Translations under genes and position numbers: made by a program
Source: Centroscyllium fabricii
Taxonomy: Eukaryota
Direction of reading: 5' to 3'
Assembly: GCA_051313645.2 (NCBI GenBank)
Contig: JBNRSN020000024.1
Location: 83,080,001-83,144,000, forward strand
DNA length: 64,000 nucleotides
Notes under the pieces: generated by a model
The model's database searches: none
Told to the model about the DNA's origin: nothing
Seen by the model: only the letters and a program-made list of their open reading frames with translations
Part shown: positions 1 through 64,000 of the stretch, piece by piece
Layout of the letters: each line of letters starts with the position of its first letter
How positions within the stretch are numbered: the first letter of the stretch is position 1

Positions 1-1381
1 GCACCAGTCACTGAAGGTAAGCATGCAGGTGCAGCAGGCGGTTAAGAAGGCAAATGGTATGTTGGCCTTCATAGTGAGAGGATTCGAGTACAGGAGCAAG
101 GATGTCTTGCTGCAGTTGTACAGGGCCTTGGTGAGACCACACCTTGAGTATTGTGCACAGTTTTGGTCGCCTTATCTGCGGAAGGATGTTCTTGCCATGG
201 AGGGAGTGCAGCGAAGATTCACCAGACTGATAGCTGGGATGGCAATTCAATTCAATTCAATTCAAGTTTTATTGTCATTGTAGAGTACTAGTACAATACA
301 ACGAGACGACGACTCGACGCTCCCGAGAGTAGTGCAAATAAATTACATGCAAATTGCATACAGTAAAGTACATTTTCAGGTGTGCAGGTACCGGAGTTTA
401 TTTTTAGAGTTCAGGAGGCTGACAGCCCTGGGGAAGAAGCTGTTCTTAAGTCTAGTCGTGCGGGTGCGAATTGATCTGTAGCGTCTCCCGGAGGGCAGGG
501 GGGCGAACAGACTGTGGCTGTGGTGTGTGGGGTCTTTAATAATGTTCAGAGACCTCCGTAGGCAGCGTTTGAGGTAGATGCTTTCCATTGACGGTAGCTG
601 GGTACCGGTGATTCGTTGGGCAGTTTTGACTACCCGCTGCAGGGTCTTCCGCTCCGAGATGGTGCAATTTCCATACCAGACTGTGATGCAGCTTGTCAGT
701 ATGCTTTCGATTGTGCAGCGGTAGAAGTTGGAGAGGATGCCGGATGACAGCCTGGCTTTCTTCAGCTTCCTTAGGAAGTACAGGCGCTGTTGGGCCTCCT
801 TAACCAGAGAGGAGGTGTTTAGTGACCAGGAGAAATCTTCCGAGATGTGGACCCCTTGGAACTTGAAGCTGGACACCCTTTCCACCTCAGCCCCTTGGAT
901 GAAGATGGGGGTGTGTCTTCTGCTTCCAGTCCTCCGGAAGTCCACTATGATCTCCTTAGTTTTCTATGACATATGAAGAGAGATTGGGTCAATTAGACTT
1001 ATATTCGCTAGAGTTTAGAAGAATGAGAGGGGATCTCATTGAAACTTATAAAATTCTAACAGGACTAGATGCAGTAAGGATGTTCCCGATGGCGGGAGAG
1101 TCCAGAACCAGGGGTCACAGTCTAAGGATAAGGACAGAGATGAGGAATTTCTTCACCCAGAGAGTGGTGAACCTATGTAATTCTCTACCACAGAAGACAG
1201 TTGAGGCTAATTCAGTAAATATATTCGAGAAGAAGTTCGATATAGTTCTTAAGGCTAAAGGGATATGGGGAGAAAGCAGGGACAGGGTACTGAATTTGGA
1301 TGATCAGCCATGATCGCATTAAATGGTGGCGCAAGCTCGAGGGGCCGAATGGCCTACTCCTGCTCCTATCTTCTATGTTTG
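1..1381 (+). mobile_element. CR1-type LINE 3' fragment interrupted by a nested insertion (~244-965)
   Basis: ORF2 C-terminal motifs LYRALVRPHLEYCAQFWSP and SLEFRRMRGDLIETYKI; tail gatcagccatgat...gggccgaatggcctactcctgctcct. Confidence 0.9.
244..965 (-). mobile_element. Rex1/Babar-like non-LTR retrotransposon 3' fragment
   Basis: ORF 376-945 (KFQGVHISEDFSWS...AQQRLYFLRKLK...FYRCTIESILTSCITVWYGNC...LPSGRRYRS...NSFFPRAV); AATAAA and (TTGAA)n tail on -. Confidence 0.8.
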
Positions 1382-1669
1382 TATGAAGTGTAGTTACTGG
1401 TTGTAATGTAGGAATTAGTTCCCAGTCTGTATGGAACTACTCTTCTGTCCTCCCTCAGAAGGAAGGATTGAAAAGTCTGGTCCCCTTTCATACCACAGGA
1501 GTGGTATTGGAGGAACCAAGCAGCCCTGGCTACACACTTGACCCAGGGCATAGTGCATGTTATTGAGGTTGGAACATTTCCGAGTATTCGAGTAAGATTT
1601 TAATTAAGAATTTTAACAAAGAATTTTTGGTTCACTTCCAGATTTTTGATTTTTTTTTTCTCTTCACAG

Positions 1670-1861
1670 ATTGTTCCGTGTCAGTATCTGTTACAACCTG
1701 TGAAGAATGATGATCGGCACCTGTACTCCCAGCACCTTAAATCACTGGCGTTTTCTGTCTTCACTCAATGTCGGAGATCCTTACCACCCTCCACCTATGT
1801 CAAAGCACTGACTGGCTTTGGTCCAGGACTGGCCTTAGACAGCACCTTAAAGAGTCCAGAT
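1670..1861 (+). CDS. MED13: Mediator subunit 13, internal coding exon (first in window)
   Basis: Polypyrimidine tract, cag|ATT ... GAT|gtaagt; [36 protein letters not shown]...[17 protein letters not shown] matches the remembered vertebrate MED13 C-terminal region. Confidence 0.95.
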
Positions 1862-2475
1862 GTAAGTCTGTGTCAATTTTGTTTTAAAAACCTCTTCATT
1901 TCACATTCTCCACATACCATAGGAGCCTGGTCCACTTCTGATTGGCTCCAGGGGAAATGCCAACGATGTGGCCACTATGATTGCGTGTCTGTTTGCTTTT
2001 CCCCAGCTCTAGCATTGAATTTGTTGCTCCTACCATTGTTTGCTTCAGTTCTTGCACCTGGCTGCAAGAAATGGGTGGTGTAGATTTTCCTTTGGGTCAG
2101 CGTGTCATGTTCCTGATAAAACTTCTGCTTGCTTGACATTTTCGGGGTCCGCTGCTTAAAAATTGGAATGCCAACAGGCAGGATCTCTTCATCCTCTGAT
2201 TTCTGATGGAGAATATGGCCGCCTCCACCCCTTTTGAAGTGTTTCAAGCTTTGTAAAGATTGTAATCGCCCCTCAGCAGAAATAGATGGGCCTGAATCAT
2301 ATATAAAAGGTCTGTCACCACAACACTGGAAATTGCACCACTTACCTTGGTGTTGGGGGGGGGGGGGGGTGTCTCTGAATGTATCTGTAAGTCCCTTCAG
2401 TATTTTGCTTAATCTGCATGCCGTGTGATAAAGCAGAAAGCAAAATCACAGGAAAACTGAGATTCAAAACAAGAT

Positions 2476-2845
2476 TGTGAGGGGGCTTGATCGGGTGGAT
2501 GCGGTGAGGATGTTTCCACTGATGGGTGAGACTAGAACTAGGGGGCATAATCTTAGAATAAGGGGCTGCCCTTTCAAAACTGAGATGAGGAGAAACTTCT
2601 TCACTCAGAGGGTAGTAAATCTATGGAATTTACTACCTCAGAGAGCTGTGGAAGCTGCGACATTAAATAAATTTAAAACAGAGATGGGCAGTTTCCTAGC
2701 TGATAAGGGAATAAGGGGTTACGGGGAGTGGACAGGGAAGTGGATGTGAATCTAAGTTCAGATCAGCCATGATCCTATTGAATGGCGGAGCAGGCCCGAG
2801 GGGCCTTATGGCCGACTCCTGCTCCTACTTCTTATGTTCTTATGT
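2476..2845 (+). mobile_element. CR1-type LINE 3' fragment
   Basis: TRGHNLRI...RRNFFTQRVVNLWNLLP plus the standard tail. Confidence 0.88.
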
Positions 2846-3589
2846 ACAAAGAAAAACCTGTCGGTTTTGATCTGGAGTCTTCTGGCACTGAATCTCAACT
2901 GGATTTGAGCACTGTGGCCATCTTGCTAATACCAGCTGAGTATAGATACCCAAAGGTACCAAGAGCACCGACAATGCCTATCTGCTGGTAACAACACCCA
3001 ACTAGACTGGGCATAGAGACCAAATCAGCAACGCATGCCATCAACTCAACTGGCAGCGCTCACCATCGGCCCGAATTTAAGTCCCTCTGGCACGTGTTGC
3101 AAGTTAACACTGGTTAATTTACCCAGGTAGGCAGTGATGGTTGCTGAAGAATTATTGACATGATGCCACACTGCGGCGGCTCTGGTGCCATCGTGTATCT
3201 GGGGAAGGCCGCCAATGAGGTTATCAGTCAGTACCTGCCAGTTCTGCTGGACGCCTCCTGCAGGGCCGGCCTAAGTACTACACAAGTTTAATATTCTAGT
3301 ATATCCCATAACCAGAGTAAATGTCCTAAACATGTAAGAAATACGCAACCTGTGCAATCCCCAATGGAACTGTCATCCCCATTAAAACCATACACTCTTG
3401 GGAAGTGGGACGACTCTTGATAAATCTGCTGAAACCGTATTGCAGATGAGACAAGGATAGAGCCGAGGACCTCCTTGTTACGTATCCGTGCCACACAAAG
3501 AGGTGCATTTGCTCCCTGAGCTATTTGTGGAGCTGAAATTTATAAAATGTGACCCAATTGTGAACCTGTCTTTTTCTTTTTTGCTACAG

Positions 3590-3813
3590 AGGCCAGAGTG
3601 TTTGCGGATTTACAGCCCACCGTTTATCTTGGCTCCAGTGAAGGATAAGCAGACTGAGCTGGGAGAGACATTTGGAGAGGCTAGCCAAAAGTACAATGTT
3701 CTTTTTGTTGGCTATTGCTTGTCACATGACCAGAGGTGGCTGCTTGGAACCTGCACGGATCTCTATGGAGAACTGCTGGAAACCTGCGTCATTAATATAG
3801 ATGTACCAAACAG
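3590..3813 (+). CDS. MED13: MED13 coding exon
   Basis: tacag|AGG ... AAC AG|gtatgt; [50 protein letters not shown]...NIDVPN. Confidence 0.96.
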
Positions 3814-4794
3814 GTATGTAGACGGCTGAAAAACATCAAAATATCGGCTAATTCACCCAGTCTAGTCGAAAGACTTGTCTTGAAATTGCTAGCAGCCCAG
3901 ACTGGCAGTTGTTTACAGAAAAGAACAGATCACCCTAGTCAGACCAGATGTATCTTCCAGTCTGTGTTGACATAGAAAGATTAGTGTATACAAGATGATG
4001 TTAGTACATTAAAAAAAAAACGCAGACATTGGAGAGCAGCACCAAACACATGCTGGTAACACGTGGAGAGTCAGGTGCAAAGTACTCCCAATTGCTAGTT
4101 AAAACTCCTGGCATATTCTCGGTGTGACCTTGAGTAATGTTGGCACCACCTTAGCTTCAGGTATCTTGCAGCAGACTTGCGTCAGTCTTGAAGGTAATGA
4201 GGTTTTGTTTGAGGGGTGATTGATTGTTTTGCTCTGCCAACACCTAGTTTTAGCTTTGTATTTGAAGGTCCAGCGTAAAAATGTATATGGTCAGCAAAAT
4301 GGGAAAATAATAAGAGAAAACAAGAATAATCTATTTTTAAGGCGTCCCAATCCACCTTTGTTACCATTGAACCCGGGGGTCAGTGGCCCTCTACTTTCAC
4401 CCCACATGGTGGTGCTGGCCTGAGTCAGTATTTTGGAGAATTCTTGGTGTGCAGCTACATATCTGACCATCTGTGACTCAGCAAATTGGTGCTTTGGTGT
4501 GCTACAGTGTTCTGCTTCTGTTCCTATCTTTACATTCGGTTTTTTTGTGTACCCCCCCCCCCCCCCACAAGTTAAATGCGGGGAAAAACCTCCCGCCCTG
4601 GAAGCAGCTGTTAATACACTTTCATGGGTCCCAATCAAAGTCCTGTGTACTTGCCCAAGTGACCAACGGTTATGAGCCTGGCAGTAAGTGTTGGACTGTT
4701 TGACCCTCGAGTGGCATCACATCCAAACCTGACTTCGACCTCACATGGGTTACTGGATGTTTTACTCTAACCCAGGCAAATAATAGCGGCCCCC

Positions 4795-4930
4795 AGTTCT
4801 GACGAAAGGTCATCGACCTGAAACGTTAACTCTGTTTCTCGCGTCACAGCTGCTGCCTGACCTGCTGAGTTTCTCCAGCATTTTCTGTTTTTATTTCAGA
4901 TTTCCAGCATCTGCAGTATTTTCTTTTTGA
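4795..4930 (+). mobile_element. Penelope-like terminal fragment, family P1, with hammerhead core (4795-4831)
   Basis: agtt CTGACGA a AGGTC atc GACCT GAAA cg TT aact; repeated at 33477, 51757 and 17575. Confidence 0.7.
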
Positions 4931-5083
4931 CATACTAGTGCCCCGAGACCAACTAACTCCATGCACGGAGCGAACCTGGGCCACCTTGTTCTGTACGGCT
5001 CAGCTGCTCACCTGCTGAGCTGAGGTGGTTGCATTTTTTGTTCAATGTCCAGTTTAGTTGCACAGTGGCCTATAATACAAATA

Positions 5084-5429
5084 CAGGTTGAGCACCGGTA
5101 ATCCGGCACCCGATGGTCCGGCAGCTTCAGTGGTCCGGCACGATTGGAAACCGGCGCTCTTCATTTTGCGGAGCAGCCGCTCGGTGGCGCCACCATTTCC
5201 CGCCAAGGTTGAGCGAGCGCCGAAGGCGTCTGGCGTTTGGGTTTCTGGTTTTTTAGGTTCTGTAAGTGTTCTATCCCTGGGCTCCCTCCCGGGGAGTGTT
5301 CTAACCGCGCGCTCCGGGCCCCGGGGAGTGTTCTACCGCGCGCTCCCCCGAACCTTCAGTGGTTCGGAATTTTCAGTGGTCCGGCACAGGCCTGGTTCCG
5401 AGGGTGCTGGATTAACGGTGATCGACCTG
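5084..5429. mobile_element. Tigger/pogo-like MITE, TIR type A
   Basis: TA|CAGGTTGAGCACCGGTAATCCGGCACC ... GGTGCTGGATTAACGGTGATCGACCTG|TA. Confidence 0.85.
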
Positions 5430-5431
5430 TA

Positions 5432-6020
5432 CAGGTTGAAGTTCGTTAATCTGGCAGGGTCAGGACCAGCACCCTGCCGGATTGTTGAAAACGGCGAATT
5501 ATTGAAACCACGGCGGCGCATGCGCATTCAAAATGGCTGTCGCGAAATTTTCAATGCTCTGTGCATGCGCTCACCGGTACCTGGAAGTTGATTTTCGGCC
5601 CAAGGGTCGGGTGGAACTCGCACTCGATTCTGCTGCGGGTCAGGGAGCGGGCCGCATGGCTCCAGCGGGCCTGAGGCCCAATGCGGGGCTCAAGCCCGGC
5701 TCACGTGACGCCACCGCACGCCAGCTTCGGAACGTGGTAACGTCCGCACGCAACCAGGCAGGAGCCTCCGGCAGCGATGGGCACCGAGAATTGCCTGTAT
5801 CGCGTCCTGCGAAAGGCGGCTGGCACAACAGCTCATCTTCTGGGCCTGGGATTCACCATCGACATCGGGGTGGTCACTAAGCCGGGATCCAGTGAGTATA
5901 TGTTGGGTGAAAGAGAAGCCCAGCCCCGACGGTGGCCATTTTGAATTGTTTGCACAGTTGGGAAAATCTGCGCCGAAGCTGCCGGTTTTTACGGGTGCCG
6001 GATTAACGAACTTCAACCTG
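5432..6020. mobile_element. Tigger/pogo-like MITE, TIR type B
   Basis: TA|CAGGTTGAAGTTCGTTAATCTGGCA ... TGCCGGATTAACGAACTTCAACCTG|TA. Confidence 0.87.
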
Positions 6021-6099
6021 TACTTGCATTCTAAAGGCAAGGGGGATGAGTGAATCCATTTTGCACAGTTAAATTGGTGATTTATGTTTTATCTGACAG

Positions 6100-6242
6100 G
6101 GCTCGCAGGCGGAAAGGTTCACCCCGGAGAATGGGTTTGCAAAAACTCTGGGACTGGTGCTTGGGCATCATGCAGATGACATCACTGCCCTGGAGGGTTG
6201 TTATTGGGCGCCTCGGGAGGATAGGACACGGAGAGTTGAAAG
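6100..6242 (+). CDS. MED13: MED13 coding exon
   Basis: gacag|G GCT ... AAA G|gtaaaa; [47 protein letters not shown]. Confidence 0.96.
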
Positions 6243-6554
6243 GTAAAAGAAATTAAGAGGAGTAAAGCAGATGAACATCCCACGGCATCCTGCAAACTGG
6301 CACATTGCATATTTATTTAACAATTTTCCTGGTATGTTGCTGGCAAAACATTCTCATTCTTGGAAGTATTAGTTCCAGATGTGAGCACTGACTAATGGGG
6401 ACTGCTCTTAGTATAAGTACACATATGAAACAGCCGTATATGTAAAAGAACAATTTTACCAGATCTGTACTATTGCTCACTAAATCCGAGGATCGGCTGT
6501 TTTATAAGAGGAATGCTGTATCAGGTAACGCACAATATATCTTTCTACTACTAA

Positions 6555-6820
6555 AATCAGATCGGCCATGTGATCTCCTGGACCAGTTTTTGATCGCCTA
6601 GATGGGTCGGAGAGGAATTTCCCAGATTTTTTCTCCCAAATTGGCCACTGGGTTTTTTATCTGGCTTTTCGCCTCTCCCGGGTGATCACATGGGTTCGGG
6701 CGGGATGGAGAGTGAAAATAAAATTGAGGTTAGGATCAGATCAGCCATGATCTTGTTGAATGGCGGAGCAGGCTCGAGGGGCTGATTGGCCAACTCCTGC
6801 TCCTATTTCTTATGTTCTTA
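6555..6820 (+). mobile_element. CR1-type 3' tail fragments
   Basis: Two successive tail-like segments (agatcggccatgtgatctc...; gatcagccatgatcttgttgaatggcggagcagg...ttcttatgttctta). Confidence 0.6.
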
Positions 6821-7006
6821 CGTAAAAGAACCCTGGATCAAGCAGAGTTGAGTTGTTTGGTGAGAGAACAGTGCATATTGGAAGCTGTTTGTAAAGATCA
6901 GGCTGCAGATCAGCACTCTCTCTTGAGATTGTTTTACATCTGTAACAATGCAAAATACAAAATGCCATGTGGTAGATGAAATCTTATTCTATCTTATTTA
7001 TCATGA

Positions 7007-7204
7007 TGTGGAGGTGCCGGTGTGAACTGGGGTGGACAAATGCAAGAAGTCACACAACACCAGGTTATAATCCAACAGCTTTATTAGAAATCACAAGCTT
7101 TCGGAGCGTTGCTCTTTCACCTGACGAAGGAGCGGCGCTCCGAAAGCTTGTGATTTCTAATAAAGCTGTTGGACTATAACCTGGTGTTGTGTGACTGCTT
7201 ACAT
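7007..7204. mobile_element. Inverted Penelope-like terminal pair, family P2, with hammerhead core (7117-7153)
   Basis: Hairpin with ~80-bp arms at 7038-7206; flanked by the 13-bp duplication ttatttatcatga (6994-7006 and 7205-7217). Confidence 0.75.
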
Positions 7205-7974
7205 TTATTTATCATGACCGTGCTCTAGACTATCTATGAGTAAAATTCTGAGAGTCCTGCGAACTTACACACATTTATTTTGTGTTCTTTTTAATACTGC
7301 TTTATTATAAAGTATGTGTTAGTGTTTTTAAAAAAAAAACTTGTCTGTATGTCGAAGAGCACTTATTTGTCCCCTTCCCTTCTCTCGTGGATGCCATGTC
7401 CCGGTGGATCCCAGCAGTACCTCATTAAATGGCCTTTGTTGATGTGTGAGCCAAGATTAAAATGGCAGGTTATTTGACCGTAGAGAGCTGAGTCCAATCT
7501 TGTTTTCACTCGACTTCTAAAGATGTACTTTTTAGCGAGGCTCATTTGATAAGTGATCAGGAGCGGGAACCAAGTTTTTTTTTTTTGCTGTCTCCAATGC
7601 ACTGAGGCCAATTATAGCACCATAACCTGCCTGAGATCAGCTGATGAGGGACATGCTTGTAATTGAACTGGTTCTATATCTTTTAAGCCTAGAAATTTAC
7701 TTTGGGGAATATTGAACCAATGCTTAGACCTTTGATATGAGATTCCTTTACTGGTTCAGTGGCGACTTTAAACTACAGTTTACCTGTATTAATATAGCAG
7801 GCAATGGAATGGCATACGCCAGTATCCTCAAAAGTAGCTTCTAGGCTATTGTGCGATACTGGGCAGTACATACAGTTACAAAGCCATCAAGAGAGCATTA
7901 GTAGAAAAGTTCTTTAATCTCCAGTGCATATTTATGTTCCCAAGATTCATGCTGCTCTTTTTGATTTCCTGCAG

Positions 7975-8133
7975 ACTGGAGTTGCTTACTTGGTCGGCGC
8001 ACTTTGCAATCCCTCAGCCGGCACCTGAAGGACACATGCAGGATGTGTGGCATTTCTGCGGCGGATTCTCCGAGCATCCTTAGTGCTTGTTTGGTTGCTA
8101 TGGAGCCCCAGGGATCATTCGTGATAATGCCTG
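7975..8133 (+). CDS. MED13: MED13 coding exon
   Basis: tgcag|AC TGG ... CCT G|gtaaga; [53 protein letters not shown] (not in the ORF track, read manually). Confidence 0.95.
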
Positions 8134-8219
8134 GTAAGAATAGTTTGGGGAATGTCCAGTTGAAAACTTGAATAAATTTATAGTCAGCAATTAGTTTCAA
8201 CCTGCATGAGATTAAAACA

Positions 8220-8876
8220 TTTTTTTTTATCCATTGATGGGATGTGGGCGTCGCTGGCTGGCTAGGCCTGCATTTAGTGCCCATCCCTAATTGCCCTTGA
8301 GAAGATGGTGGTGAGCCGCCTTCTTGAACTGCTGCAGTCCATATGGTGTAGGTACACCCACAATGTTGTTAGGAAGGGAGTTCCAGGATTTTGGCCCAGC
8401 GACAGTGAAGGAGCGGCGATACAGGTCCAAGTCAGGATGGTGTGTGGCTTGGAGGGGAACTTGTAGGTGGTGCTGTTCCCATGCGTCTGCTGCCCTTGTC
8501 CTTCTAAGTGGTAGAGGTTGCGGGTTTGGAAGGTGTTGTTGAAGGAGCTTTGGCGAGTTGCTGCAGTGCATCTTGTAGTTGGTACACACTGCAGCCACAG
8601 TGCGCCGGTGGTGGAGGGAGTTAATGTTGAAGGTGGTGGATGGAGTGCCAATCAAGCGGGCTGCTTTATCCTGAATGGTGTCGAGCTTCTTGAGTGTTGT
8701 TGGAGCTGCACTCATCCAGGCAAGTGGAGAGCATTCCATCACACTCCTGACTTGTGCCTTGTAGATGGTGGAAAGGCTTTGGGGAGTCAGGAGGTGAGAC
8801 ACTCGCCGCAGAATTCCCAGCCTCTGGCCTGCTCTTGTAGCCACAGTATTTATATGGCTGGTCCAGTTCAGTTTCT
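8220..8876 (-). mobile_element. 3' fragment of the tRNA-headed LINE family (see 59729-63230)
   Basis: ORF 8287-8844 is nearly identical to ORF 62517-62984 (YKAQVRSVME.SPLAWMSA); same tail and poly(A). Confidence 0.88.
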
Positions 8877-9084
8877 ACGTGTATATATGTACTGATGTAG
8901 TTTTACACTAGTATGATTTAAAAAAAATGATTAACCTGCTAAAGAATGTGAATGGAACCTGTATTCTGGTCTGACATCTCAACTCTCCATTTGAACAGCA
9001 GCTCCTGGTGGCCTGGCAAATGTTTTCCTTTCATAGTTTACATGTGACGTGTGTGTGAGTTTAGTATTGCCTGATTTATACAAC

Positions 9085-10615
9085 CAGGTCTGCCTGATGG
9101 ATGGATGTTTTTCAGACTGGGCAGTGGTGTTCCCCAAGGTCAGTTTTGGGTGCATTACTCTTTATTTTTATTAATGACCTAGACTCGGGTGTAGTGAGCA
9201 GCATTCTGAAGTTTGCAGATGATATGAAACTTGGCAAAGTAGTAGATAGTAAGTAAGTGAATAAGTAAGTAAATGTTATTGTCACATGAACTGAACAAGA
9301 AAGAATTCAGACAGTGAAATGCTGACTGCTATTCCACACGCGCCATACATCAAACTGCGCAACAAAGGACATTGAGATACACAGCACGCGCGGAATCCGC
9401 AAGACCTCAAGCCATTCTCCGGCGCCATCTTGTGATGAGGATAGTTGTCGACTTCAGGATGGTGAATTGGGTAGAAACATAGAAACATAGAAGATAGGAG
9501 CAGGAGTCGGCCATTCGGCCCTTCGAGCCTGCTCCGCCATTCAATGAGATCATGGCTGATCATCCAAACCCAGTATCCCGCCCCTGCCCTCTCCCCATAT
9601 CCCTCGATCCCTCTCGATCCGGCACCGACACATATCCCACCCTATCCCCGTAACCCCACGTATTCAATCCACCTAACACTAAGGGTCAATTTATCATGGC
9701 CAATCAACCTAACCCGCAAATCTTTGGACTGCGGGAGGAAACCGGAGCACCCGGAGGAAACCCACGCAGACACGGGGAGAATGTGCAAACTCCACACAGA
9801 TAGTACCCGAAGCACGGCAGATGGCGTTCAATGCAGAGAAGTGTAAAGTGATGCACTTGGGAGGACTAACATGGAAAGACAGTGTACTATAAATGGCACG
9901 ATTTTGAAAAGTGTAGATGAGACCTTGGTGTCCTTTTACACAAATCCTTAAAGCTGGCATGGCAAGTTGATAAATTGGTTAAAAAAGCAGATGGGTTACT
10001 TGGGTTTATAAATAGAGGCATAGAATATAAAAGCAAAGAAATAATGTTTGAACTTTATAAATCGCTGGTTAGGTCTCAGCAGCACTATTGTGGACAATTC
10101 TGGGCACCGCACTTCAGGAAAGATGTAAAGGCCTTAGAAAGGGTTCAGAGGAGGTTTACCAGGATGTTACCAGTGATGAGGGACTTCAGTTATGAGGAGA
10201 GGCTGGAGAAGTTAGGACTGTTCTCCCTGAACCAGAGAAGGTTAAGAGGTGACCTAATCGAGGTTTTCAAGATGATGAGAGGTTTTGATAGAGTAGAAAG
10301 AGAAAAACAATTCCCTCTGGCGAGTGGATCAATAACCAGAGGTCATAGATTCAAAATCATTGGCAGAAGATCTGGAGGGGAGATGAGGAGAATTTTTTTC
10401 ACTCCGTTGTCGGGATCGGGAACGCTCCTCCTGAAAAGGTGGTGGAAGCGGATTCCATCAATAATTTTAATGGGAATTGGACAGTTACTTGAGGATGTGA
10501 AACTTAAAGGGTTACGAACAAAAAGCGGGAATGTGGGATTAAGCATGACTGTTCTTTTACAGAGCCAGTACAGGCATGATGGGCCGAATGGCCTCCTGTA
10601 CTGTTAGTTTCTATA
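9085..10615 (+). mobile_element. CR1-type LINE RT/3' fragment with two nested insertions (~9251-9432 unclassified; 9472-9810 V-SINE)
   Basis: Degenerate GVPQGS and KFADD motifs at ~9125-9225; ORF 9975-10607 is a CR1 C-terminus. Confidence 0.82.
9472..9810 (-). mobile_element. HE1-like V-SINE, 5'-truncated, long CR1 tail
   Basis: V-domain (gtggagtttgcacattctccccgtgtctgcgtgggtttcctccggg) and CR1 tail. Confidence 0.85.
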
Positions 10616-10619
10616 ATCT

Positions 10620-11260
10620 TCGGCAGCACCACCATTGCCAAGACCACCACCATCAATATTCTGGAGATCACCATTGACTAGAAGCTTAACTAGACCAACA
10701 CTGGCTACAGGAGTAGGGCAAAGGCTGGGTATTATGCAATGAGTAGCTCACCTCCTGACCCCCTCAGCCTCTCCACTATATCTACAAGATTCAAATCAGG
10801 AGTATGATGGAATATTCAGCACTAACTGGATAGATGCAGCTGCAACAATACTCAACAAGATTGACGCCATTCGAGACAGAGCAGTCCACTTCATTGGTGC
10901 GCCTGCTGCGAGACTCAGGATTCATTCCATCCACCACTGGCGCATTGTTGCCACAGTGTGTGCTGTCTACAACTGCAACAACTCACTAAGCTTACTTGAA
11001 TAGAACCTCCCAGCCCTGTTACCTCTGCTGCAGAGAAGCACAAGAGCAACCAAATCTTGAATGCCATCACCTCTAAGTTCCCTTCCAACTCCTATGCCAC
11101 CATGACTTGGAGATATACACATTGTCGTCACGGAATCAAAATTCTGCAATTCACTACGTGATACCATTGTGGGAGCGGTCAGGAGGGCCCACCATTACCA
11201 TCTCGGGGCAGCTGAGAATGGGTGAAAATTATGGCCTCGCCTATATCTTGAGAAGAAATA
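10620..11260 (+). mobile_element. Degenerate 3' fragment of the tRNA-headed LINE family
   Basis: Colinear, diverged similarity to 62520-63230. Confidence 0.7.
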
Positions 11261-11293
11261 GTTTAAAAAAATCTTTTAGGGAGCAGTGGAGTG

Positions 11294-11422
11294 TAATGTT
11301 TCCTGTAATGGTGCGGGCCATTCAGAGTTCCACGCACGCATGGGTTTTCTATTTAGGAGCCGGCTCACTGGCTCTGCGGGACCTCGAGCGCTGTGTGACT
11401 GCGCGGCTTAAAGGGAACATTG
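11294..11422. mobile_element. Short hAT-like MITE (CAATGTTCCC TIR family)
   Basis: aatgtttcct ... agggaacattg; homologous to the copies at 46183, 49789, 54158 and ~18775. Confidence 0.6.
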
Positions 11423-12870
11423 CTTGAGTATCATCAAAAAGAATCAGAGGACATATGCCACTAGGCCAAATATTAACATTGAAATGGGGAGAAGAGGGGC
11501 TTTATGGTGCAACATGTTGGTGCCCCTCCATGGGGTATCATGTACGGCTAGGCTTTGGTTGCAGCTGTGATTCACGAAGTGTTGAATTTTCCCCTCACTG
11601 TGTTATGGGGACAGGCTCACTGAAAAACTAAAGCGCTTCATCACATTCGATGCAGTCAGCCTGGGCAGACTGCCTCATATGGCTGCTATAATCGAGAGTT
11701 GCCTCCAGCAGCACACGTTTTATTAGGAGGGAATCCTGTTATGTTAAGGACCCGATGCATTTGCCATTGAGGATAATGAAACCCTCCCAAGTAGGGTTAT
11801 TGCCTGGTGACTGCCGACTTCGAAGCTTAACGGCGCCTTTTGGTCGTATTTTCTGTTAGATTCATCAATTTGGATCCGCCTAAGAGCAAGTTAACTCCTC
11901 AGCCCTCCTGTACAGACCTTGCCTCAACATTAGAAGATCCCAACAGGTTGACAAAAGTTGGGAGTGTGACTGCATTAACTGTGCACACAGATGATCTGCA
12001 GTTACACAGTTGGTTAAAAGTGTTTGTCATTTACAAGCGCATATATTCAATTTTCCATTTATTGTCATTGGATGTGGCTCTAATCTAAAATCCAGTGTCT
12101 GTTGGCGAGCGGCACTGAAGCAACTTTGGACAACAGAAGGTGAATGTTGTCGGGACTCCCCATTCAGAGACAAGGGGCGAGAAAATGAAAGAGCTCGGAG
12201 AAAGAGTCTAAATTATTATATGTACTAAAAATAAATATATTTGAGAAAGACTTGAATTATAGAGCACCCTATTATGTTGTCAAAACATCTCAAAACTGCT
12301 TCACAAAATGAGTTTTTGAAGTACAGTGTCTGTTAATGGAAGCAGCCATTCCATAATGACAGTGTCTGGGAAGTAACAGAGACTTAAGCGATGACTTGTT
12401 TTTAGTGGTTGAGGGAGGAATGTTGCCCAGGACACTGGGAGAATTTCCTGCTCTCTCTCAAATCGTGCCACGGAATCTTCAACATTGACAAATTATGGCC
12501 TTTATTGTGCGGCGGAAGGGGTGCATAATTTGGAAGTTGTTAAACCTTTCTAGCCTTGGTAATTAAAACCAGGGGTTCAAAAAGTATTTTAAGTCTTCAT
12601 GAGTGAATGTGTTGCAGATCTCTCTAAGTTATCAGCAAATCACATTTTTCAACTTTTTTTTCAAGTCGAGCGCTGGTGTGAACCATATGAGCCAATTAGT
12701 TGCATCAAAGAGCTGAAGGTTCTTTTGAACTGGAGGTTCATATCCTGAAGCCATTAGAAAGAAACTTTCTTTTTATACCTTACTCGTTTGGTCTATTGTT
12801 GAGGACTTAACAGAAAATCTTTATTTTGAAATGTTGCTAAAGGACTAAACTTTTTTTTGTTTTGCTGCAG

Positions 12871-13029
12871 ACTCTGTGTCAGTCGGATCTGTGTTTGGTC
12901 GTGGCACGTCTCTCAACATGCAGACATCACAGCTGAGCACACCGCAGGATACATCGTGCACTCACATCCTGGTGTTCCCTACCTCCGCCATGGTGCAGGT
13001 GCCAACTGGGAACTACGAATTAAACGTTG
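12871..13029 (+). CDS. MED13: MED13 coding exon
   Basis: tgcag|AC TCT ... GTT G|gttagt; [53 protein letters not shown]. Confidence 0.92.
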
Positions 13030-14555
13030 GTTAGTCTTGTGTGTTTCCCTGGATTCTTACAGACTAGATTGCCAGGGTTTGAATTGGGGTATAATCTCTC
13101 ATTCTGCACTGTGATCCAGTCGAGTGGATGGTGGCTCAGTTGGTGCATCGGTTTCTGATTCCGCAGCGAATAGCTGAATATGGGTTTGGCTAGATGTTTT
13201 ATTTTTAAATGCTCAGTTTGGCCCTGGAGCAGATACGGGCTGAATGGCCTTTTTTTATTCCTTTATTCTTGGCTGCTGCAATGGCTCCATGCGCTGATCT
13301 AATAAGTAGCTGAGCTGTACAGAACCAGGAAGGCCCCAGGTTCAGAGCCTGATCCTTGTTAGCTTATTGCAGCTGTAGTAACAGTAGGGGTGCTACATTT
13401 GGCTTCAATACCTCATAGTTTGTGGTGGACAGAAAACCAGAACCACGGTTGGATTCAATGCCCCCAAGTTATGGGGGAAGATCAGCTCGGATTCCTGTTC
13501 CAGTGCACATGTGAGTACTTGGACAAATGATTTCCTGATGCAGTCAATTGAAGTGAAGAATAATGGTTACACAGGAGTGGGCACGTGGCTGTAATGTCAA
13601 CAAAGGGTTCGGATAGGCTCTGAACCACGAGTGCAAAACTTTAGTCGTTTATTAAAGCACCTGAACGCCGAATGGTTTGATGGCCCCCAGAGCTGATGTG
13701 GGCTGACGACCACACTACGTTGTGATATAATGCCCTGCTCATTGAGTAACAAACCGCAATAGATTAGCGAATATCCGCACACTTGGCTTGTTTCTACTGT
13801 GAGTGACATAATGAGTAAAAGCACTATCTGCTGTCCTGACCTGCACAGACTAGATCGAAGGTTCGATCCTGAGCTGGGGCTGAGTTTGGGGTGTTACAGT
13901 TTGGCTTGTGAGCTCAGGATTGGAAAATTCAACCAAAATTCCCACTTCTGCTGGATATCTGGTGGGCAGGATACCCTACATGGTTTATTAACCTGTTGAT
14001 AATTGGTAACTTAGATGTGAAGAATGGTTACTTGTGGTGAGGTACTGGAGGGATGCTTGGGATGGGGTAGGGGACTCGCACACCAGCATGAATTGTGGAG
14101 GGGGGGAGGAGGCAGCAGAGGAGAAACAATTCCTCCTGTCAGTCTACGCATTATGCAATGTAGTGCTTTGGAACTGGTTCTTAGAAATGCTAGAATGCTG
14201 CACATACTGATGATTGAGGAATACGTGGGGGATTGATGGGGTTTGATGTAAGAGCATCTTGTGTTGCTCTGAACTATTCAGCCACGTCCTGCTGCAGTGG
14301 AGCATGTTTTCCTACAGCCTGCTGGTAATCATTAATTGAGGACTGAACTTTCCACTGGTCCATCTGTCTTTAGACCTTTTTTTAATTGGGCCGTGGTGAA
14401 TGGAGCAGTGACATTTCAAATTCACAGCAACTGAACAACTCTTAGTATATAGTTGATTGCTGCGATGGATCACGCAGTGAGAATGCTGATCATTTACAAG
14501 TCGTTTTCGAATATTGTGCTCCCCGATCCTTATCTGACTCCCTTTTGATTTGCAG

Positions 14556-14683
14556 AGGAAATAGGGATCTTTGACTTACTGGACCCAGACGATGATCTTA
14601 TAATTAACTTGCCAGCATCTCCATCCACATCGCCGGGACATTCACCAGGCTCTCATTACCCGCACGGCGGTGACACTGGCAAG
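14556..14683 (+). CDS. MED13: MED13 coding exon
   Basis: tgcag|AG GAA ... AAG|gtgagg; [42 protein letters not shown]. Confidence 0.92.
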
Positions 14684-15014
14684 GTGAGGCTGTTGCGTCG
14701 TCACATTTGTTTCCCCCCCTTTTTACATTTTCAGCCAATACTTCAGTAAATCAATTCACCAGATACAGATGAGAAGAATGTTTGGTGCACCTTTAGATTA
14801 TCCATCAAGCCTTCTTTCTCTCCGCTCCTTCCTCCTTAATAAAATCAAGTGTTTCTTAAATAATTCCTCGGTTTCTCTCTACCCTACCTGGAAGTGTATT
14901 CCACTTGTTGATCAACCTTTGTGTGAAGGATAGCTTCCTGGCGTCAATCCTAAATTTGCTGTGTATTGGTTTGGCCCTCTGCCTCTTTGTCCCACTGTCA
15001 TGGTTTAGCTTATA

Positions 15015-15453
15015 CAGGTTGAGCACCGTTAATCCGGCACCGTCGGGACCAGGCTGGTGCCGGACCACTGAAAAATCCGAACCACTGAAGGTTCGGGGAG
15101 CACATGCGCAGACCATTCAAAATGGCCTCCATGCATGCGCAGACCATTCAAAATGGCCACCACGCATGTGCAGACCATTGAAAATGGCCGCTGCGCATGT
15201 GCAGACCATTCAAAATGGCCACCGCGCATGTGCAAACCATTCAAAATGGCCACCGCGCATGCGCAGACCATTCCAAATGGCCACCGCACAGGCGCAGACC
15301 ATTCAAAATGGCCGCTGCGCATGCACAGACCAGTCGGGGAGAGGCCTGCGCATCGTGAGCGTCCCTGGGATCACGTGGGCCATCCAGACGGATTCGTGCC
15401 GGACCACTGAAGGTGCCGGACCATCGGGTGCTGGATTAACGGTGCACAACCTA
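15015..15453. mobile_element. Tigger-like MITE (type A) with internal 31-bp tandem array
   Basis: TA-flanked TIRs CAGGTTGAGCACCGTTAATCCGGCACC; 7 full units of cgcgcatgcgcagaccattcaaaatggccac at 15101-15332. Confidence 0.87.
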
Positions 15454-16262
15454 TATCGATATTCTGGACGTACCTTTTTCTACACCATATATAACATCTC
15501 ATCCTTTGTTGCTTTCTTTCAAGGCTGAAATGCACAATTTCCTCTAGGTTTCCTTGTGATTGTCTCCATTTCCCTTTCTGTCCCCTCCCCTTGCTCCCAT
15601 TTTGTCTTTGTTTTCTCTGCACCTATAATGTGTCCTGACATTTAGTAAGTGGTACAGCATGACATTGTAACAGCTGCCAAACTCCAATATGCTTAAATTG
15701 CCTTGGGCAGAGTTTCTGCTAACTGGAGACCTCTGGGCTCTTGATATGTTAACAAGGAGGTGCTGGAAATCTGCCAAGAATTGAACTTTTTTCCCTACAG
15801 AATGCCACAAGCATTCTACCGGTAAGTTTATATACTGTTAAATATAGGCTCTTTTAAGATGTTTGGCTTTTGGAGCCATGTTAAATGTCTTTTTCTCATT
15901 TCCTACCTCCTTTTGTGTCATGACTCCTGAAAAAGTTTGAAACTCTTGCAACAAATTTCTCCAGTGCTTTTAATACTACTCGTGACTTTCCACATTCTGG
16001 GATATGTTTTTTTTTGAAAGACAAAACTTAGCTGGAGAGTAACATTGTGACTGGAGCTACGTTTGTTCCCAGGTTAAAAATGTTGCAGTTGCCTATCGAG
16101 TATCTTTTGTTTCCATTCTCTTTAACGTTACACCACAATTCATAATATTTTTAGGTGTGAAGCATAAAATAACTTGGAGAGAGGGTAAGTGGAGGAGGTT
16201 TCATGGAGAACTTCTGCTTAAGGAAGTAGCTAGTTGAGTTGTGTGATAAACCGTTTACCCCC

Positions 16263-16570
16263 AATACTGTTGTATATAGTTACCTCCTGTCCACCTGGGA
16301 TCTACCTGGGATAATACTGTATTGTATATAGTTACCTCTTGTCCACCTGGGATCGACTTGGGATAATACTGTATTGTATATAGTTACCTCCTGTCCACCA
16401 GGGATCTACCTGGGATAATACTGTATTGTATATAGTTACCTCTTGTCCACCTGGGATCGACTTGGGATAATACTGTATTGTATATAGTTACCTCCTGTCC
16501 ACCAGGGATCTACCTGGGATAATACTGTATTGTATATAGTTACCTCTTGTCCACCTGGGATCGACTTGGG
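16263..16570 (+). repeat. 52-bp minisatellite, 6 units alternating as a 104-bp dimer
   Basis: Unit starts at 16311, 16363, 16415, 16467 and 16519; diagnostic bases alternate. Confidence 0.92.
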
Positions 16571-16748
16571 ATGCCTCAGCCGGCTCCGCCTCCTGGCTCC
16601 ACCCACAGACTGAGGTATAAAGGTGGCAGCCCTGCTGACCTCGTGGCATTCCAGGACCTGATAGTGACGAGACCTGTACTCCAGTTCTTTGTTAATAAAA
16701 GCCTCAATTGCTTTACTTCGTCGACTCACAGTAATTGATCGTGCATCA
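16268..16748 (+). mobile_element. Probable solo LTR (Gypsy-like)
   Basis: Starts TGTTGTA and ends TGCATCA; internal TATAAA (~16616) precedes AATAAA (~16694); flanks aatac/agtag match only partly. Confidence 0.6.
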
Positions 16749-16819
16749 AGTAGCTGAAATGTAAAATTCTAAGTTTGTGCCCCAGTTATGATGGATTTAT
16801 CTGGTCCCATCTTAAGCAT

Positions 16820-17135
16820 CCACTCCCTGCCCCATCGTGGCTGCAGTGTGCACTATCTACAGCATCTTCGACAACACCTCCCAAACCCATGACCGCCATC
16901 ACCTGGAAGTACAAGGGCAGCAGGCGCATGGGAACGCCCTCCCCTCCAAATCACACACCATCTCAACTTGGACATGTATCGCCGCTCTTTCAAAATCCTG
17001 CAACTCCCTTCCTAACAGCACTGTGGGAGCACCTTCACCACACGGACTGCAGCGGTTCAAGAAGAAGGCTCACCACCACTTTCTCGTGGTCAACTAGGGA
17101 TGGGCAATAAATGCTGGCCTTGCCAGCGACGCATA
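16820..17135 (+). mobile_element. 3' fragment of the tRNA-headed LINE family
   Basis: Tail caactagggatgggcaataaatgctggccttgccagcgacgc. Confidence 0.8.
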
Positions 17136-17344
17136 GAACATTCTAAACACATGCTGCCGCCTGCTCGGCGCTGAAGGCTAGATCGAAAAGAAACACTTTA
17201 TGCCAGCTTATTCTCTTGTTTTTACGGAATATGGAACTTTGAAAACCTAACACCGTTTGTTAACAGGATAGATTGAGACAATTACCATAAATAACCTGCT
17301 GCAGTCTGCCAATTATAATTAACTTGCTGCTTTTACTGTTTCAG

Positions 17345-17506
17345 GGACAGTGCACGGACCGACAGGAATCTCACGATGAAGTAACCATTTTGCAGCAGCC
17401 CCTGGCACTGGGATATTTTGTCTCGACCGCTAAGGCTGGGCCACTTCCTGACTGGTTTTGGTCGGCCTGCCCTCAAGCACAGAACCAATGTCCGCTTTTC
17501 CTCAAG
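17345..17506 (+). CDS. MED13: MED13 coding exon
   Basis: ttcag|GGA ... AAG|gtaagc; [54 protein letters not shown]. Confidence 0.96.
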
Positions 17507-17574
17507 GTAAGCCGAGACAGCTTTGTGTGTGTGTGCATGTGTGTGTTTTTTCAGAAAACTTGGGGAGTTAAATA

Positions 17575-17742
17575 CAGTAGCAAAATACTGCGGGTGCTGG
17601 AAATCCAAAATAACAACAGAAAACGCTGGAGAAACTCAGGCCAGGGCAGCATTGGCGGAGAGAGAAACAGAGTTAACGTTTCAGGTCTTTGACCTGATGC
17701 TGCCTGGCCTGCTGAGTTTCTCCAGTGTTTTCTGTTGTTATA
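17575..17742. mobile_element. Inverted Penelope-like terminal pair (family P1), partly deleted
   Basis: Minus-strand copy of the 4795 repeat followed by a plus-strand partial copy, forming a hairpin. Confidence 0.7.
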
Positions 17743-18183
17743 TTGGGGAGAATTAATGTGCCCTCATGGTAAGAGTTGAAGGTGGAGGGATTCACCTCGA
17801 GGTGGAATTTTTAAAAATTCACCAACTATTCCGATTAAATTCAGAGTAAGTAACTGAAAGACAAATGAGAACTTTTGTTAAAATCTTTTTTAAAAATGGA
17901 TTCACCCATGTGTGGGGTTACGGGGATAGGGTGGGATATGTGTCGGTGCAGGCGCGATGGGCCGAAATGGCCTCTATCCGCACTGTAGGGATTCTATGAT
18001 TACTGTGGTGACTCCAGATATGATTTGCTGGCTGTAGTTTTGTGTGTAATGGGATTGTGTTACACTGGTAACAATGACTGTTGCCATCTAGTGGCAAGTA
18101 TAGTAATGCAGTAACACGCTGAGCTGGACCAGGTGTATTGTCTTTTACATTTCATGGGGTTTTAATATCTTCTTGGTTTTCAG

Positions 18184-18284
18184 GCCTCGTTGCACCTCCA
18201 TGTGCCTTCAGTGCATTCGGATGAGTTGCTCCACAGTAAGCACTCCCACCCACTTGATTCAAACCAGACCTCTGATGTGCTCAG
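18184..18284 (+). CDS. MED13: MED13 penultimate coding exon
   Basis: ttcag|GCC ... CTC AG|gtatga; [34 protein letters not shown]. Confidence 0.95.
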
Positions 18285-19421
18285 GTATGAGATGCTGCAT
18301 TATTCGTTAAAAGTAATATCGAAGGGCTTAGTATGCATTGATATTTCTCACTTGCAAAATGATTGAGCAACCCGCCCCTATTTTGTTAAATTTAAAGGTA
18401 GTGGCCCCTTGCGGGGAAAAACACACACCCGGCTGTGCAATTGTACATGAATGCCCTCTTGCATGTGGGTTGTGTGTGGAGAGAACTATTTGGGAACAGC
18501 GTTCCCTGTAAGCTGTGCTTTGTTCTGAGCGGCCTGTTTCCTTAATAATAATAATAGTCTTAGTCTTTATTGTCATTGTACAAGTACAACGAAATTGAAA
18601 TGCAATCCTTAAAAGTGCAAGAAAGAGAAAACATAAAACTATCTTTAAAAAAAAACCAAATAATTAAAAACTATAAAATAAATAATTAGCAGCTTCAAAG
18701 AGGAGGCAGGAAACACATTACACACACACATTCACATTCTGCAGGTATGATCCATGTCAGAATATTTACAAGATGCGTGGTCCCTTTAAATTTCTGCGCA
18801 TGCGCGGTATTTACAATGTAAAAGTCGGTGAGCGGCCTGTGCGGGATCTTTCCCATCACTGGGCGGCCGCGCAGCTTTGAGGGAACATTGTTTGAGAGTC
18901 GCACAAAACTAGGGTGCTGGTAGATCTGAGGGAGTGCCGCATGGTGAGTGTCGTCATCGTTCTGGTGAGACATTAAACCAGGATCCCATCTGTCTGTTTC
19001 CACAGCACTGCTTGAGGAGAAACAGTAAGTTCTCAATAGTGTTCTGACCAATGTTGCTCCTCCATACAGAAATTGGCCAGTCATTTATCACATTGTTCTT
19101 TTGTTGGATGTTAGTGTGGAATGGCGGACATGTCTGTCTGCACACAGTACTGCACTCCAATAGCAATCGCGTGAAACATTGATGCATTTGAACTATGATG
19201 CTGTTTCGGAGATGGCCTGTGAGCCTGGGCAGCTCACTTCTATTTGTATTCATGTTATTTATTTTATTGCTGTTGTTTCATCGGCAGCTTTAGATATATG
19301 CAGATTAATAGGAATGGCAATTTAATGTTATTGTGGCCTGTGAAGCGTCAAGATATGTGGCCCAAGAATACAAAAAGCCTCAACATTCCTGCACTTGTAA
19401 AGACAGTTGCCTTTTCTGTAA

Positions 19422-19589
<168 letters not shown>

Positions 19590-19938
19590 ACATTGCCAGG
19601 GAGCCGCGAGGGATTCAGGACTAACTCTTGGAAAAGGGACATCGTTTGAGAGTGTCATCGAGAACAGGAATCGGTCGGAAGGGAAGCGGACATTACTCAT
19701 GGAGAACACGGAGGGATTCTTGGAATTGGGTCTGAAGGACCCCAGGATGCCCCCCCTTAATTGCTTGGTGGGTTTTAAAGCCACGGGCAGTTATCCAAAA
19801 ATGCCTGCATCTTAATTTATTGTAAGTTTTTAAATGTTGTATAAATTGTCTTATATTTTGTATTTTTTTTTAATTTTTCAAGAAGGTTTATACTACCTTC
19901 AGGCTTTAAAGCATTTGTTGTACTAAAATATCTATAAT

Positions 19939-19946
19939 CGTCTTAA
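19939..19946 (+). promoter_or_regulatory. miR-208-family 8-mer seed match (CGTCTTAA) in MED13 3' UTR
   Basis: Exact complement of seed UAAGACG plus A, in AU-rich context; MED13/THRAP1 is the established mammalian miR-208a target. Confidence 0.7.
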
Positions 19947-22177
19947 GAGTTTGCAGTAGGTTGCTATAAAGTCGGGGGAGGGAGAGCGGCAAATATCTAT
20001 TGGCTCAGTGTACATTTTAGTAGGGATTGGGGTTAGTGTTAACCACGCCTTGCGTGTGGTGAAAACGCAGCGAAGCTGTGGATGCCGAGTACTTGTACAG
20101 TAAATAAAATATGTTCACTGTGTTTATAACTGAACAGTACATCTTACAGCATTTCCTATCATGCATTGTGAAGCCAGGGCTAAAGGGGGAGGGGGTGGGG
20201 TGGGGGGTTTGAAATGGGACTGAGGAGGATGGCTGCTCTGGTCAAGGTCAGTCCCAGTGACCTACTTATTTGTATATAAAAAAAAAGTCAGTAACATTAA
20301 TTTGTTACTACTGTATAAAAAAGAAAAATTGTGCAGAATGGTAACTAAATTTTGTAGCAACTGAATTTTTTTCCAAAATTGAATCAATGCAATGCAGGTG
20401 TGTTGGTCTGTTGTAGTGTTATGGTTTCTAGGTCCAGACTCTTATCATTGTCCGAACTTAATAACGGCTTTAGTGAATGGACCGCTTGACTGATCCAGGT
20501 ACCACCTTCCTGAGAAAGTGACACCAGTGTGCTTTCTTATTTTGTTCCGCTCGCCTTTTTTTTAGCGTGACTTAATAGTGGGTAATAAATGCCGGCCTTG
20601 CCAGCGATGCCCACATCCCAGGAACGAATACCATACCTGATACTGTTACACTATCAGACTCCACAACTCCTTGATTTATTTTTGTATAAAGTATAAGTCT
20701 TTTCGCCACTGTTAATTCATCACTCTGTGTACAATTATAGACATTTGGAATATTGAAAACTATTAGGACATCTCAGACTTAAAAAAAAAAGCTTCAGCAC
20801 TCAATTGTGGGTAACGTAGATTACGGTACCGTGCTCCTCAAGTGAGAACAATGTAAAAAAAATAGGGAGAGAAACTGGTAGACTCTGAAGATTTAGCTTC
20901 TGGCAATCTGTCCTTGCATCCCCGTGTCATGTTACACTCCGAGCTCTCCTCTTGCAGGGATTTTATTTTTTGCAAAGTAATGGTTCGTCAGTGTTTTTAA
21001 TCACTGGTCAATTTCCTATGTAGACACAGTGCCTTTTCTTCTAAACAACCTAACACATTTTTTAAACGCACCTAAAGTAAAATTTACATTTTGATTAAAA
21101 TGATCTTAAGTGTTAAGTCTAACTAACTAAATGGCATAAATGGTTTGATGCTACAGTATAGGGTGAATTTTATTTCAGAAAGTTAAATTCAAAACCATCA
21201 CTTCAGAGGCGCGCTCGCCTGCAATGGAATTTGAAAGAAAAATCAGTAGAAATGATTCACGGCGACATTTTTTTATTAGTCGATCTCCTGTGGTGTTGCA
21301 CATGGGGAGGTGAGACCAATTGTAGGCTCCAGCTGAAGGAGGCTAGAGAAGAGGATAATTGGACCAGGCCGTGCAAAACGTAATTTGATCCCCATTTTAA
21401 AGTCATACGTTCTGTCCTTTTTATATACCCATTATAAATTCCTGTGTCCGCATGGAACTGTCTGGTAAATGTGTCAGGCTACAATTATACCACCGTTAGT
21501 GCTGGTGCTATAAGTACTTACACTTGGGGAGGAAGCTGTAATTACAGCCTGACATTTACACAGGCAATTTCTCCAGTAAATATGGACAGAAGAACTTACG
21601 TTGGAAAAAGTTCACAGGGAGTGTGTGTTGATGCAAGATTTTTAATATTTTATATCTGTGCGTGTGTGTATATGTGTGTAGCACAAACTCTAGCATTGCA
21701 GTTCCTGTAAATAAATGTGCTATAACTGCTAATGGTCTTTGAGCCCAGACAACAGTGAGATGCCGAGCAGTTTAGAGTTGAAAGTATTTTTAAAAGAATT
21801 CCTACAGTCTCATAGGTTTACAAAATATGTCTCCAGCATCCACGAACTTAAAAAAAAAAATAAAATGTTTTTAAATTAAATTACCAATTAAGTGATGGTC
21901 TACGACAGAAATATGCAATTCAGCTTTCTTTTAATCGAATTTTGGCTAACTTTATAAGTACCTTTTTCAGCTATTTAAAAAAAATAAATAGCTAGTTTTG
22001 CCAGGAGCGGTGGGTGGCCTAGATCACTTGCCTGAATTGTTTACACCTTGATAATTTCAGGAAGTCTTTGATCAGGTTTCCATGAAAGTTGATTAAAGTT
22101 GTTCTCTTGCGAGACTTGGACGTCTTCTTTTTTGAAGATGGGCTTAATGAGAACTCCTCTCTAGTTCCGCAAACATT

Positions 22178-22912
22178 GGTCCAGAAATTCGGGTCGGAGG
22201 CTTCCCGCGGGTGCAAGCCTCCAACCTGCACTTACCTAGCGCGCCGGCCGTTGTGCTGTGGGATTCCGATCCTGGGCCTGCTCCAACTGCCGGCGCGCAG
22301 TGTTTGCGTGTCCCCGGGGCGCAGTTAGTTCGAAGCGTCCCCTGGGATCACGTGGGCCACAGAGAGCCAATGGGAGCAGGGAATCGGTATTCAGAGATTT
22401 GACAGAAAGACCTGTCAAATCTATGAATACAATTCAGCCCCAAAACATATCTAAAACTTCAAATACATCACATTTTTAAAATAACTATAAATTACATAAA
22501 ATAACTTTTAAACAATAATTTAAATTTGTGAAAAAATTAATTACTTTTCAACGGGGCTAAAAATAAACTTACCTTTAAAGTATTTAAAAATAATAAACCT
22601 GTGGGAAAAAATGTTTTAATTTTACTTAAATTCACCACTTACCTTGTTAAAAGCTGGCCTTGCGACTGCTTTTTATAAGCGTAGCTCCGGGAGACTTACC
22701 CTCCCAGAGAAAGCTGCAAAAAAAACGCGAGTTCCAGGCGTACGCGCTGCCTCTCCGGCACACGCGTTCGACCTGTGAACTCCTTCCTTTAGGGGAACGG
22801 AAGTTCCGGTTTCCTGCGCATGCGCTGTGCATGCACGAAACCGGCACTTTCGTTGGGCCTACGCGTGAGTACCCCGTGCGTACTCCCCGTTGGAGACCCA
22901 AAGTTCTGGCCC
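22178..22912. mobile_element. TIR-bounded non-autonomous DNA element (Harbinger-like?) within the putative MED13 3' UTR
   Basis: ggtccagaaattcgggtc ... gacccaaagttctggccc; CpG-rich ends and an AT-rich core. Confidence 0.6.
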
Positions 22913-25900
22913 AATGTGTTGCATCCAGTAACTCCTTGAAACCCTAATTAGCACCTCTTTGTGCTGTTCAATCCTTCAAAAAATATGCATTCCATAAGTT
23001 GTGCGAAAACACTAAAATGAGACCCAAGTCTTGAAGTCTATTACATCCCATTTGGCATTAATAAGTACGCACTTAACTTATAAATATCCTTAATTGTTTA
23101 ACAATAAACACGATTGCTAAGCCTTGCTGAAATTAATTTTAGGGAGGGGGGAGAAAGTTGATATTTTTTAAAATAAAAATTGCATTGAGCCTTAAATGCC
23201 ATTCTAACATAATTTACAGTGGCTAATACCTTCCTGAAATAGTGGACACAGGAATTGCATATTCCTTACCAATGTACAGTGTGATCTCAGCCCATGAATT
23301 CATTTGGGCTGCTTCTTGAACTGAAGGCACTCTAGTTAAAGCTGTTGAACACCTGGCTCCCAGCCTTAAATCAGTGAATTGGAGCCTTGAGTGGGCAGCC
23401 TCTTGAATTATTTTACCTTTTGCCTGACTTTGAGCATTTGCTTCTTGTCACCGGATGAGGCCCATGCAGCAGCAAGCCATTCCCTTTCAAGTCTCTGCAA
23501 AGCCAGGCGGTGAAGGCTAGAGAGAACCGGCCTGCCTCACTTTTAATTGTTTGGGCCAACTGCAGTGCGGTGTTGGGGGGGTGGTCCTGGAGAAAGTTTA
23601 CGGCCCAGACCGGTATGTTTTTGACTAAAGCAGGACAGTAAGGGTGGGAATGTGTAAGAAGTCTATAATGGAGCATATGCTGTATTCATACTGCCAAAAG
23701 CCCTCCCGTCTATTCTGGGTACAATGATCAATTTGTATTAATTCTTAATGCATGAAACCCTTAATGCAAATAATCAGAATACTTGACCATAGAAGATACA
23801 AGCAATTCAACTCTGAATTTTGTCAAATTCTGGCAATCATTTTTTGTAATTTGAATCATGCCTCATGTTGTGGAATAGCCCTTCTTTGGATGGGGGATAT
23901 TTTACAAAACGATCATAGCAGTTACAGCACCGAAGGACATTGTTCTGCCCAACGTGCTTTTGTGCATGCTAGCCCCACATTGGAGCTATCTGCGCTAATC
24001 CTATTTCCTGCTCTTTCCCTGTACACTTTTTTGGGGGGGTATTTTATCTAATTCCCCATTAGATACCGCAAGTGTTGTTTAAGCGTAAAGCAGAAAAAGC
24101 CCCAGTTGCATATTTGTAATGGACAGTATTTAGCTTTCTAAGAAACAGATACACATCGACTCCCTTGTTCATTTAATACTGTGTGTTTAAGCACATCATT
24201 CCAGAACCCTGAGTTTAGCTATAGAGGAATGAGCTTGGAATATTGACATTGAAGAACTGCAATATCTGCACATTTCATTCCTGAATATAGTATGTCAGAA
24301 AGCAAAAAAAAGTTAAGTAAAATTGTCTTTAATCTCTTCTCTCTCTTGCCGACCCCCCCATTATCCACCAGGCAAGATTGTGTTCATTTTCAAGTTTTAA
24401 ATCCCCCCTCAGCCCACTAATCCTGTATGAGAAGGTCGGTGCACCAATTGCTCAGAGGGCAGGTAGTAGGAGATACCCCTGACCTCTGTCTACCTCCACT
24501 TGTCTCAGATTGCATCATCCCAAAGGCATGATTGGGAACTCTATGCACGGGGAATAGCGGACACGAAGCTGACCCCCTACAATATGATGCATTGGGTACA
24601 TCTGATGTACAGAGCTGTGGATGCTTGTGTTTTTATTTCTCATTGATACTAATCACAGGACATGTGAGTTGCTAGGTTACCACTTTACTGGCTTTCACTC
24701 CTGTGTTTTTTTTGGTTTTCATTGATGTTGCTTTACTTTGTCCAAACTTTGAATTTTTTATTGCAAAATTTACCTGATTTTTTAATTAAAACAGTTGGTA
24801 AAGGATTGTTTGTAAAGCAACAGTAAATTCGATATTTTTTACTGGAAAATTTCAGTTCATTTAAATTTATAATTTCTTTTGCAGACCAGCGCTGGCAGCT
24901 GTGGGTTTTGTGAAATATTCTTTTGTGTTAACATTTACAGTAATTACCGATCGCTGCTTGCTTTAACTGTTATACTCGGTCTTTTCTCACACATCCCCAC
25001 CTGAACCTTATTAGTTACATTCAATAGTCTTCTTGACACCTGGTGCTCGTGCGTGGCCTTGTGGTTATACATAGTTTTCAATAAGTAGGAAAAGATGACT
25101 TTTTATTAAAAACAGTGCACAGAGTTGCATTACAGTGCAGGTTTTCTACTGTTACCCACAGTTTATTGCTAAGGTTGTTCTCCGATTATAGGGAAAAGCA
25201 ATCGTTTAACTGGGTTGTCACGAAATAAGGTATGAATGCCTGAAAGCAGATGCGTTTCCAGGTATTTCGGCAGTTTCACAGTGTATGGTCCCCGCAGGCA
25301 TCTGTACCCTCTTTTCCCAGTGCAGTTTTTTTCCCTGACTTCCTGGTCTTGGCCAAACCGGGATCTGAAAGTGGTCCATTTGATTGTGCAAACACTAGCA
25401 ATCCCAGTACTTTAATAATGCATTGCTTAAAAGTTTTTTTTTTGTCTTATTTAAATTTCATAATTTAATCTTTTTTTGTCAAAATATTTATAGATTTTTT
25501 TGAGCTGAAATTGCAGTAGATTTTAAAAAAACTCCTTAAATTTTATTAATTGTTGGATTTTACAGAGTTCATGCCTTGCTTATTTTTTAAAAAAAAGAAA
25601 AAAATATCGGGAGAACAATGTCATGTTTTTATGAACAGTTGGTTGCCTGTAACAGCTGGGCAAGCAGTGATGAAATCCCAGATGTGGTGAGGACCGGTCC
25701 ATTTTTTCCTCTTGGTGTCCTACTTTGGCATAAAACATCCTGCTTGCAAAGCTGCAATTGTAGTTCCTTATGAGTCTTTCAATGAATTATGAACAAATTT
25801 TAGTCTGGAGATCGTGGCAAACACTAAAAGCTACATACAGTCCAAAAAAGCTTAAAGTACAAATTATGGTTGAATTGTTGAAAAGGTTTATACTTTTTAA

Positions 25901-25915
25901 ACATTTTCAAATGAA

Positions 25916-25921
25916 AATAAA
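25916..25921 (+). terminator. Candidate distal poly(A) signal of MED13
   Basis: AATAAA followed by a GU-rich downstream element at the end of the AT-rich block. Confidence 0.5.
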
Positions 25922-26649
25922 TAATTTATTCATAATGTTGGCGTGACCCTGTTTTGTGTCTTTATTTATTTCTCTACTTATTGCAGACTATCCAGGTTAG
26001 AGAGCGTATTGCATCTACCATGTGGAGGTTTCAGTGCAAACATAGCTGGCATGAATGTTTCTTGGTAGTATGACCTGAGTGGGGACTATACTGTGAATTC
26101 GGTCAGCTGGACCACTTGCTGGGGATGAAACTGTGACCGGAATCAGTAAGAGTGATAGTGACAGTCTGTTAGATTGATTTCTTTTAAATGTTTGTGCATT
26201 GTCAATTTTAGCCCTGCTATTTTGAGGAAGGCACTGAGGAGATCGAGGGAGAAACTGAAATATGTCAGTCATGAACTGTGCTTCATCTTACCCAGAAGAA
26301 ATGGTCAGCTTTGAGTTAGGTGAAGTCCAGGGACTCTTCAAACATGCCATTGGGGAGAGGGAAGTAACAATTAGTATCCATAACGGCTATCATTCTGGAA
26401 GGAAGTTCCTTTGACTCCAGGTGCTTGTTTTCCACAACGATGCATAAATCAGAATTAAAAAGCTGGCAACTGGATCACCAAATTACTGGTAGGGTAGAAG
26501 CGGATCGTGGAGGGATGCTGTATTTACAAGAAACAATAACACATTTAAAATAGATCAGTAATTTCTATTTGAGGTAGCCATTTGTACAGCGCCTTTCAGT
26601 TCCCCAGGTGTACTTTGGCTGCCCCACTGGCTATAATTTGCAGGGGGGT

Positions 26650-27418
26650 GGGGGCGGGAATTTTCCCAGCTCCTTGGAGGCGGGACTGCCAGGAAAATGG
26701 CAGAAACGGGGAGCGGGTACCAACCCCGCTCCCAACCCTCTGCCGTGCCATCTTTCCGGGAGGCGGGTCCCCGAATCAGGCAGGGACCTGTCTCGAGGCG
26801 GGAAGGGGATTCAAGACAATTAACTGCCTGTTAGCAGGCAGTTTTGAGGCTTTTCCCTATTTTATGGCTGCAAATACAGGCTTCCCACCTTGCCGGCATC
26901 AGCAAGGCGAGCTGTGGGTCTGCGGGGGTGAGAGGGGTCGAAATGGCAGCTGTAGAGGTGAGTGATGGATGCAAGTGTGGACAGGTAATTCTAAGAGGTG
27001 AGTGTAAAGTGTTGGAAAAAGTTTCCTTACCTTTGCTTCTTTCTGCAGGCATCAACCGTTGAGGATCCGGAGGTGCCTCATCTCATTCTCCGATGCAGCA
27101 GCCATCTGATTTCTGCTGAGGAGAGGTGTCTTGGTGAGCCTTTGCGCAAGGGCTCACATTAGAACAGAGATTCAGTGTTTGACAGCTTCTCAAATGCTGA
27201 CAATTCATCTGTCAATTTTTTCGACAGATGAAGCGTCATACGCTGACGTCATCTGTCACTGGCTTTCCCTTAATTGGCCGCTGAGCCTGCAGGGTGGGGC
27301 TTAACAATGCCAATCAAGGGAAAATAGCGTGGGTGCGTCCGATGTCACCGGGGGCGGGACTAGAACCTGGAAGGCAGCAGTCCCGCCCCCAACTCATCTC
27401 GGCTGGCACATTTTGCCC
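26650..27418. mobile_element. Degenerate GC-rich non-autonomous DNA element
   Basis: Decayed ends ggggcgggaattttccc ... cattttgccc; composition differs from the flanks. Confidence 0.35.
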
Positions 27419-27522
27419 TCTTGTTTTAACCCTGACACTAGAATGGGGCCATTCCCTGTGGAATCATTCCCTCGGTTTACCATCATTCACAATATGGCAC
27501 CTGTAACAATGCCAGTTTAGAT

Positions 27523-27572
27523 TAATTGTACATTAAAGGGGAAGAGGTAATTGTACATTAAAGGGGAAGAGG
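27523..27572 (+). repeat. Perfect 25-bp tandem duplication
   Basis: taattgtacattaaaggggaagagg x2. Confidence 0.9.
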
Positions 27573-28274
27573 AATCTATTGCATCATCATCATTCCCAAA
27601 CTCCTATTTCTTTAAAACTGGGTAGGGGTAGCCTGCATGCAAACGTGCAGATTTGCCCTTACAGCGACAGAATGGAGAAGGGTCCAGAATTGCCCATAGT
27701 TGACTGGTAAGTTTGGTGATTTAAATACTTGATGTCCTCTGTGATGTAAAGGAAATGAAGATAGCTCTTTTCAAATTTAGTTCATGCCTAAAGAAAGGAA
27801 AGGCTTTTCACGCTCCAGTCAATGCCCATGTATATAATAGAAAAATCCATGCATTGCCTTCTCAACCCCACATTAAGGAATACTAAATTCCTTCCCCACC
27901 TTCCTTTAAAAAAAAATGAAGCATTTTCCCTTCTTGGCTACAATTGATCCAGTTCCCTTTTTAAGTGCATCAATTATTTCAATCAACTACATTTCCCTGG
28001 GAGTCTTGACGAGAAGCTCAATCGACAGTTTCAAGAACTGCCAGCACAAGCTTAATCAATTGGCCAGTCCTAGTGACTAGCCAAGTGCCATAGTACAGAG
28101 CACCAGTGGAAAGGAGTTACATGTAGCAGTGATCTGTTGTGCAGGCAGAATTGAAGATGAGAGGGGAGGTAAGAAGCTCCAGTATAAGTTGGCCTAACGC
28201 TTATTCATTATACAAGTTACTTTGATACCATAATAATGTGAATAAAATCATTGAGCTTTGTTTTTTCTGCTATG

Positions 28275-28965
28275 AATCATAGAATGGTTACAGCTCAGGA
28301 GGAGGCCATTTGGCCTGTCAAGCAGCTGGCTCTCTCTAAGAGCAGTTCAACTTGTCCCACTCCCCTGCCCTTTCCCTGTAGCCCTGCAATTTTTCAGGTA
28401 CTTATTCAATTCCCTTTTGAAAGACATAATTGAATCTGCCTCCACCACCCATTCAGGCAGTGAATTCCAGAGCCTAACCACTCGCTGCGTAGAAAAGTTT
28501 TTCCCTCATCTCCTGCTCCTATTTCTTATGTTCTTATGTAGCCTTTGGTTCTTCTGTCAATCACCTTAAATCTGCGTCCTCTGGTTTTCGACCTTTCTGC
28601 CAATGGGAACAGTTTCCCTCTATCTAGTCCCCTCGTGATTTTGAACACCTCTATCAAATCTCTCAACCCTCTCTGCTCCAAGGAGGAGAACCTCAGCTTC
28701 TCCAGTCTATCCACAAAAGTGAAGGCACCCATCCCTGGAATCATTCTTGTAAATCTTTTCTGCACCCTCTCTCATGTCTTCACCTCCTTCATAAAGTGCG
28801 GTGCCCAGAATTGGACACAATACTCCAGTTGAGGCCGAACCAGTGTTTTTGTAAAGGTTCATCACAACTTCCTTGCTTTTGTACTGTGCGCCTCTAAAGC
28901 CTGTCCTGCTACCTTCAACGATTTGTGCACATATACCCTCAGGTCTCTGTTCATGCACCACCTTT
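28275..28965 (-). mobile_element. CR1-type LINE 3' fragment (intergenic)
   Basis: QKRFTRMIPGM...SLEQRGLRDLIEVFKI...TRGRRFKV. Confidence 0.82.
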
Positions 28966-29198
28966 AGTTTATATAGCCAACTGGAAGTTTAAAAAATGAA
29001 CAGAAGGGAGATGGAAAATGGTCATTCTTGTGTTCGTCCAAAGAAAAAGTACAGGGGAAGAAAATGTTAGATTGAGGTAAATGAAAGACTACAGTTATCA
29101 CAGATTGTGCCATTTCAGATTCTTATGGATTGACATAATTCAGGTAATTCTAAAAGATTTATGCATTGAACATCATCCAAAATGTAAATGGGTGATTC

Positions 29199-29204
29199 TT
29201 TATT
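29199..29204 (-). terminator. Candidate INTS2 poly(A) signal
   Basis: TTTATT on + (AATAAA on -) about 335 nt past the INTS2 stop, with GU-rich sequence downstream on -. Confidence 0.5.
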
Positions 29205-29538
29205 ACAAGTATAAGCTGCAGCTTGGTGGTCAGAAAGTTACTGTCAGATTATAGAAAGGATTCCCTCATGGAAAAAAGTGTACATTTAAAAACAAATCTC
29301 TCAGACAAGTCCAAGCTGGTCTAGGTCATGTGCCGACATTATTGCAATCCATTTCAGTATTCAGACAAATGTTGGGCTCTGCTGTGCAGCATAACCCCCA
29401 ATGCATCTGCTTCTGAGAAGTTGCAGTTTCAACTGTCCCAACACTCGCCCGTCACCGCAATTCGTGGCAGCTCACCACTAGATGCTGCAGCGGCTTTCAG
29501 CTTCTTGAGGCGCAGCTTTTCCTTCCTCGATCTGGATG

Positions 29539-29723
29539 CTAAACTCCAACAACAGCTGTGTTTATTATCTCTAGAAATGTTGCTTCAACACGCTGGCACA
29601 GAAGCACGTCAGGGTCCAAACTGTCGATAGGTGTGATAGTCTCGCCCTTTTTAATCCTGTCCGAACCTGCACTTCGGTAGAGGTCAGCTGTTACTTCAGA
29701 CTTCTCCTTTAGATACTTGAGAC
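29539..29723 (-). CDS. INTS2: Integrator complex subunit 2, last coding exon (stop TAG)
   Basis: tgcag|GT CTC; LKYLKEK...DSLDPDVLLCQRVEATFLEIINTAVVGV* resembles the INTS2 C-terminus. Confidence 0.9.
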
Positions 29724-29949
29724 CTGCATAAAATGTCAGATTTACCATTAAGTGAATAATCTGCAGTACTTGCCACAAGAGAGCCTATTGTTGAAATGTT
29801 TAAGAATGTGCTGCTGGAGGAACTGTCCAGGCTACAATGGCATTAAATCACTATTTAAAATTTCCAAGCGTGCCAGTCGCGTGCCAGTCAACTATCGTTT
29901 AGAACCACTAGACATGTATTCAGTCACAATCGCACATATTTCAAGATCG

Positions 29950-30400
29950 CATCCCAGCCGCACAGTGGGTAGCACTCTCTCGCTTTGGAATCAGAAGGTT
30001 GTGGGTTCAAGTACCACTCGAGACTTGAGCAAAAAAATCTGGGCTGACACTCCATGCAGTACTGAGGGAGTGCTGCATTGTTGGAAGTACTGTCTTTCAG
30101 ATGAGACGTTGAACGGAGGCCCCATCTGCTCTCAGGTGGATGTAAAAGATCCCGTGGCACTATTTTGAAGAGGAGCAGGGGCGTTATCGCCAGTGTCCTG
30201 GACAATATTTATCCTTCAACAAAAACAAATTATGTGGTGATTTTCACATTGCGGTTTGTGGGACCTTGTCGAGTCAAATTGGCTGCCATGTTTCCTACAT
30301 TACAACAGTGACTGCACTTTAAAAGTACTTCATTGGCTGTAAAGCACTTTGGGACATCCTGAGGTTGTGAAAGGTGCTATAGAAATGCAAGTTTTTTTTT
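29950..30400 (+). mobile_element. Deu-domain SINE (SacSINE1-like) with L2-type tail
   Basis: tRNA-like head, conserved core aaattggctgcc..tttcctacattacaacagtgactgcactt, tail gtgaaaggtgctatagaaatgcaag. Confidence 0.75.
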
Positions 30401-31046
30401 CCCAGTTAGGAGGTACCACCAAGCACAAGGCACCTCCCCCAAGGCTGGTGGTTTGCCTGTAACTGCTGCCAGCCAGAGTAGGAGTACAAATCTGGGGGCA
30501 GGCTGTCCCGCTGCCCTCCTCTTTCAGGAAGCAAGTGTTGCACCGGCCCCATTCCTACTTGTAAAGCAGCAGAAATGGAGAAAAAGCAGCCAGATATTCC
30601 ATATTGTATTTTTTTCTTCCCGCTTCTGAAACTAGCGACTCCTGTTTGGATGCATTTTCACGGCCTCCAGTATGTCACGCATTTTTGAGGGAGGTGCGAG
30701 TGAGAGGCATCAAGACTGAGCCTTATCCTGTCCCTGCACACTTTCCAGCGTACCGGCCGGTGATCAGGACCAGGAACCTCGACTGAATTTATATTTTTTG
30801 TTTCCCTTTCCAACCCAATTGTAGACCCCCAATTACTGCTCATCAACTGACCAAACCAGATTCCTCCTGGTCAGTGGGCTGTTCCTGTACTGACTTAATC
30901 ATGTTTTGGGTTGGGAGGGAGGGGGGTGGGGGGAGGTTGGGGCACTCAAAGCATTATCTCCACTTCCAATGTTTTGCTGCAATAACGGATCTAAAGTCTT
31001 ACTTTAACAATCAAATTATATAATGATATAGTTAACAAATACATAC

Positions 31047-31223
31047 GTGTAATGATGGGGTCAATATCCTGTGCCTGAGTGGCGACATGTGAGGCACAGA
31101 CCTGTCCGGTCTGGATCAATAATGAGGTTACGTCGTCATATAGTGGAGGAAAAGCTCGGCAGAAAGACACCAAGCAGGGCAACGTAGGCATGAAGAAAGC
31201 AAACCGCTTAGCCTGGGTCAACA
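31047..31223 (-). CDS. INTS2: INTS2 coding exon
   Basis: tacag|TG TTG ... ACA C|gtatgt; LTQAKRFAFFMPTLPCLVSFCRAFPPLYDDVTSLLIQTGQVCASHVATQAQDIDPIIT. Confidence 0.96.
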
Positions 31224-31497
31224 CTGTACAGGAAGAGAACAGTACAACAGTGAATAATGCTTCAAAGTTTATTTAGAACAGAGATCCTGAGATTTTACTC
31301 TGCAAATGCCACTGAAACCATCTCTAGCTTAAAACCTCTATCACAAACATTATTTTTATTGATACGACCAGTTAGTGTTCCTCTGAACCCTCCTAAACTT
31401 CAAACACCATCTGTATGTCTCTGCTGAGGTGTGATGTTGGAAGAGATTAGACTGCTCTCTCCCTTGTATATTATATGCTGTCTTTAAATGAACTTCT

Positions 31498-31625
31498 CTT
31501 TCACCTGAGGAAGGAGCAGCGCTCCGAAAGCTTGTGATTTCAAATAAAACTGTTGGACTATAACCTGGTGTTGTGTGACTTCTTGCATTTGTCCACTCCA
31601 GTCCAACACCGGCACCTCCACATCA
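31498..31625 (+). mobile_element. Penelope-like terminal fragment, family P2, with hammerhead core (31501-31537)
   Basis: tcac CTGAGGA a GGAGC agc GCTCC GAAA gc TT gtga. Confidence 0.75.
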
Positions 31626-32010
31626 TAGAACATAGAAGATAGGAGCAGGAGTGGACCATTCGGCCCTTCGAGCCTGCTCTGCCATTCAACGAGATCATGG
31701 CTGATCATCCAAACCCAGCACCCTGTCCCTGCCTTCTCCCCATATCCCTCGATCCCTATCGAGCCTGCACTGACATATTCAAATCCCCCTTATCCCCGTA
31801 ACCCGACATATTCAATCCCCCTAACACGGAGGGTCAATTTATCATGGCCAATCAACCTAACCTGCACATCTTTGGACTGTGGGAGGAAACCGGAGCACCC
31901 GGAGGAAACCCACGCAGACACGGGGAGAATGTGCAAACTCCACACAGATAGTACCTGAGGCTGGATTTGAACCCGGGTCTCTAGTGCTGTAAGGCGACAG
32001 TGCCGCCCGT
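31624..32010 (-). mobile_element. HE1-like V-SINE, long CR1 tail
   Basis: tRNA-like head, V-domain and CR1 tail. Confidence 0.85.
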
Positions 32011-32571
32011 AATACCATCATACAAGCATTTGCTCCACCTGCATCCTCAATGTTTAACGCAAGACCTACCACTCAAATGCATTCTTTTCCAACACCTCAG
32101 AATTGTGGAACACATTACCCTCCACCAGTCTTCACCATCCTTCAATCTGCAGACTTTTTAAATCCTGAGGAATGCCAATTTGTACTCGGGAGAAAACCCT
32201 GGAATCATTTAAGAACCTCATCTGCTCTCTTCAACCTTGGTAGCATCGTGTGCTATGGACCTTTTGTCTTGGTTTCTTACAGTGCTTTGGTGCACCCGTC
32301 CCATTGATGGATGACCTCGGTTTTAGCAGATTACCCTCATTTTGAATTTTTGATCTTGGTTTGGGCTTTCTGGAAAATGGGGGAGCAAATGACCGTACCT
32401 TCCTTCTAGGGGCAAATTCAACATTCAGCCCATGTTGGTCTTGCGCAGGCTCTGCAGAATGGTTCAGAGCTGCGACGTCAGGAGTTAGAAGATAGCTACC
32501 TACCCCCTTGAGGAGTTGAGCAAAGTAGCCCTTGCATGGAAAGAAATACAGGCATATGCTCAAAAAAGACC

Positions 32572-33182
32572 GGGGCGGGGGGGGTTTAACTCCCCAAAGA
32601 ATGGGTGGATCGGGTGGGAAGGAAGTTAAATGGTTAAAAAAAACTGAATCCCGACCCGAACCCGCCCACTTCTGGTTTTAACGGAGGAGAGATGGGGCGG
32701 GGCGGGGCGGGGGGGGGGGGGCGGACAGCCAACCTGCTCCCAGGAGGTGGGTCTCCCATTTAAATATAATGAGATTGGCATGCCTTAGATTTAACCAGAA
32801 TTTCAGATTTACCTGTGCCTGGTCATGTTTCTCAGGCATCAGAGAACCCGCCAGCTAAAGGAAGGCCAGGACTGCCAGATCCAGGAGATAAACCCCCCCC
32901 CCCACAATGATCCTCCGGCTGGCCCCGTTCGTCTCTCCAACACCCCCCACCCCCAACAAACAATCCCCCTCTGGTCCTCGATACCCACCCGATCCCTCCT
33001 CCCTGCGGCCTCGTGCTGCAGGCCCATCTAGCTGGCTGCGGGTGCGAAATAGGCCGTTGAAATGTTAATCAGGCCCCACCGTTAAATCTGGCAGGGCCTG
33101 CGGGAAACCCGTTATCTCGGGTTTCCCAATTGCTTCCTAGCCCCCCTGCTCCCAACCCGCCTCCCAATTAAAATTCCGGCCC
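32572..33182. mobile_element. Degenerate GC-rich non-autonomous DNA element
   Basis: Ends aaattaaaattccggccc; G/C-run-rich interior. Confidence 0.4.
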
Positions 33183-33279
33183 TAGCCCGTGATACATTTT
33201 ATGCTAAAAGTAATAAAGGAGATTTTTTTTCTCTTCTCTCCCACACGGCAGCTGTCTCTCATTCTGCCAGCGCAATTCA

Positions 33280-33612
33280 CACTTCATCTGGCGCCATCCT
33301 TTGTTTCTTAACCTGTCCCATTACCGCCTCCTCTTGCCTTGAATATCTCTTAATGTCTCTTTACTTCTCCTGCCTTCTATCCTATCACAGACCTTCCCTT
33401 TTGTTCTTTCAAGCCCTCCCCCCTTTCTCAGCCCCTAAAGTTGCTTTGAAATCTGCTCCATTTCCTGCTTTTTTCCAGTTCTGACGAAAGGTCATTGACC
33501 TGAAACGTTAACTCTGTTTCTCTCTCCACCGATGCTGCCTGGCCTGCTGAGTTTCTCCAGTGTTTCCTGTTGTTATTTCAGATTTCCAGCATCCGCAGTA
33601 TTTGGCTATTGT
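33280..33612 (+). mobile_element. Penelope-like terminal fragment, family P1 (longest copy), hammerhead core 33477-33513
   Basis: Pyrimidine-rich leader, then agtt CTGACGA a AGGTC att GACCT GAAA cg TT aact. Confidence 0.72.
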
Positions 33613-33655
33613 AAAGGATATGGTTTAATGTGTTACCAGCAGTAGGGGACCTCAC

Positions 33656-33761
33656 CTGTGAGTATTGTTCCCATGACATTGATGGACAAACGGGCTACAC
33701 TGAGAGACTTGGGTAATGCATACTGGATACACAAGTGGGACAAAAGCTGGATGGCAAATAT
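33656..33761 (-). CDS. INTS2: INTS2 coding exon
   Basis: tttag|ATA ... ACA G|gtgagg; IFAIQLLSHLCIQYALPKSLSVARLSINVMGTILT. Confidence 0.94.
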
Positions 33762-34356
33762 CTAAACAGAAAAAAGTCATATATTAGATTTTTTTTAAAT
33801 TAGCACATAGGGACCTGTGTATGCTGTTACATTTCATTACAGACAGTTAATGATCAATTCAAAATCTGATCAGTACAGTGGGTTTGGCTCAGGAACCTGG
33901 TGTTGGATTGAGCATAAACCAATAGGTCTCTTGACAGCTGGCACAGAGGAGACCTTCACTCTATCTGGAATGGTACAGTTTCAAGCTGAATTTTCGTGGA
34001 GTAAGAATCCATGGGACAAAACTGCTCTCAGTTCAACACAAACCAGCAATTACACCCGAGGCGGCAACTAGTGTGAAAAATGAAAAAACAAATGACACCA
34101 ATGTTCCTCCTAGGTTGAGGTTATTTGGGGGGGGAAGCTCTAATCTATAATAAACCTGTGCAATACCAGCGAGGGAAAGTTCAATGCCAACATTTCCACA
34201 CCTTAGCGAATGCAACAAACTTTAAAAAAAAAAAGAAAACTTAACATGCAGAGAGGCAGATCAGCATCTCTTACATCTGAAAGTAGAAAGCACCCAATTA
34301 CTCTGGTGGCAGTGGATTATTTTCCATATCCGTTTTAAATGAAGTTCATGATGGTA

Positions 34357-34845
34357 CAGGTTGAGCACCGTTAATCCGGCACAGCTGGGACCAGGCCCGT
34401 GCCGGAATACTGAAAAAGCCGAACGAATGAAGCTCTCCCGAGCGCATGCGCGGACCATTCAAAATGGCCACGCGCATGCGTAAAACATTGGAAATGGCCG
34501 CCGTACGTGCAGACCAGTCTGGACAAGCCCCGGAAGTTCGGGCGCGGTTGGAACCACGCCGTCGGGGGCCAGTGCGCTTTCGGGAAAGGCCCAGGGAGGG
34601 AGCCCGGTCTAACACTCCACGGGGCCCGAGCATCACAGACTCCAATTATTTCAGGTACAGGGTTTTTTGTAAAGCTCGGGAAGCGGCTAAGAGCGCCGCT
34701 GCGCACGCGCAGGCCAGTCGGGGATTGCGGACAACTCGCAACGGTGAGGAGCACCACTGCGCATGCGCCGACCACTCGGGGAAATCTGTGCCGGACGTCT
34801 GAAGCTGCTGGTTTTTCAGGTGCCGGATTAACGGTGCCCAACCTG
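34357..34845. mobile_element. Tigger-like MITE (type A)
   Basis: TA|CAGGTTGAGCACCGTTAATCCGGCAC ... GTGCCGGATTAACGGTGCCCAACCTG (right TSD reads AA). Confidence 0.85.
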
Positions 34846-35346
34846 AACAGTGGTTTAAACACATTTGATTCACAAACTGGTCGGAGGTGGGTTGAAAGCC
34901 ACGACTCTCCTTCTCCAGGCTGTCAGCCAGACTGGCTCAAGCCTTTGTCTCCCTCACAAACACAAGCTGACCAGAGCCATCATTTGCAAGCCACAGCTGA
35001 GTTTCCCCACCCCCTGCATTGCGAGGAGACTGGAGCATGGATTTTACGCTGGCGGCTCCTTTGCTGTAAAGTGGGCTCGGAGCTCATTTCCGCTGGAACT
35101 TTTCTCACTTTGCGGCCCGTGGTGGTTTTTGGGAATAGCCAGGTGTCGATCAAAGTGCCCATCTCAAGCACTTAAATTAAAATATTAATTTGAAAGTGTT
35201 CTGCACGCCATTCCGGAGTACAGGACGTCCGATTAAATCACACCCATGTAAAGTACGTGCAGGATCACTAGATGGCCTGCCATTCACGCACGCACACAGA
35301 GTTAGACAGATAGAATAATTACATTTATAGATAGTTATTGAATTAC

Positions 35347-35454
35347 CTGCTTCTCCAGTTGTGGTTGAGCCAAGAGTTCGGGAATGAAATCCAGACATAT
35401 GTGAATGGAGGGAATTCCAGCCACGGTCAGGGGCAGCAACTCACTTGGGTAACC
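35347..35454 (-). CDS. INTS2: INTS2 coding exon
   Basis: cacag|GGT ... CAG|gtaatt; GYPSELLPLTVAGIPSIHICLDFIPELLAQPQLEKQ. Confidence 0.94.
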
Positions 35455-35793
35455 CTGTGTAAAGATCACCCACAATTAATATTCTAAATTTACCAAGACA
35501 TGGAGCTAATGACCTCACAAAATTTTTCTGCACTCTGGTAATAAGTGGAAAAGGAGAAATAAACTGAGGTAGAGGGCCAGCCAACCTCTGCAGTGGCTCA
35601 CAGCCACTTCTAGGAGAGGAGCCGGCTGCAGTTTGCTGTCTGAGGAGAGAAAAAATCTTTAAGACTCAATAATATATTTAAAATTACAAATGTTACTGAA
35701 TACATTTATGTTTAACTTCCCAGGTTTCCCTAACCCTCCGCCCCCGAAGGCGCTGCCAGTTACCGGTTTATAAATCCACAGTGCCCTGTCTTA

Positions 35794-36384
35794 AGGCCCT
35801 GTCACACCTTGACGAATTAGCTAGCGCATGCCGACGTATGCAAATTTATCTAAAACGCTGGCGTTCGCTGAACTATCGATGTTTTTTTCAGTTTTTGGGC
35901 ATATAATAACGTATTCATAACGAGTTGGACGTATGCATAACGTATTAGTAACGTACACAGAACGTATCGATAACTTACAGATAACTTATACCAACGAATG
36001 CTTAGCGTGTTGTCGGCGTTCACAACTTATGCCCAACGATAGTCTAACTTATGCATAGCGCGCGGCAGCGTTTCGCCGACGATCACGTGGCTAGACATTA
36101 TCTCGACGTATTTTGACTTATGACTAACTTACAAGTAACGTGTGTCGACGATCGCCTAACGTGCCTACAACTTATGGCCAGCGTATGCGGACGTGTGAGT
36201 CATACGCTGGATAAGTCGAGAAATTTTGTGCATGCTCAAAATTTCTCGACTTACTCGGAGTACAACGACGTATGCCAGCGTGCTCTTAACGTATACAAAA
36301 CTTACCCATAACGTATTCGACGTGTACCAGCATTTTCGCCAAATTTGCATACGCTGGCTAAAACGTCAAGGTGTGACAGCCCCA
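35794..36384. mobile_element. PIF/Harbinger-like MITE, very CpG-rich
   Basis: TIR core CTGTCACACCTTGACG / CGTCAAGGTGTGACAG with further subterminal matches; TTA on both flanks. Confidence 0.75.
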
Positions 36385-36599
36385 TTAGCTCACTTAAGTG
36401 GCTATTCACAAGCAGCGAGTGAGTGAGTCCAAGCTTCTTGACCACACAGTGGTGTCAGAACGCACCCGGATTTTACCCTCATCCGAGGTCTGTACACGTG
36501 CGCCTTACAACACACGCCATTGGAGAAGGAACCCTTGGGGAGACGGAGGCCCGTCACAGCATCCCAACTGCCATGTCTGCTGCAAGAATGCTACCACTG

Positions 36600-37310
36600 A
36601 GCCAAGTGTCAGATTGGCTCACTGGTGGCACTCCCACCTCAGAGTTCGAAGGCGGTGGGATCATGCACCACTGCAGGATTTGGAACACAAGCTAGACTGA
36701 CACTGCGGTGCAGTTCCGAGGGAGTGCCGCACTGTCAGAGGTGCCGCCTTTCGGATGAGATTTTAAATGGAGGGCCCGTCTCCTTGTTCGGATGGATGTG
36801 AAAGATCCCATGACACTGTGCTGCGATTAGGAGGGGAGTTTTCCCGATGTCCTGGGCAATATTTGTCCAAATAGCCACCACCAAAACAGATTAACTGGTT
36901 GCTGATCTCACTGATGCTTGTGGGACTTTGTGTGTGAACTGACTACCGTGTTGGCCCATAAAACAGCAACTACACTTCAAAAACAATTCATTAGCTGTGA
37001 AGTGCTTTGGGATGTCCTGAGGATGTGAAAGGTGCGATCTGTGGTTTATCGCTCAGCTTTACACTAGTTGGTGAATTTTCCAACCAAGAAAACAAAGACT
37101 TGCATTATTGATACAGCGCCTTTCACGACCACCGGATGTCTCAAAGCGCTTTACAGCCAATGAAGTGCTTTTTGGAGTGTAGTCACTGTTGTGATGTAGG
37201 AAACGCGGATGCCAATTTGCGCACAGCAAGCTCCCACAAACAGCAGTGTGATAATGACCAGATAATCTATCTTTTTTGTTATGCTGATTGAGGGATAAAT
37301 ATTGGCCATC
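36600..37310. mobile_element. Two Deu-domain SINEs, tail-to-tail (+ ~36600-37040; - ~37095-37310)
   Basis: Similarity to 29950-30400. Confidence 0.7.
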
Positions 37311-37859
37311 GAGGGAGCGGTTTTTATATTGTAAAAATAAGCCTAATTAGCTGCGATTCCCAGTAAGATCTCAGTTTCAAAATATTACAGGGAAAAGGAA
37401 GTTAAACTCTCAATAATATCGGTTCCAGTTAGGCTATTGCAAAATGAATGTTTTAATGTGGTAAGCATGGTTGGGCTCCATTGGCTCAGCACACAGCAGG
37501 AGATGTCCATGACTAACTTGCTCGAAGCCACTCTGTAACGAGACTGCACATCCTTGCTTTCTGGGTCCATAATGTAATTGTGTTTGTGGACTACAGTACA
37601 CTGTTCAGTTAAAAGTATAAAATACAGAAGAGGGAAGGGAAGAAAACCGGGAAATTGAAAGACAAAATATACGGAAATAGCATTGAACAAGCACAACGGG
37701 GTTTCGGCACGTAATCCCAGGTGATGTTCCAGCGCAGTACAGAGGGAGTGCTGCACTGTTGGATGTGCCATCCTTTGTACGAGACATTAAACCGAGGGCC
37801 CCACCTTCCCCCCCCCCCACCCCCTCTGCTCTGGTGGTGCAGGTAGACAGTATAGATCC

Positions 37860-38582
37860 TCACGTGTGGCTCACCACTGCGTTCTCCCGGTCTTCTGACT
37901 ATTCCGTCCTCAACTCCTTGTTTTCAAATCCCTCAATGGCCTCGTCCCTCCCCATTTAGGGCGGCACGGTGGCATAGTGGTTAGCACTGTTGCCTCACAG
38001 CGCCAGGGGCCCGGGTTCAAATCCGGCCTCGGGTACTATCTGTGTGGAGTTTGCACATTCTCCCCGTGTCTGTGTGGGTTTCCTCCGGGTGCTCCGGTTT
38101 CCTCCCACTGTCCAAAGATGTTAGGTTGATTGGCCAGGAAAAATTGACCCTCAGTGTTAGGGGAAATGAATATGTGAGGTTACGGGGATAGGGTGCGATA
38201 TGTGTCTGCAGGCTCGATGGGCCGAGATGGCCTCTATCTGCACTGTAGGGATTCTATCTCTGTAATCTCCTCCAGCCCCACAACCCCCTCCACCCAGATA
38301 TCTGCGCCCCTCTAATTCTGGCCTCTTGAGCATCCCCGATTATAATCGGTCCACCATTGGCGGTCGTGCCTTCTGTTGCCTGGGCCCGAACTTCTGGAAT
38401 TCCCTCCCTAAACCTCTCCACCTCTCCTCCTTTAAGATGCTCCTTGAAGCCGACCTCTTTGACCAAGCCTGCTCTAATTTCTCATCAGGCCCGGTGTCAA
38501 ATTTTGTTTGGTAAACGCTCCTGTGAAGCGCCTTGGGAAGTTTTACTACGTTAAAGGTGCTATATAAATGCAAGTTGTTGCT
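37860..38582 (+). mobile_element. L2-type LINE 3' fragment interrupted by a V-SINE
   Basis: IGGRAFCCLGPNFWNSLP...FKMLLEADLF; tail gtgaagcgccttggga...aaaggtgctatataaatgcaag. Confidence 0.75.
37959..38256 (+). mobile_element. HE1-like V-SINE, short tail
   Basis: A box tggcatagtgg, B box ggttcaaatcc, V-domain, tail gcactgtagggattctat. Confidence 0.85.
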
Positions 38583-38771
38583 GTGGTAGTAACCAATACC
38601 GCCAAAAATAGATTAAAGCAGTCAATTATCTCACTGCTGTTCGGGGATGTTTCTGGCACGAGTGGTTGCTGCATAACACAGCCATTGCACTTGTAAAGTA
38701 ATTCCTCTCGTGAGACACTGAGAACTTTGACGAGGCCCTGTACAAGGGCAAGTATTTATTGCTTAAATATA

Positions 38772-39071
38772 CAGCACGGAGGCATAGTGGTTAGCACTGT
38801 TGCCTCAGCGCCAGGGGCCCGAGTTCAAATCCGGCCTCGGGTGACTATCTGGAGTTTGCACATCCTCCCCGTGTCTGCGTGGGTTTCCTCCGGGTGCTCC
38901 GGTTTCCTCCCGCAGTCAAAAGATGTGCGGGTTAGGTTGATTGGCCATGATAAATTGACCCTTAGTGTTAGGGCGATTAAATATGTGGGGTTACGGGGAT
39001 AGGGTGGGATATGTGTCGGTGCAGACTCGATGGGCCGAAATGGCCTCAATCTGCACTGTCGGGATTCTATG
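38772..39071 (+). mobile_element. HE1-like V-SINE, short tail
   Basis: As 37959; ends about 11 nt from the INTS2 donor at 39083. Confidence 0.85.
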
Positions 39072-39082
39072 AAAGTACTGAC

Positions 39083-39319
39083 CTGAAAGTGAACGAGCTT
39101 GGCAATGTTTGGGTCCGCAATAAACATCTGATGCAGGAGACAGCAGATGAGACACTGCACCTCCCGGACATTGCTCAGTAAAGTCTCCGGATTGTTCTCC
39201 AAGGATTCAGACAGACTGTCCATTTGGTCCTGCTGCTTCAGGGTCCTTCCTGCACCGCGAGACCTCTCATCGTCGGTAGGTAAGCAGATCTCCAACAGAA
39301 TCTGAACGGCCGCACTGTC
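39083..39319 (-). CDS. INTS2: INTS2 coding exon
   Basis: tgcag|GAC ... CAG|gtcagt; DSAAVQILLEICLP...LLSNVREVQCLICCLLHQMFIADPNIAKLVHFQ. Confidence 0.95.
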
Positions 39320-40139
39320 CTGCAAGGAGCGTCCATTAATGTTAGGGTGTAAGAATCGTCTTTTTCTTCTTACAGTAGCCAAAGCAAAGAATTGTCGTCG
39401 TTATGTAAAGGCCACACACAAATACATATTTTCTTTCAATTCACCTGGTTGCTATTACTGGTATTTTTTATATAGAGCACTATAATAATATTCCTTCAGC
39501 TTTTTTTTAATTTTTTTTAATAAATTGTTATGATCTCCCTGAAAGGGCAGTGGAAGCAGATTCAATAGTAACTTTCCAAAGGGAATTTGGGATCAAGTTG
39601 GCTTCTGACTCACTAACGGGACCTAGAGCGATCGACCACTCACTGGCATTCTTCCCACCCGGCTCCAGATAATCCTGAAAGCCAATATCCTGGACTGCAG
39701 TGCTCGCTGCTGGCAAACCCTGAACTTTTAAGCTTATTAACCCTGGGTGGTACCTCTATAATCGTGCTCGGGAGCCCCGAGACCTGGGCTCTTACCTACC
39801 TCCAGCCAAGTTCTGTAGCGAGAGCAGAGTGCATTTCACATCAGGCAAACAAACGATTTGTGGCTTTTTCAGCAGTCGGGTTTGGAGACTCAAACGCGGG
39901 TTTCTGTGTGGGTCAGACACATGGCTAACTCAAAAAAAAACGTTCTTCCCTCCACACCACCCTTTATTTTTGTTTAAAATTTTCCCCCTGCTCGGATTCC
40001 CATTCTCCCGGGCTTCAGTCTATCCCAGGACGAACAGTGCTCCGCACCCGAAGATGCAGAATAAGACCACTCACTTCAGAACACATACCAGACTATGTCG
40101 GAGACGCTGCGGCACAGGTCACCCGACTGCTATTTTTAC

Positions 40140-40341
40140 CTGGGCTGACAACAAGGCATTTTTCAGCTCCTCTCTCGTGACCTCCGGGGCTTCAGGCTGT
40201 CCCACAGCCCCCATGGTGTTGTTCTGATACGGTTTGCTGTCCTGATCCACGTTCTCCTTCAGATGAGCGCTCAGGTAGGCCTTTGAAGCCAGAAGGTAGC
40301 CATTGAGCATGTGCAGGGTGATGTCCATTAGCGGGGGGCAC
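40140..40341 (-). CDS. INTS2: INTS2 coding exon
   Basis: ctcag|G TGC ... CAG|gtaaaa; CPPLMDITLHMLNGYLLASKAYLSAHLKE...PEVTREELKNALLSAQ. Confidence 0.95.
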
Positions 40342-40544
40342 CTGAGGTTAGGACACAAATAAGAAAAAACACCGGAACAATTGGACTGCCCATAAAATAG
40401 CGGACATGGAACATTACATATCCAGCCAAGCAATAAGCGTTTTTTTTTCATGTTTCAATTAAACTTGGGTAACCTGAATCTGAAATTGGAATTTTACTCA
40501 TTTAAGGGTCAACTCAAAGGCAAAGACCAGAACCAATCCAATCC

Positions 40545-40925
40545 AAACGTATAAAATTCTGAAAGGTCTGGACAGGTTAGATTCAGAGAGAATGTTTCCA
40601 ATGGCGGGGGAGTCCAGAACCAGGGGCCACAGTCTAAGGATAAGGGGTAAACCATTTAGGACAGACATGAGGAAGAATTTCTTCACCCAGAGAGTGGTGG
40701 GCCTGTGGAATTCCCTGCCACAGAGGGCGGTGGAGGCCAGTTCATTAAACATATTCAAGAGGGAATTGGATATATTTCTTCAAGCTAAAGGGATTAAAGG
40801 TTATGGAGAAAAGGCGGGGACGGGGTACTAGCTTGCTAAAGATCAGCCATGATCTCATTGAATGGCGGAGCAGGCTCGAAGGGCTGAATGGCCTACTCCT
40901 GCTCCTATCTTCTATGATTCTATGA
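40545..40925 (+). mobile_element. CR1-type LINE 3' fragment
   Basis: ESRTRGHSLRIRGKPFRTDMRKNFFTQRVVGLWNSLP plus tail. Confidence 0.88.
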
Positions 40926-41059
40926 TCACACCCCACAGAACATCGCAGCTACTATGGGAGATGAACCAAGACTCTATAAAGAATGCTTTGTTTTACTTGG
41001 TTACTTCGTACAATGCACAGAAAACTTGCTAAGAGCCCAAGATCCAGAGCTCTGCATAA

Positions 41060-42410
41060 ACATAAGGTTCAGTTCTGGGCACCACACCTTCGGATGGATA
41101 TATTGGCCTTGGAGGGAGTGCAGCGTAGACATACCAGAATGATACCTCGACTCCAAGGGTTAAATGACGAGGAGCGATTACACAAACTAGGATTGTATTC
41201 CCTGGAATTTAGAAGGTTAAGGAGTGATTTGATCCAGGTTGTCAAGATATTAAGGGGAACAGATAGGGTAGATAGAGAGAAAATATTTCTGCTGGTTGGG
41301 GAGACTAGGACTAGAAGACATAGTCTAAAAATTAGAGCCAGACCTTTCAGGAGTGAAATCAGGAAACACTTCTAAACACAAAGGGGTCAATTTTCCTCAA
41401 GGTGTGGGGAATTGGTGGGTTCCCCGCTGATCACGTTTTCTTCCCGCTTTGTAAAGGGTGCGGGAGCCCCACGCAAGTTTGGCTCAATTGGCCAATTAAT
41501 TCACCGCGTGTGGGAACCCCCTGCCAATTGACTGATTTAACATAGAAAGCTGGTGGGGTCGCTGCTGTGTATCCACAAGCCAATGATTGACAGGTGTAAG
41601 TGGCTTGGTTGTTTCTGTTCATTCAGTGGATTATGACATCACAAAGCAATGTAAACATAAGCTAACCACAAGCCAGTGATTGACAAGCCTGAGTGGTCTG
41701 GTTCACAGGCAGCCTCTTGACAGCTAGGGAAGACCGGTCAATCACTAGAAAGCAGCTGGAAGGTGAGGGTTTGAAAGGTTTTCTCCCACTGTTCTTTTGC
41801 ACCCTAGGGAAACAGTTATTGCCGATGCAGGCTGGAGTCCAGGGACTGCTTCTACTGCAGCTGCTTCAATGATATTGAGGAAGTCACTATTGTCCCCGCC
41901 AGGTTTCAGCGGCGGGGTTTCCAGCTGGTGGGTTTTGTGTGGGAAAAGGTTGAAAATTGCAAGGGGCCCTTAAAATGGCATTATACATGCCAATTAAGGG
42001 TCCCTAATGAGCCTAACGACCATCCCCGCCGGTGGTGGGCGGGACTGAAGAGGGTCGATCGGACCTGCCGGGCTGAAACTCACAAGCTAGTGGGAAACCG
42101 GCGGGAGGGGTCGTGACCCCCGTTTCTGCGATTTTGCCTCCCCGGCCACCGAAAAAGCCACTTGTCGGCTCCAGGAAAATTGACCCCAAAGGATGGTAGA
42201 AATTTGGAACTCTCTTCCACAAATGGCAATTGATGCTAGATCAATTGTTAATTTTAAATCGGAGATTGATAGATGGTTAACCAAAGGTATTAAGGGATAT
42301 GGGGCTATGGCGGGTATATGGAGTTAGGTCACAGATCAGCCATGATCTCATTGAATGGAGGAACAGGCTCAAGGGGCTGAATGGCCTCCTCTTGTTCCTA
42401 TGTTCCTAAG
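41060..42410 (+). mobile_element. CR1-type LINE 3' fragment split by a MITE
   Basis: ORF 40983-41375 is a CR1 C-terminus; the sequence resumes colinearly at 42188. Confidence 0.85.
41383..42187. mobile_element. MITE with 15-bp perfect TIR and 3-bp TSD (PIF/Harbinger-like)
   Basis: aaa|GGGGTCAATTTTCCT ... AGGAAAATTGACCCC|aaa. Confidence 0.82.
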
Positions 42411-42532
42411 AGGCTGCTGAAACAGCCTCCACTCATCAATATGGCCACAATGGCAAAGCTTCTTCCATTGAATGCATTGAGCAGATAAGTCTTTCACCAG
42501 GACTGCTGAAGGTCACATCCAGGCTGCAAAAT

Positions 42533-42958
42533 AGGTTTGGTAGTGTAGTGGTTAGGTTAGTGGACTAATAATCCAGAGAACGCAACATCAAATCTCACCA
42601 TGGCAGTTTGAGAACCTGAATTTCAGTTTAATAAAATCTGGAAATAAAAAGCTGGAATCAGTAAAAGTGATCATGAAACTATCGGATTGTGGTAAAACCC
42701 AACTGGTTTACTAATGGCCTTTAGGTAAGGAAACCTGCTGTCATCACCTGGCTCAGCCTGTATGTGACTCCAGAGGCCCACGCCCAATGTCGATGATCCT
42801 TATCTGCCCTCTGAAGTGGCCTGGCAAGCCACTGGATTGCATCAAAGAGTATCACATGGACTGTAGCGGCTCAAGAAACCTACGACCACCATCAGACCAA
42901 TTAGGCGATGGCCAATAAATGCCGGCCTTGTCTGTGATGCCCACATCCCGAGGGTGAA
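42533..42958 (+). mobile_element. tRNA-headed SINE sharing head and tail with the LINE at 59729 (older copy)
   Basis: ggtagtgtagtggtta head, body aaacccaactggtttactaatg, tail caataaatgccggcc...gatgcccacatccc. Confidence 0.75.
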
Positions 42959-42974
42959 GACTGAAAATGCACTA

Positions 42975-43546
42975 CAGGTTGAAGTTCGTTAATCCGGCAC
43001 GGGCGGTACCAGGCCTGTACCGGACAAGTGAAAATCCCGAACGATTGAAGCTTCGGCGAGCGCATGCGCAGACCATTCAAAATGGCCGCCGCGAAAGGCC
43101 GGCGGCCATTTTGAGTGGTCTGCGCATGCGCTGATCGTTCGGGGAGGCTCGCAACGGCCAGGCTCGGGGAAGCTCGCAGCGGGGAGGCTCGCAGCGGCCA
43201 GGCTCGGGAAAGCTCGCAGCGGGCAGGCTCGCAGCGGCCAGGCTCGGGGAGGCTCGCAGCGGCCAGGCTCGGGAAAGCTCGCAGCGGCCAGGCTCGGGAA
43301 GGCTCGCAGCGGCCAGGCTCGGGAAAGCTCGCAGCGGCCAGGCTCGGGAAAGCTCGCAGCGGCCAGGCTCGGCCATTGTGAATGATCTGCGCATGTGCTC
43401 GCCGTTCGGCGGCGCATGCGCAGATCATTCGCCGAAGCATCGATCGCGGTGGCCATTTTGCGCATGCGCAGGGCAGTCGGGGAACTTATTGCCAGATGTT
43501 CGAAGTTGCCGGTTTTTCGGGTGATGGATTGACGAACTTCAACCTG
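42975..43546. mobile_element. Tigger-like MITE (type B) with internal ~25-bp tandem array
   Basis: TA-flanked TIRs CAGGTTGAAGTTCGTTAATCC; ggctcgcagcggccaggctcgggga repeated over 43140-43372. Confidence 0.87.
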
Positions 43547-43776
43547 TACAGTGTTTAGGAGCAGGAAAAAGCCCATTAAGTCCAGCAAGCCCATCACTTT
43601 TAGATTGTATCCCAGAATCTTCTGACTGAGAAGTGACAGTGCTACTGAGACAAGCTGATATGTTTCTCTCTCCACGGATGCTGCCTGGCCTGCTGGGTAT
43701 TTACAGCATCTTCTGTTGTTACATCCTCTTAATACATTTGCTGTGATTTTTGCTCCTCTCACTGTTGGTGACTCAC

Positions 43777-43902
43777 CTGTACACTCTTCGGTCACATCGC
43801 AATACAATCAGCGGATCAATCATCAGGTCGTTCTGAGTATACTTCTGTTGGTGGAGCAGCTTGGCTTTCGGCTGCAAGGCATTCACCGTCATCACCCACA
43901 GC
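43777..43902 (-). CDS. INTS2: INTS2 coding exon
   Basis: tgaag|G CTG ... TAC AG|gtgagt; LWVMTVNALQPKAKLLHQQKYTQNDLMIDPLIVLRCDRRVY. Confidence 0.92.
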
Positions 43903-44237
43903 CTTCACAACACACAGAGACACGACATGTTAGCAGTGCTCAGCAAGGGTTACTGAAAACAGACAAACCAGTATTCACCGAAGATGTACAGAGTGAAGCT
44001 CCCTTTAGTGAACACAGCTAGCGATAAAACTTTTTATAAAGTGAAAGCTTCTAATTGAACCAAATGATTAGGGAAGAGTGCCATATGTTCACGCTGATCA
44101 TAAACATTTAATTAGCCGTCTCACCACCAAACACTGTAATGTTCTGTTCACGCCTCGCCATCTTGCTACCTCTCCCCTCCTTCAAAAGGCTCCTTAAAAC
44201 GTGCTTCTTTGGCCTTGTTTTCGGTCACCCCTTAACC

Positions 44238-44796
44238 CAGTGGTCCCCAACCTTTGTGCGTTCACGGCCCATTTTGGGCTTGTCAATTTCTTCGAGGACC
44301 GCTGAGTTTTAGTCTCACAGGGGGGGGCTGACGGAGAGTTTTTGTCTCAGCGGGGGGGGGGGGGGGTTTGACCTATATTTTTGGTCCAAGCCGGTGGCGG
44401 GGGGCTGACGGAGATTTTTAGTCCGAGCGGAGGGGGGGGGGGGGGGGGGGGAGGGACCTGACGGAGATTTTTAGTCTCAGCGGGGGGGTGGGGTGCTGAT
44501 GGAGATTTTTAGTCCCAGCAAGGGGGGGGGGGGGGGGGGGGGTTGTGACGGAGAATTTTAGGCTCCGCGGGCAGGGTGGGGTGCTGGCGGGGTAATTAGA
44601 CTGACCGCCGGAGGTGCTGCCTTACGTCTGTGCCTTGACCTCCATCGGCGGTAGTTACTGAGAATCCGCGCATGCGCCGATTCACAGACCATGCGGCGGC
44701 CAGTCGATCATTTGCCAGCGGGCCGCGGCAGGGTCGTTGACTGGCGCATGCGCGGATTATCATAACCTTCCGCGGACCGGCGGTTGGGGAACGCTG
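44238..44796. mobile_element. hAT-Charlie-like MITE with G-run tandem array
   Basis: Perfect 8-bp TSD ccttaacc (44230-44237 and 44797-44804); TIR CAGTGGTCCCCAACC / GGTTGGGGAACGCTG. Confidence 0.9.
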
Positions 44797-45724
44797 CCTT
44801 AACCCACTGTTTAGTGTCTGGTTACTTTTTTTCCATCTCTTAAGTGCGTTGGGACATTATATTACATTAAAGATGTCAGCTTTGTTAATTTAAGATGGTG
44901 ATATTGAACTTTTGGAACGAAGATGTGCAGATTTGAAGAATAATGCTGCCCCAGTTCACTGCCCAGTGTGAAACAGCCCCATGGAGCAGGGAGACACCAG
45001 GTTCGATCCCCAGTCTTTGCTGAGTTAGCTGATCTCACCTGGGGCCCTGCAGCTGGTCTCAGCAGCCTGGGCCAGAGACAGGAAAGAGAGGAATCAGGGT
45101 CCCTGCTCCTAATCACTACTGTGTGAGGACTGCTGGAAACAGTGCACGTGTGAACGTCAAGGTTAAGCGCCACGGTGACGCTATCCACCATTACCTAACC
45201 TGCACGGTCAAGGTTCACACGCTGAAGATTTGTCATTTAGATGAGGCATTAAAGGGAACTGTACCCCAGTGTGAGTCAGCACCTTCAGGAGAATCGTACT
45301 AACGAGTTGTATGATATCTTTACACAAAGATCTGATTAAAAACAATAGATGTAACTCATTGAGCTACATCAGTGGATTCTCAGTTAGGAACCCCGTGTTC
45401 AAATCAGTCTTTGCTGATGTTTACATTGGAAAACCAATGTGGACGGAGGGAATTTTTTTTAAAGCTCACCCGAGTCATTCAGAACAATGCAGCAAAGCAG
45501 ACTCATACTGACATTACTGGCACCGCGCACTCCCGACTGCTCAACGGAGGAACAGTCCCCGGAGTGTTCTCTCCTGACTGGAGAGACGGTGGATAGAGGG
45601 GTGCACTTTCTGATGCAGATCAGCGAGGGATTATAAAAGAAAACATACTCCTACTGTCCTCCCCCCCTCCTTCCCGCAGGATCTCTCTGCCTGGGTTTTG
45701 TAGGATTATGTTTGTGTGTGTGTG

Positions 45725-46020
45725 TACTAGGCCGTTGTAACAGAGCCTGGTCTCCAATGGTCTTGGATCCCCTTGCCATTGGACCAAGACCTTGCTCTGT
45801 CAAGCCCGTGTGGTAGCTGTTGTGCAACGGCCACCCCGCGTTAAAAGAATTCACGCACAGGCATCTTCCACCCTTTAAAATTAAGTTCGGGACCTGGAAT
45901 GTCAGGTCCCTCATGGACAAAGAGACTGTAGGTCCCGTATTGGACTCCTCAGTCACCTGAGAACTCATTTTTAATGTGGAAGCAAGTCATCCTCGGTTCC
46001 GAGGGACTGTCTAAGAGAGA
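45725..46020 (+). mobile_element. Short RTE-like remnant (5' UTR and endonuclease start joined to a tail)
   Basis: aaaattaagttcgggacctggaatgtcaggtccctc translates KIKFGTWNVRSL (APE motif I); tail-like cgagggactgtctaagagaga about 100 nt later. Confidence 0.5.
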
Positions 46021-46182
46021 TAAAGGAAAACAAAGTTAATAAAATGGTATCAGTAAATTGATACATCACATTAGAAAGATGACACGAGGCCCCAGAAAAG
46101 GCTTTTACAGACCAATTCCTCTTAAGGTTGTTCAATGTTTTGATGTTTAAAGGACCAGATAAATGGACTGGGGGACCATTAG

Positions 46183-46281
46183 CAATGTTCCCGCGTGCAC
46201 AGTTTTTGCATTGAAAAGCCGGCTCACCAGCTGCGCGGGACCTCCAGAGCACTGCGGCCGCGCAGCTTAAAGGGAACATTG
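46183..46281. mobile_element. Short hAT-like MITE (CAATGTTCCC TIR family)
   Basis: CAATGTTCCC ... GGGAACATTG; 8-bp TSD accattag/accattgg. Confidence 0.8.
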
Positions 46282-46318
46282 ACCATTGGGGTAATATCTG
46301 AATCAAAGGCGCTGCTAC

Positions 46319-46520
46319 CTCCTTGGCATAACGGTGTTGAGAAGCATCCAGAGCTGGTTGACCGTCTGTAGGATTCGTCGGGGAACGCTTGCCTCCAGTA
46401 ACCGGTACAAATCCAACATCAAAGCTTCGGCAAATGGGATCAGCTCGCTGGCCGAAAGGAGCGTCAGGTCCTCCAGAGTCTGCGTCAGTTGAGTGTAATT
46501 GGTAGAAGCCATCTCGAAAG
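46319..46520 (-). CDS. INTS2: INTS2 coding exon
   Basis: tccag|CT TTC ... AGG AG|gtagca; FEMASTNYTQLTQTLEDLTLLSASELIPFAEAL...VPRRILQTVNQLWMLLNTVMPR. Confidence 0.92.
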
Positions 46521-46662
46521 CTGGAGAGGACAGGACCAATGGGAATTGTGTAGCAGAAAAGCGAATGATACAATGAAAGGGAACGTTAGAACCCAGGTTA
46601 TGTTCACAAATGCCTGGCAAATACAAAATAAGTGGAAACTATAATGTCCCTTTGCGGTGGTG

Positions 46663-47051
46663 ACATAGAAACATAGAAGATAGGAGCAGGAGTAGGCCAT
46701 TCGGCCCTTCGAGCCTGCTCCGCCATTCAATGAGATCATGGCTGATCATCCAAACCCAGTACTCCGTCCCTGCCTTGTCCCCATATCCCTCGATCCCTAT
46801 CGAGCCTGCACCGACACATATCCCACCCTATCCCCGTTATTCAATCCCCCTAACACTATGGGTCAATTTATTATGGCCAATCAACCTAACCCGCACATCT
46901 TTGGACTGTGGGAGGAAACCGGAGCACCCGGAGGAAACCCACGCAGACACGGGGAGAATGTGCAAACTCCACACAGATAGTACCCGAGGCTGGATTTGAA
47001 CCCGGGTCTCTAGTGCTGTGAGGCAACAGTGCTAACCACTATGCCACCGTC
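46663..47051 (-). mobile_element. HE1-like V-SINE, full length, long CR1 tail
   Basis: Head, V-domain and (tttctatg) tail. Confidence 0.88.
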
Positions 47052-47451
47052 CGTCTATTATCAGGTAGGCCAGAAGCAACACAAGCTGAACCCGCATTTC
47101 CCTGACCGAATTCTCCAGGCTGCACTGTCTGCTGCGCATAAGTAATATTTCCATCCCTTTCACAGAAGCCTCTCAGGGTCAAGATTGCTGACAATTTGTG
47201 CTCATTTTTGGACACCAAGGGAATTTTTTGGACACTTAAAGGAATCGAGGGATATGAGAATCAGGTGGGAAGGTGGAGTTGAGGCAGAAGATCAGCCATG
47301 ATCGTATTGAATGGTGGAGCAGGCTCGAGGGGCCGTATGGCCGACTCCTGCTCCTATTTCTTCTGACCGATTTCTGACCAGCTGGATACAATATACATGC
47401 ATGATGCCAAAATACTCTCTTCCCGTGAAATGTTCAGACATTTTTCTACTA

Positions 47452-47806
47452 CAGGTTGACCTTCGTTAATCCGGCACGGTCGGGGCCAGCACCGTGCCGA
47501 ATTTTTGAAAACGCCGAATGATTGAAGCTTCGGCGGCGCATGCGCAGACCATTCAAAATGGCTGCCGTGAAATTTTTAATGGTCTGCGCATGCGCTCGCC
47601 GAAGCATCGATCGTTCGGGGAGGCCCGGGCATGCGCAGCCAAGCGCGGCGGCCATGTTGCGCATGCGCAGGACAGTCGGGGAGGCCCGGACATGCACAGC
47701 CACGTGCGGCGGCCGTTTTGCGCATGCGCAGGGCAGTTGGGGAAATCTTTGCCGGACGTCTGAAGCTGCCGGTTTTTCGTGTGCCGGATTAACGGTGCCC
47801 AACCTG
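47452..47806. mobile_element. Tigger-like MITE with mixed (B-left, A-right) TIRs
   Basis: TA|CAGGTTGACCTTCGTTAATCCGGCAC ... GTGCCGGATTAACGGTGCCCAACCTG|TA. Confidence 0.85.
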
Positions 47807-47956
47807 TACGAGTGATGTTTGAACGATTTATAGGTGTCATCTGAACTCCTCAGACACCCGTGCAATCATCTCCTTTTCTTAAAATGCACGCCAGCCGCTT
47901 TCCGAGGCCTCCCCGGTTTGTGTGCCTAATCCCCGAGTCAGTTTTCACGCTGTTAC

Positions 47957-48121
47957 CTTCCTGCAGCTTCTTGGGCGAGTGACGTTTGGCCCGGCTGGTC
48001 AGCATTATCCTGCCGAGCAGCGCGTCTGTGCCCGTCACTTCCTCCTCGCACATCCAGTCGTCCACCATGCACAGGTGAGGATAGTTGGTGGCCAACAGAC
48101 GCAGCAGTGCCGAGTGCAGGC
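47957..48121 (-). CDS. INTS2: INTS2 coding exon
   Basis: cttag|GC CTG ... GAA G|gtaaca; LHSALLRLLATNYPHLCMVDDWMCEEEVTGTDALLGRIML...SPKKLQE. Confidence 0.95.
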
Positions 48122-48899
48122 CTAAGGGACAGGAAAATCTCGTCAGTTCCGGATGTGCCTTGCGGTACATAGATCAGGCCTTTCCTGACATCTGAATTAG
48201 CAATATTATTTAACGCAGTCATTCCTCATTGTATTACTGATCTACTGTGACCTCCCCTCCCCCCACTTGTTAGAACACACATTATTTAGAGCGCCTAGAG
48301 AAACCATTTAAAACACCCACTTGGCCAACACGCTGCTTTACACTATGTTTCCACCATGTCTGGTGCTTTGTTAACTCACTCACTCTGTGAGGAGGACCCA
48401 CCCTCCTGGGGGTCTGGGTTCTTACTTTAGGAGACTAAACACGTCGGTCAGTCTGTCACTTTCTCAGTAATACACAAAGTCAGAAACTGTAAAATAATTA
48501 AAGTTTATTACCCAGTACTTCACTCTGAGAGACCCCTTGTGTTTGCACACAAGCATAGCAACCCAGAAGTGCGCTCTCGCTCTGAGACTGCAATTATTTA
48601 TACAAACATAAATGTAAAGACCTTGCAAAAAGATTAAACGTACATGCTCAGTGAATAATTCTGAAAAATGAAAACAACTAATGAAAAAATAAAGAGACAG
48701 TACAAACCCAATTAAATGTCAACATCTAGTGTTGACTCCTTCTTATCTCTGCAGCCGCAGCTTTGTTTATGAAAAAGAAAGATCTCTATATAGACAGTCT
48801 GTCGCTATACTTTTTACCTCTTTGCTACCAAACTTTTAACCCATGTCAAACTATAGTAAAGCAATCTAGAGTTAGCCAAAGTTTATCAGCTTGACTTGA

Positions 48900-49345
48900 A
48901 AGAAAGAAAAAAAGACTTGCATTTATATAGCGCCTTTCACGACCACCAGACATCCCAAAGTGCTTTACGGCCAATGAAGTACTTTTGAAGTGTTGTAATG
49001 TGGGAATCGTGGCAGCCAATTTGCGCACAGCAAGCTCCCACAAACAGCAACGTGATAATGACCAGATAATCTATTTTAGTGATATTGATTGAGGGATAAA
49101 TATTGGCCTCAGGACACTGGGGAGAACTCCCCTGCTCTTGTTCGAAATAGTGCCGCGGGATCTTTTTACATCCACCCGAGAGGGTTTAACGTCTCGTCTG
49201 AAAGACAGCACCTCCGACAGTGCAGCACTCCCCTCAGTACTGCAGTGCAGTCAGCCTATATTTTGGTGTTCAAGTCTCTGGAGTGGGACCAGAACCCACA
49301 ACCTTCTGACTCAGGAGAGAGTGCCACCAACTGAGCCAGGGCGGA
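48900..49345 (-). mobile_element. Deu-domain SINE (SacSINE1-like)
   Basis: Reverse complement of the 29950 family, near full length. Confidence 0.8.
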
Positions 49346-49788
49346 CACTAATTATAGTCCCCATTCCAGGCTGGCAGCTACCTGTACAACTTCACTGAAA
49401 CTTTACATGGCTCCTTTCAAAGAAGAATCCAACCTCATGTTAAAAGAGGGAGCTAATGTTTTGGAGGACTGTAGCTGTATTTTTGCATTCAAGCAAGATT
49501 ACAGGGCAGCCATGTAGGGCAAGTGAGTGGGGCAAGTCCAATCTCCATGCTCCCCCCACCTCTGCTGAAATGGTCATGCTTGCCGGGGTTCGATCTCACC
49601 GGCAGCAGCGGCATCCTTGTAGCTCACATGGCAGTTCTTCACCTGCGCACATCGACAGCGAATGCTGGAAGGCAACATATCCAAACCCCAGCCTGTCTGT
49701 ACGCTTTCCAGCAGGGTCAATGGACAGTGATTGTGAGTCACAACTCTGCCCGTCTTTTTATCCCTCTCTCTGGCCCAGGGTTGCTGAG

Positions 49789-49953
49789 CAATGTTCCCTC
49801 TAATTTTTATTTTAGGTGCGCGGTCCTTTTAACTGACTGCGCAGCCCATTCACATTTTCGCGCATGTGCGGTTTCTTCAATGTAAAGGCCGACGAGTGGC
49901 CTGCGCGGGACCTCTAGCCCGCTGTGTGGTCGTGCAGCTTAACAGGAACGTTG
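49789..49953. mobile_element. Short hAT-like MITE (CAATGTTCCC TIR family)
   Basis: caatgttccctctaa ... ggaacgttg; flanks ttgctgag/gtgcagag. Confidence 0.7.
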
Positions 49954-50071
49954 GTGCAGAGTCCAATTGTAGGTATCCAAATCACTACCCCAGCTCAGAC
50001 TTGCTAACTCGGCACAAACCCGAAACCTTCCCCGATTGGAATGGCCCAATACCACACCAGGCACCACCATA

Positions 50072-50572
50072 GGGGAGGCGGTGGCGTAGTGGTTATGTCA
50101 CTAGACTAGTAAGCCAGAGGCTCAGTCAAATGCTCTGAGGACATGGGTTCAAATCCCACCACGGCAGCTGGTGGAATTTAAATTAAATTCAATTTAATTC
50201 TGGAATTAAATGTTAGTCTTAGTAATGGTGACCATGATACCATTGTCGATTGTTGCAAAAACCCATCTGGTTCACTAATGTCCTTTTGGGAGGGAAATCT
50301 GCCGTCCTTACCCGGTCTGGCCTACATGTGACTCCAGACCCACAGCAATGTGGTTGACTCTTAATGCCCTCTGAAATGGCTCAGCAGACCACTCAGTTGT
50401 AATCAACCGCTACGCAACATTGTGGGTGCACCTACACCATATGGACTGCAGCGGTTCAAGGCGGCGGCTCACCACCATCTTCTCAAGGGCAATTGGGGAT
50501 GGGCACTAAATGCAGGCCTAGCCAGTCAGTGACGCCCACATCCCATCAACGAATAAAAACAATTAAAAAAAA
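50072..50572 (+). mobile_element. tRNA-headed SINE sharing head and tail with the LINE at 59729
   Basis: A box tggcgtagtgg, B box ggttcaaatccc; body colinear with 59729-60012, then jumps to the 63083-63230-like tail and poly(A). Confidence 0.85.
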
Positions 50573-50810
50573 TTACCCAGGGCCCTGTACCACACCAGGC
50601 ACCACCTTTACCCAGGGCCCAGTATCACCTTTACCCAGGGCCCAGTACCACCATTACCCAGGGCTCAGTATCACCTTTACCCAGGGCCCAGTACCACCAT
50701 TACCCAGGGCCCAGTATCACCATTACCCAGGGCCCAGTATCACCATTACCCAGGGCCTGGCATCACCATTACCCAGGGCCCAGTACCACTCCAGGCACCA
50801 CCTTTACCCA
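50573..50810 (+). repeat. 23-bp minisatellite (ttacccagggcccagta[t/c]cacc[a/t]), about 8 units
   Basis: Direct inspection. Confidence 0.9.
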
Positions 50811-51016
50811 CTAAGCCATTGGAAGACCTCTACCCGTAACATCTAGAGATGAATTCCAATGGAATCTTGTTTCAATGGGGCTGGATGAATTAAAAAAAAA
50901 ACATTTATAACAAGACACATCTTCAATTACAAATGGCTGCACCAGGTCAGAGTATTGGGGCTGGGTTGTAATGTGCTCAGACGGAACCTGCGGATTCCAA
51001 TGTAGTTTGTCTTTAC

Positions 51017-51121
51017 CTCCCAGCTCCTGTTGAAGCCCCTGTGCCTGGCGAATCAAGTACTTGATAGGAATCTGGTCCATCAGCGCTGCAGAGTAGGACT
51101 TGGGCTTCTTCTGTAATATAG
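51017..51121 (-). CDS. INTS2: INTS2 coding exon
   Basis: tatag|CT ATA ... GGA G|gtaaag; ILQKKPKSYSAALMDQIPIKYLIRQAQGLQQELG. Confidence 0.94.
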
Positions 51122-51319
51122 CTATATGCAAGAGTGATGGAAATAGTTAGCATGTCCATCAATGAGCCACTTCGACAGACACAGAACCTGAGCAGCAATC
51201 TAAACATTTCAAATAAAAAAATCGAGGCTTCAAGTAAGAAAAGTAAAACCTTCATTAGGTCAACTCAATTTGATAAAACAAATTGGTGGTAGTTATCAGG
51301 CTAACTTAAACGAAAGAAA

Positions 51320-51755
51320 AAAGAACATTACATTTATATAGCACCTTTCACAACCTCAGGGTGTCCCAAAGCGCTTTACAGTCAATGAAGTACTTTTGTA
51401 GCACAGGCGCTGTTGTAATTTGGGAAACACAGCAGCTAATTTGCACACAGCAAGCTCCCACAAAGAGCAATGTGATAATGAGCAGATAATCTGTTTCTTG
51501 TGATGTTGATTGAGCCATAAATATTGGCCAGGGCACCAGGGAGAACTCCCCTGCTTTTCTTCCAAATGGTGCCGTGGGAACGTTTATGTCCACCTGAGAG
51601 GACATCGGAACGTCTCATCCGAAAGGCGGCACCTCCGACCCTCGGTACTACATTGAAGAGTCAGCCTTGATTTTTGTGCTCAAGTCCCTGGAGTGGGGCT
51701 TGAACCCACAAACTTGTGACTCGGAGGCGAGAGCGTCAACACTGAGCCACGGCCA
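51320..51755 (-). mobile_element. Deu-domain SINE
   Basis: Similarity to 48900-49345. Confidence 0.78.
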
Positions 51756-51756
51756 A

Positions 51757-51888
51757 CCGACGAAAGATCATCGACCTGAAACGTTAACTCTGTTTCTCTC
51801 TCCACCGATGCTGCCTGGCCTGCTGAGTTTTTCCAGCGTTTTCTGTTGTTATTTCGGATTTCCAGCATCCGCAGTATTTTGCTATCGT
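51757..51888 (+). mobile_element. Penelope-like fragment, family P1, decayed hammerhead core
   Basis: ccgacgaaagatcatcgacctgaaacgttaactctg... Confidence 0.7.
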
Positions 51889-52220
51889 ATTGAGTTATCT
51901 TACTGTATGGGGAAGACCATGTTTGGTCTGCCCCTGCTTCTGCAGACCGGTCTGTTGGTGGGGTGAGAGAGAAAAAGAAAAAATCAACATCAGCCAGCCG
52001 GATACGAGACCTGTTTCCCTCGAAAGCTACACCTACTGTAGGTCAATGTGGAGATGCCTGTGGAGGAGGTGTGTGTGTGTGTGTGTCTCAGACTACCTGC
52101 CTTTAACATGGGCTACTGTACCTATGGAAAGAAATCCTTGAGATGGCGGAGGCGGGGTAACGAGAGGAAAGAGGTTAAAATGAAACGCTCTCCCCGGGTG
52201 AGACAGAAACATACACATAC

Positions 52221-52329
52221 CTAATGACTTCACGTTGGACAATAGAGTCTCCTCGTATGAAAGTGTGTAATAGAGGACCAGAAGTTGGGCTGTGATGCTG
52301 TGTCTCTGTCGACATTGGTTGTTCTCGCC
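52221..52329 (-). CDS. INTS2: INTS2 coding exon
   Basis: catag|GGC ... TTA G|gtatgt; GENNQCRQRHSITAQLLVLYYTLSYEETLLSNVKSL. Confidence 0.92.
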
Positions 52330-52718
52330 CTATGTATAAGCACAGGAAAATGATGACTAAAGCAGCTCCCTCCAAATGGTCGACTTTGTATTTAATGCTC
52401 GATGCCCTCGTAACATTTCCACATGCGCGCTTCAGATACAACTTTAAAACAAATCCGCATTCAGCAAAGTGCTGAATAATGAGAATACGTCATTCTACTA
52501 AAATAATTTGTTACATCCAAGATTAAAGTGAGGGAGTGTTCAGTGGAAAGAAAACCCTTCACCGGGGTGGAATTTGTGTCATTCTGTTTCTAGTCACACA
52601 CAGCTCTGCAGGAATACCAGCTAGAAAGCACAAATTAAACCACTGCGGGTTCAGTCATCCATAATGTGACAATTCCACACCAACAAACCCAAAACCATAA
52701 ATCATACTGGGTTGGAGA

Positions 52719-53112
52719 ATAGAAACATAGAGAAACATAGAAACTAGGAGCAGGAGTAGGCCATTCGGCCCTTCGAGCCTGCTCCGCCATTCAATGAGAT
52801 CATGGCTGATCATCCAAACCCAGTACCCTGCCCTCGCCCCATATCCCTCGATCGCTATATCGACACATATCCCACCCTATCCCCGTAACCCCACATATTC
52901 AATCCCCCTAACACTAAGGGTCAATTTATCATGGCCAATCAACCTAACCCGCACATCTTTGGACTGTGGGAGGAAACCGGAGCACCCGGAGGAAACCCAC
53001 GCAGACACGGGGAGAATGTGCAAACTCCACACAGATAGTACCCGAGGCTGGATTTGAACCCGGGTCTCCAGTGCTGAGAGACAACCGTGCTAACCACTGT
53101 GCCACCGTGCCG
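52719..53112 (-). mobile_element. HE1-like V-SINE, long CR1 tail
   Basis: Head, V-domain and tail. Confidence 0.88.
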
Positions 53113-53621
53113 CGATGGGCTTGCCATCACAATGCTCCCACTCATTTTAAAACTGGCATTTAAAATTTTGATTTAGGGTTAGGAGTTCGAATATTAGCAT
53201 TTTATTTTTGCTCGGAAGGTTTGTCGCCCTTTACCCCCAGGCAGCGATTGTCGTCCAGAATCTCAGTCAAGTGGCCATTCTTCCTGCCTTGGCACAGAGT
53301 TTCGGCAGGTTATACAACTGTGGAGGCATCACACCAAGCCTAATCCTGTCCTTAACTGGCGTTTACACACGTGCATCCCCAGCAAGGGGGTCGGTCGCTG
53401 CACAGCAATCGAGAATGGAAATCCTTGCAAGTTTTCCCCTCATGCTGCGCAGTCAAACTCAGTGCGGACTGGGATTGAATATGGGGCCTTCCTCGTCTTG
53501 ATAGCTCAGACACAGTGGACCCGATTCTCCTTTGTTTAATACACCAGTTCCCAAGGCATTATGTCCAAGGATTAGGAGCGGAAACTCTTAACACTGCGCA
53601 ACTTCTCTCCCTCGATTAGCT

Positions 53622-54001
53622 GCGGCACGGTGACATAGTGGTTAGCACTGTTGCCTCACAGCACTAGAGACCTGGGTTCAAATCCAGCCTTGGGTACTAT
53701 CTCTGTGGAGTTTGCACATTCTCCCTGTGTCTGCGTGGGTTTCCTCCGGGTGCTCTGGTTTCCTCCCACAGTCCAAAGATGTGCGGGTTAGGTTGATTGG
53801 CCGGGATAAATTTACCCTTAGTGTTAGGGGGATTGAATATGTGGGGTAACGGGGAGAGGGTGGGATATGTGTCGGTACAGGCTCGATAGGGATATGGGGA
53901 CAAGGCAGGGACAGGGTACTGGGTTTGGATGATCAGCCATGATCTCATTGAATGGCGGAGCAGGCTCGAAGGGCCGAATGGCCTACTCCGGCTCCTAGTT
54001 T
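53622..54001 (+). mobile_element. HE1-like V-SINE, long CR1 tail
   Basis: Head, V-domain and tail. Confidence 0.88.
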
Positions 54002-54157
54002 CTCTCACTTTCCCACGTGGCAGTAAAGCTTGGTGCTCATATAAGCTATTTAAACGAGCTGAATCAGGAAACACGGGCGGGTTTGAAGAGGGGGAGCAGG
54101 CCTGTGACTCTAAACCATGGCGGGTGGGGGTGGGGGGTATGGAAAGCACAACAGGAA

Positions 54158-54282
54158 CAATGTTCCCATTAAGCTGCGCAGCCCTCTGCAGCTCCAGCGC
54201 AGCTGGCTTTAAATGGGAAAAACTGCGCACATGCGGTATTTTGAATGGGCCGCGCACCCAATAAATATTAAAGGGAACATTG
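54158..54282. mobile_element. Short hAT-like MITE (CAATGTTCCC TIR family)
   Basis: caatgttccc ... gggaacattg; opposite orientation to 49789. Confidence 0.72.
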
Positions 54283-54412
54283 GATAGGAGAGCAATCTTT
54301 TTCATGTTTCCAAAAACAAAATGCAATATCGAGGTTCAGTATTCCACTAGCATGAACCACAACTTGCAACACTTCACTTCAGACCCGCTGGCTTCACAGA
54401 TGCTGATCTCAC

Positions 54413-54589
54413 CCAAGTAAGGCCGTTGAATACATTGAGGACCTCCTGTTCTGTGATTGGTTGGTTTGTGGCTTCAGGGTTAGCCTTGGATGCCGGGGTT
54501 AGGATGGAGTTGATGTAAACGTCGATCAGAGGGATTAACTGAGGGTGCAGAGGGGTTGTCGTCTCACACATCTGTCTGTAAATCCAATC
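54413..54589 (-). CDS. INTS2: INTS2 coding exon
   Basis: tttag|GAT ... TGG|gtgaga; DWIYRQMCETTTPLHPQLIPLIDVYINSILTPASKANPEATNQPITEQEVLNVF. Confidence 0.95.
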
Positions 54590-56134
54590 CTAAAAGTGTA
54601 AATCAACAAATAATTTTGAAAAATGCAATATTTATTCCCATCAGCTTTCGTAAGAAGCACCAGCACAGTGGATTTGTCACTGGATTGCAGACAGAATTCC
54701 CAGTGTCCTTAATTACGGGTTTGGGATAGCTCACCAGGCTGTCCCGAGTGGGGACCAGGCATTCCCCAGATACAGAAGCTGGACTGAGGAGGACAATGTT
54801 CATTTGACTCGGGACCCTTGCAGCAGAGACTTTCATGCCACTAGTCTAGGCTGGATTCACACCCAGGTGCCTGAATGTTAGGTATTTATTCATGTGTATT
54901 AATGTTGGTACAGGTATTCCATATCCCTGCCTACAGAACCTCCCGTCATCTGCAACAGACATCACAGGAGAAGCACAGCCAGAGAAATGAGACACGCTTC
55001 AGGCACCGACCCATTTTCAGTAGGAATTCAGGCTATTCTCCCTGCTCCGCACCAAGGCTAGAGTAATCACATCACTTATTTTGCCACGCAAGCCTTTCGA
55101 CATTTTCTGACCAAGGGGATTAAACTTTTCTCAACAATTAATCCTCCTTCCTCAGTCCAAGACAGGTGAAGGACAAGTAGCCTCTAGGACATGGCTTGTG
55201 ACCGTCGGGGAAGGTCAGCAGGGATTGCAAGAGACTGATCCTGACTTGCCTTGCAATGTTTTCCCCTCCTGCCCACCGCTCCGCAGTGCTGACCCAGATT
55301 AAAGATAAAGAATTCAACAGTTGGAAATCACGGGGCTTCAATCCCAACGGCACGGGGCCAAAGTGCAGTTCAGAGCAGCACTGCTGCAAGTGACTTTTAG
55401 TCTCTAGTTTAATGCAATCACTTCAATCATTTCTCCCATTAATCAGCAGGAATGTATTTCTATCCTTTGTGCCCAAAGCATTCTCAACAGAGGGGGGCAG
55501 GCAATTCACTGCTTTATAGCTTTCACCTTGGTGCTGTTCTGTAACCGATGGCTTGACCCAGTTTCAGAGTTTCCCTTTGTGTCTGTGGATTGGCACACAG
55601 CTCCTGTTTTGGCTGCTCCATACGTCAGCCAATCAGGCTTTTTTTTTGGTACCTTGCTCTGCAATCTTTTTCTTTCACAGTGAATTAGCATTAAGCTGAA
55701 TCCTTGTAATGATATACTGTTCATTGCTCCAGACAGCCAGTACCTGGTTTATATTTTTTGGCCCCGAATCAAATCCTCAGAAGCAGAAGAGTGTGCACAA
55801 AGCTCCACTCCTGGCCTCTGAGTTTGACATGCTGCGAGCACAAATCAGTTAAAAGCATTTTTAAACTCAAACTAGGTTTGACACTATGTTGGTCTTATAC
55901 TCCATAAAGTGGTCATCAAGATAATTACAGATGAGGAAGGCTATTTGGCCCATTTTGGTTATCGATTCAGAAAGACCCAACATGCCACAGCCATTAACTG
56001 TTTCCTAAACCATTGCCGGATTGTCAACCATACTCTATATCTAGGAGATACATTCTGTGTATTAATCATTCAGTGTATTAGTTTGTGCTGCTGTCCCGTG
56101 CGGTACTCTTGCAATTTAGTTTGAACATCATAAT

Positions 56135-56325
56135 AACATAAGAAATAAGAGCAGGAGTCGGCCATTCGGCCCCTCGAGCCTGCTCTGCCATTCAATAAGA
56201 TCACGGCTGATCATCGACCTCAACTCCACTTTCCCACCCGATCCTCATATCCTTTGATTCCCCTAGAGTCCAAAAATCTATCGATCTCAGCCTTGAATAT
56301 GCTCAACGACTCAGCATCCGCAGCT
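56135..56325 (-). mobile_element. CR1-type 3' tail fragment
   Basis: Reverse complement of the standard CR1 tail. Confidence 0.78.
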
Positions 56326-57189
56326 TTTTTCAACTCATCTTATTGAGGTAACGTTCTGGATCCCCTCATTTTCCGTACCGTTTACTATCTTTTGTACCTC
56401 ACATCTCAGGTACCTTTTAAGGCTGTAAAGTCAATTTCTCCAGTATTTTTCTCATAACTCAACCTTTTACAGCAGGGATCAGCCCACAGTCAAACCCAAG
56501 TGGCGTGAGACTCCTCCACCACGGTGGGGGGGGGGGCTTCACACTGCTCTGCTCCACCGTCAGGTTGGGACTCGACTCCAGAGTTGGACCAAAGTAGAAA
56601 TCACTTTGTAGTGACGCAAACATCGCAGTACCTGTACTTCCTTAACACTAAGGTTATTTGTTGGGTTTCTAAGTTGCTGCCATGAAACCTCATCACAAAC
56701 ATACAATGGGAATATCAATCATTTCAGTTCCAGCGTTATTTCTGACTTCATTGTAATGTCTTTGCAGAGACAAATTAGGAATAAAACATAAAATATATAA
56801 TTTAAATCTTACATAGAATCTACAGCACAGAAACAGGCCATTCGGCCCAACTGGTCCATGTCAGCTCCAGACAAGCCTCCTCCCTCCCAATATATTTTGC
56901 ACTTACTGTCCACAAAGCTTACTTCCTGTTGCTACAATTTTTGGTCACATTTTTGTGTCATCATTTACCACTGTAGTTTGCTATGTAAACATTTCCTATT
57001 AATATTTGTTATGTCAACTGTCACAATGTATTTGCGGGCTCTGGCCAGCGAGTTTCTGAAGTCTCCTTCCCAACTCCGTCGCCATCTTGTATACTAAAAA
57101 GAACCTTATATTCATCAACTGACCGTGGGTGATGCCATGAGCAAACTACAAGTCCCTATTGTATTAAAAAGAATACAATTCTGAATACA

Positions 57190-57990
57190 ATTTTAACCCT
57201 GAAAAGTGTGAGGTGAAGCATTTTGGAAGGACGAACAAGGCAAGGGAATACACAATGAATGGTAAGATCCTAGAGAAGACAGAGGATCAGAGGGACCTTG
57301 GTGTGCATGTACATAGATCCCTGAAGACAGCAGGACAGGTGGATAAGGTGGTTAAAAAGGCATCTGGGATACTTGCCTTCATTAGCCGAGGCATAGAATA
57401 TAAGAGCAGGGAGGTTATGATGGAGCTGTACAAAACGCTGGTAAGGCCACAGCTGGAGTACTGTGTGCAGTTCTGGTCGCCACACTATAGGAAGGATGTG
57501 ATTGGTTTGGAGAGGGGGCAGAGGAGATTCACCAGGATGTTACCTGGGCTGGAGCGCTTCAGCTATGAAGAAAGACTGGACAGGCTGGGGTTGTTTTCCT
57601 TGGAGCAGAGAAGGCTGAGGGGGGTCCTGATAGAGGTGTACAAAATTATGAGGGGCATAGATAGGGTAGATAGAAAGGAACTTTTTCCCTTAGTATAGGG
57701 GTCAATAACCAGAGGGCATAGTTTCAAGGTAAGGGGCAGGAGGTTTAGAGGGGATTTGAGGAGGAACCTTTTCACCCAGAGGGTGGTTGGAATCTGGAAC
57801 TCACTGCCTGAAAGGGTGGTAGAGGCAGGAACCCTCACAACATTCAAGAGGCATTTAGATGAGCACTTGAAATGCCATAGCATACAAGGCTACGGACCAA
57901 ATGCAGGAAAATGGGATTAGAATAGACAGGGCTCGATGGCCGGCGTGGACGCGATGGGCCCCTTTCTGTGCTGTATAACTCTATCTATGA
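57190..57990 (+). mobile_element. CR1-type LINE 3' fragment
   Basis: ORF 57213-57698 LYKTLVRPQLEYCVQFWSPHYRKD...SLEQRRLRG. Confidence 0.9.
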
Positions 57991-58020
57991 CAATAAATGC
58001 AAGTAAAAATACTTCCGTAC

Positions 58021-58155
58021 CTTGATGGAAACCTTGTGCTTGGTGAAAGCACGACTTCTTAACAACTGGTAAATACAGTGTATGGGCAAGAACCCAGTGA
58101 TGGTGGCACTCAGGTTGCTGGTAACAGGAACACGCACGGCGTGGGCAGTAACTAC
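58021..58155 (-). CDS. INTS2: INTS2 coding exon
   Basis: tttag|GTA ... AAG|gtacgg; VVTAHAVRVPVTSNLSATITGFLPIHCIYQLLRSRAFTKHKVSIK. Confidence 0.95.
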
Positions 58156-58544
58156 CTAAAATTAGAAAGAAATACGAGAATGTGATCAGCATGTCATTAA
58201 ATTTAATATTCAAAATTAAAGACCCTTGTTTAAAAATTTACCCCACACATTTCATCACACAATGGCAGGAAGGAGGTTTACATGTGCCATCCTTCTACCT
58301 GCCCGAGTTCCTGCTCTTTGACCTGCAGGAGCTACTGAGGTACTTCACCCTTAGCCAGGCAAGAGTCAGCACCATCACTGCACACGACCTGGGAACTTGT
58401 TGTGAAGGGGCACCAGGAGATATCTGGAAATGCACCAACTTTCTGAACAGCTGGACATTCCACTAAATGATGGGGCAACGGAGACAGGATGAAAAGCATT
58501 TTCTCATTTTCAAACTCGTGCTCCAAATAGATAACTTGAAAACT

Positions 58545-59025
58545 GAAAGACAGATTGTATTTCTATAGCGCCTTTCACAACCACCAGATGTCCAAAAGTG
58601 CTTCACAGCCAATGACGTACTTTTTTTTGAAGTGTAGTCACTGTTGTAATGCAGGAAATGCGGCAGCCAATTTGCGCACAGCAAGATCCCACAAACAGCA
58701 ATGTGATAATGGCCAGATAATCTGATTTTAGTGATGTTAAGGGATAAATATTGGCCCCAGGACACTGGGGAGAACTCCCCTGCTCTTCTTCAAAATAGTG
58801 CCGCGGGATCTTTTACATCAAACTGAAACAGCAGACGCCCCGGGGCCTCAGTTTAAACGTCTCATCCGAAAGACACCACTTCTGACAGTGCAGCGCTTCC
58901 TCAGTACTGCACTGGGAGTGTCAGCCTAGATTTTTGTGCTCAAGTCTCTGGAGTGAGACTTGAACCCACAACCTTCTTCTGACTCAGCGGCAAGGGTGCT
59001 ACCCACTGAGCCAAGGCTGACACGA
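58545..59025 (-). mobile_element. Deu-domain SINE
   Basis: Full-length reverse copy of the 29950 family. Confidence 0.8.
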
Positions 59026-59728
59026 ACAGAGAAAAAAATTATTTAAAAAGCCAGCACAGAGGGCGAGAGCTCTAACTCTCAGTGCTAAGGAGTGGGAGGA
59101 GGCACGGTTGGTCTCCCAGTCTCTAGTCAGTTGGGGTATCCTGCCTGGTTGGTATTTCACGCATCCTGGAAATCAACCCAAGGCACATCAGCACAACACT
59201 GAGCACCACATTGCATCTGCACTCTCCAAGTAGCAAAGCTACGAATCTAGGTGACCTGAAAAAAATTAAAATATTTAAAATCTGTATTACAAAAGGTTTA
59301 TGTTTCCTAACTCAGTTTCTATAGAACTTGTCTGTGCACAGCACTGTGCCTCCCCCACACAAGCAGATAAAGCCAGTTGCACCCACGTAAACTGATCACA
59401 TACTGGTTTCTGCTTAATTGGTAACTGTGTATAATATTTTCCTTCTCGTTTGCACCTACCGCTCCTGACTCATGCTGGAGTATGTCTCCACAGCAGCCGC
59501 TTGTGTGGTACCTTGCGCAAGTGGCTGTGCTTGATGTGGGGGGCTGAGACAGTGAGCATCAGCTGGTGTCACCCAATGTTCACATGCATGCATAGTTCAT
59601 GCACAATTCACTGGGTGGCATTCAGGTGCAAGAATCCCAGCCAATTCTTCCCCTCCTAAGCCCAGGAATACGGAGACCCTACTGTTGCCCCAGCTCAGCT
59701 AACTCAGTACAAACTGGGATTCCATACC

Positions 59729-62700
59729 GGGGAACGGTAGCATAGTGGTAATGTCACTGCTAGCAATCCAGAGGCCTGGACTAATGATCCAGAGACGCAA
59801 GTTCAAATCCCACAACGGCAGCCGGGGAATTTAAATTCAGTGAATTAAATAAATCTGGAATAAAAAGATAGTATCAGTACTGGGGACCCTGAAACTATTG
59901 GATTTGTCGTAAAAACCCATCTGGTTCACTAATATCCTTCAGCAATGTGGTTGACTCTTAACTGCCCTTTGAAATGGCATAGCAAGTCACTCAGTTGTAA
60001 CCAACTGCTACGAAACAAAATAAGAAGAATGAAACTGGACGGACACGGCAACGGCACACCCAGCCCAGTCGACCCTGCAGAGTCCTCCTCACCAACATTT
60101 GAGGACTTGTACCAAAATTGGGAGAGCTGCCCCACAGACGAGTCAAGCAACAGCCTGACATAGTCATACTCACAGAATCACACCTTTCAGCCAATGTCCC
60201 AAACTCCTCCATCACCATCCCATGGTATGTTCGGTCCCACCGGCAGGATAGAACCACCAGGGGTGGCGGCACAGCGGTATCCTGCGTGGGAGTGGCCCTG
60301 GGACATTGACTCCAGACCCCATGAAGTCTCATGGCTTCAGGTCGAGCATGGGCAAGGAAACCTTCTGCTGATTACCACCTACCGCCCTCCCTCAGCTGAT
60401 GAAATAGTACTCCTCCATGTTGAACACCAATTGGAAGAAGCACTGAGAGTAACAAGGGCATAGAATGTACTCTGGGTGGGGGACTTCAACATCCATCACC
60501 AAGAGTGGTTCAGTAGCACCATTACTGGCCGCGTCCTGAAGGACATAACTGCCAGTCTGGGTCTGCAACAGGTGGTGAGTGAACCAACACAATGGGAAAA
60601 ACCTACTTGACCTCGTCCTCATCAATCTACCTGTCGCAGATGCATCTGTCCATGACAGCATTGGCAGCAGTGACCACCGCACAGTCATCGTGGAGACGAA
60701 GTCCCGTCTGCACACCGAGGACACCCTCCATCGTGTTGTGTGGCACTACCAACGTGCTAAATGGGATAGATTCAGAACGAATCTAGCAGCTCAAAACTGG
60801 GCATCTGTGAGGCGCTATGGGCCATCAGCAGCAGTAGAATTGTATTCCACCACAATCTGTAACCTCATGGCCCAGCGTATACCTCACTTTACCATTACCA
60901 TCAAGCCAGGAGACCAACCTGGGGAAGCTGCAACACAGGACTACATGCATGCTAAAAAGCAAAAGCAGCATGCTATAGACAGAGCTAAGTGATCCCACAA
61001 TCAACGGATCAGATCAAAGCTCTGCAGTCCTCCCACATCCAGTCATGAATGGTGGTGGACCATCAAACAACTAATGAGAGGAGGAGGCGCCATGAATATC
61101 CCCATCCTCAATGATGGTGGAGACCAGCACGTGAGCGGCACGGTGGGCGGAACGGTGGCACAGTGGTTAGCACTGTTGTCTCACAGCACTGGAGACCCGG
61201 GTTCAAATCCAGCCTCGGGTACTATGTGTGTGGAGTTTGCACATTCTCCCCGTGTCTGCGTGGGTTTCCTCCGGGTGCTCCGGTTTCCTCCCACAGTCCA
61301 AAGATGTGCGGGTTAGGTTGATTGGCCATGATAAATTGACCCTTAGTGTTAGGGGGATTGAATATTTGGGGTTACGGGGATAGGGTGGGATATGTCTTGA
61401 TGCAGGCTCGATAGGGATCGAGGGATATAGGGAGAGGGCAGGGGCGGGGTGCTGGATTTGGATGATCAGCCATGATCTCATTGAATGGCGGAGCAGGCTC
61501 AAAGGGCCGAATGGCCTACTCCTGTTCCTTGTTTCTATGTGAGTGCAAAAGACAAGGCTGATGCGTTTACAACCAACTGCAGCCAGAAGTGCCGAGTGGA
61601 TGACCCATATCGGCCTACTCCTGAGGTCCCTACCATCACAGAAGCTATTCTTCAGCCAATTTGATTCACTCTACGTGGTATATCAAGAAACGGCTGAGCG
61701 CACTGGATACAGAAAAAGCTGTGGGTCCTGACAACATCTCGGCTATCGCACTGAAGACTTGTGCTCCAGAACTAGCCGTGCCTCTAGCCAAGCTGTTCCA
61801 GTACAGCTACAACACTGGCATCTCCGACAATATGGATAACTGCCCAGGTATGCCCTGTCCACAAAAAGCAGGACAATTCCAACCCGGCCAATTACCGCCC
61901 CATCAGTCTACTTTCAATCATCAGCAAAGTGATGGAAGGGGCCATCAAGAATGCTATCAAGCGGCACTTACTCACTGATGCCCAGTTTGGGTTCCGCCAA
62001 GACCACTCGGCTCCCGACCTCATTACAGCCTTGGTCCAAACATGGACAAAGGAGCTGAATCCCAGAGGGGGGGTGAGAGTGACTGCCCTTGACATCAAGG
62101 CAGCATTTGACCGAGTGTGGCATCAAGGAGCCCGAGTAAAACGGAAGTCAATGGGAATCGGGGAAAGCGCTCCACTGGCTGAAGTCATACCTAGCACAAA
62201 GAAAGATAGTTGTGGTGGTTGAAGGTCAATCGTCACTGCAGGAGTTCCGCAGGGCAGTGTCTCAGGCCCAACCATCTTCAGCTGCTTCATCAATTACCTT
62301 CCCTCCAACATAAGGTCAGAAATGGGGATGTTTACTGATGACTGCACAGTGTTCAGCGCCATTCGCAACTCCTCAGATAATGAAGCAGTCCATGCCCGCA
62401 TGCAACAAGAGCTGAACAACGTTCAGGCTTAGGTTGATAAGTGCCAGGTAACATTCGCGCCACAGAAGTGCCAGGCAAAGACTGTCTCCAACAAGCGAGA
62501 GTCTAACCACTTCCCCATGACATTCAACGGCATTACCATCGCCGAATCCCCCACTATCAACATCCTGGAGGGAGTCACCATTAACCAGAAATTTAACTGG
62601 ACCAGCCACATAAATACTGTGGCAACAAGAGCAGGTCAGAGGCTGGGTGTTCTGCGGCGAGTGTCTCACCTCCTGACTCCCCAAAGCCTTTCCACCATCT

Positions 62701-63230
62701 ACAAGGCACAAGTCAGGAGTGTGATGGAATACTCTCCACTGGCCTGGATGAGTGCAACTCCAACAACACTCAAGAAGCTCGACACCATCCAGGACAAAGC
62801 AGCCCACTTGATTGGCACCCCATCCACCACCTTAAACATTCACTCCCTCCACCACCAGCGCACCGTGGCTGCAGTGTGTGCCATCTACAAGTTGCACTGC
62901 AGCAACTCACCAAGGCTTCTTCGGCAGAACCTCCCAAACCCACGACCTCTACCACCTAGAAGGACAAGGGCAGCAGGCGCATGAGAACACTGCCATCTCC
63001 AAGTTACACACCATCCTGACTTAGAAGTATATCGCCGATCCTTCATTGTTGCTGGATCAAAATCCTGGAACTCCCTCCCTAACAGCACTGTGGGAGTACC
63101 ATCACCACACGGACTGCAGCGGTTCAAGAAGGCGGCTCACCACCACCTTTTCAAGGGCAACTAGGGATGGGCAATAAATGCTGGCATTGCCAGCGACGCC
63201 CTGATCCCATAAACCAATTATAAAAAAAAA
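59729..63230 (+). mobile_element. Near-full-length, decayed single-ORF LINE (APE + RT; CR1/L2-group, Zenon-like) with a tRNA-like 5' head
   Basis: A/B boxes at 59737-59812. APE motifs PDIVILTESHL, TTYRPPS, GDFN, LDLVLIN and SDH. RT motifs KAVGPDNI, YRPISLL, QFGFR, LDIKAAFDRVWH, GVPQGS and FTDD. Tail and poly(A); frameshifts and stops present. Confidence 0.88.
61136..61538 (+). mobile_element. HE1-like V-SINE nested in the LINE
   Basis: 5-bp duplication gtgag (61131-61135 and 61539-61543); the LINE resumes colinearly. Confidence 0.88.
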
Positions 63231-63329
63231 GAGCCTGGTACCTACCTGATCTGTATGGCTTACTGCCATAGAGCAGGAGATTTCCCCCTCAGTCTATCAT
63301 AGGAGTTAGACAACAGTATGTGTATGTGA

Positions 63330-63680
63330 CAGCTAGGTAGAGTGCGGTGGGTAATGCTCTACCTCGGAGTCTTAAAACGTTAAACTGAGGTCCTAGCCAC
63401 CTGTTCCGAAGGTTCAACTGAACATTAAGGATCCCATGGTACTATTCTAAGCACATTTAGGTTTCCTGGCAAACATTGCTCCCCCAAATAACATTGTCAA
63501 AAATAGATTAACTGGTCATTCATCTCATTCCTGTATGGGGGATCTTGCTGTGCATAAAATGGTTGCCACATTTGCATACATAGCAACAAATGCACTTCAA
63601 AATAACTCATTGTATGTGATGAACTTTGGGATGTTTCTGCAAGATGTGATGAGGCCTGTGTAAATGCAAGTTCTTTCTAC
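63330..63680 (+). mobile_element. Degenerate Deu-domain SINE
   Basis: gatcttgctgtgcataaaatggttgcc...taaatgcaagttcttt. Confidence 0.6.
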
Positions 63681-63851
63681 TTTAGCTGAAAGACAAGGGA
63701 GAGCGCAGAGGGTCAGAGGATGAAAGTCTCAAGTCAAGTACACAAAGATTTGTGATTCAAATTGGTCAAGAATTGAAAAGTTTACAGGCGCCGAGAGTGT
63801 TCCCCTATATACAAATGCAACGGTAAAGGTGTGAGCAAGATGGGGACTCAC

Positions 63852-63920
63852 CTGTTCCGTGAATATCTCCTGTGTGAAGATGGTTTTCATCCTGTTCAGT
63901 GAGCTTGGTTTAATTGCAAT
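63852..63920 (-). CDS. INTS2: INTS2 coding exon (most 5' in window; gene continues beyond the end)
   Basis: cttag|ATT ... CAG|gtgagt; IAIKPSSLNRMKTIFTQEIFTEQ. Confidence 0.93.
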
Positions 63921-64000
63921 CTAAGCCAGAAATTATAACGCTGTTAGTTTGTTTTTTTTCAACAGGGAAGACCAGTACGGCCTCAATACAGTCCCCTGCA

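What the first reader, a model, noticed from the sequence alone, without database searches (positions are those of the whole stretch)
4795..4831. Minimal type I hammerhead ribozyme, repeat family P1
Seen: AGTT-CTGACGA-A-AGGTC(ATC)GACCT-GAAA-CG-TT-AACT. This gives the CUGANGA and GAAA cores, a 5-bp helix II, helix I AGTT/AACT, a palindromic mini helix III and a putative GUU cleavage triplet. The same motif with a loop-only change occurs at 33477-33513, and decayed copies at 51757 and ~17670 (-). Established: Penelope-like retroelements carry minimal hammerheads thought to act as dimers. Inference: this copy is sense to MED13, so it is present in intronic pre-mRNA. The extra A after CUGANGA and the A-U closing pair are non-canonical.
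Basis: partly seen in the sequence, partly recalled or inferred. Interest (0 to 1): 0.7.

Follow-up and report, generated by a model that had tools for sequence, protein, structure and literature searches.

The report
Penelope transposon hammerhead stub in MED13
The motif is real but ordinary: it is one of more than 17,000 like copies of a tiny, predicted self-cutting RNA left in this genome by a known kind of jumping gene, and this lone copy in a MED13 intron is likely inactive because it has no matching partner copy in the same transcript.

Summary
The 37-nt motif is exactly as described. [quoted passage not shown] The genome holds 17,095 copies of this variant and 91,863 of the generic core, against 134 for the reversed control. 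Helices I, II, III and the tertiary 3-8 pair covary across three lineages. The extra A is normal for this class, and the A-U closing pair has published precedent. The copy is sense in a 2.3-kb MED13 intron. No other intact sense copy lies in MED13, and the neighbouring family cannot pair with it, so it is likely inert. Cleavage is untested. Side result: 16 of 96 copies are broken exactly at the cleavage triplet by inverted-repeat elements, which mimics copies 'starting at the cut site'. The scan noted this motif class many times before, in this and other genomes.

The parts
4795..4831 (+). Minimal type I hammerhead motif, family P1; all core, helix and palindrome positions intact
   Evidence: fits the published consensus except for the 10.1-11.1 pair
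4827..4828 (+). Predicted scissile bond, after the GUU triplet (U17 | A1.1)
   Evidence: hammerhead numbering applied; not assayed
4790..4930 (+). Solo, 5'-truncated PLE pseudo-LTR end: hammerhead plus ~100 nt downstream; no target duplication longer than 5 nt found
4894..4930 (+). Optional ~35-nt PLE 'tail' between the family's two preferred 3' ends
   Evidence: 52 of 96 copies end at the first site, 33 of 96 at the second; loose ends at 4894-4896 and 4922-4929
3814..6099 (+). MED13 intron that hosts the copy
33224..33603 (+). Longer P1 pseudo-LTR copy with intact hammerhead at 33477-33513; antisense inside an INTS2 intron
51759..51880 (+). P1 copy truncated inside the core
17582..17741 (-). 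P1 fold-back stub (17582-17695 on -, 17698-17741 on +) without the CUGANGA half; in a later MED13 intron
43661..43721 (+). P1 piece downstream of the hammerhead only
7050..7194 (+). Second family P2: fold-back insertion with an intact minimal hammerhead at 7117-7153; all three helices differ from P1 but pair
31501..31579 (+). Second P2 copy, hammerhead 31501-31537

Best explanation
The motif is the minimal type I hammerhead at the end of a Penelope-like retroelement, left as a ~140-nt stub in a MED13 intron; in the parent element it is predicted to cut its own RNA only as a pair of copies or with help from the element's protein, and this lone copy is likely inert. Shown: the sequence, family size, link to the RT/GIY-YIG frame, two-copy layout in full elements, covariation, intron position, and absence of a partner in MED13. 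Inferred: helix III is only the 4-nt palindrome ACGU, so two copies must swap strands to close the core; tandem element RNA supplies the second copy. The stub was copied from uncut RNA, because it spans the cut site and ends at the family's tail end ~100 nt downstream.
For: [quoted passage not shown] In 11 of 20 loci fetched around RT hits, a same-strand P1 hammerhead follows the frame, 243-353 nt away in 9 of them. L104 has two same-strand copies ~3.35 kb apart flanking one frame. Covariation: 92% of cells pair against 26-42% when slid, with 10 of 12 pairs changed on both sides. A sister subfamily tied to the same protein has U3-A8, C2.1-G1.1 and G10.1-C11.1; in the first 100 of 9,537 matches the 3-8 pair is U-A 85, U-G 9, C-G 5, C-A 1. 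Genome counts for 10.1-11.1 are A-U 17,095, G-U 7,146, G-C 392, A-C 314 (odds ratio 3.0). Two 3' ends ~35 nt apart match the PLE tail (PMC11167929). Inertness: no other intact sense P1 in 264 kb that hold MED13 from about exon 2 to its stop; a P1/P2 pair would have 9 non-pairs; helix I forms with probability <= 0.03 in intron context; a single minimal motif showed no cleavage in PMC4209133.
Against: No cleavage was measured. No Rfam model matched. Pfam support for the protein is below the curated cut-offs (RVT_1 E 0.003; GIY-YIG E 0.0009 on another copy) and no solved structure matched. The covariation rests on three lineages, not 64 independent events, and the search patterns fixed several columns. 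Across 73 copies the core is no better kept than the adjacent tail (divergence 0.068 against a median of 0.055). The computed active dimer (-9.7 kcal/mol) is far above the best inactive dimer (-22.9), so even a pair may need protein. This copy is fully intact, which holds for only 18 of 73 copies; weak selection on it cannot be excluded.
Confidence: 0.85

Rival explanations
1. This copy is a working intronic ribozyme that cuts MED13 pre-mRNA, either by pairing in trans with one of the many other P1 transcripts or when the element's protein binds it.
For: All positions are intact and it is sense in the intron. At least 17,095 copies share the core and helix II. A Poseidon hammerhead cut only when element protein was added (PMC11167929). 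The stub keeps the downstream region where genomic copies end.
Against: No partner in cis; helix I is only 4 bp and hardly forms in context; minimal motifs cut poorly even as dimers; no RNA-seq reads ended at the site in Anolis; the copy has close relatives at 95% identity, as expected of an ordinary insertion.
Confidence: 0.07
2. In this family the hammerhead fold is kept for a job other than cutting, such as protein binding, promoter or splice signal, and P1 has drifted to weak or no catalysis.
For: P1 has lost the G10.1-C11.1 pair in 97% of counted copies and a U-U variant recurs. All copies sampled by their tail that are long enough span the cut site. Cleavage was not needed for insertion in vitro. 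A pyrimidine tract plus AG overlaps helix I, as the intron end does in D. virilis Penelope.
Against: These are constraints specific to the catalytic fold.
Confidence: 0.15
3. The motif is a chance hairpin that happens to contain the two short cores.
For: Core count and fold energy in the window are not significant; no Rfam hit.
Against: 91,863 against 134 genome matches, covariation, and a fixed place behind a PLE frame.
Confidence: 0.01

Closest known systems
Minimal hammerheads (min-HHR) in pLTRs of metazoan Penelope-like elements (Cervera and De la Pena 2014, PMC4209133; parts 1-2 of 4 of the text and part 2 of 3 of supplement 2 read)
   Same: U-rich flank, short helix I, CUGANGAH with the inserted base, helix II, GAAA, palindromic 15.2-16.2, NUH triplet; mostly solo copies; two copies ~3 kb apart around an RT-EN frame; a U3-A8 core variant; GUU triplets in many listed families.
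   Different: A10.1-U11.1 (and G-U) instead of the >80% G-C consensus, though A-U is listed for one Latimeria family and D. willistoni. Copy number is about ten times the 4,000-9,000 reported for coelacanth and Xenopus. No cartilaginous fish name was found in the supplement text searched (file 1 not searchable).
Poseidon element of Anolis (Frangieh et al. 2024, PMC11167929; parts 1-2 of 4 read)
   Same: Hammerhead at the pLTR-ORF junction; genomic copies run past the cut site and end at two sites a tail apart.
   Different: Here the protein has the Cys linker of Neptune/Nematis type, and in L104 the first Met lies ~140 nt downstream of the cut site, not inside the ribozyme.
Neptune-clade EN+ PLEs (Craig et al. 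2021, PMC8557442; passages read)
   Same: RT, CX2-5CxxC linker, C-terminal GIY-YIG with CCHH-type residues, pLTRs, inverted 5' copies, 30-40-bp tail.
   Different: Clade not tested by a tree; Nematis shares the linker.
Non-LTR retrozymes (bioRxiv 10.64898/2026.07.22.740005; part 1 of 5 and passages read)
   Same: Type I hammerhead derived from PLE pLTRs; reported in one chondrichthyan.
   Different: This copy is a single stub, not a tandem array.
Ultraconserved intronic hammerheads of amniotes such as RECK HH9 (named in a figure legend of PMC6155905; otherwise recalled)
   Same: Sense hammerhead in a host intron.
   Different: Those are single-copy, canonical monomers; this is one of many thousands of minimal repeat copies.

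Membership tests
PLE minimal hammerhead | CUGANGA and GAAA cores with U16.1 and H17 | tested here: met
PLE minimal hammerhead | One inserted base between 9 and 10.1 | tested here: met
   A4806; invariant column in 64 of 64 rows, partly fixed by the search patterns; 72 of 73 in copies picked by flanks
PLE minimal hammerhead | Palindromic 15.2-16.2 without a stable helix III | tested here: met
   CG in P1, GC in P2
PLE minimal hammerhead | Helices I and II supported by compensatory change | tested here: met
   three lineages only
PLE minimal hammerhead | G10.1-C11.1 closing pair (consensus at >80%, not universal) | tested here: not met
   A-U here; A-U 17,095, G-U 7,146, G-C 392; published exceptions exist
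PLE minimal hammerhead | Self-cleavage as a dimer or with protein | not testable with these tools
   only folding energies; no raw RNA reads available
EN+ Penelope-like element | Single frame with RT and C-terminal GIY-YIG upstream of the pLTR | tested here: met
   Pfam scores below cut-off
EN+ Penelope-like element | Partial tandem or inverted pLTRs and a 30-40-nt tail | tested here: met
   L104 tandem, L103 inverted; two 3' ends
Neptune clade | CX2-5CxxC linker between RT and EN | tested here: met
   compared
Neptune clade | RT phylogeny | not tested
Canonical type I hammerhead (Rfam models) | Match to a curated covariance model; stable helix III | tested here: not met
Non-LTR retrozyme | Tandem units each with a hammerhead | tested here: not met
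   single stub

The most novel reading that the evidence does not exclude
Tens of thousands of intact, identical minimal hammerheads lie in this genome, many in introns; whenever the element is expressed, its protein or its RNA completes them in trans and cuts host pre-mRNAs such as MED13. The inverted-repeat elements that land exactly on the cleavage triplet in one of six copies would then act as a recurrent off-switch.
Probability: 0.06. Interest if true: 0.7.

Novelty: new member of a known kind. Interest (0 to 1): 0.2.

Why it matters
As it stands it adds one very large family to a described class and says nothing special about MED13. Two points are useful. Natural subfamilies differ at 3-8, 10.1-11.1 and 2.1-1.1, which gives a ready set for testing whether PLE hammerheads must cut. 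And insertions at the cleavage triplet can be mistaken for a genomic footprint of cleavage. If trans or protein-assisted cutting of intronic copies were real, a transposon could interfere with host splicing across the genome.

Tried and rejected
Rfam: no hammerhead match in the window, three loci or the 161-nt stretch. Genome search with Pfam GIY-YIG gave 2 matches, one of which (L072) shares sequence with this element. Genome search with Med13_N found nothing and its control was also blank; the upstream exons were read by eye from translations. PDB sequence search was blank. A first exon guess (6117-6261) had a stop and was dropped. 'Core more conserved than flank' (0.07 against 0.15) was rejected, because the flank figure included sequence past the copies' ends; the fair comparison shows no difference. 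A P1/P2 heterodimer was rejected. 'Copies begin at the cut site' was rejected for 9 of 16 cases, unclear for 1 and open for 6. A cluster of 5' ends at helix I: 15 of 96 by script, about 9 after removing by eye duplicates, other-subfamily copies and copies with an inserted end; inconclusive. No transposase was tested for the inserted elements (frames only printed). A source for the activity of A10.1-U11.1 or the rate at GUU was not found; PMC3138052 passages only list GUU as an active triplet. Paper searches for shark + Penelope + hammerhead ribozyme (1 paper, not relevant) and hammerhead + DNA transposon + insertion hotspot + Penelope (0 papers) found no report; subscription journals and Repbase are not covered.

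Full report
Observation. The motif is present base for base at 4795-4831, with a loop-only variant at 33477-33513 and broken copies at 51759, 17582-17741 and 43661. Alone it is not significant: 8 core matches in the window against 4.7 +/- 2.3, fold z = -1.68, no Rfam hammerhead match. In the 7.2-Gb genome the generic core has 91,863 matches against 134 for the reversed pattern. The first 100 listed belong to two families, P1 (this one) and P2 (window 7117 and 31501). That the organism is a shark is my recall of its repeats plus earlier notes; no call names it.

What it belongs to. Copies extend upstream to varying lengths into a PLE frame. [quoted passage not shown] Pfam scores are weak, the PDB search is blank, and atlas neighbours at 0.98 carry RVT_1 and GIY-YIG. 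I fetched 20 wider loci, 19 picked from the 150 RT hits mostly for long frames and 1 around a motif hit. In 11 of the 20 a same-strand P1 hammerhead follows the frame, 3 show only the downstream piece, 5 show neither, and 1 has no frame. L104 has the tandem layout, two motifs ~3.35 kb apart. Among 96 distinct copies from the first 100 places of a tail pattern (82,890 in the genome; a few are segmental duplicates), 52 end at one site and 33 about 35 nt further, the tail described in PMC11167929 and PMC8557442. The linker points to Neptune or Nematis; vertebrate PLEs were Neptune or Poseidon in the 2026 preprint, so Neptune is inferred, without a tree.

Is the fold real? P1 and P2 differ in helices I, II and III, yet each pairs. 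A sister subfamily on the same protein carries U3-A8, C2.1-G1.1 and G10.1-C11.1; in the first 100 of 9,537 matches the 3-8 pair is U-A 85, U-G 9, C-G 5, C-A 1. On 64 aligned copies 92% of cells pair, against 26-42% for slid partners; 10 of 12 pairs change on both sides, though for that count 213 of 500 shuffles did as well. This reflects three lineages, and the patterns fixed some columns; helix I was not fixed and pairs at 90%. In 73 copies picked by their flanks (19 dropped as truncated or of another subfamily), frequent variants fall on N7, loop II, CpG sites, 10.1, 11.1, 17 and 1.1. The core is not better kept than the adjacent tail, and 18 of 73 are fully intact, as expected of dead copies that decay neutrally.

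The 'non-canonical' points. The inserted base is listed as a conserved trait of PLE minimal hammerheads, and the published consensus is CUGANGAH. The closing pair is A-U in 17,095, G-U in 7,146, G-C in 392 and A-C in 314 exact matches; A-C is about three times rarer than independence predicts. A-U occurs in published families, and GUU triplets are common there.

Host context. MED13 is on + and INTS2 on -. Spliced contigs of two related organisms and an open joined frame place the copy in intron 3814-6099. MED13 stops near 19,560; an early exon lies about 154 kb before the window (recognised by eye). In those 264 kb the only intact sense P1 inside MED13 is this one; another intact P1 is antisense, 24 kb before the window. 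The 33477 copy is antisense within INTS2. P2 at 7117 is on the same pre-mRNA but gives 9 non-pairs with P1 and sits in a fold-back.

Mechanism. Shown in the literature: a single minimal motif did not cut and multimers cut weakly; a Poseidon motif cut only with element protein, and cutting was not needed for insertion. Computed here: the double-hammerhead form pairs fully for P1/P1 but is 13 kcal/mol above the best inactive dimer, and helix I hardly forms in the intron. Inferred: in the parent element the motif cuts as a pair or with protein; this stub came from uncut RNA and is inert (0.85). Trans or protein-driven cutting of MED13 pre-mRNA is not excluded (0.07).

Side result. Of the 96 copies, 19 lose similarity within the triplet zone. 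Fifteen of these, plus one with a duplicated tail, have a run ending in CC directly before a GTT/ATT-like triplet. For 9 of the 16 the 5' half of the hammerhead lies 93-4,467 nt upstream and ends in the same or a near-identical triplet followed by a G-rich start; 1 is unclear and 6 were not found within ~7 kb. L242 has a perfect 16-bp inverted repeat. These are insertions with a 3-bp duplication, like PHIS/Harbinger elements (passages of PMC4482050); no transposase was tested. The same ends also occur at other AT-rich sites, so target preference is the likely cause. I saw this before looking up earlier notes; one of them reports it in another genome.

Verdict. A correct catch of a known class: new member of a known kind, interest 0.2. 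Earlier scan notes record the class 284 times in at least 27 genomes and 15 times in this genome. Supplement file 1 of PMC4209133 and the preprint's supplements were not seen and may list chondrichthyan families.

Noticed in passing
L242, L025, L309, L313-L315, L317, L321, L322; window equivalent 4825-4827: Inverted-repeat elements of mostly 700-900 nt (up to 4.5 kb with what may be nested inserts) sit exactly at the hammerhead's cleavage triplet in 16 of 96 copies, with a 3-bp duplication; this mimics copies that begin at the cut site.
   Followed up: partly
L185-L214 (9,537 pattern matches in the genome): Large sister subfamily with U3-A8 in the core, G10.1-C11.1, a 4-bp helix II and mostly GUC; tied to the same PLE protein at 63-90% identity.
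   Followed up: yes
window 7050-7194 and 31496-31584: Second family P2, often in fold-back form; two P2 loci hold PLE protein pieces only 30-38% identical to the P1 protein, so it is probably a distant PLE family.
   Followed up: partly
window 33465-33480 and 4824-4850: A pyrimidine tract plus AG overlaps the 5' arm of helix I, and a branch-point-like stretch with a second tract and AG follows the cut site; D. virilis Penelope has an intron ending at helix I. No spliced RNA evidence.
   Followed up: no
window 4790-4800; L223, L252, L257, L260, L295: Some copies, this one included, begin within a few bases of helix I, where the sequence fits an initiator consensus (recalled); about 9-15 of 96.
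   Followed up: partly
first 100 matches (e.g. L132, L134, L142): Recurrent U10.1-U11.1 variant of P1, so the closing pair of helix II is relaxed in this family.
   Followed up: no
L275, L306: Fold-back junctions centred on the GTTAAC palindrome at the cut site.
   Followed up: no
window 1666-19560 (+) and 30994-39400 and beyond (-): MED13 and INTS2 face each other tail to tail, as recalled for other vertebrates.
   Followed up: yes
L068 and L069: Long gag/pol-like frames of an LTR-type element next to P1 copies.
   Followed up: no
window 15013-15370, 34355-34800, 42973-43480, 47450-47750: GC-rich elements with internal 25-31-nt tandem repeats and shared ends; other abundant short repeats and LINE pieces (RVT_1 at 61788-62219) fill the window.
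   Followed up: no

Follow-up and report, generated by a model that had tools for sequence, protein, structure and literature searches.

Within the 64-kb stretch of DNA analysed here (the window), an intron of MED13 contains a short fold-back with a hammerhead ribozyme motif near its joint, which raises the question of what determined where the two arms end and whether the ribozyme played any part in it. At 6994-7217, two ends of a high-copy Penelope-like retroelement are inserted head-to-head, with a TSD on either side. The copy itself is ordinary and probably inert, and the interest of the locus is carried by a breakpoint rule rather than by the window copy. The features are given below in window positions; signed coordinates are relative to the predicted hammerhead cut, 0 being the first base past the cut (window 7150).

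1604-17689, plus strand: MED13, with medPIWI and Med13_C matches, convergent with INTS2
6243..7974, plus strand: MED13 intron (GT..AG) holding the insertion, with Med13_C matches on both sides
6994..7006, unstranded: left TSD copy, whose last 5 bases also match the element end
7007..7114, drawable to 7118, minus strand: tailed arm, the element end read leftwards, with its 5' end at -20 to -24 and lacking CUGANGA
7007..7037, minus strand: one-sided Penelope tail that stops at the element ORF's ATG (7004-7002, minus strand)
7112..7125, unstranded: head-to-head joint, with 4-7 nt common to both arms, one mismatch at 7115, then a 7-nt loop at 7119-7125
7116..7204, plus strand: untailed arm, starting at -34 (drawable at -35/-38) and ending about 55 nt past the predicted cut
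7117..7153, plus strand: P2 minimal type-I hammerhead, with helix I at 7117-7120 and 7150-7153 and the predicted cut between 7149 and 7150
7205..7217, unstranded: right TSD copy, an exact 13-bp direct repeat
31410..31626, plus strand: second copy of the same element, tailed and without an inverted arm, its 5' truncation lying about 124 nt upstream of the cut and its hammerhead at 31501-31537
30994-63920, minus strand: INTS2, convergent with MED13, with the element copy at 31.5 kb inside it, antisense
4795..4831, plus strand: P1 minimal hammerhead, of a different repeat family, with a second copy at 33477-33513

In a sequencing run guessed to be RNA, one contig joins 6096-6240 to 7973-8133, the MED13 exons. 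The inverted arms described in the earlier note are present (7038-7118 and 7126-7206, 81 nt, 93% identity, 7-nt loop), the 13-bp direct repeat around them (6994-7006 and 7205-7217) is exact, and the insertion has the published Penelope layout of inverted truncated ends; both the Penelope origin and the TSD are supported. That note missed a tail of about 31-36 nt, found on the left arm only. The left arm matches the copy at 31.5 kb over 7003-7118 (minus strand) and the right arm over 7112-7206. The arms lie head-to-head and the hammerhead motif is complete only once; its placement at the hairpin centre holds for 7119-7125, in the loop, but not for helix II, GAAA, and the predicted cut (7149|7150), which are buried in the stem.

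The P2 motif combines the CUGANGA, GAAA, and UH core of a minimal type-I hammerhead with helices I and II, the extra base, and a palindromic 15.2-16.2. A minimal-hammerhead descriptor found four sites in the 64-kb window, two P1 and two P2, and none in 200 shuffles. As had been noted, the helix sequences of P1 and P2 are unrelated, all helices differing, and the copy at 31501-31537 departs from 7117-7153 at two positions, N7 and the base that opens loop II. Rfam returned no hammerhead family among its 5 matches in the window, the miRNA matches being generic hairpins below the gathering score. Among 107 arms from tail-chosen loci the core is at least 90% invariant and is intact in 77/107, N7 varies freely (C 47%, G 29%, T 22%), as does loop II, helix II is kept through swaps (58 A-U, 47 G-U), and the outer pair of helix I is retained in just 79. 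No two-sided (compensatory) changes were found in 11 hand-picked copies of the family. The whole insert is predicted to fold at -144.7 kcal/mol, with a pair probability for helices I and II of 0.0 versus about 0.2 in the right arm alone; judged from these modelled folds, the ribozyme of the window copy would be sequestered in the fold-back and unable to fold.

What had been taken for a second hammerhead family is instead a repeat present tens of thousands of times: exact matches to a 26-base stretch of the tail number 76,635 across the 7.2-Gb genome (control, 0). The sequence upstream of long copies is the end of an ORF, which led to tandem units of about 3.1 kb, the period of the pLTR-type tandems L111 and L112. 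An 890-aa ORF is present in L112, and 919-aa open frames in both arrays. In Pfam, the parent ORF matches RVT_1 (E 7e-10) and GIY-YIG (E 2e-4; 22.2 bits, just under the cut-off of 22.6), and Atlas places it with GIY-YIG clusters at 0.97; the endonuclease was not matched by Pfam in 3/3 fragments and then in 1/2, all four being longer fragments. The element is thus an EN+ Penelope-like element, with a single ORF for RT plus GIY-YIG at its C terminus, tandems, an inverted 5'-truncated copy, a one-sided tail, and a TSD. The ORF also carries DKG and, between RT and EN, a CX4CxxC linker at residue 752; a CX2-5CxxC linker is described as common to Neptune and Nematis (PMC8557442), and the linker here is of Neptune type. 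Its parts run in the order ORF, 3' UTR, hammerhead, untailed end (about +55), tail, and ATG, the last at +91, 91 nt past the predicted cut. An adjacent inverted arm occurs in 59/96 tail-chosen loci, with outer ends at +48 to +66 for untailed arms (44/48) and near +90 for tailed ones. TSD length has its mode at 12-13 bp (43/100 loci) and is 10-15 bp in 51/100, 47 being shorter or unresolved and 2 not measurable. A non-LTR retrozyme, defined by head-to-tail tandem units each with a hammerhead (bioRxiv 10.64898/2026.07.22.740005), was excluded by the head-to-head arms and the single complete motif.

The full-length units of the L111 and L112 arrays are 99.5% identical with an open 890-aa ORF, and the family is therefore young. 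Separately, the RNA between ribozyme and ATG (31551-31610) folds in prediction into a long stem-loop that takes in the untailed end, resembling the AC-rich stem-loop of the anole element, and the overall fold of this RNA is no better than that of shuffles.

For the 5' ends, the breakpoint sample comprised the first 100 tail matches on one contig (C1), picked regardless of where those ends lie; all breakpoint samples come from the start of one contig, and loci ranked by likeness were kept out of the counts. Both arms were mapped by split alignment against natural copies, with long arms placed by BLAST ends. Four of the 100 tailed arms (L075, L087, L150, L175) and three mis-split untailed arms (L168, L170, L175) were left out, and L165 was set by hand. 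The 30 loci of P1, considered as an independent replicate, were too diverged and nested for their ends to be mapped. This mapping, suggested in the earlier note, showed ends that are far from random: 35/96 tailed arms end at -11..-45 versus 7.5 expected (P 3e-13; 0/2000 scan simulations as extreme), and 26/59 untailed arms end at -26..-45. The window arms end at -20 (to -24) and -34, that is, 20-35 nt upstream of the predicted cut. The suggested coincidence of inversion point and ribozyme therefore stands as a non-random link to the ribozyme region, but the ends do not lie at the cut. A length or processivity rule was rejected, since tailed and untailed arms share a stopping position on the template although their starts lie about 35 nt apart.

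The position of these ends was compared between subfamilies: A, to which the window copy belongs (3,811 exact matches; 84 loci), and the two that served as a test, with 7,460 matches for D and 18,237 for C. The idea of an initiator arose from the family A data, with C and D as the test; C and D loci partly overlap the first sample, and 7/197 arms were dropped by eye as misaligned before counting. In family A, a TATA box lies at -66 and the A of an initiator-like motif at -36, a spacing of exactly 30 nt; this TATA-initiator spacing and the initiator consensus are textbook values. The initiator-like A lies at -44..-49 in D and -41..-43 in C, and inspection by eye found no TATA box at -30 from it in either family. 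Ends of family A pile up at -33..-36. Expressed per arm-base, ends at 0..+3 versus -5..-40 of the initiator A number 22/217 versus 4/1157 in A, 11/150 versus 9/896 in D, and 5/112 versus 5/711 in C, while the ratio of ends at -33..-36 to those at -41..-49 is 22:1 in A and 7:19 in C and D (P 9e-7). The end pile-up was thereby shown to track the initiator-like motif, which does not lie equally far from the ribozyme in all subfamilies.

A second indication comes from the base preceding the ends, which is G in 10/13 ends at the initiator A versus 37/115 elsewhere (P 0.004), although several of these G's could derive from the partner arm. A cap leaves G at a run-off end, as in full-length L1 copies, where run-off at the capped end adds G to the 5' end. 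From sequence features of this kind, the initiator A would be the transcription start and the preceding G would be cap-derived. A pLTR promoter is established for the Penelope of D. virilis (PMC2377424), and for the pLTR of rotifer Pen2a a TATA box plus a TCACT initiator-like motif has also been proposed (PMC3846280).

The window copy is best read, with good though not full confidence, as a dead 5'-truncated head-to-head insertion of two cDNAs. Both target nicks would have primed a cDNA, using the element's two RNA start sites; copying of an RNA left uncut, with its start probably a few bases ahead of the hammerhead, would have continued until it ran off the 5' end, and the two cDNA ends would then have been joined by microhomology via the ribozyme's short inverted repeats. 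Such repeats are present in the 5' part of the ribozyme, and CUGACGA lies in the hairpin loop because the joint is built on them. Joints on these repeats, of one of two types, were found in 14/85 family-A loci, window included, and the window's type recurs in 6/84 other family-A loci. For the anole Penelope, in vitro work described RT starts at two sites bounding the tail, nicking of both strands, and a preference for uncleaved RNA (PMC11167929).

Applied to the whole family, the same scheme leads to a broader reading towards which we lean slightly, namely that the short Penelope stubs, in their tens of thousands, record as fossils where transcription of the element starts. Each would be a product like a 'strong-stop', with capped, uncut RNA copied from two sites, cDNA ends annealed via the hammerhead inverted repeats, and a ribozyme that lies 3-16 nt behind the cap and is rarely cut. 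Both RT subunits would copy the first 90-140 nt of this RNA. If the ribozyme is rarely cut in the inserted RNA, its job would lie elsewhere in the cycle.

The strongest competitor, in itself unlikely, supposes that the RNA has no fixed end, that RT stalls or releases near the folded ribozyme or a U-rich tract, and that inverted-repeat microhomology fixes the joints. Stalling with microhomology does explain part of the peak, which is broad (-11 to -65), and the 14 family-A loci with one of the two microhomology joints, the window among them, fit it. Stops would however be expected 3' of the stems, and ends are least frequent there, with none among about 85 tailed arms at -5..-10; the pyrimidine tract of family A continues to -44 whereas its ends stop at -36. 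Ends at the A also occur where no microhomology is shared, and even in the solo copy L244, and the stop shifts between subfamilies while the ribozyme stays put.

Two cDNAs, as opposed to one, are indicated by the arms themselves. In L1 twin priming, two primed cDNAs are joined by microhomology to give an inversion within one TSD, but the arms there come from different parts of the RNA, whereas here both copy the same 90-130 nt. Self-copying of a single folded-back cDNA, or post-insertion trimming at the centre of a long palindrome, is distinctly improbable, even if paired arms usually have the same subfamily alleles, their 5' ends correlate (Spearman 0.71), and the palindromic junctions of rotifer Penelopes have been put down to self-priming as a proposal (PMC3846280). 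In 30/47 pairs, and also in the window, it is the untailed arm that extends further 5'; in the window the tail is on one arm and the 5' part on the other. Neither arm can be a copy of the other, and two priming events are therefore needed in the window and in such pairs. Untailed outer ends moreover cluster at +48 to +66 (44/48), trimming would not halt at the initiator A, and the arms of L159 and L169 come from different subfamilies. Arms within a locus differ by 3.1% and arms between loci by 5.9% (31/48 pairs usable), so the arms mostly share a source, L159 and L169 being exceptions. We infer two separate primings on one RNA or one source, followed by microhomology joining. A self-propagating MITE-like fold-back, or single master, was rejected because joints range from +64 to below -1900 and outer ends vary; two joint types recur, yet with different alleles and ends.

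Away from the hot spot, paired arms often end near the same template position (L067 18/18, L127 -105/-112, L128 -80/-80, L132 -139/-146), which suggests coupled copying or broken RNA.

The earlier note hinted that the ribozyme region defines the element end; taken in the sense of self-cleavage at the predicted cut, this ranks a shade lower again, and as a principal rule it has for the most part been refuted. In its favour, the subfamilies all retain the motif, with the invariant core, free N7 and loop II, and intact core in 77/107 arms given above, and a few short arms do end at 0/-1: 6/17 by script, or 4/13 (P 0.04, two ambiguous) after hand cleaning removed 2 misaligned and 2 duplicate rows. 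From this weak minor peak a small cleaved RNA fraction is possible. Ends within 4 nt of the predicted cut, however, number only 2/96 for tailed and 0/59 for untailed arms, the pile-up follows the initiator-like motif instead, and both window arms include sequence upstream of the cut. In a wider count, 389/422 arms extend across the cut, some of them having been selected with patterns that span it, and in the anole element cleavage was reported as dispensable in vitro, with no RNA reads ending at the cut (PMC11167929). Judged from these in vivo products, the pattern argues that the inserted RNA is mostly uncut.

Least credible of all is a common start at a splice acceptor ahead of helix I, for although the Drosophila virilis intron ends at helix I (PMC4209133) and families C and D have CAG at the site, family A has no AG there, C and D ends retain the A or G rather than beginning after them, and what lies beyond the ends is partner arms or flanks with no shared upstream exon.

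The element, the layout, and the ribozyme type are already known. Craig et al. 2021 (PMC8557442) and Arkhipova et al. 2013 (PMC3846280) describe EN+ Penelope-like elements whose complex insertions have the same head-to-head arms, TSD, and hammerhead in the pLTR, and likewise with a one-sided 30-40-bp tail and an adjacent inverted 5'-truncated copy. The present insertions differ from those described in having arms of about 100 nt without an ORF, a TSD of 12-13 bp as against 8-10, and a peak of truncation at an initiator-like A, where the published descriptions treat truncation as variable. The minimal hammerheads of metazoan Penelope-like elements (Cervera and De la Pena 2014, PMC4209133) are of the same type I, with a 4-bp helix I, no loop III, the same extra base between 9 and 10.1, G10.1-C11.1, and a palindromic 15.2-16.2; as here, they are reported in many sequence families per genome, mostly solo or close on opposite strands. 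Helix II has 5 bp here and 7-8 bp in the Schistosoma motifs of that paper, and the role in precursor-RNA cleavage proposed there has left almost no trace in the insertion ends.

The closest functional parallel is PAc, the Poseidon element of Anolis carolinensis (Frangieh et al. 2024, PMC11167929), in which two RT start sites bound the tail, as proposed here, with the outer start 85-92 nt past the cut (111-118 minus 26) versus about 90 nt. Nicking of both strands and an uncleaved RNA template, reported for PAc, are shared with the present proposal. The ATG of PAc is inside the ribozyme, whereas here it is at the tail end, and the ORF here has a Neptune/Nematis-type linker, unlike that of PAc. 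The main text of that study does not map the 5' ends of genomic copies. A rule that ends follow the initiator motif was not found in the open-access main texts searched; Fig. S2 of Frangieh et al. may bear on it.

The family-wide pattern bears on the function of hammerheads in Penelope elements and on how pLTRs come to be inverted and tailed on one side only. For three subfamilies it predicts the start site to the base, and it gives a model of the joint. If the strong-stop-like reading is true, any genome rich in Penelope elements would reveal their start sites and the fraction of RNA that is cut.

Other repeats in the window include further inverted pairs. A later MED13 intron holds a P1-family fold-back (17572-17746) with an internal deletion near its joint, and the earlier P1 copy seems to begin at an initiator-like motif (4793-4799) that overlaps its helix I and lies at about -33 to -35 relative to the cut predicted for it, and may follow the same rule. 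By eye, a GC-rich repeat abuts P1 a few bases from the predicted cut in 7/30 loci (L191, L197, L202, L208, L209, L213, L215), possibly a hot spot of nested insertion. At 36957-37190 another common repeat forms a diverged inverted pair, its arms 80 nt apart, which Rfam matches as a generic hairpin, and MITE-like inverted repeats occur at 43054-43442, 44645-44776, 35790-36388, 46680-47357, and 52855-53880, the longest arms being 259 nt.

Follow-up and report, generated by a model that had tools for sequence, protein, structure and literature searches.

By the usual division, LINEs rely on RNA polymerase II (Pol II) for their transcription and SINEs on RNA polymerase III (Pol III; PMC10886601). 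The Zenon elements of elasmobranchs have been described as CR1-group LINEs of about 3.3 kb that lack ORF1 and end in poly(A) (PMC13343379); the supplementary table of that study lists ten Zenon consensuses, and for six of the seven elasmobranch Zenon families it gives 59 to 2,313 insertions per family (denominators as read by the present analysis); the supplement includes a few copies whose ORF is intact, and young subfamilies exist.

Several described systems resemble parts of the shark system. The Persaeus SIDEs of Lepidoptera are short, non-autonomous elements of several origins that join the 5′ end of Zenon to its 3′ end (the final part of the ORF with the 3′ UTR); as described, they differ from the shark forms in having neither tRNA homology nor a Pol III promoter (PMC6740152), whereas the 5′ end of the shark LINE itself is probably tRNA-derived, so that its deletion product would be a SINE in structure. 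RTE-1_DAn and related elements are autonomous LINEs containing tRNA-like sequence; they belong to another clade and other hosts, and the likeness is drawn from a description that gives neither the position nor the function of that sequence (PMC5786205). The bipartite SINEs Bov-tA, AfroSINE, CoeSINE4 and hagfish SINE2-9/10 combine a tRNA head, a LINE 5′ part and a LINE 3′ end (PMC5786205, PMC7245038); their head, however, is joined to a deleted RTE or Vingi element whose autonomous LINE is head-less, whereas the autonomous shark LINE is headed. The bivalve SINEs mobilised by CR1-Zenon likewise have tRNA heads and Zenon tails, but are reported to have the 3′ end alone in common with Zenon (PMC11481361).

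An earlier note on this DNA had proposed an under-described system of a tRNA-headed LINE and its SINE derivatives. This is correct for the head: a family-wide, tRNA-derived 5′ end is present in the data of PMC13343379 and unremarked in its main text, which has no match for tRNA or promoter. The LINE family, the missing ORF1 and the poly(A) had already been published there, and head-plus-tail Zenon derivatives were known from moths and butterflies (PMC6740152). No published description of a tRNA-headed shark Zenon or of its short forms was found in the literature searched; one may exist beyond that scope, in Repbase, Dfam, SINEBase, subscription journals, preprint supplements or the Zenodo deposit.

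A decayed Zenon LINE with a tRNA-like head

Within the window, the whole 64-kb stretch of Centroscyllium fabricii DNA that was analysed, positions 59729–63230 are almost certainly a dead elasmobranch Zenon LINE with a single ORF for endonuclease and reverse transcriptase (RT), of a family whose full-length form is headed throughout sharks and rays. Its parts are as follows.

59729–63230, plus strand: full-length Zenon LINE copy, decayed, with a 403-bp SINE insertion and deletions
59729–59822, plus strand: tRNA-like head; aligned by eye with the beginning of SquAca_Zenon-1, it shows about 93% identity
59738–59748, 59776–59792 and 59801–59809, plus strand: A box, second hairpin and B box of the head, which also has a damaged anticodon arm
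59823–60012, plus strand: 5′ UTR body, common to the short elements; 57 nt are missing between 59939 and 59940
60013–60081, plus strand: pre-endonuclease stretch, with weak homology to the sequence that precedes the ORF in head-less relatives
60082–61135, plus strand: APE endonuclease and linker (PF14529, E 1.9e-9), with stops, frameshifts and a deletion near 60920
61136–61538, plus strand: younger tRNA-headed SINE inside the ORF, 403 bp, with a 5-nt target duplication (GTGAG)
61539–63161, plus strand: RT and C-terminal domain, broken (PF00078, E 1.5e-14 and 2.1e-11)
63162–63230, plus strand: 3′ UTR and poly(A), the latter at 63222–63230

The A box (TAGCATAGTGG, starting at 59738) and the B box (GTTCAAATC, starting at 59801) confirm the tRNA-like head that had been claimed for this LINE; the window contains seven A and B box pairs, whereas 30 dinucleotide shuffles average 0.4 per window. 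Some 350 nt separate the 5′ end from the first endonuclease motif, VLLTNI, which begins near 60082, so that there is no space for an ORF1; the APE and RT domains were recognized by Pfam (PF14529 at 60290–60601 and PF00078 at 61827–62981; three of eight scanned pieces positive), in agreement with the earlier claim of an endonuclease close to the 5′ end; the terminal poly(A) was also as claimed. The proposed extent, head, RT and tail of the element were correct, while the inserted SINE and the deletions had been overlooked; once the insertion is removed, the net length is 3,098 nt. The copy is dead, its ORF interrupted by stops and frameshifts, its 5′ UTR shortened by 57 nt, and further sequence deleted near 60920. 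Its pieces are collinear with three anonymous single-ORF proteins of 908–937 aa, the best anonymous relatives have 42–45% identity, and the 3′ end of the Zenon ORF, in the 61539–63161 segment, extends into the tail common to the short elements.

The assignment to Zenon is based on the single ORF with APE and RT, the lack of ORF1, the poly(A) and identity to a named consensus. Compared by eye with SquAca_Zenon-1 of the spiny dogfish, the copy has 209 aligned nt upstream of the deletion with 14 substitutions, and 80 nt downstream of it with 5 (about 93% identity, covering the first 400 nt of the consensus alone, as given in the PMC13343379 supplement), and it tracks SquAca_Zenon-3 into the endonuclease, again by eye. 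These likenesses suggest a squalomorph shark as the host. It belongs to the same family as SquAca_Zenon-1, -2 and -3 and the CarCar, RhiTyp, ScyCan and HypSab_Zenon-1 consensuses (PMC13343379), and differs from these only by decay.

The LINE was inserted without a target duplication and has 7 additional bases at its 5′ end; its flanks (59690–59728 and 63231–63270) form an older, reverse-strand SINE-like head, with the insertion within the B-box region of the latter. Part of the pre-endonuclease stretch (60031–60081) is basic in the endonuclease frame (HRPRHRKRQRQ in the anonymous relative P0049) and resembles a nuclear localisation signal; it has no AUG start.

Short elements and fragments

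Other Zenon pieces in the window include two head-plus-tail elements.

50072–50572, plus strand: head-plus-tail element whose head and body run to about 50415 and are followed by Zenon's last ~150 nt, the ORF end included; best-preserved cloverleaf
42533–42958, plus strand: more diverged head-plus-tail element with a single-arm head and a junction that differs from 50072
8220–8876, minus strand: 5′-truncated Zenon copy of a second subfamily
10631–11180, plus strand: old Zenon fragment, about 71% identical
16807–17132, plus strand: Zenon 3′ fragment, its tail 91.5% identical to the 59729 copy
20579–20629, plus strand: short Zenon tail fragment

The element at 50072 aligns with 59729–60012 and then with 63083–63226, just as the earlier note had described a jump from the head side of the LINE to its tail; it retains about 345 nt of the Zenon 5′ end. 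The 3′-only fragments were also found (8220–8876, 10631–11048, 16862–17132 and 20579–20629). The element at 42533, previously taken for an older, similar form, does align with both LINE ends and is more diverged; it differs in having a degenerate B box, in missing the 20-nt second arm, and in a junction that enters the tail about 20 nt further on. A discrete junction shared among the short elements was thus not found within the 64-kb window, where each head-plus-tail junction is seen once. Both elements are collinear with the two LINE ends and lack the middle, as do SIDEs, the internally deleted LINEs of the Persaeus type; as for the traits of a tRNA-derived SINE, the 50072 element has the boxes, an ARAGORN match at relaxed threshold only and no Rfam match, and the 42533 element has its degenerate B box and no match. 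Complete at its 5′ end and terminated by an A tail, the 50072 element looks like a retroposed unit (poly(A) is found on the 8220 copy as well). The elements at 50072 and 42533 probably both behave as SINEs that have kept head and tail and lost the ORF; their differing junctions would fit repeated internal deletion, by analogy with the origin of Persaeus from lepidopteran Zenon (PMC6740152).

The tail of the 50072 element is 94.1% identical to the 8220 copy, with diagnostic changes in common, and 82.4% identical to the 59729 copy; the heads of 50072 and 59729 are 80.7% identical. By these similarities the 50072 element is assigned to the subfamily of the 8220 copy, other than that of the 59729 LINE, and the full-length form of this subfamily is absent from the window. 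Since the 50072 element has the 57 nt that the 59729 copy lacks, it cannot derive from this copy. The earlier picture of a LINE together with its own SINE derivatives therefore stands for the presence of head-plus-tail forms, and fails for the descent of 50072 from the neighboring LINE.

An identity of the short elements with MetaSINEs was considered and rejected, as they show no resemblance by eye, after the tRNA head, to two Meta-bearing families (PMC4824008). The flanks of the 50072 element (49985–50071 and 50573–50810) also consist of an old reverse-strand SINE-like head, its 5′ part apparently tandemly amplified on the right; two of the three headed insertions thus lie at old SINE-like heads, which may reflect chance or a target preference.

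Origin and structure of the head

A tRNA origin of the head is likely; which tRNA it came from, with threonine as the candidate, is less sure. At 91% of its threshold, ARAGORN assigns the 50072 head to tRNA-Thr(AGT), drawn with an extra arm that is long; none of 1000 shuffles gives a match, but at this relaxed setting three other places in the window match as well. The heads at 59729 and 42533 stay without a match even then. At the normal threshold ARAGORN finds no tRNA in the 59729, 50072 or 42533 heads, the Rfam tRNA model matches neither the 59729 nor the 50072 head, and Rfam finds no tRNA or ribozyme on head or body. In folding, the 344-nt 5′ module does not outperform shuffled sequence (z −0.52).

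The A and B boxes of the Zenon heads are 63–65 nt apart, against 45–48 nt for the other pairs in the window; this long spacing is due to the extra arm, which resembles a duplicated anticodon arm. Between the two window copies, three of the five pairs of this second arm have changed on both sides and yet remain paired (a simulation designed post hoc gives P of about 0.04), and by eye the consensuses of white shark, catshark and whale shark retain the stem (PMC13343379). These compensatory changes point to a possible role at the RNA level, for which a promoter would have no need.

The head as a trait of elasmobranch Zenons

The PMC13343379 supplement gives the first 400 nt of seven elasmobranch Zenon consensuses (white shark, stingray, whale shark, catshark, and three from dogfish), which represent five species in five orders. 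All seven start with the head and body and continue with the same pre-endonuclease sequence without ORF1; in all of them the 5′ end lies 8–10 nt upstream of the A box. The 59729 locus is therefore not a one-off juxtaposition, and neither a different 5′ end nor an ORF1, which the earlier note had named as evidence against its reading, was found among these consensuses. None of the three hagfish and coelacanth Zenon consensuses bears the head, the coelacanth 5′ end being poorly supported. Two exact B-box strings were found in six of the 1,004 supplement rows (400 letters per row), all of them elasmobranch Zenons, and a third matched none of these rows. The A and B boxes are near consensus in six of the seven elasmobranch Zenons while the cloverleaf drifts; in stingray, the B box of the consensus is damaged.

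Among 14 anonymous proteins examined by eye (of 150 listed), three (P0049, P0050 and P0056) read through from the 5′ body into the endonuclease; a search for junction-spanning peptides gave no candidates, and DNA pattern scans of viral and prokaryote collections gave no match. A metagenome scan for relatives yielded 37 loci, none close to the shark element, from which 17 with long matches were picked by hand. The shark head has no match at the 5′ ends of the 37 loci, and neither an A and B box pair nor an ARAGORN match was found in the 13 relatives with more than 300 nt of upstream sequence. The stretch just 5′ of the ORF, on the other hand, is homologous to the two closest relatives, L003 (score reached by 0 of 500 shuffles) and L001 (P 0.01). 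Against L003, region 59940–60100 gives a score that 0 of 500 shuffles reach, compared with P 0.66–0.97 for the head; the last 50 nt before the 50072 junction match L003 weakly (P 0.046). Since the pre-ORF stretch is homologous to head-less relatives and the head is not, the head resembles a replacement 5′ end; from its distribution in the consensuses we infer that it was acquired before the shark/ray split. Both relatives share a conserved 5′ UTR of 230–300 nt without A and B boxes (L001 440–770 and L003 360–600), a useful outgroup for the ancestral 5′ end.

Transcription and translation

Pol III terminates at runs of four or more T. The earlier expectation of a sense strand depleted of TTTT is supported by the count, one in 4,554 nt across four Zenon copies, with that run missing from three other copies, but not by its significance: for the 59729 copy the deficit has P values of 0.29, 0.066 and 0.32 in dinucleotide, base and synonymous-codon shuffles, respectively (the last with two of ten pieces out of frame). 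By eye, the first 400 nt of the seven elasmobranch consensuses contain no TTTT. Three CR1 fragments in the same window have 11 in 1,491 nt, and all 17 hand-picked metagenomic relatives have 4–26 each; of 17 relatives with long open frames, however, two also contain a single TTTT, and the 558 nt of a Rex1-like fragment are free of it. TTTT depletion was consequently rejected as proof of Pol III transcription and is kept as compatible with it.

No ATG opens a frame that continues into the endonuclease; the sole in-frame ATG, at 59974, starts a Met-Ala-stop. Stop read-through from this site was considered and rejected, because the length of the linker varies and just three of the six consensuses checked by eye stay in frame. 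An out-of-frame ATG at 60029, visible in six of the seven elasmobranch consensuses, opens a 44-codon ORF (60029–60160) that overlaps the endonuclease start. R2 elements, which are excised from uncapped RNA made by Pol I, are likewise not known to have a conserved AUG.

A tRNA-like promoter head on a coding LINE suggests Pol III transcription. An ancestor of the elasmobranch Zenons would have captured a module resembling tRNA(Thr), which became its 5′ end, and the A and B boxes would form an internal Pol III promoter that moves along in every full-length copy. Pol III would transcribe about 3.3 kb of a T-poor strand nearly free of the TTTT stop signal; the Zenon RNA would be translated without a conventional AUG start, and the Zenon protein would bind the 3′ tail and insert the RNA by target-primed reverse transcription, which is established for CR1-group LINEs. 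Molecules without the ORF that keep head and tail would still be transcribed and mobile, and would thus behave as SINEs. This whole chain, including Pol III transcription of full-length Zenon, is judged close to evenly balanced, with doubt slightly ahead. Somewhat more doubtful, and proposed tentatively, is the wider reading that elasmobranch Zenon is an autonomous element, abundant since before the shark/ray split, whose 3.3-kb Pol III RNA from a captured tRNA promoter is translated without cap or AUG, and which gives rise to a SINE in one step with each loss of its middle.

Length speaks against the Pol III chain: Pol III elements are usually much shorter, SINEs measuring 100–700 bp (PMC10886601). 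The head may instead have been retained for an RNA role, such as 5′-end definition by tRNA-type processing, protection, export or translation; the full-length RNA would then be made by Pol II from a 5′ UTR promoter or by read-through from host genes, and Pol III may serve the short derivatives only. The two-sided changes that keep the second hairpin paired and the persistence of its stem in three shark consensuses agree with such a role, the TTTT deficit is accounted for by base and codon composition, and some LINE clades cut themselves from host transcripts by 5′ RNA structures (PMC5786205). It is harder to reconcile with A and B boxes that stay near consensus in six of seven consensuses while the cloverleaf drifts, and with Zenon 5′ ends located where SINE 5′ ends are; it is regarded as possible, with considerable doubt. 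With either polymerase, the direction of events could also have been the reverse: a Zenon-tailed SINE would have come first, its head and body passing to the LINE through template switching or recombination; the short elements would then be related to the headed LINE as sisters or ancestors and would not be its deletion products. The homology to head-less relatives, which lies mainly downstream of the 50072 junction, and the simpler, single-arm head of 42533 are in keeping with this order; the weak match of the last 50 nt before the junction is not, a single arm can result from deletion between direct repeats, and two short elements with different junctions and matches to different subfamilies are what repeated internal deletion predicts, as in Persaeus (PMC6740152). 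A SINE-first origin is a serious possibility, rated as somewhat less likely than not.

That the head is a neutral relic of a former function, and the short elements single deletions that never amplified, is unlikely: each junction does occur only once in 64 kb and the stingray B box is damaged, but the head persists across five orders with structure-preserving changes, and the 50072 element has the ends of a retroposed unit. The reading of the locus as a chance SINE/LINE juxtaposition, with the published consensuses as artefacts of automated extension into an abundant SINE, is largely refuted and highly improbable. The consensuses were indeed extended automatically and then inspected (PMC13343379); however, seven of them from five species agree on the junction, the 59729 copy displays it in genomic sequence, it is spanned by three anonymous proteins, and the B-box strings occur in no other supplement row.

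With its tRNA head retained over five elasmobranch orders, this LINE family is a natural test of the Pol II/Pol III rule, of the length limits of Pol III transcripts, and of whether Pol III RNA can act as mRNA; since young Zenon subfamilies exist, the question is testable in cells. If true, the headed Zenon would offer a one-step origin of SINEs, a direct route from LINE to SINE. If the head is an RNA structure under Pol II transcription, it would still be an undescribed kind of LINE 5′ end, though a less surprising one.

Other repeats in the window

The SINE inserted in the Zenon ORF at 61136–61538 belongs to a young tRNA-headed family, presumably HE1-like, with 88–93% identity and many tail-only pieces (52735–53113, 46671–47050, 53622–54003, 31630–32003, 9485–9813, 37959–38257 and 38774–39070). 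An older SINE family of about 450 bp, with 70–80% identity between copies, is found at 58534–59026, 48894–49351, 51293–51753, 29960–30401, 36606–37308 and 63465–63683; one copy has an A and B box pair on the minus strand (59013–58965). Canonical, TTTT-rich CR1 RT fragments lie on the plus strand at 5–247, 9924–10469 and 57168–57869, and an RT fragment that we take to be Rex1/Babar-like lies on the minus strand at 406–963. Finally, a GC-rich family that carries inverted as well as tandem repeats internally (15013–15341, 42971–43553, 47448–47824, 34354–34860 and 5081–5576) gave only weak, sub-threshold miRNA-like Rfam matches and is possibly MITE-like.
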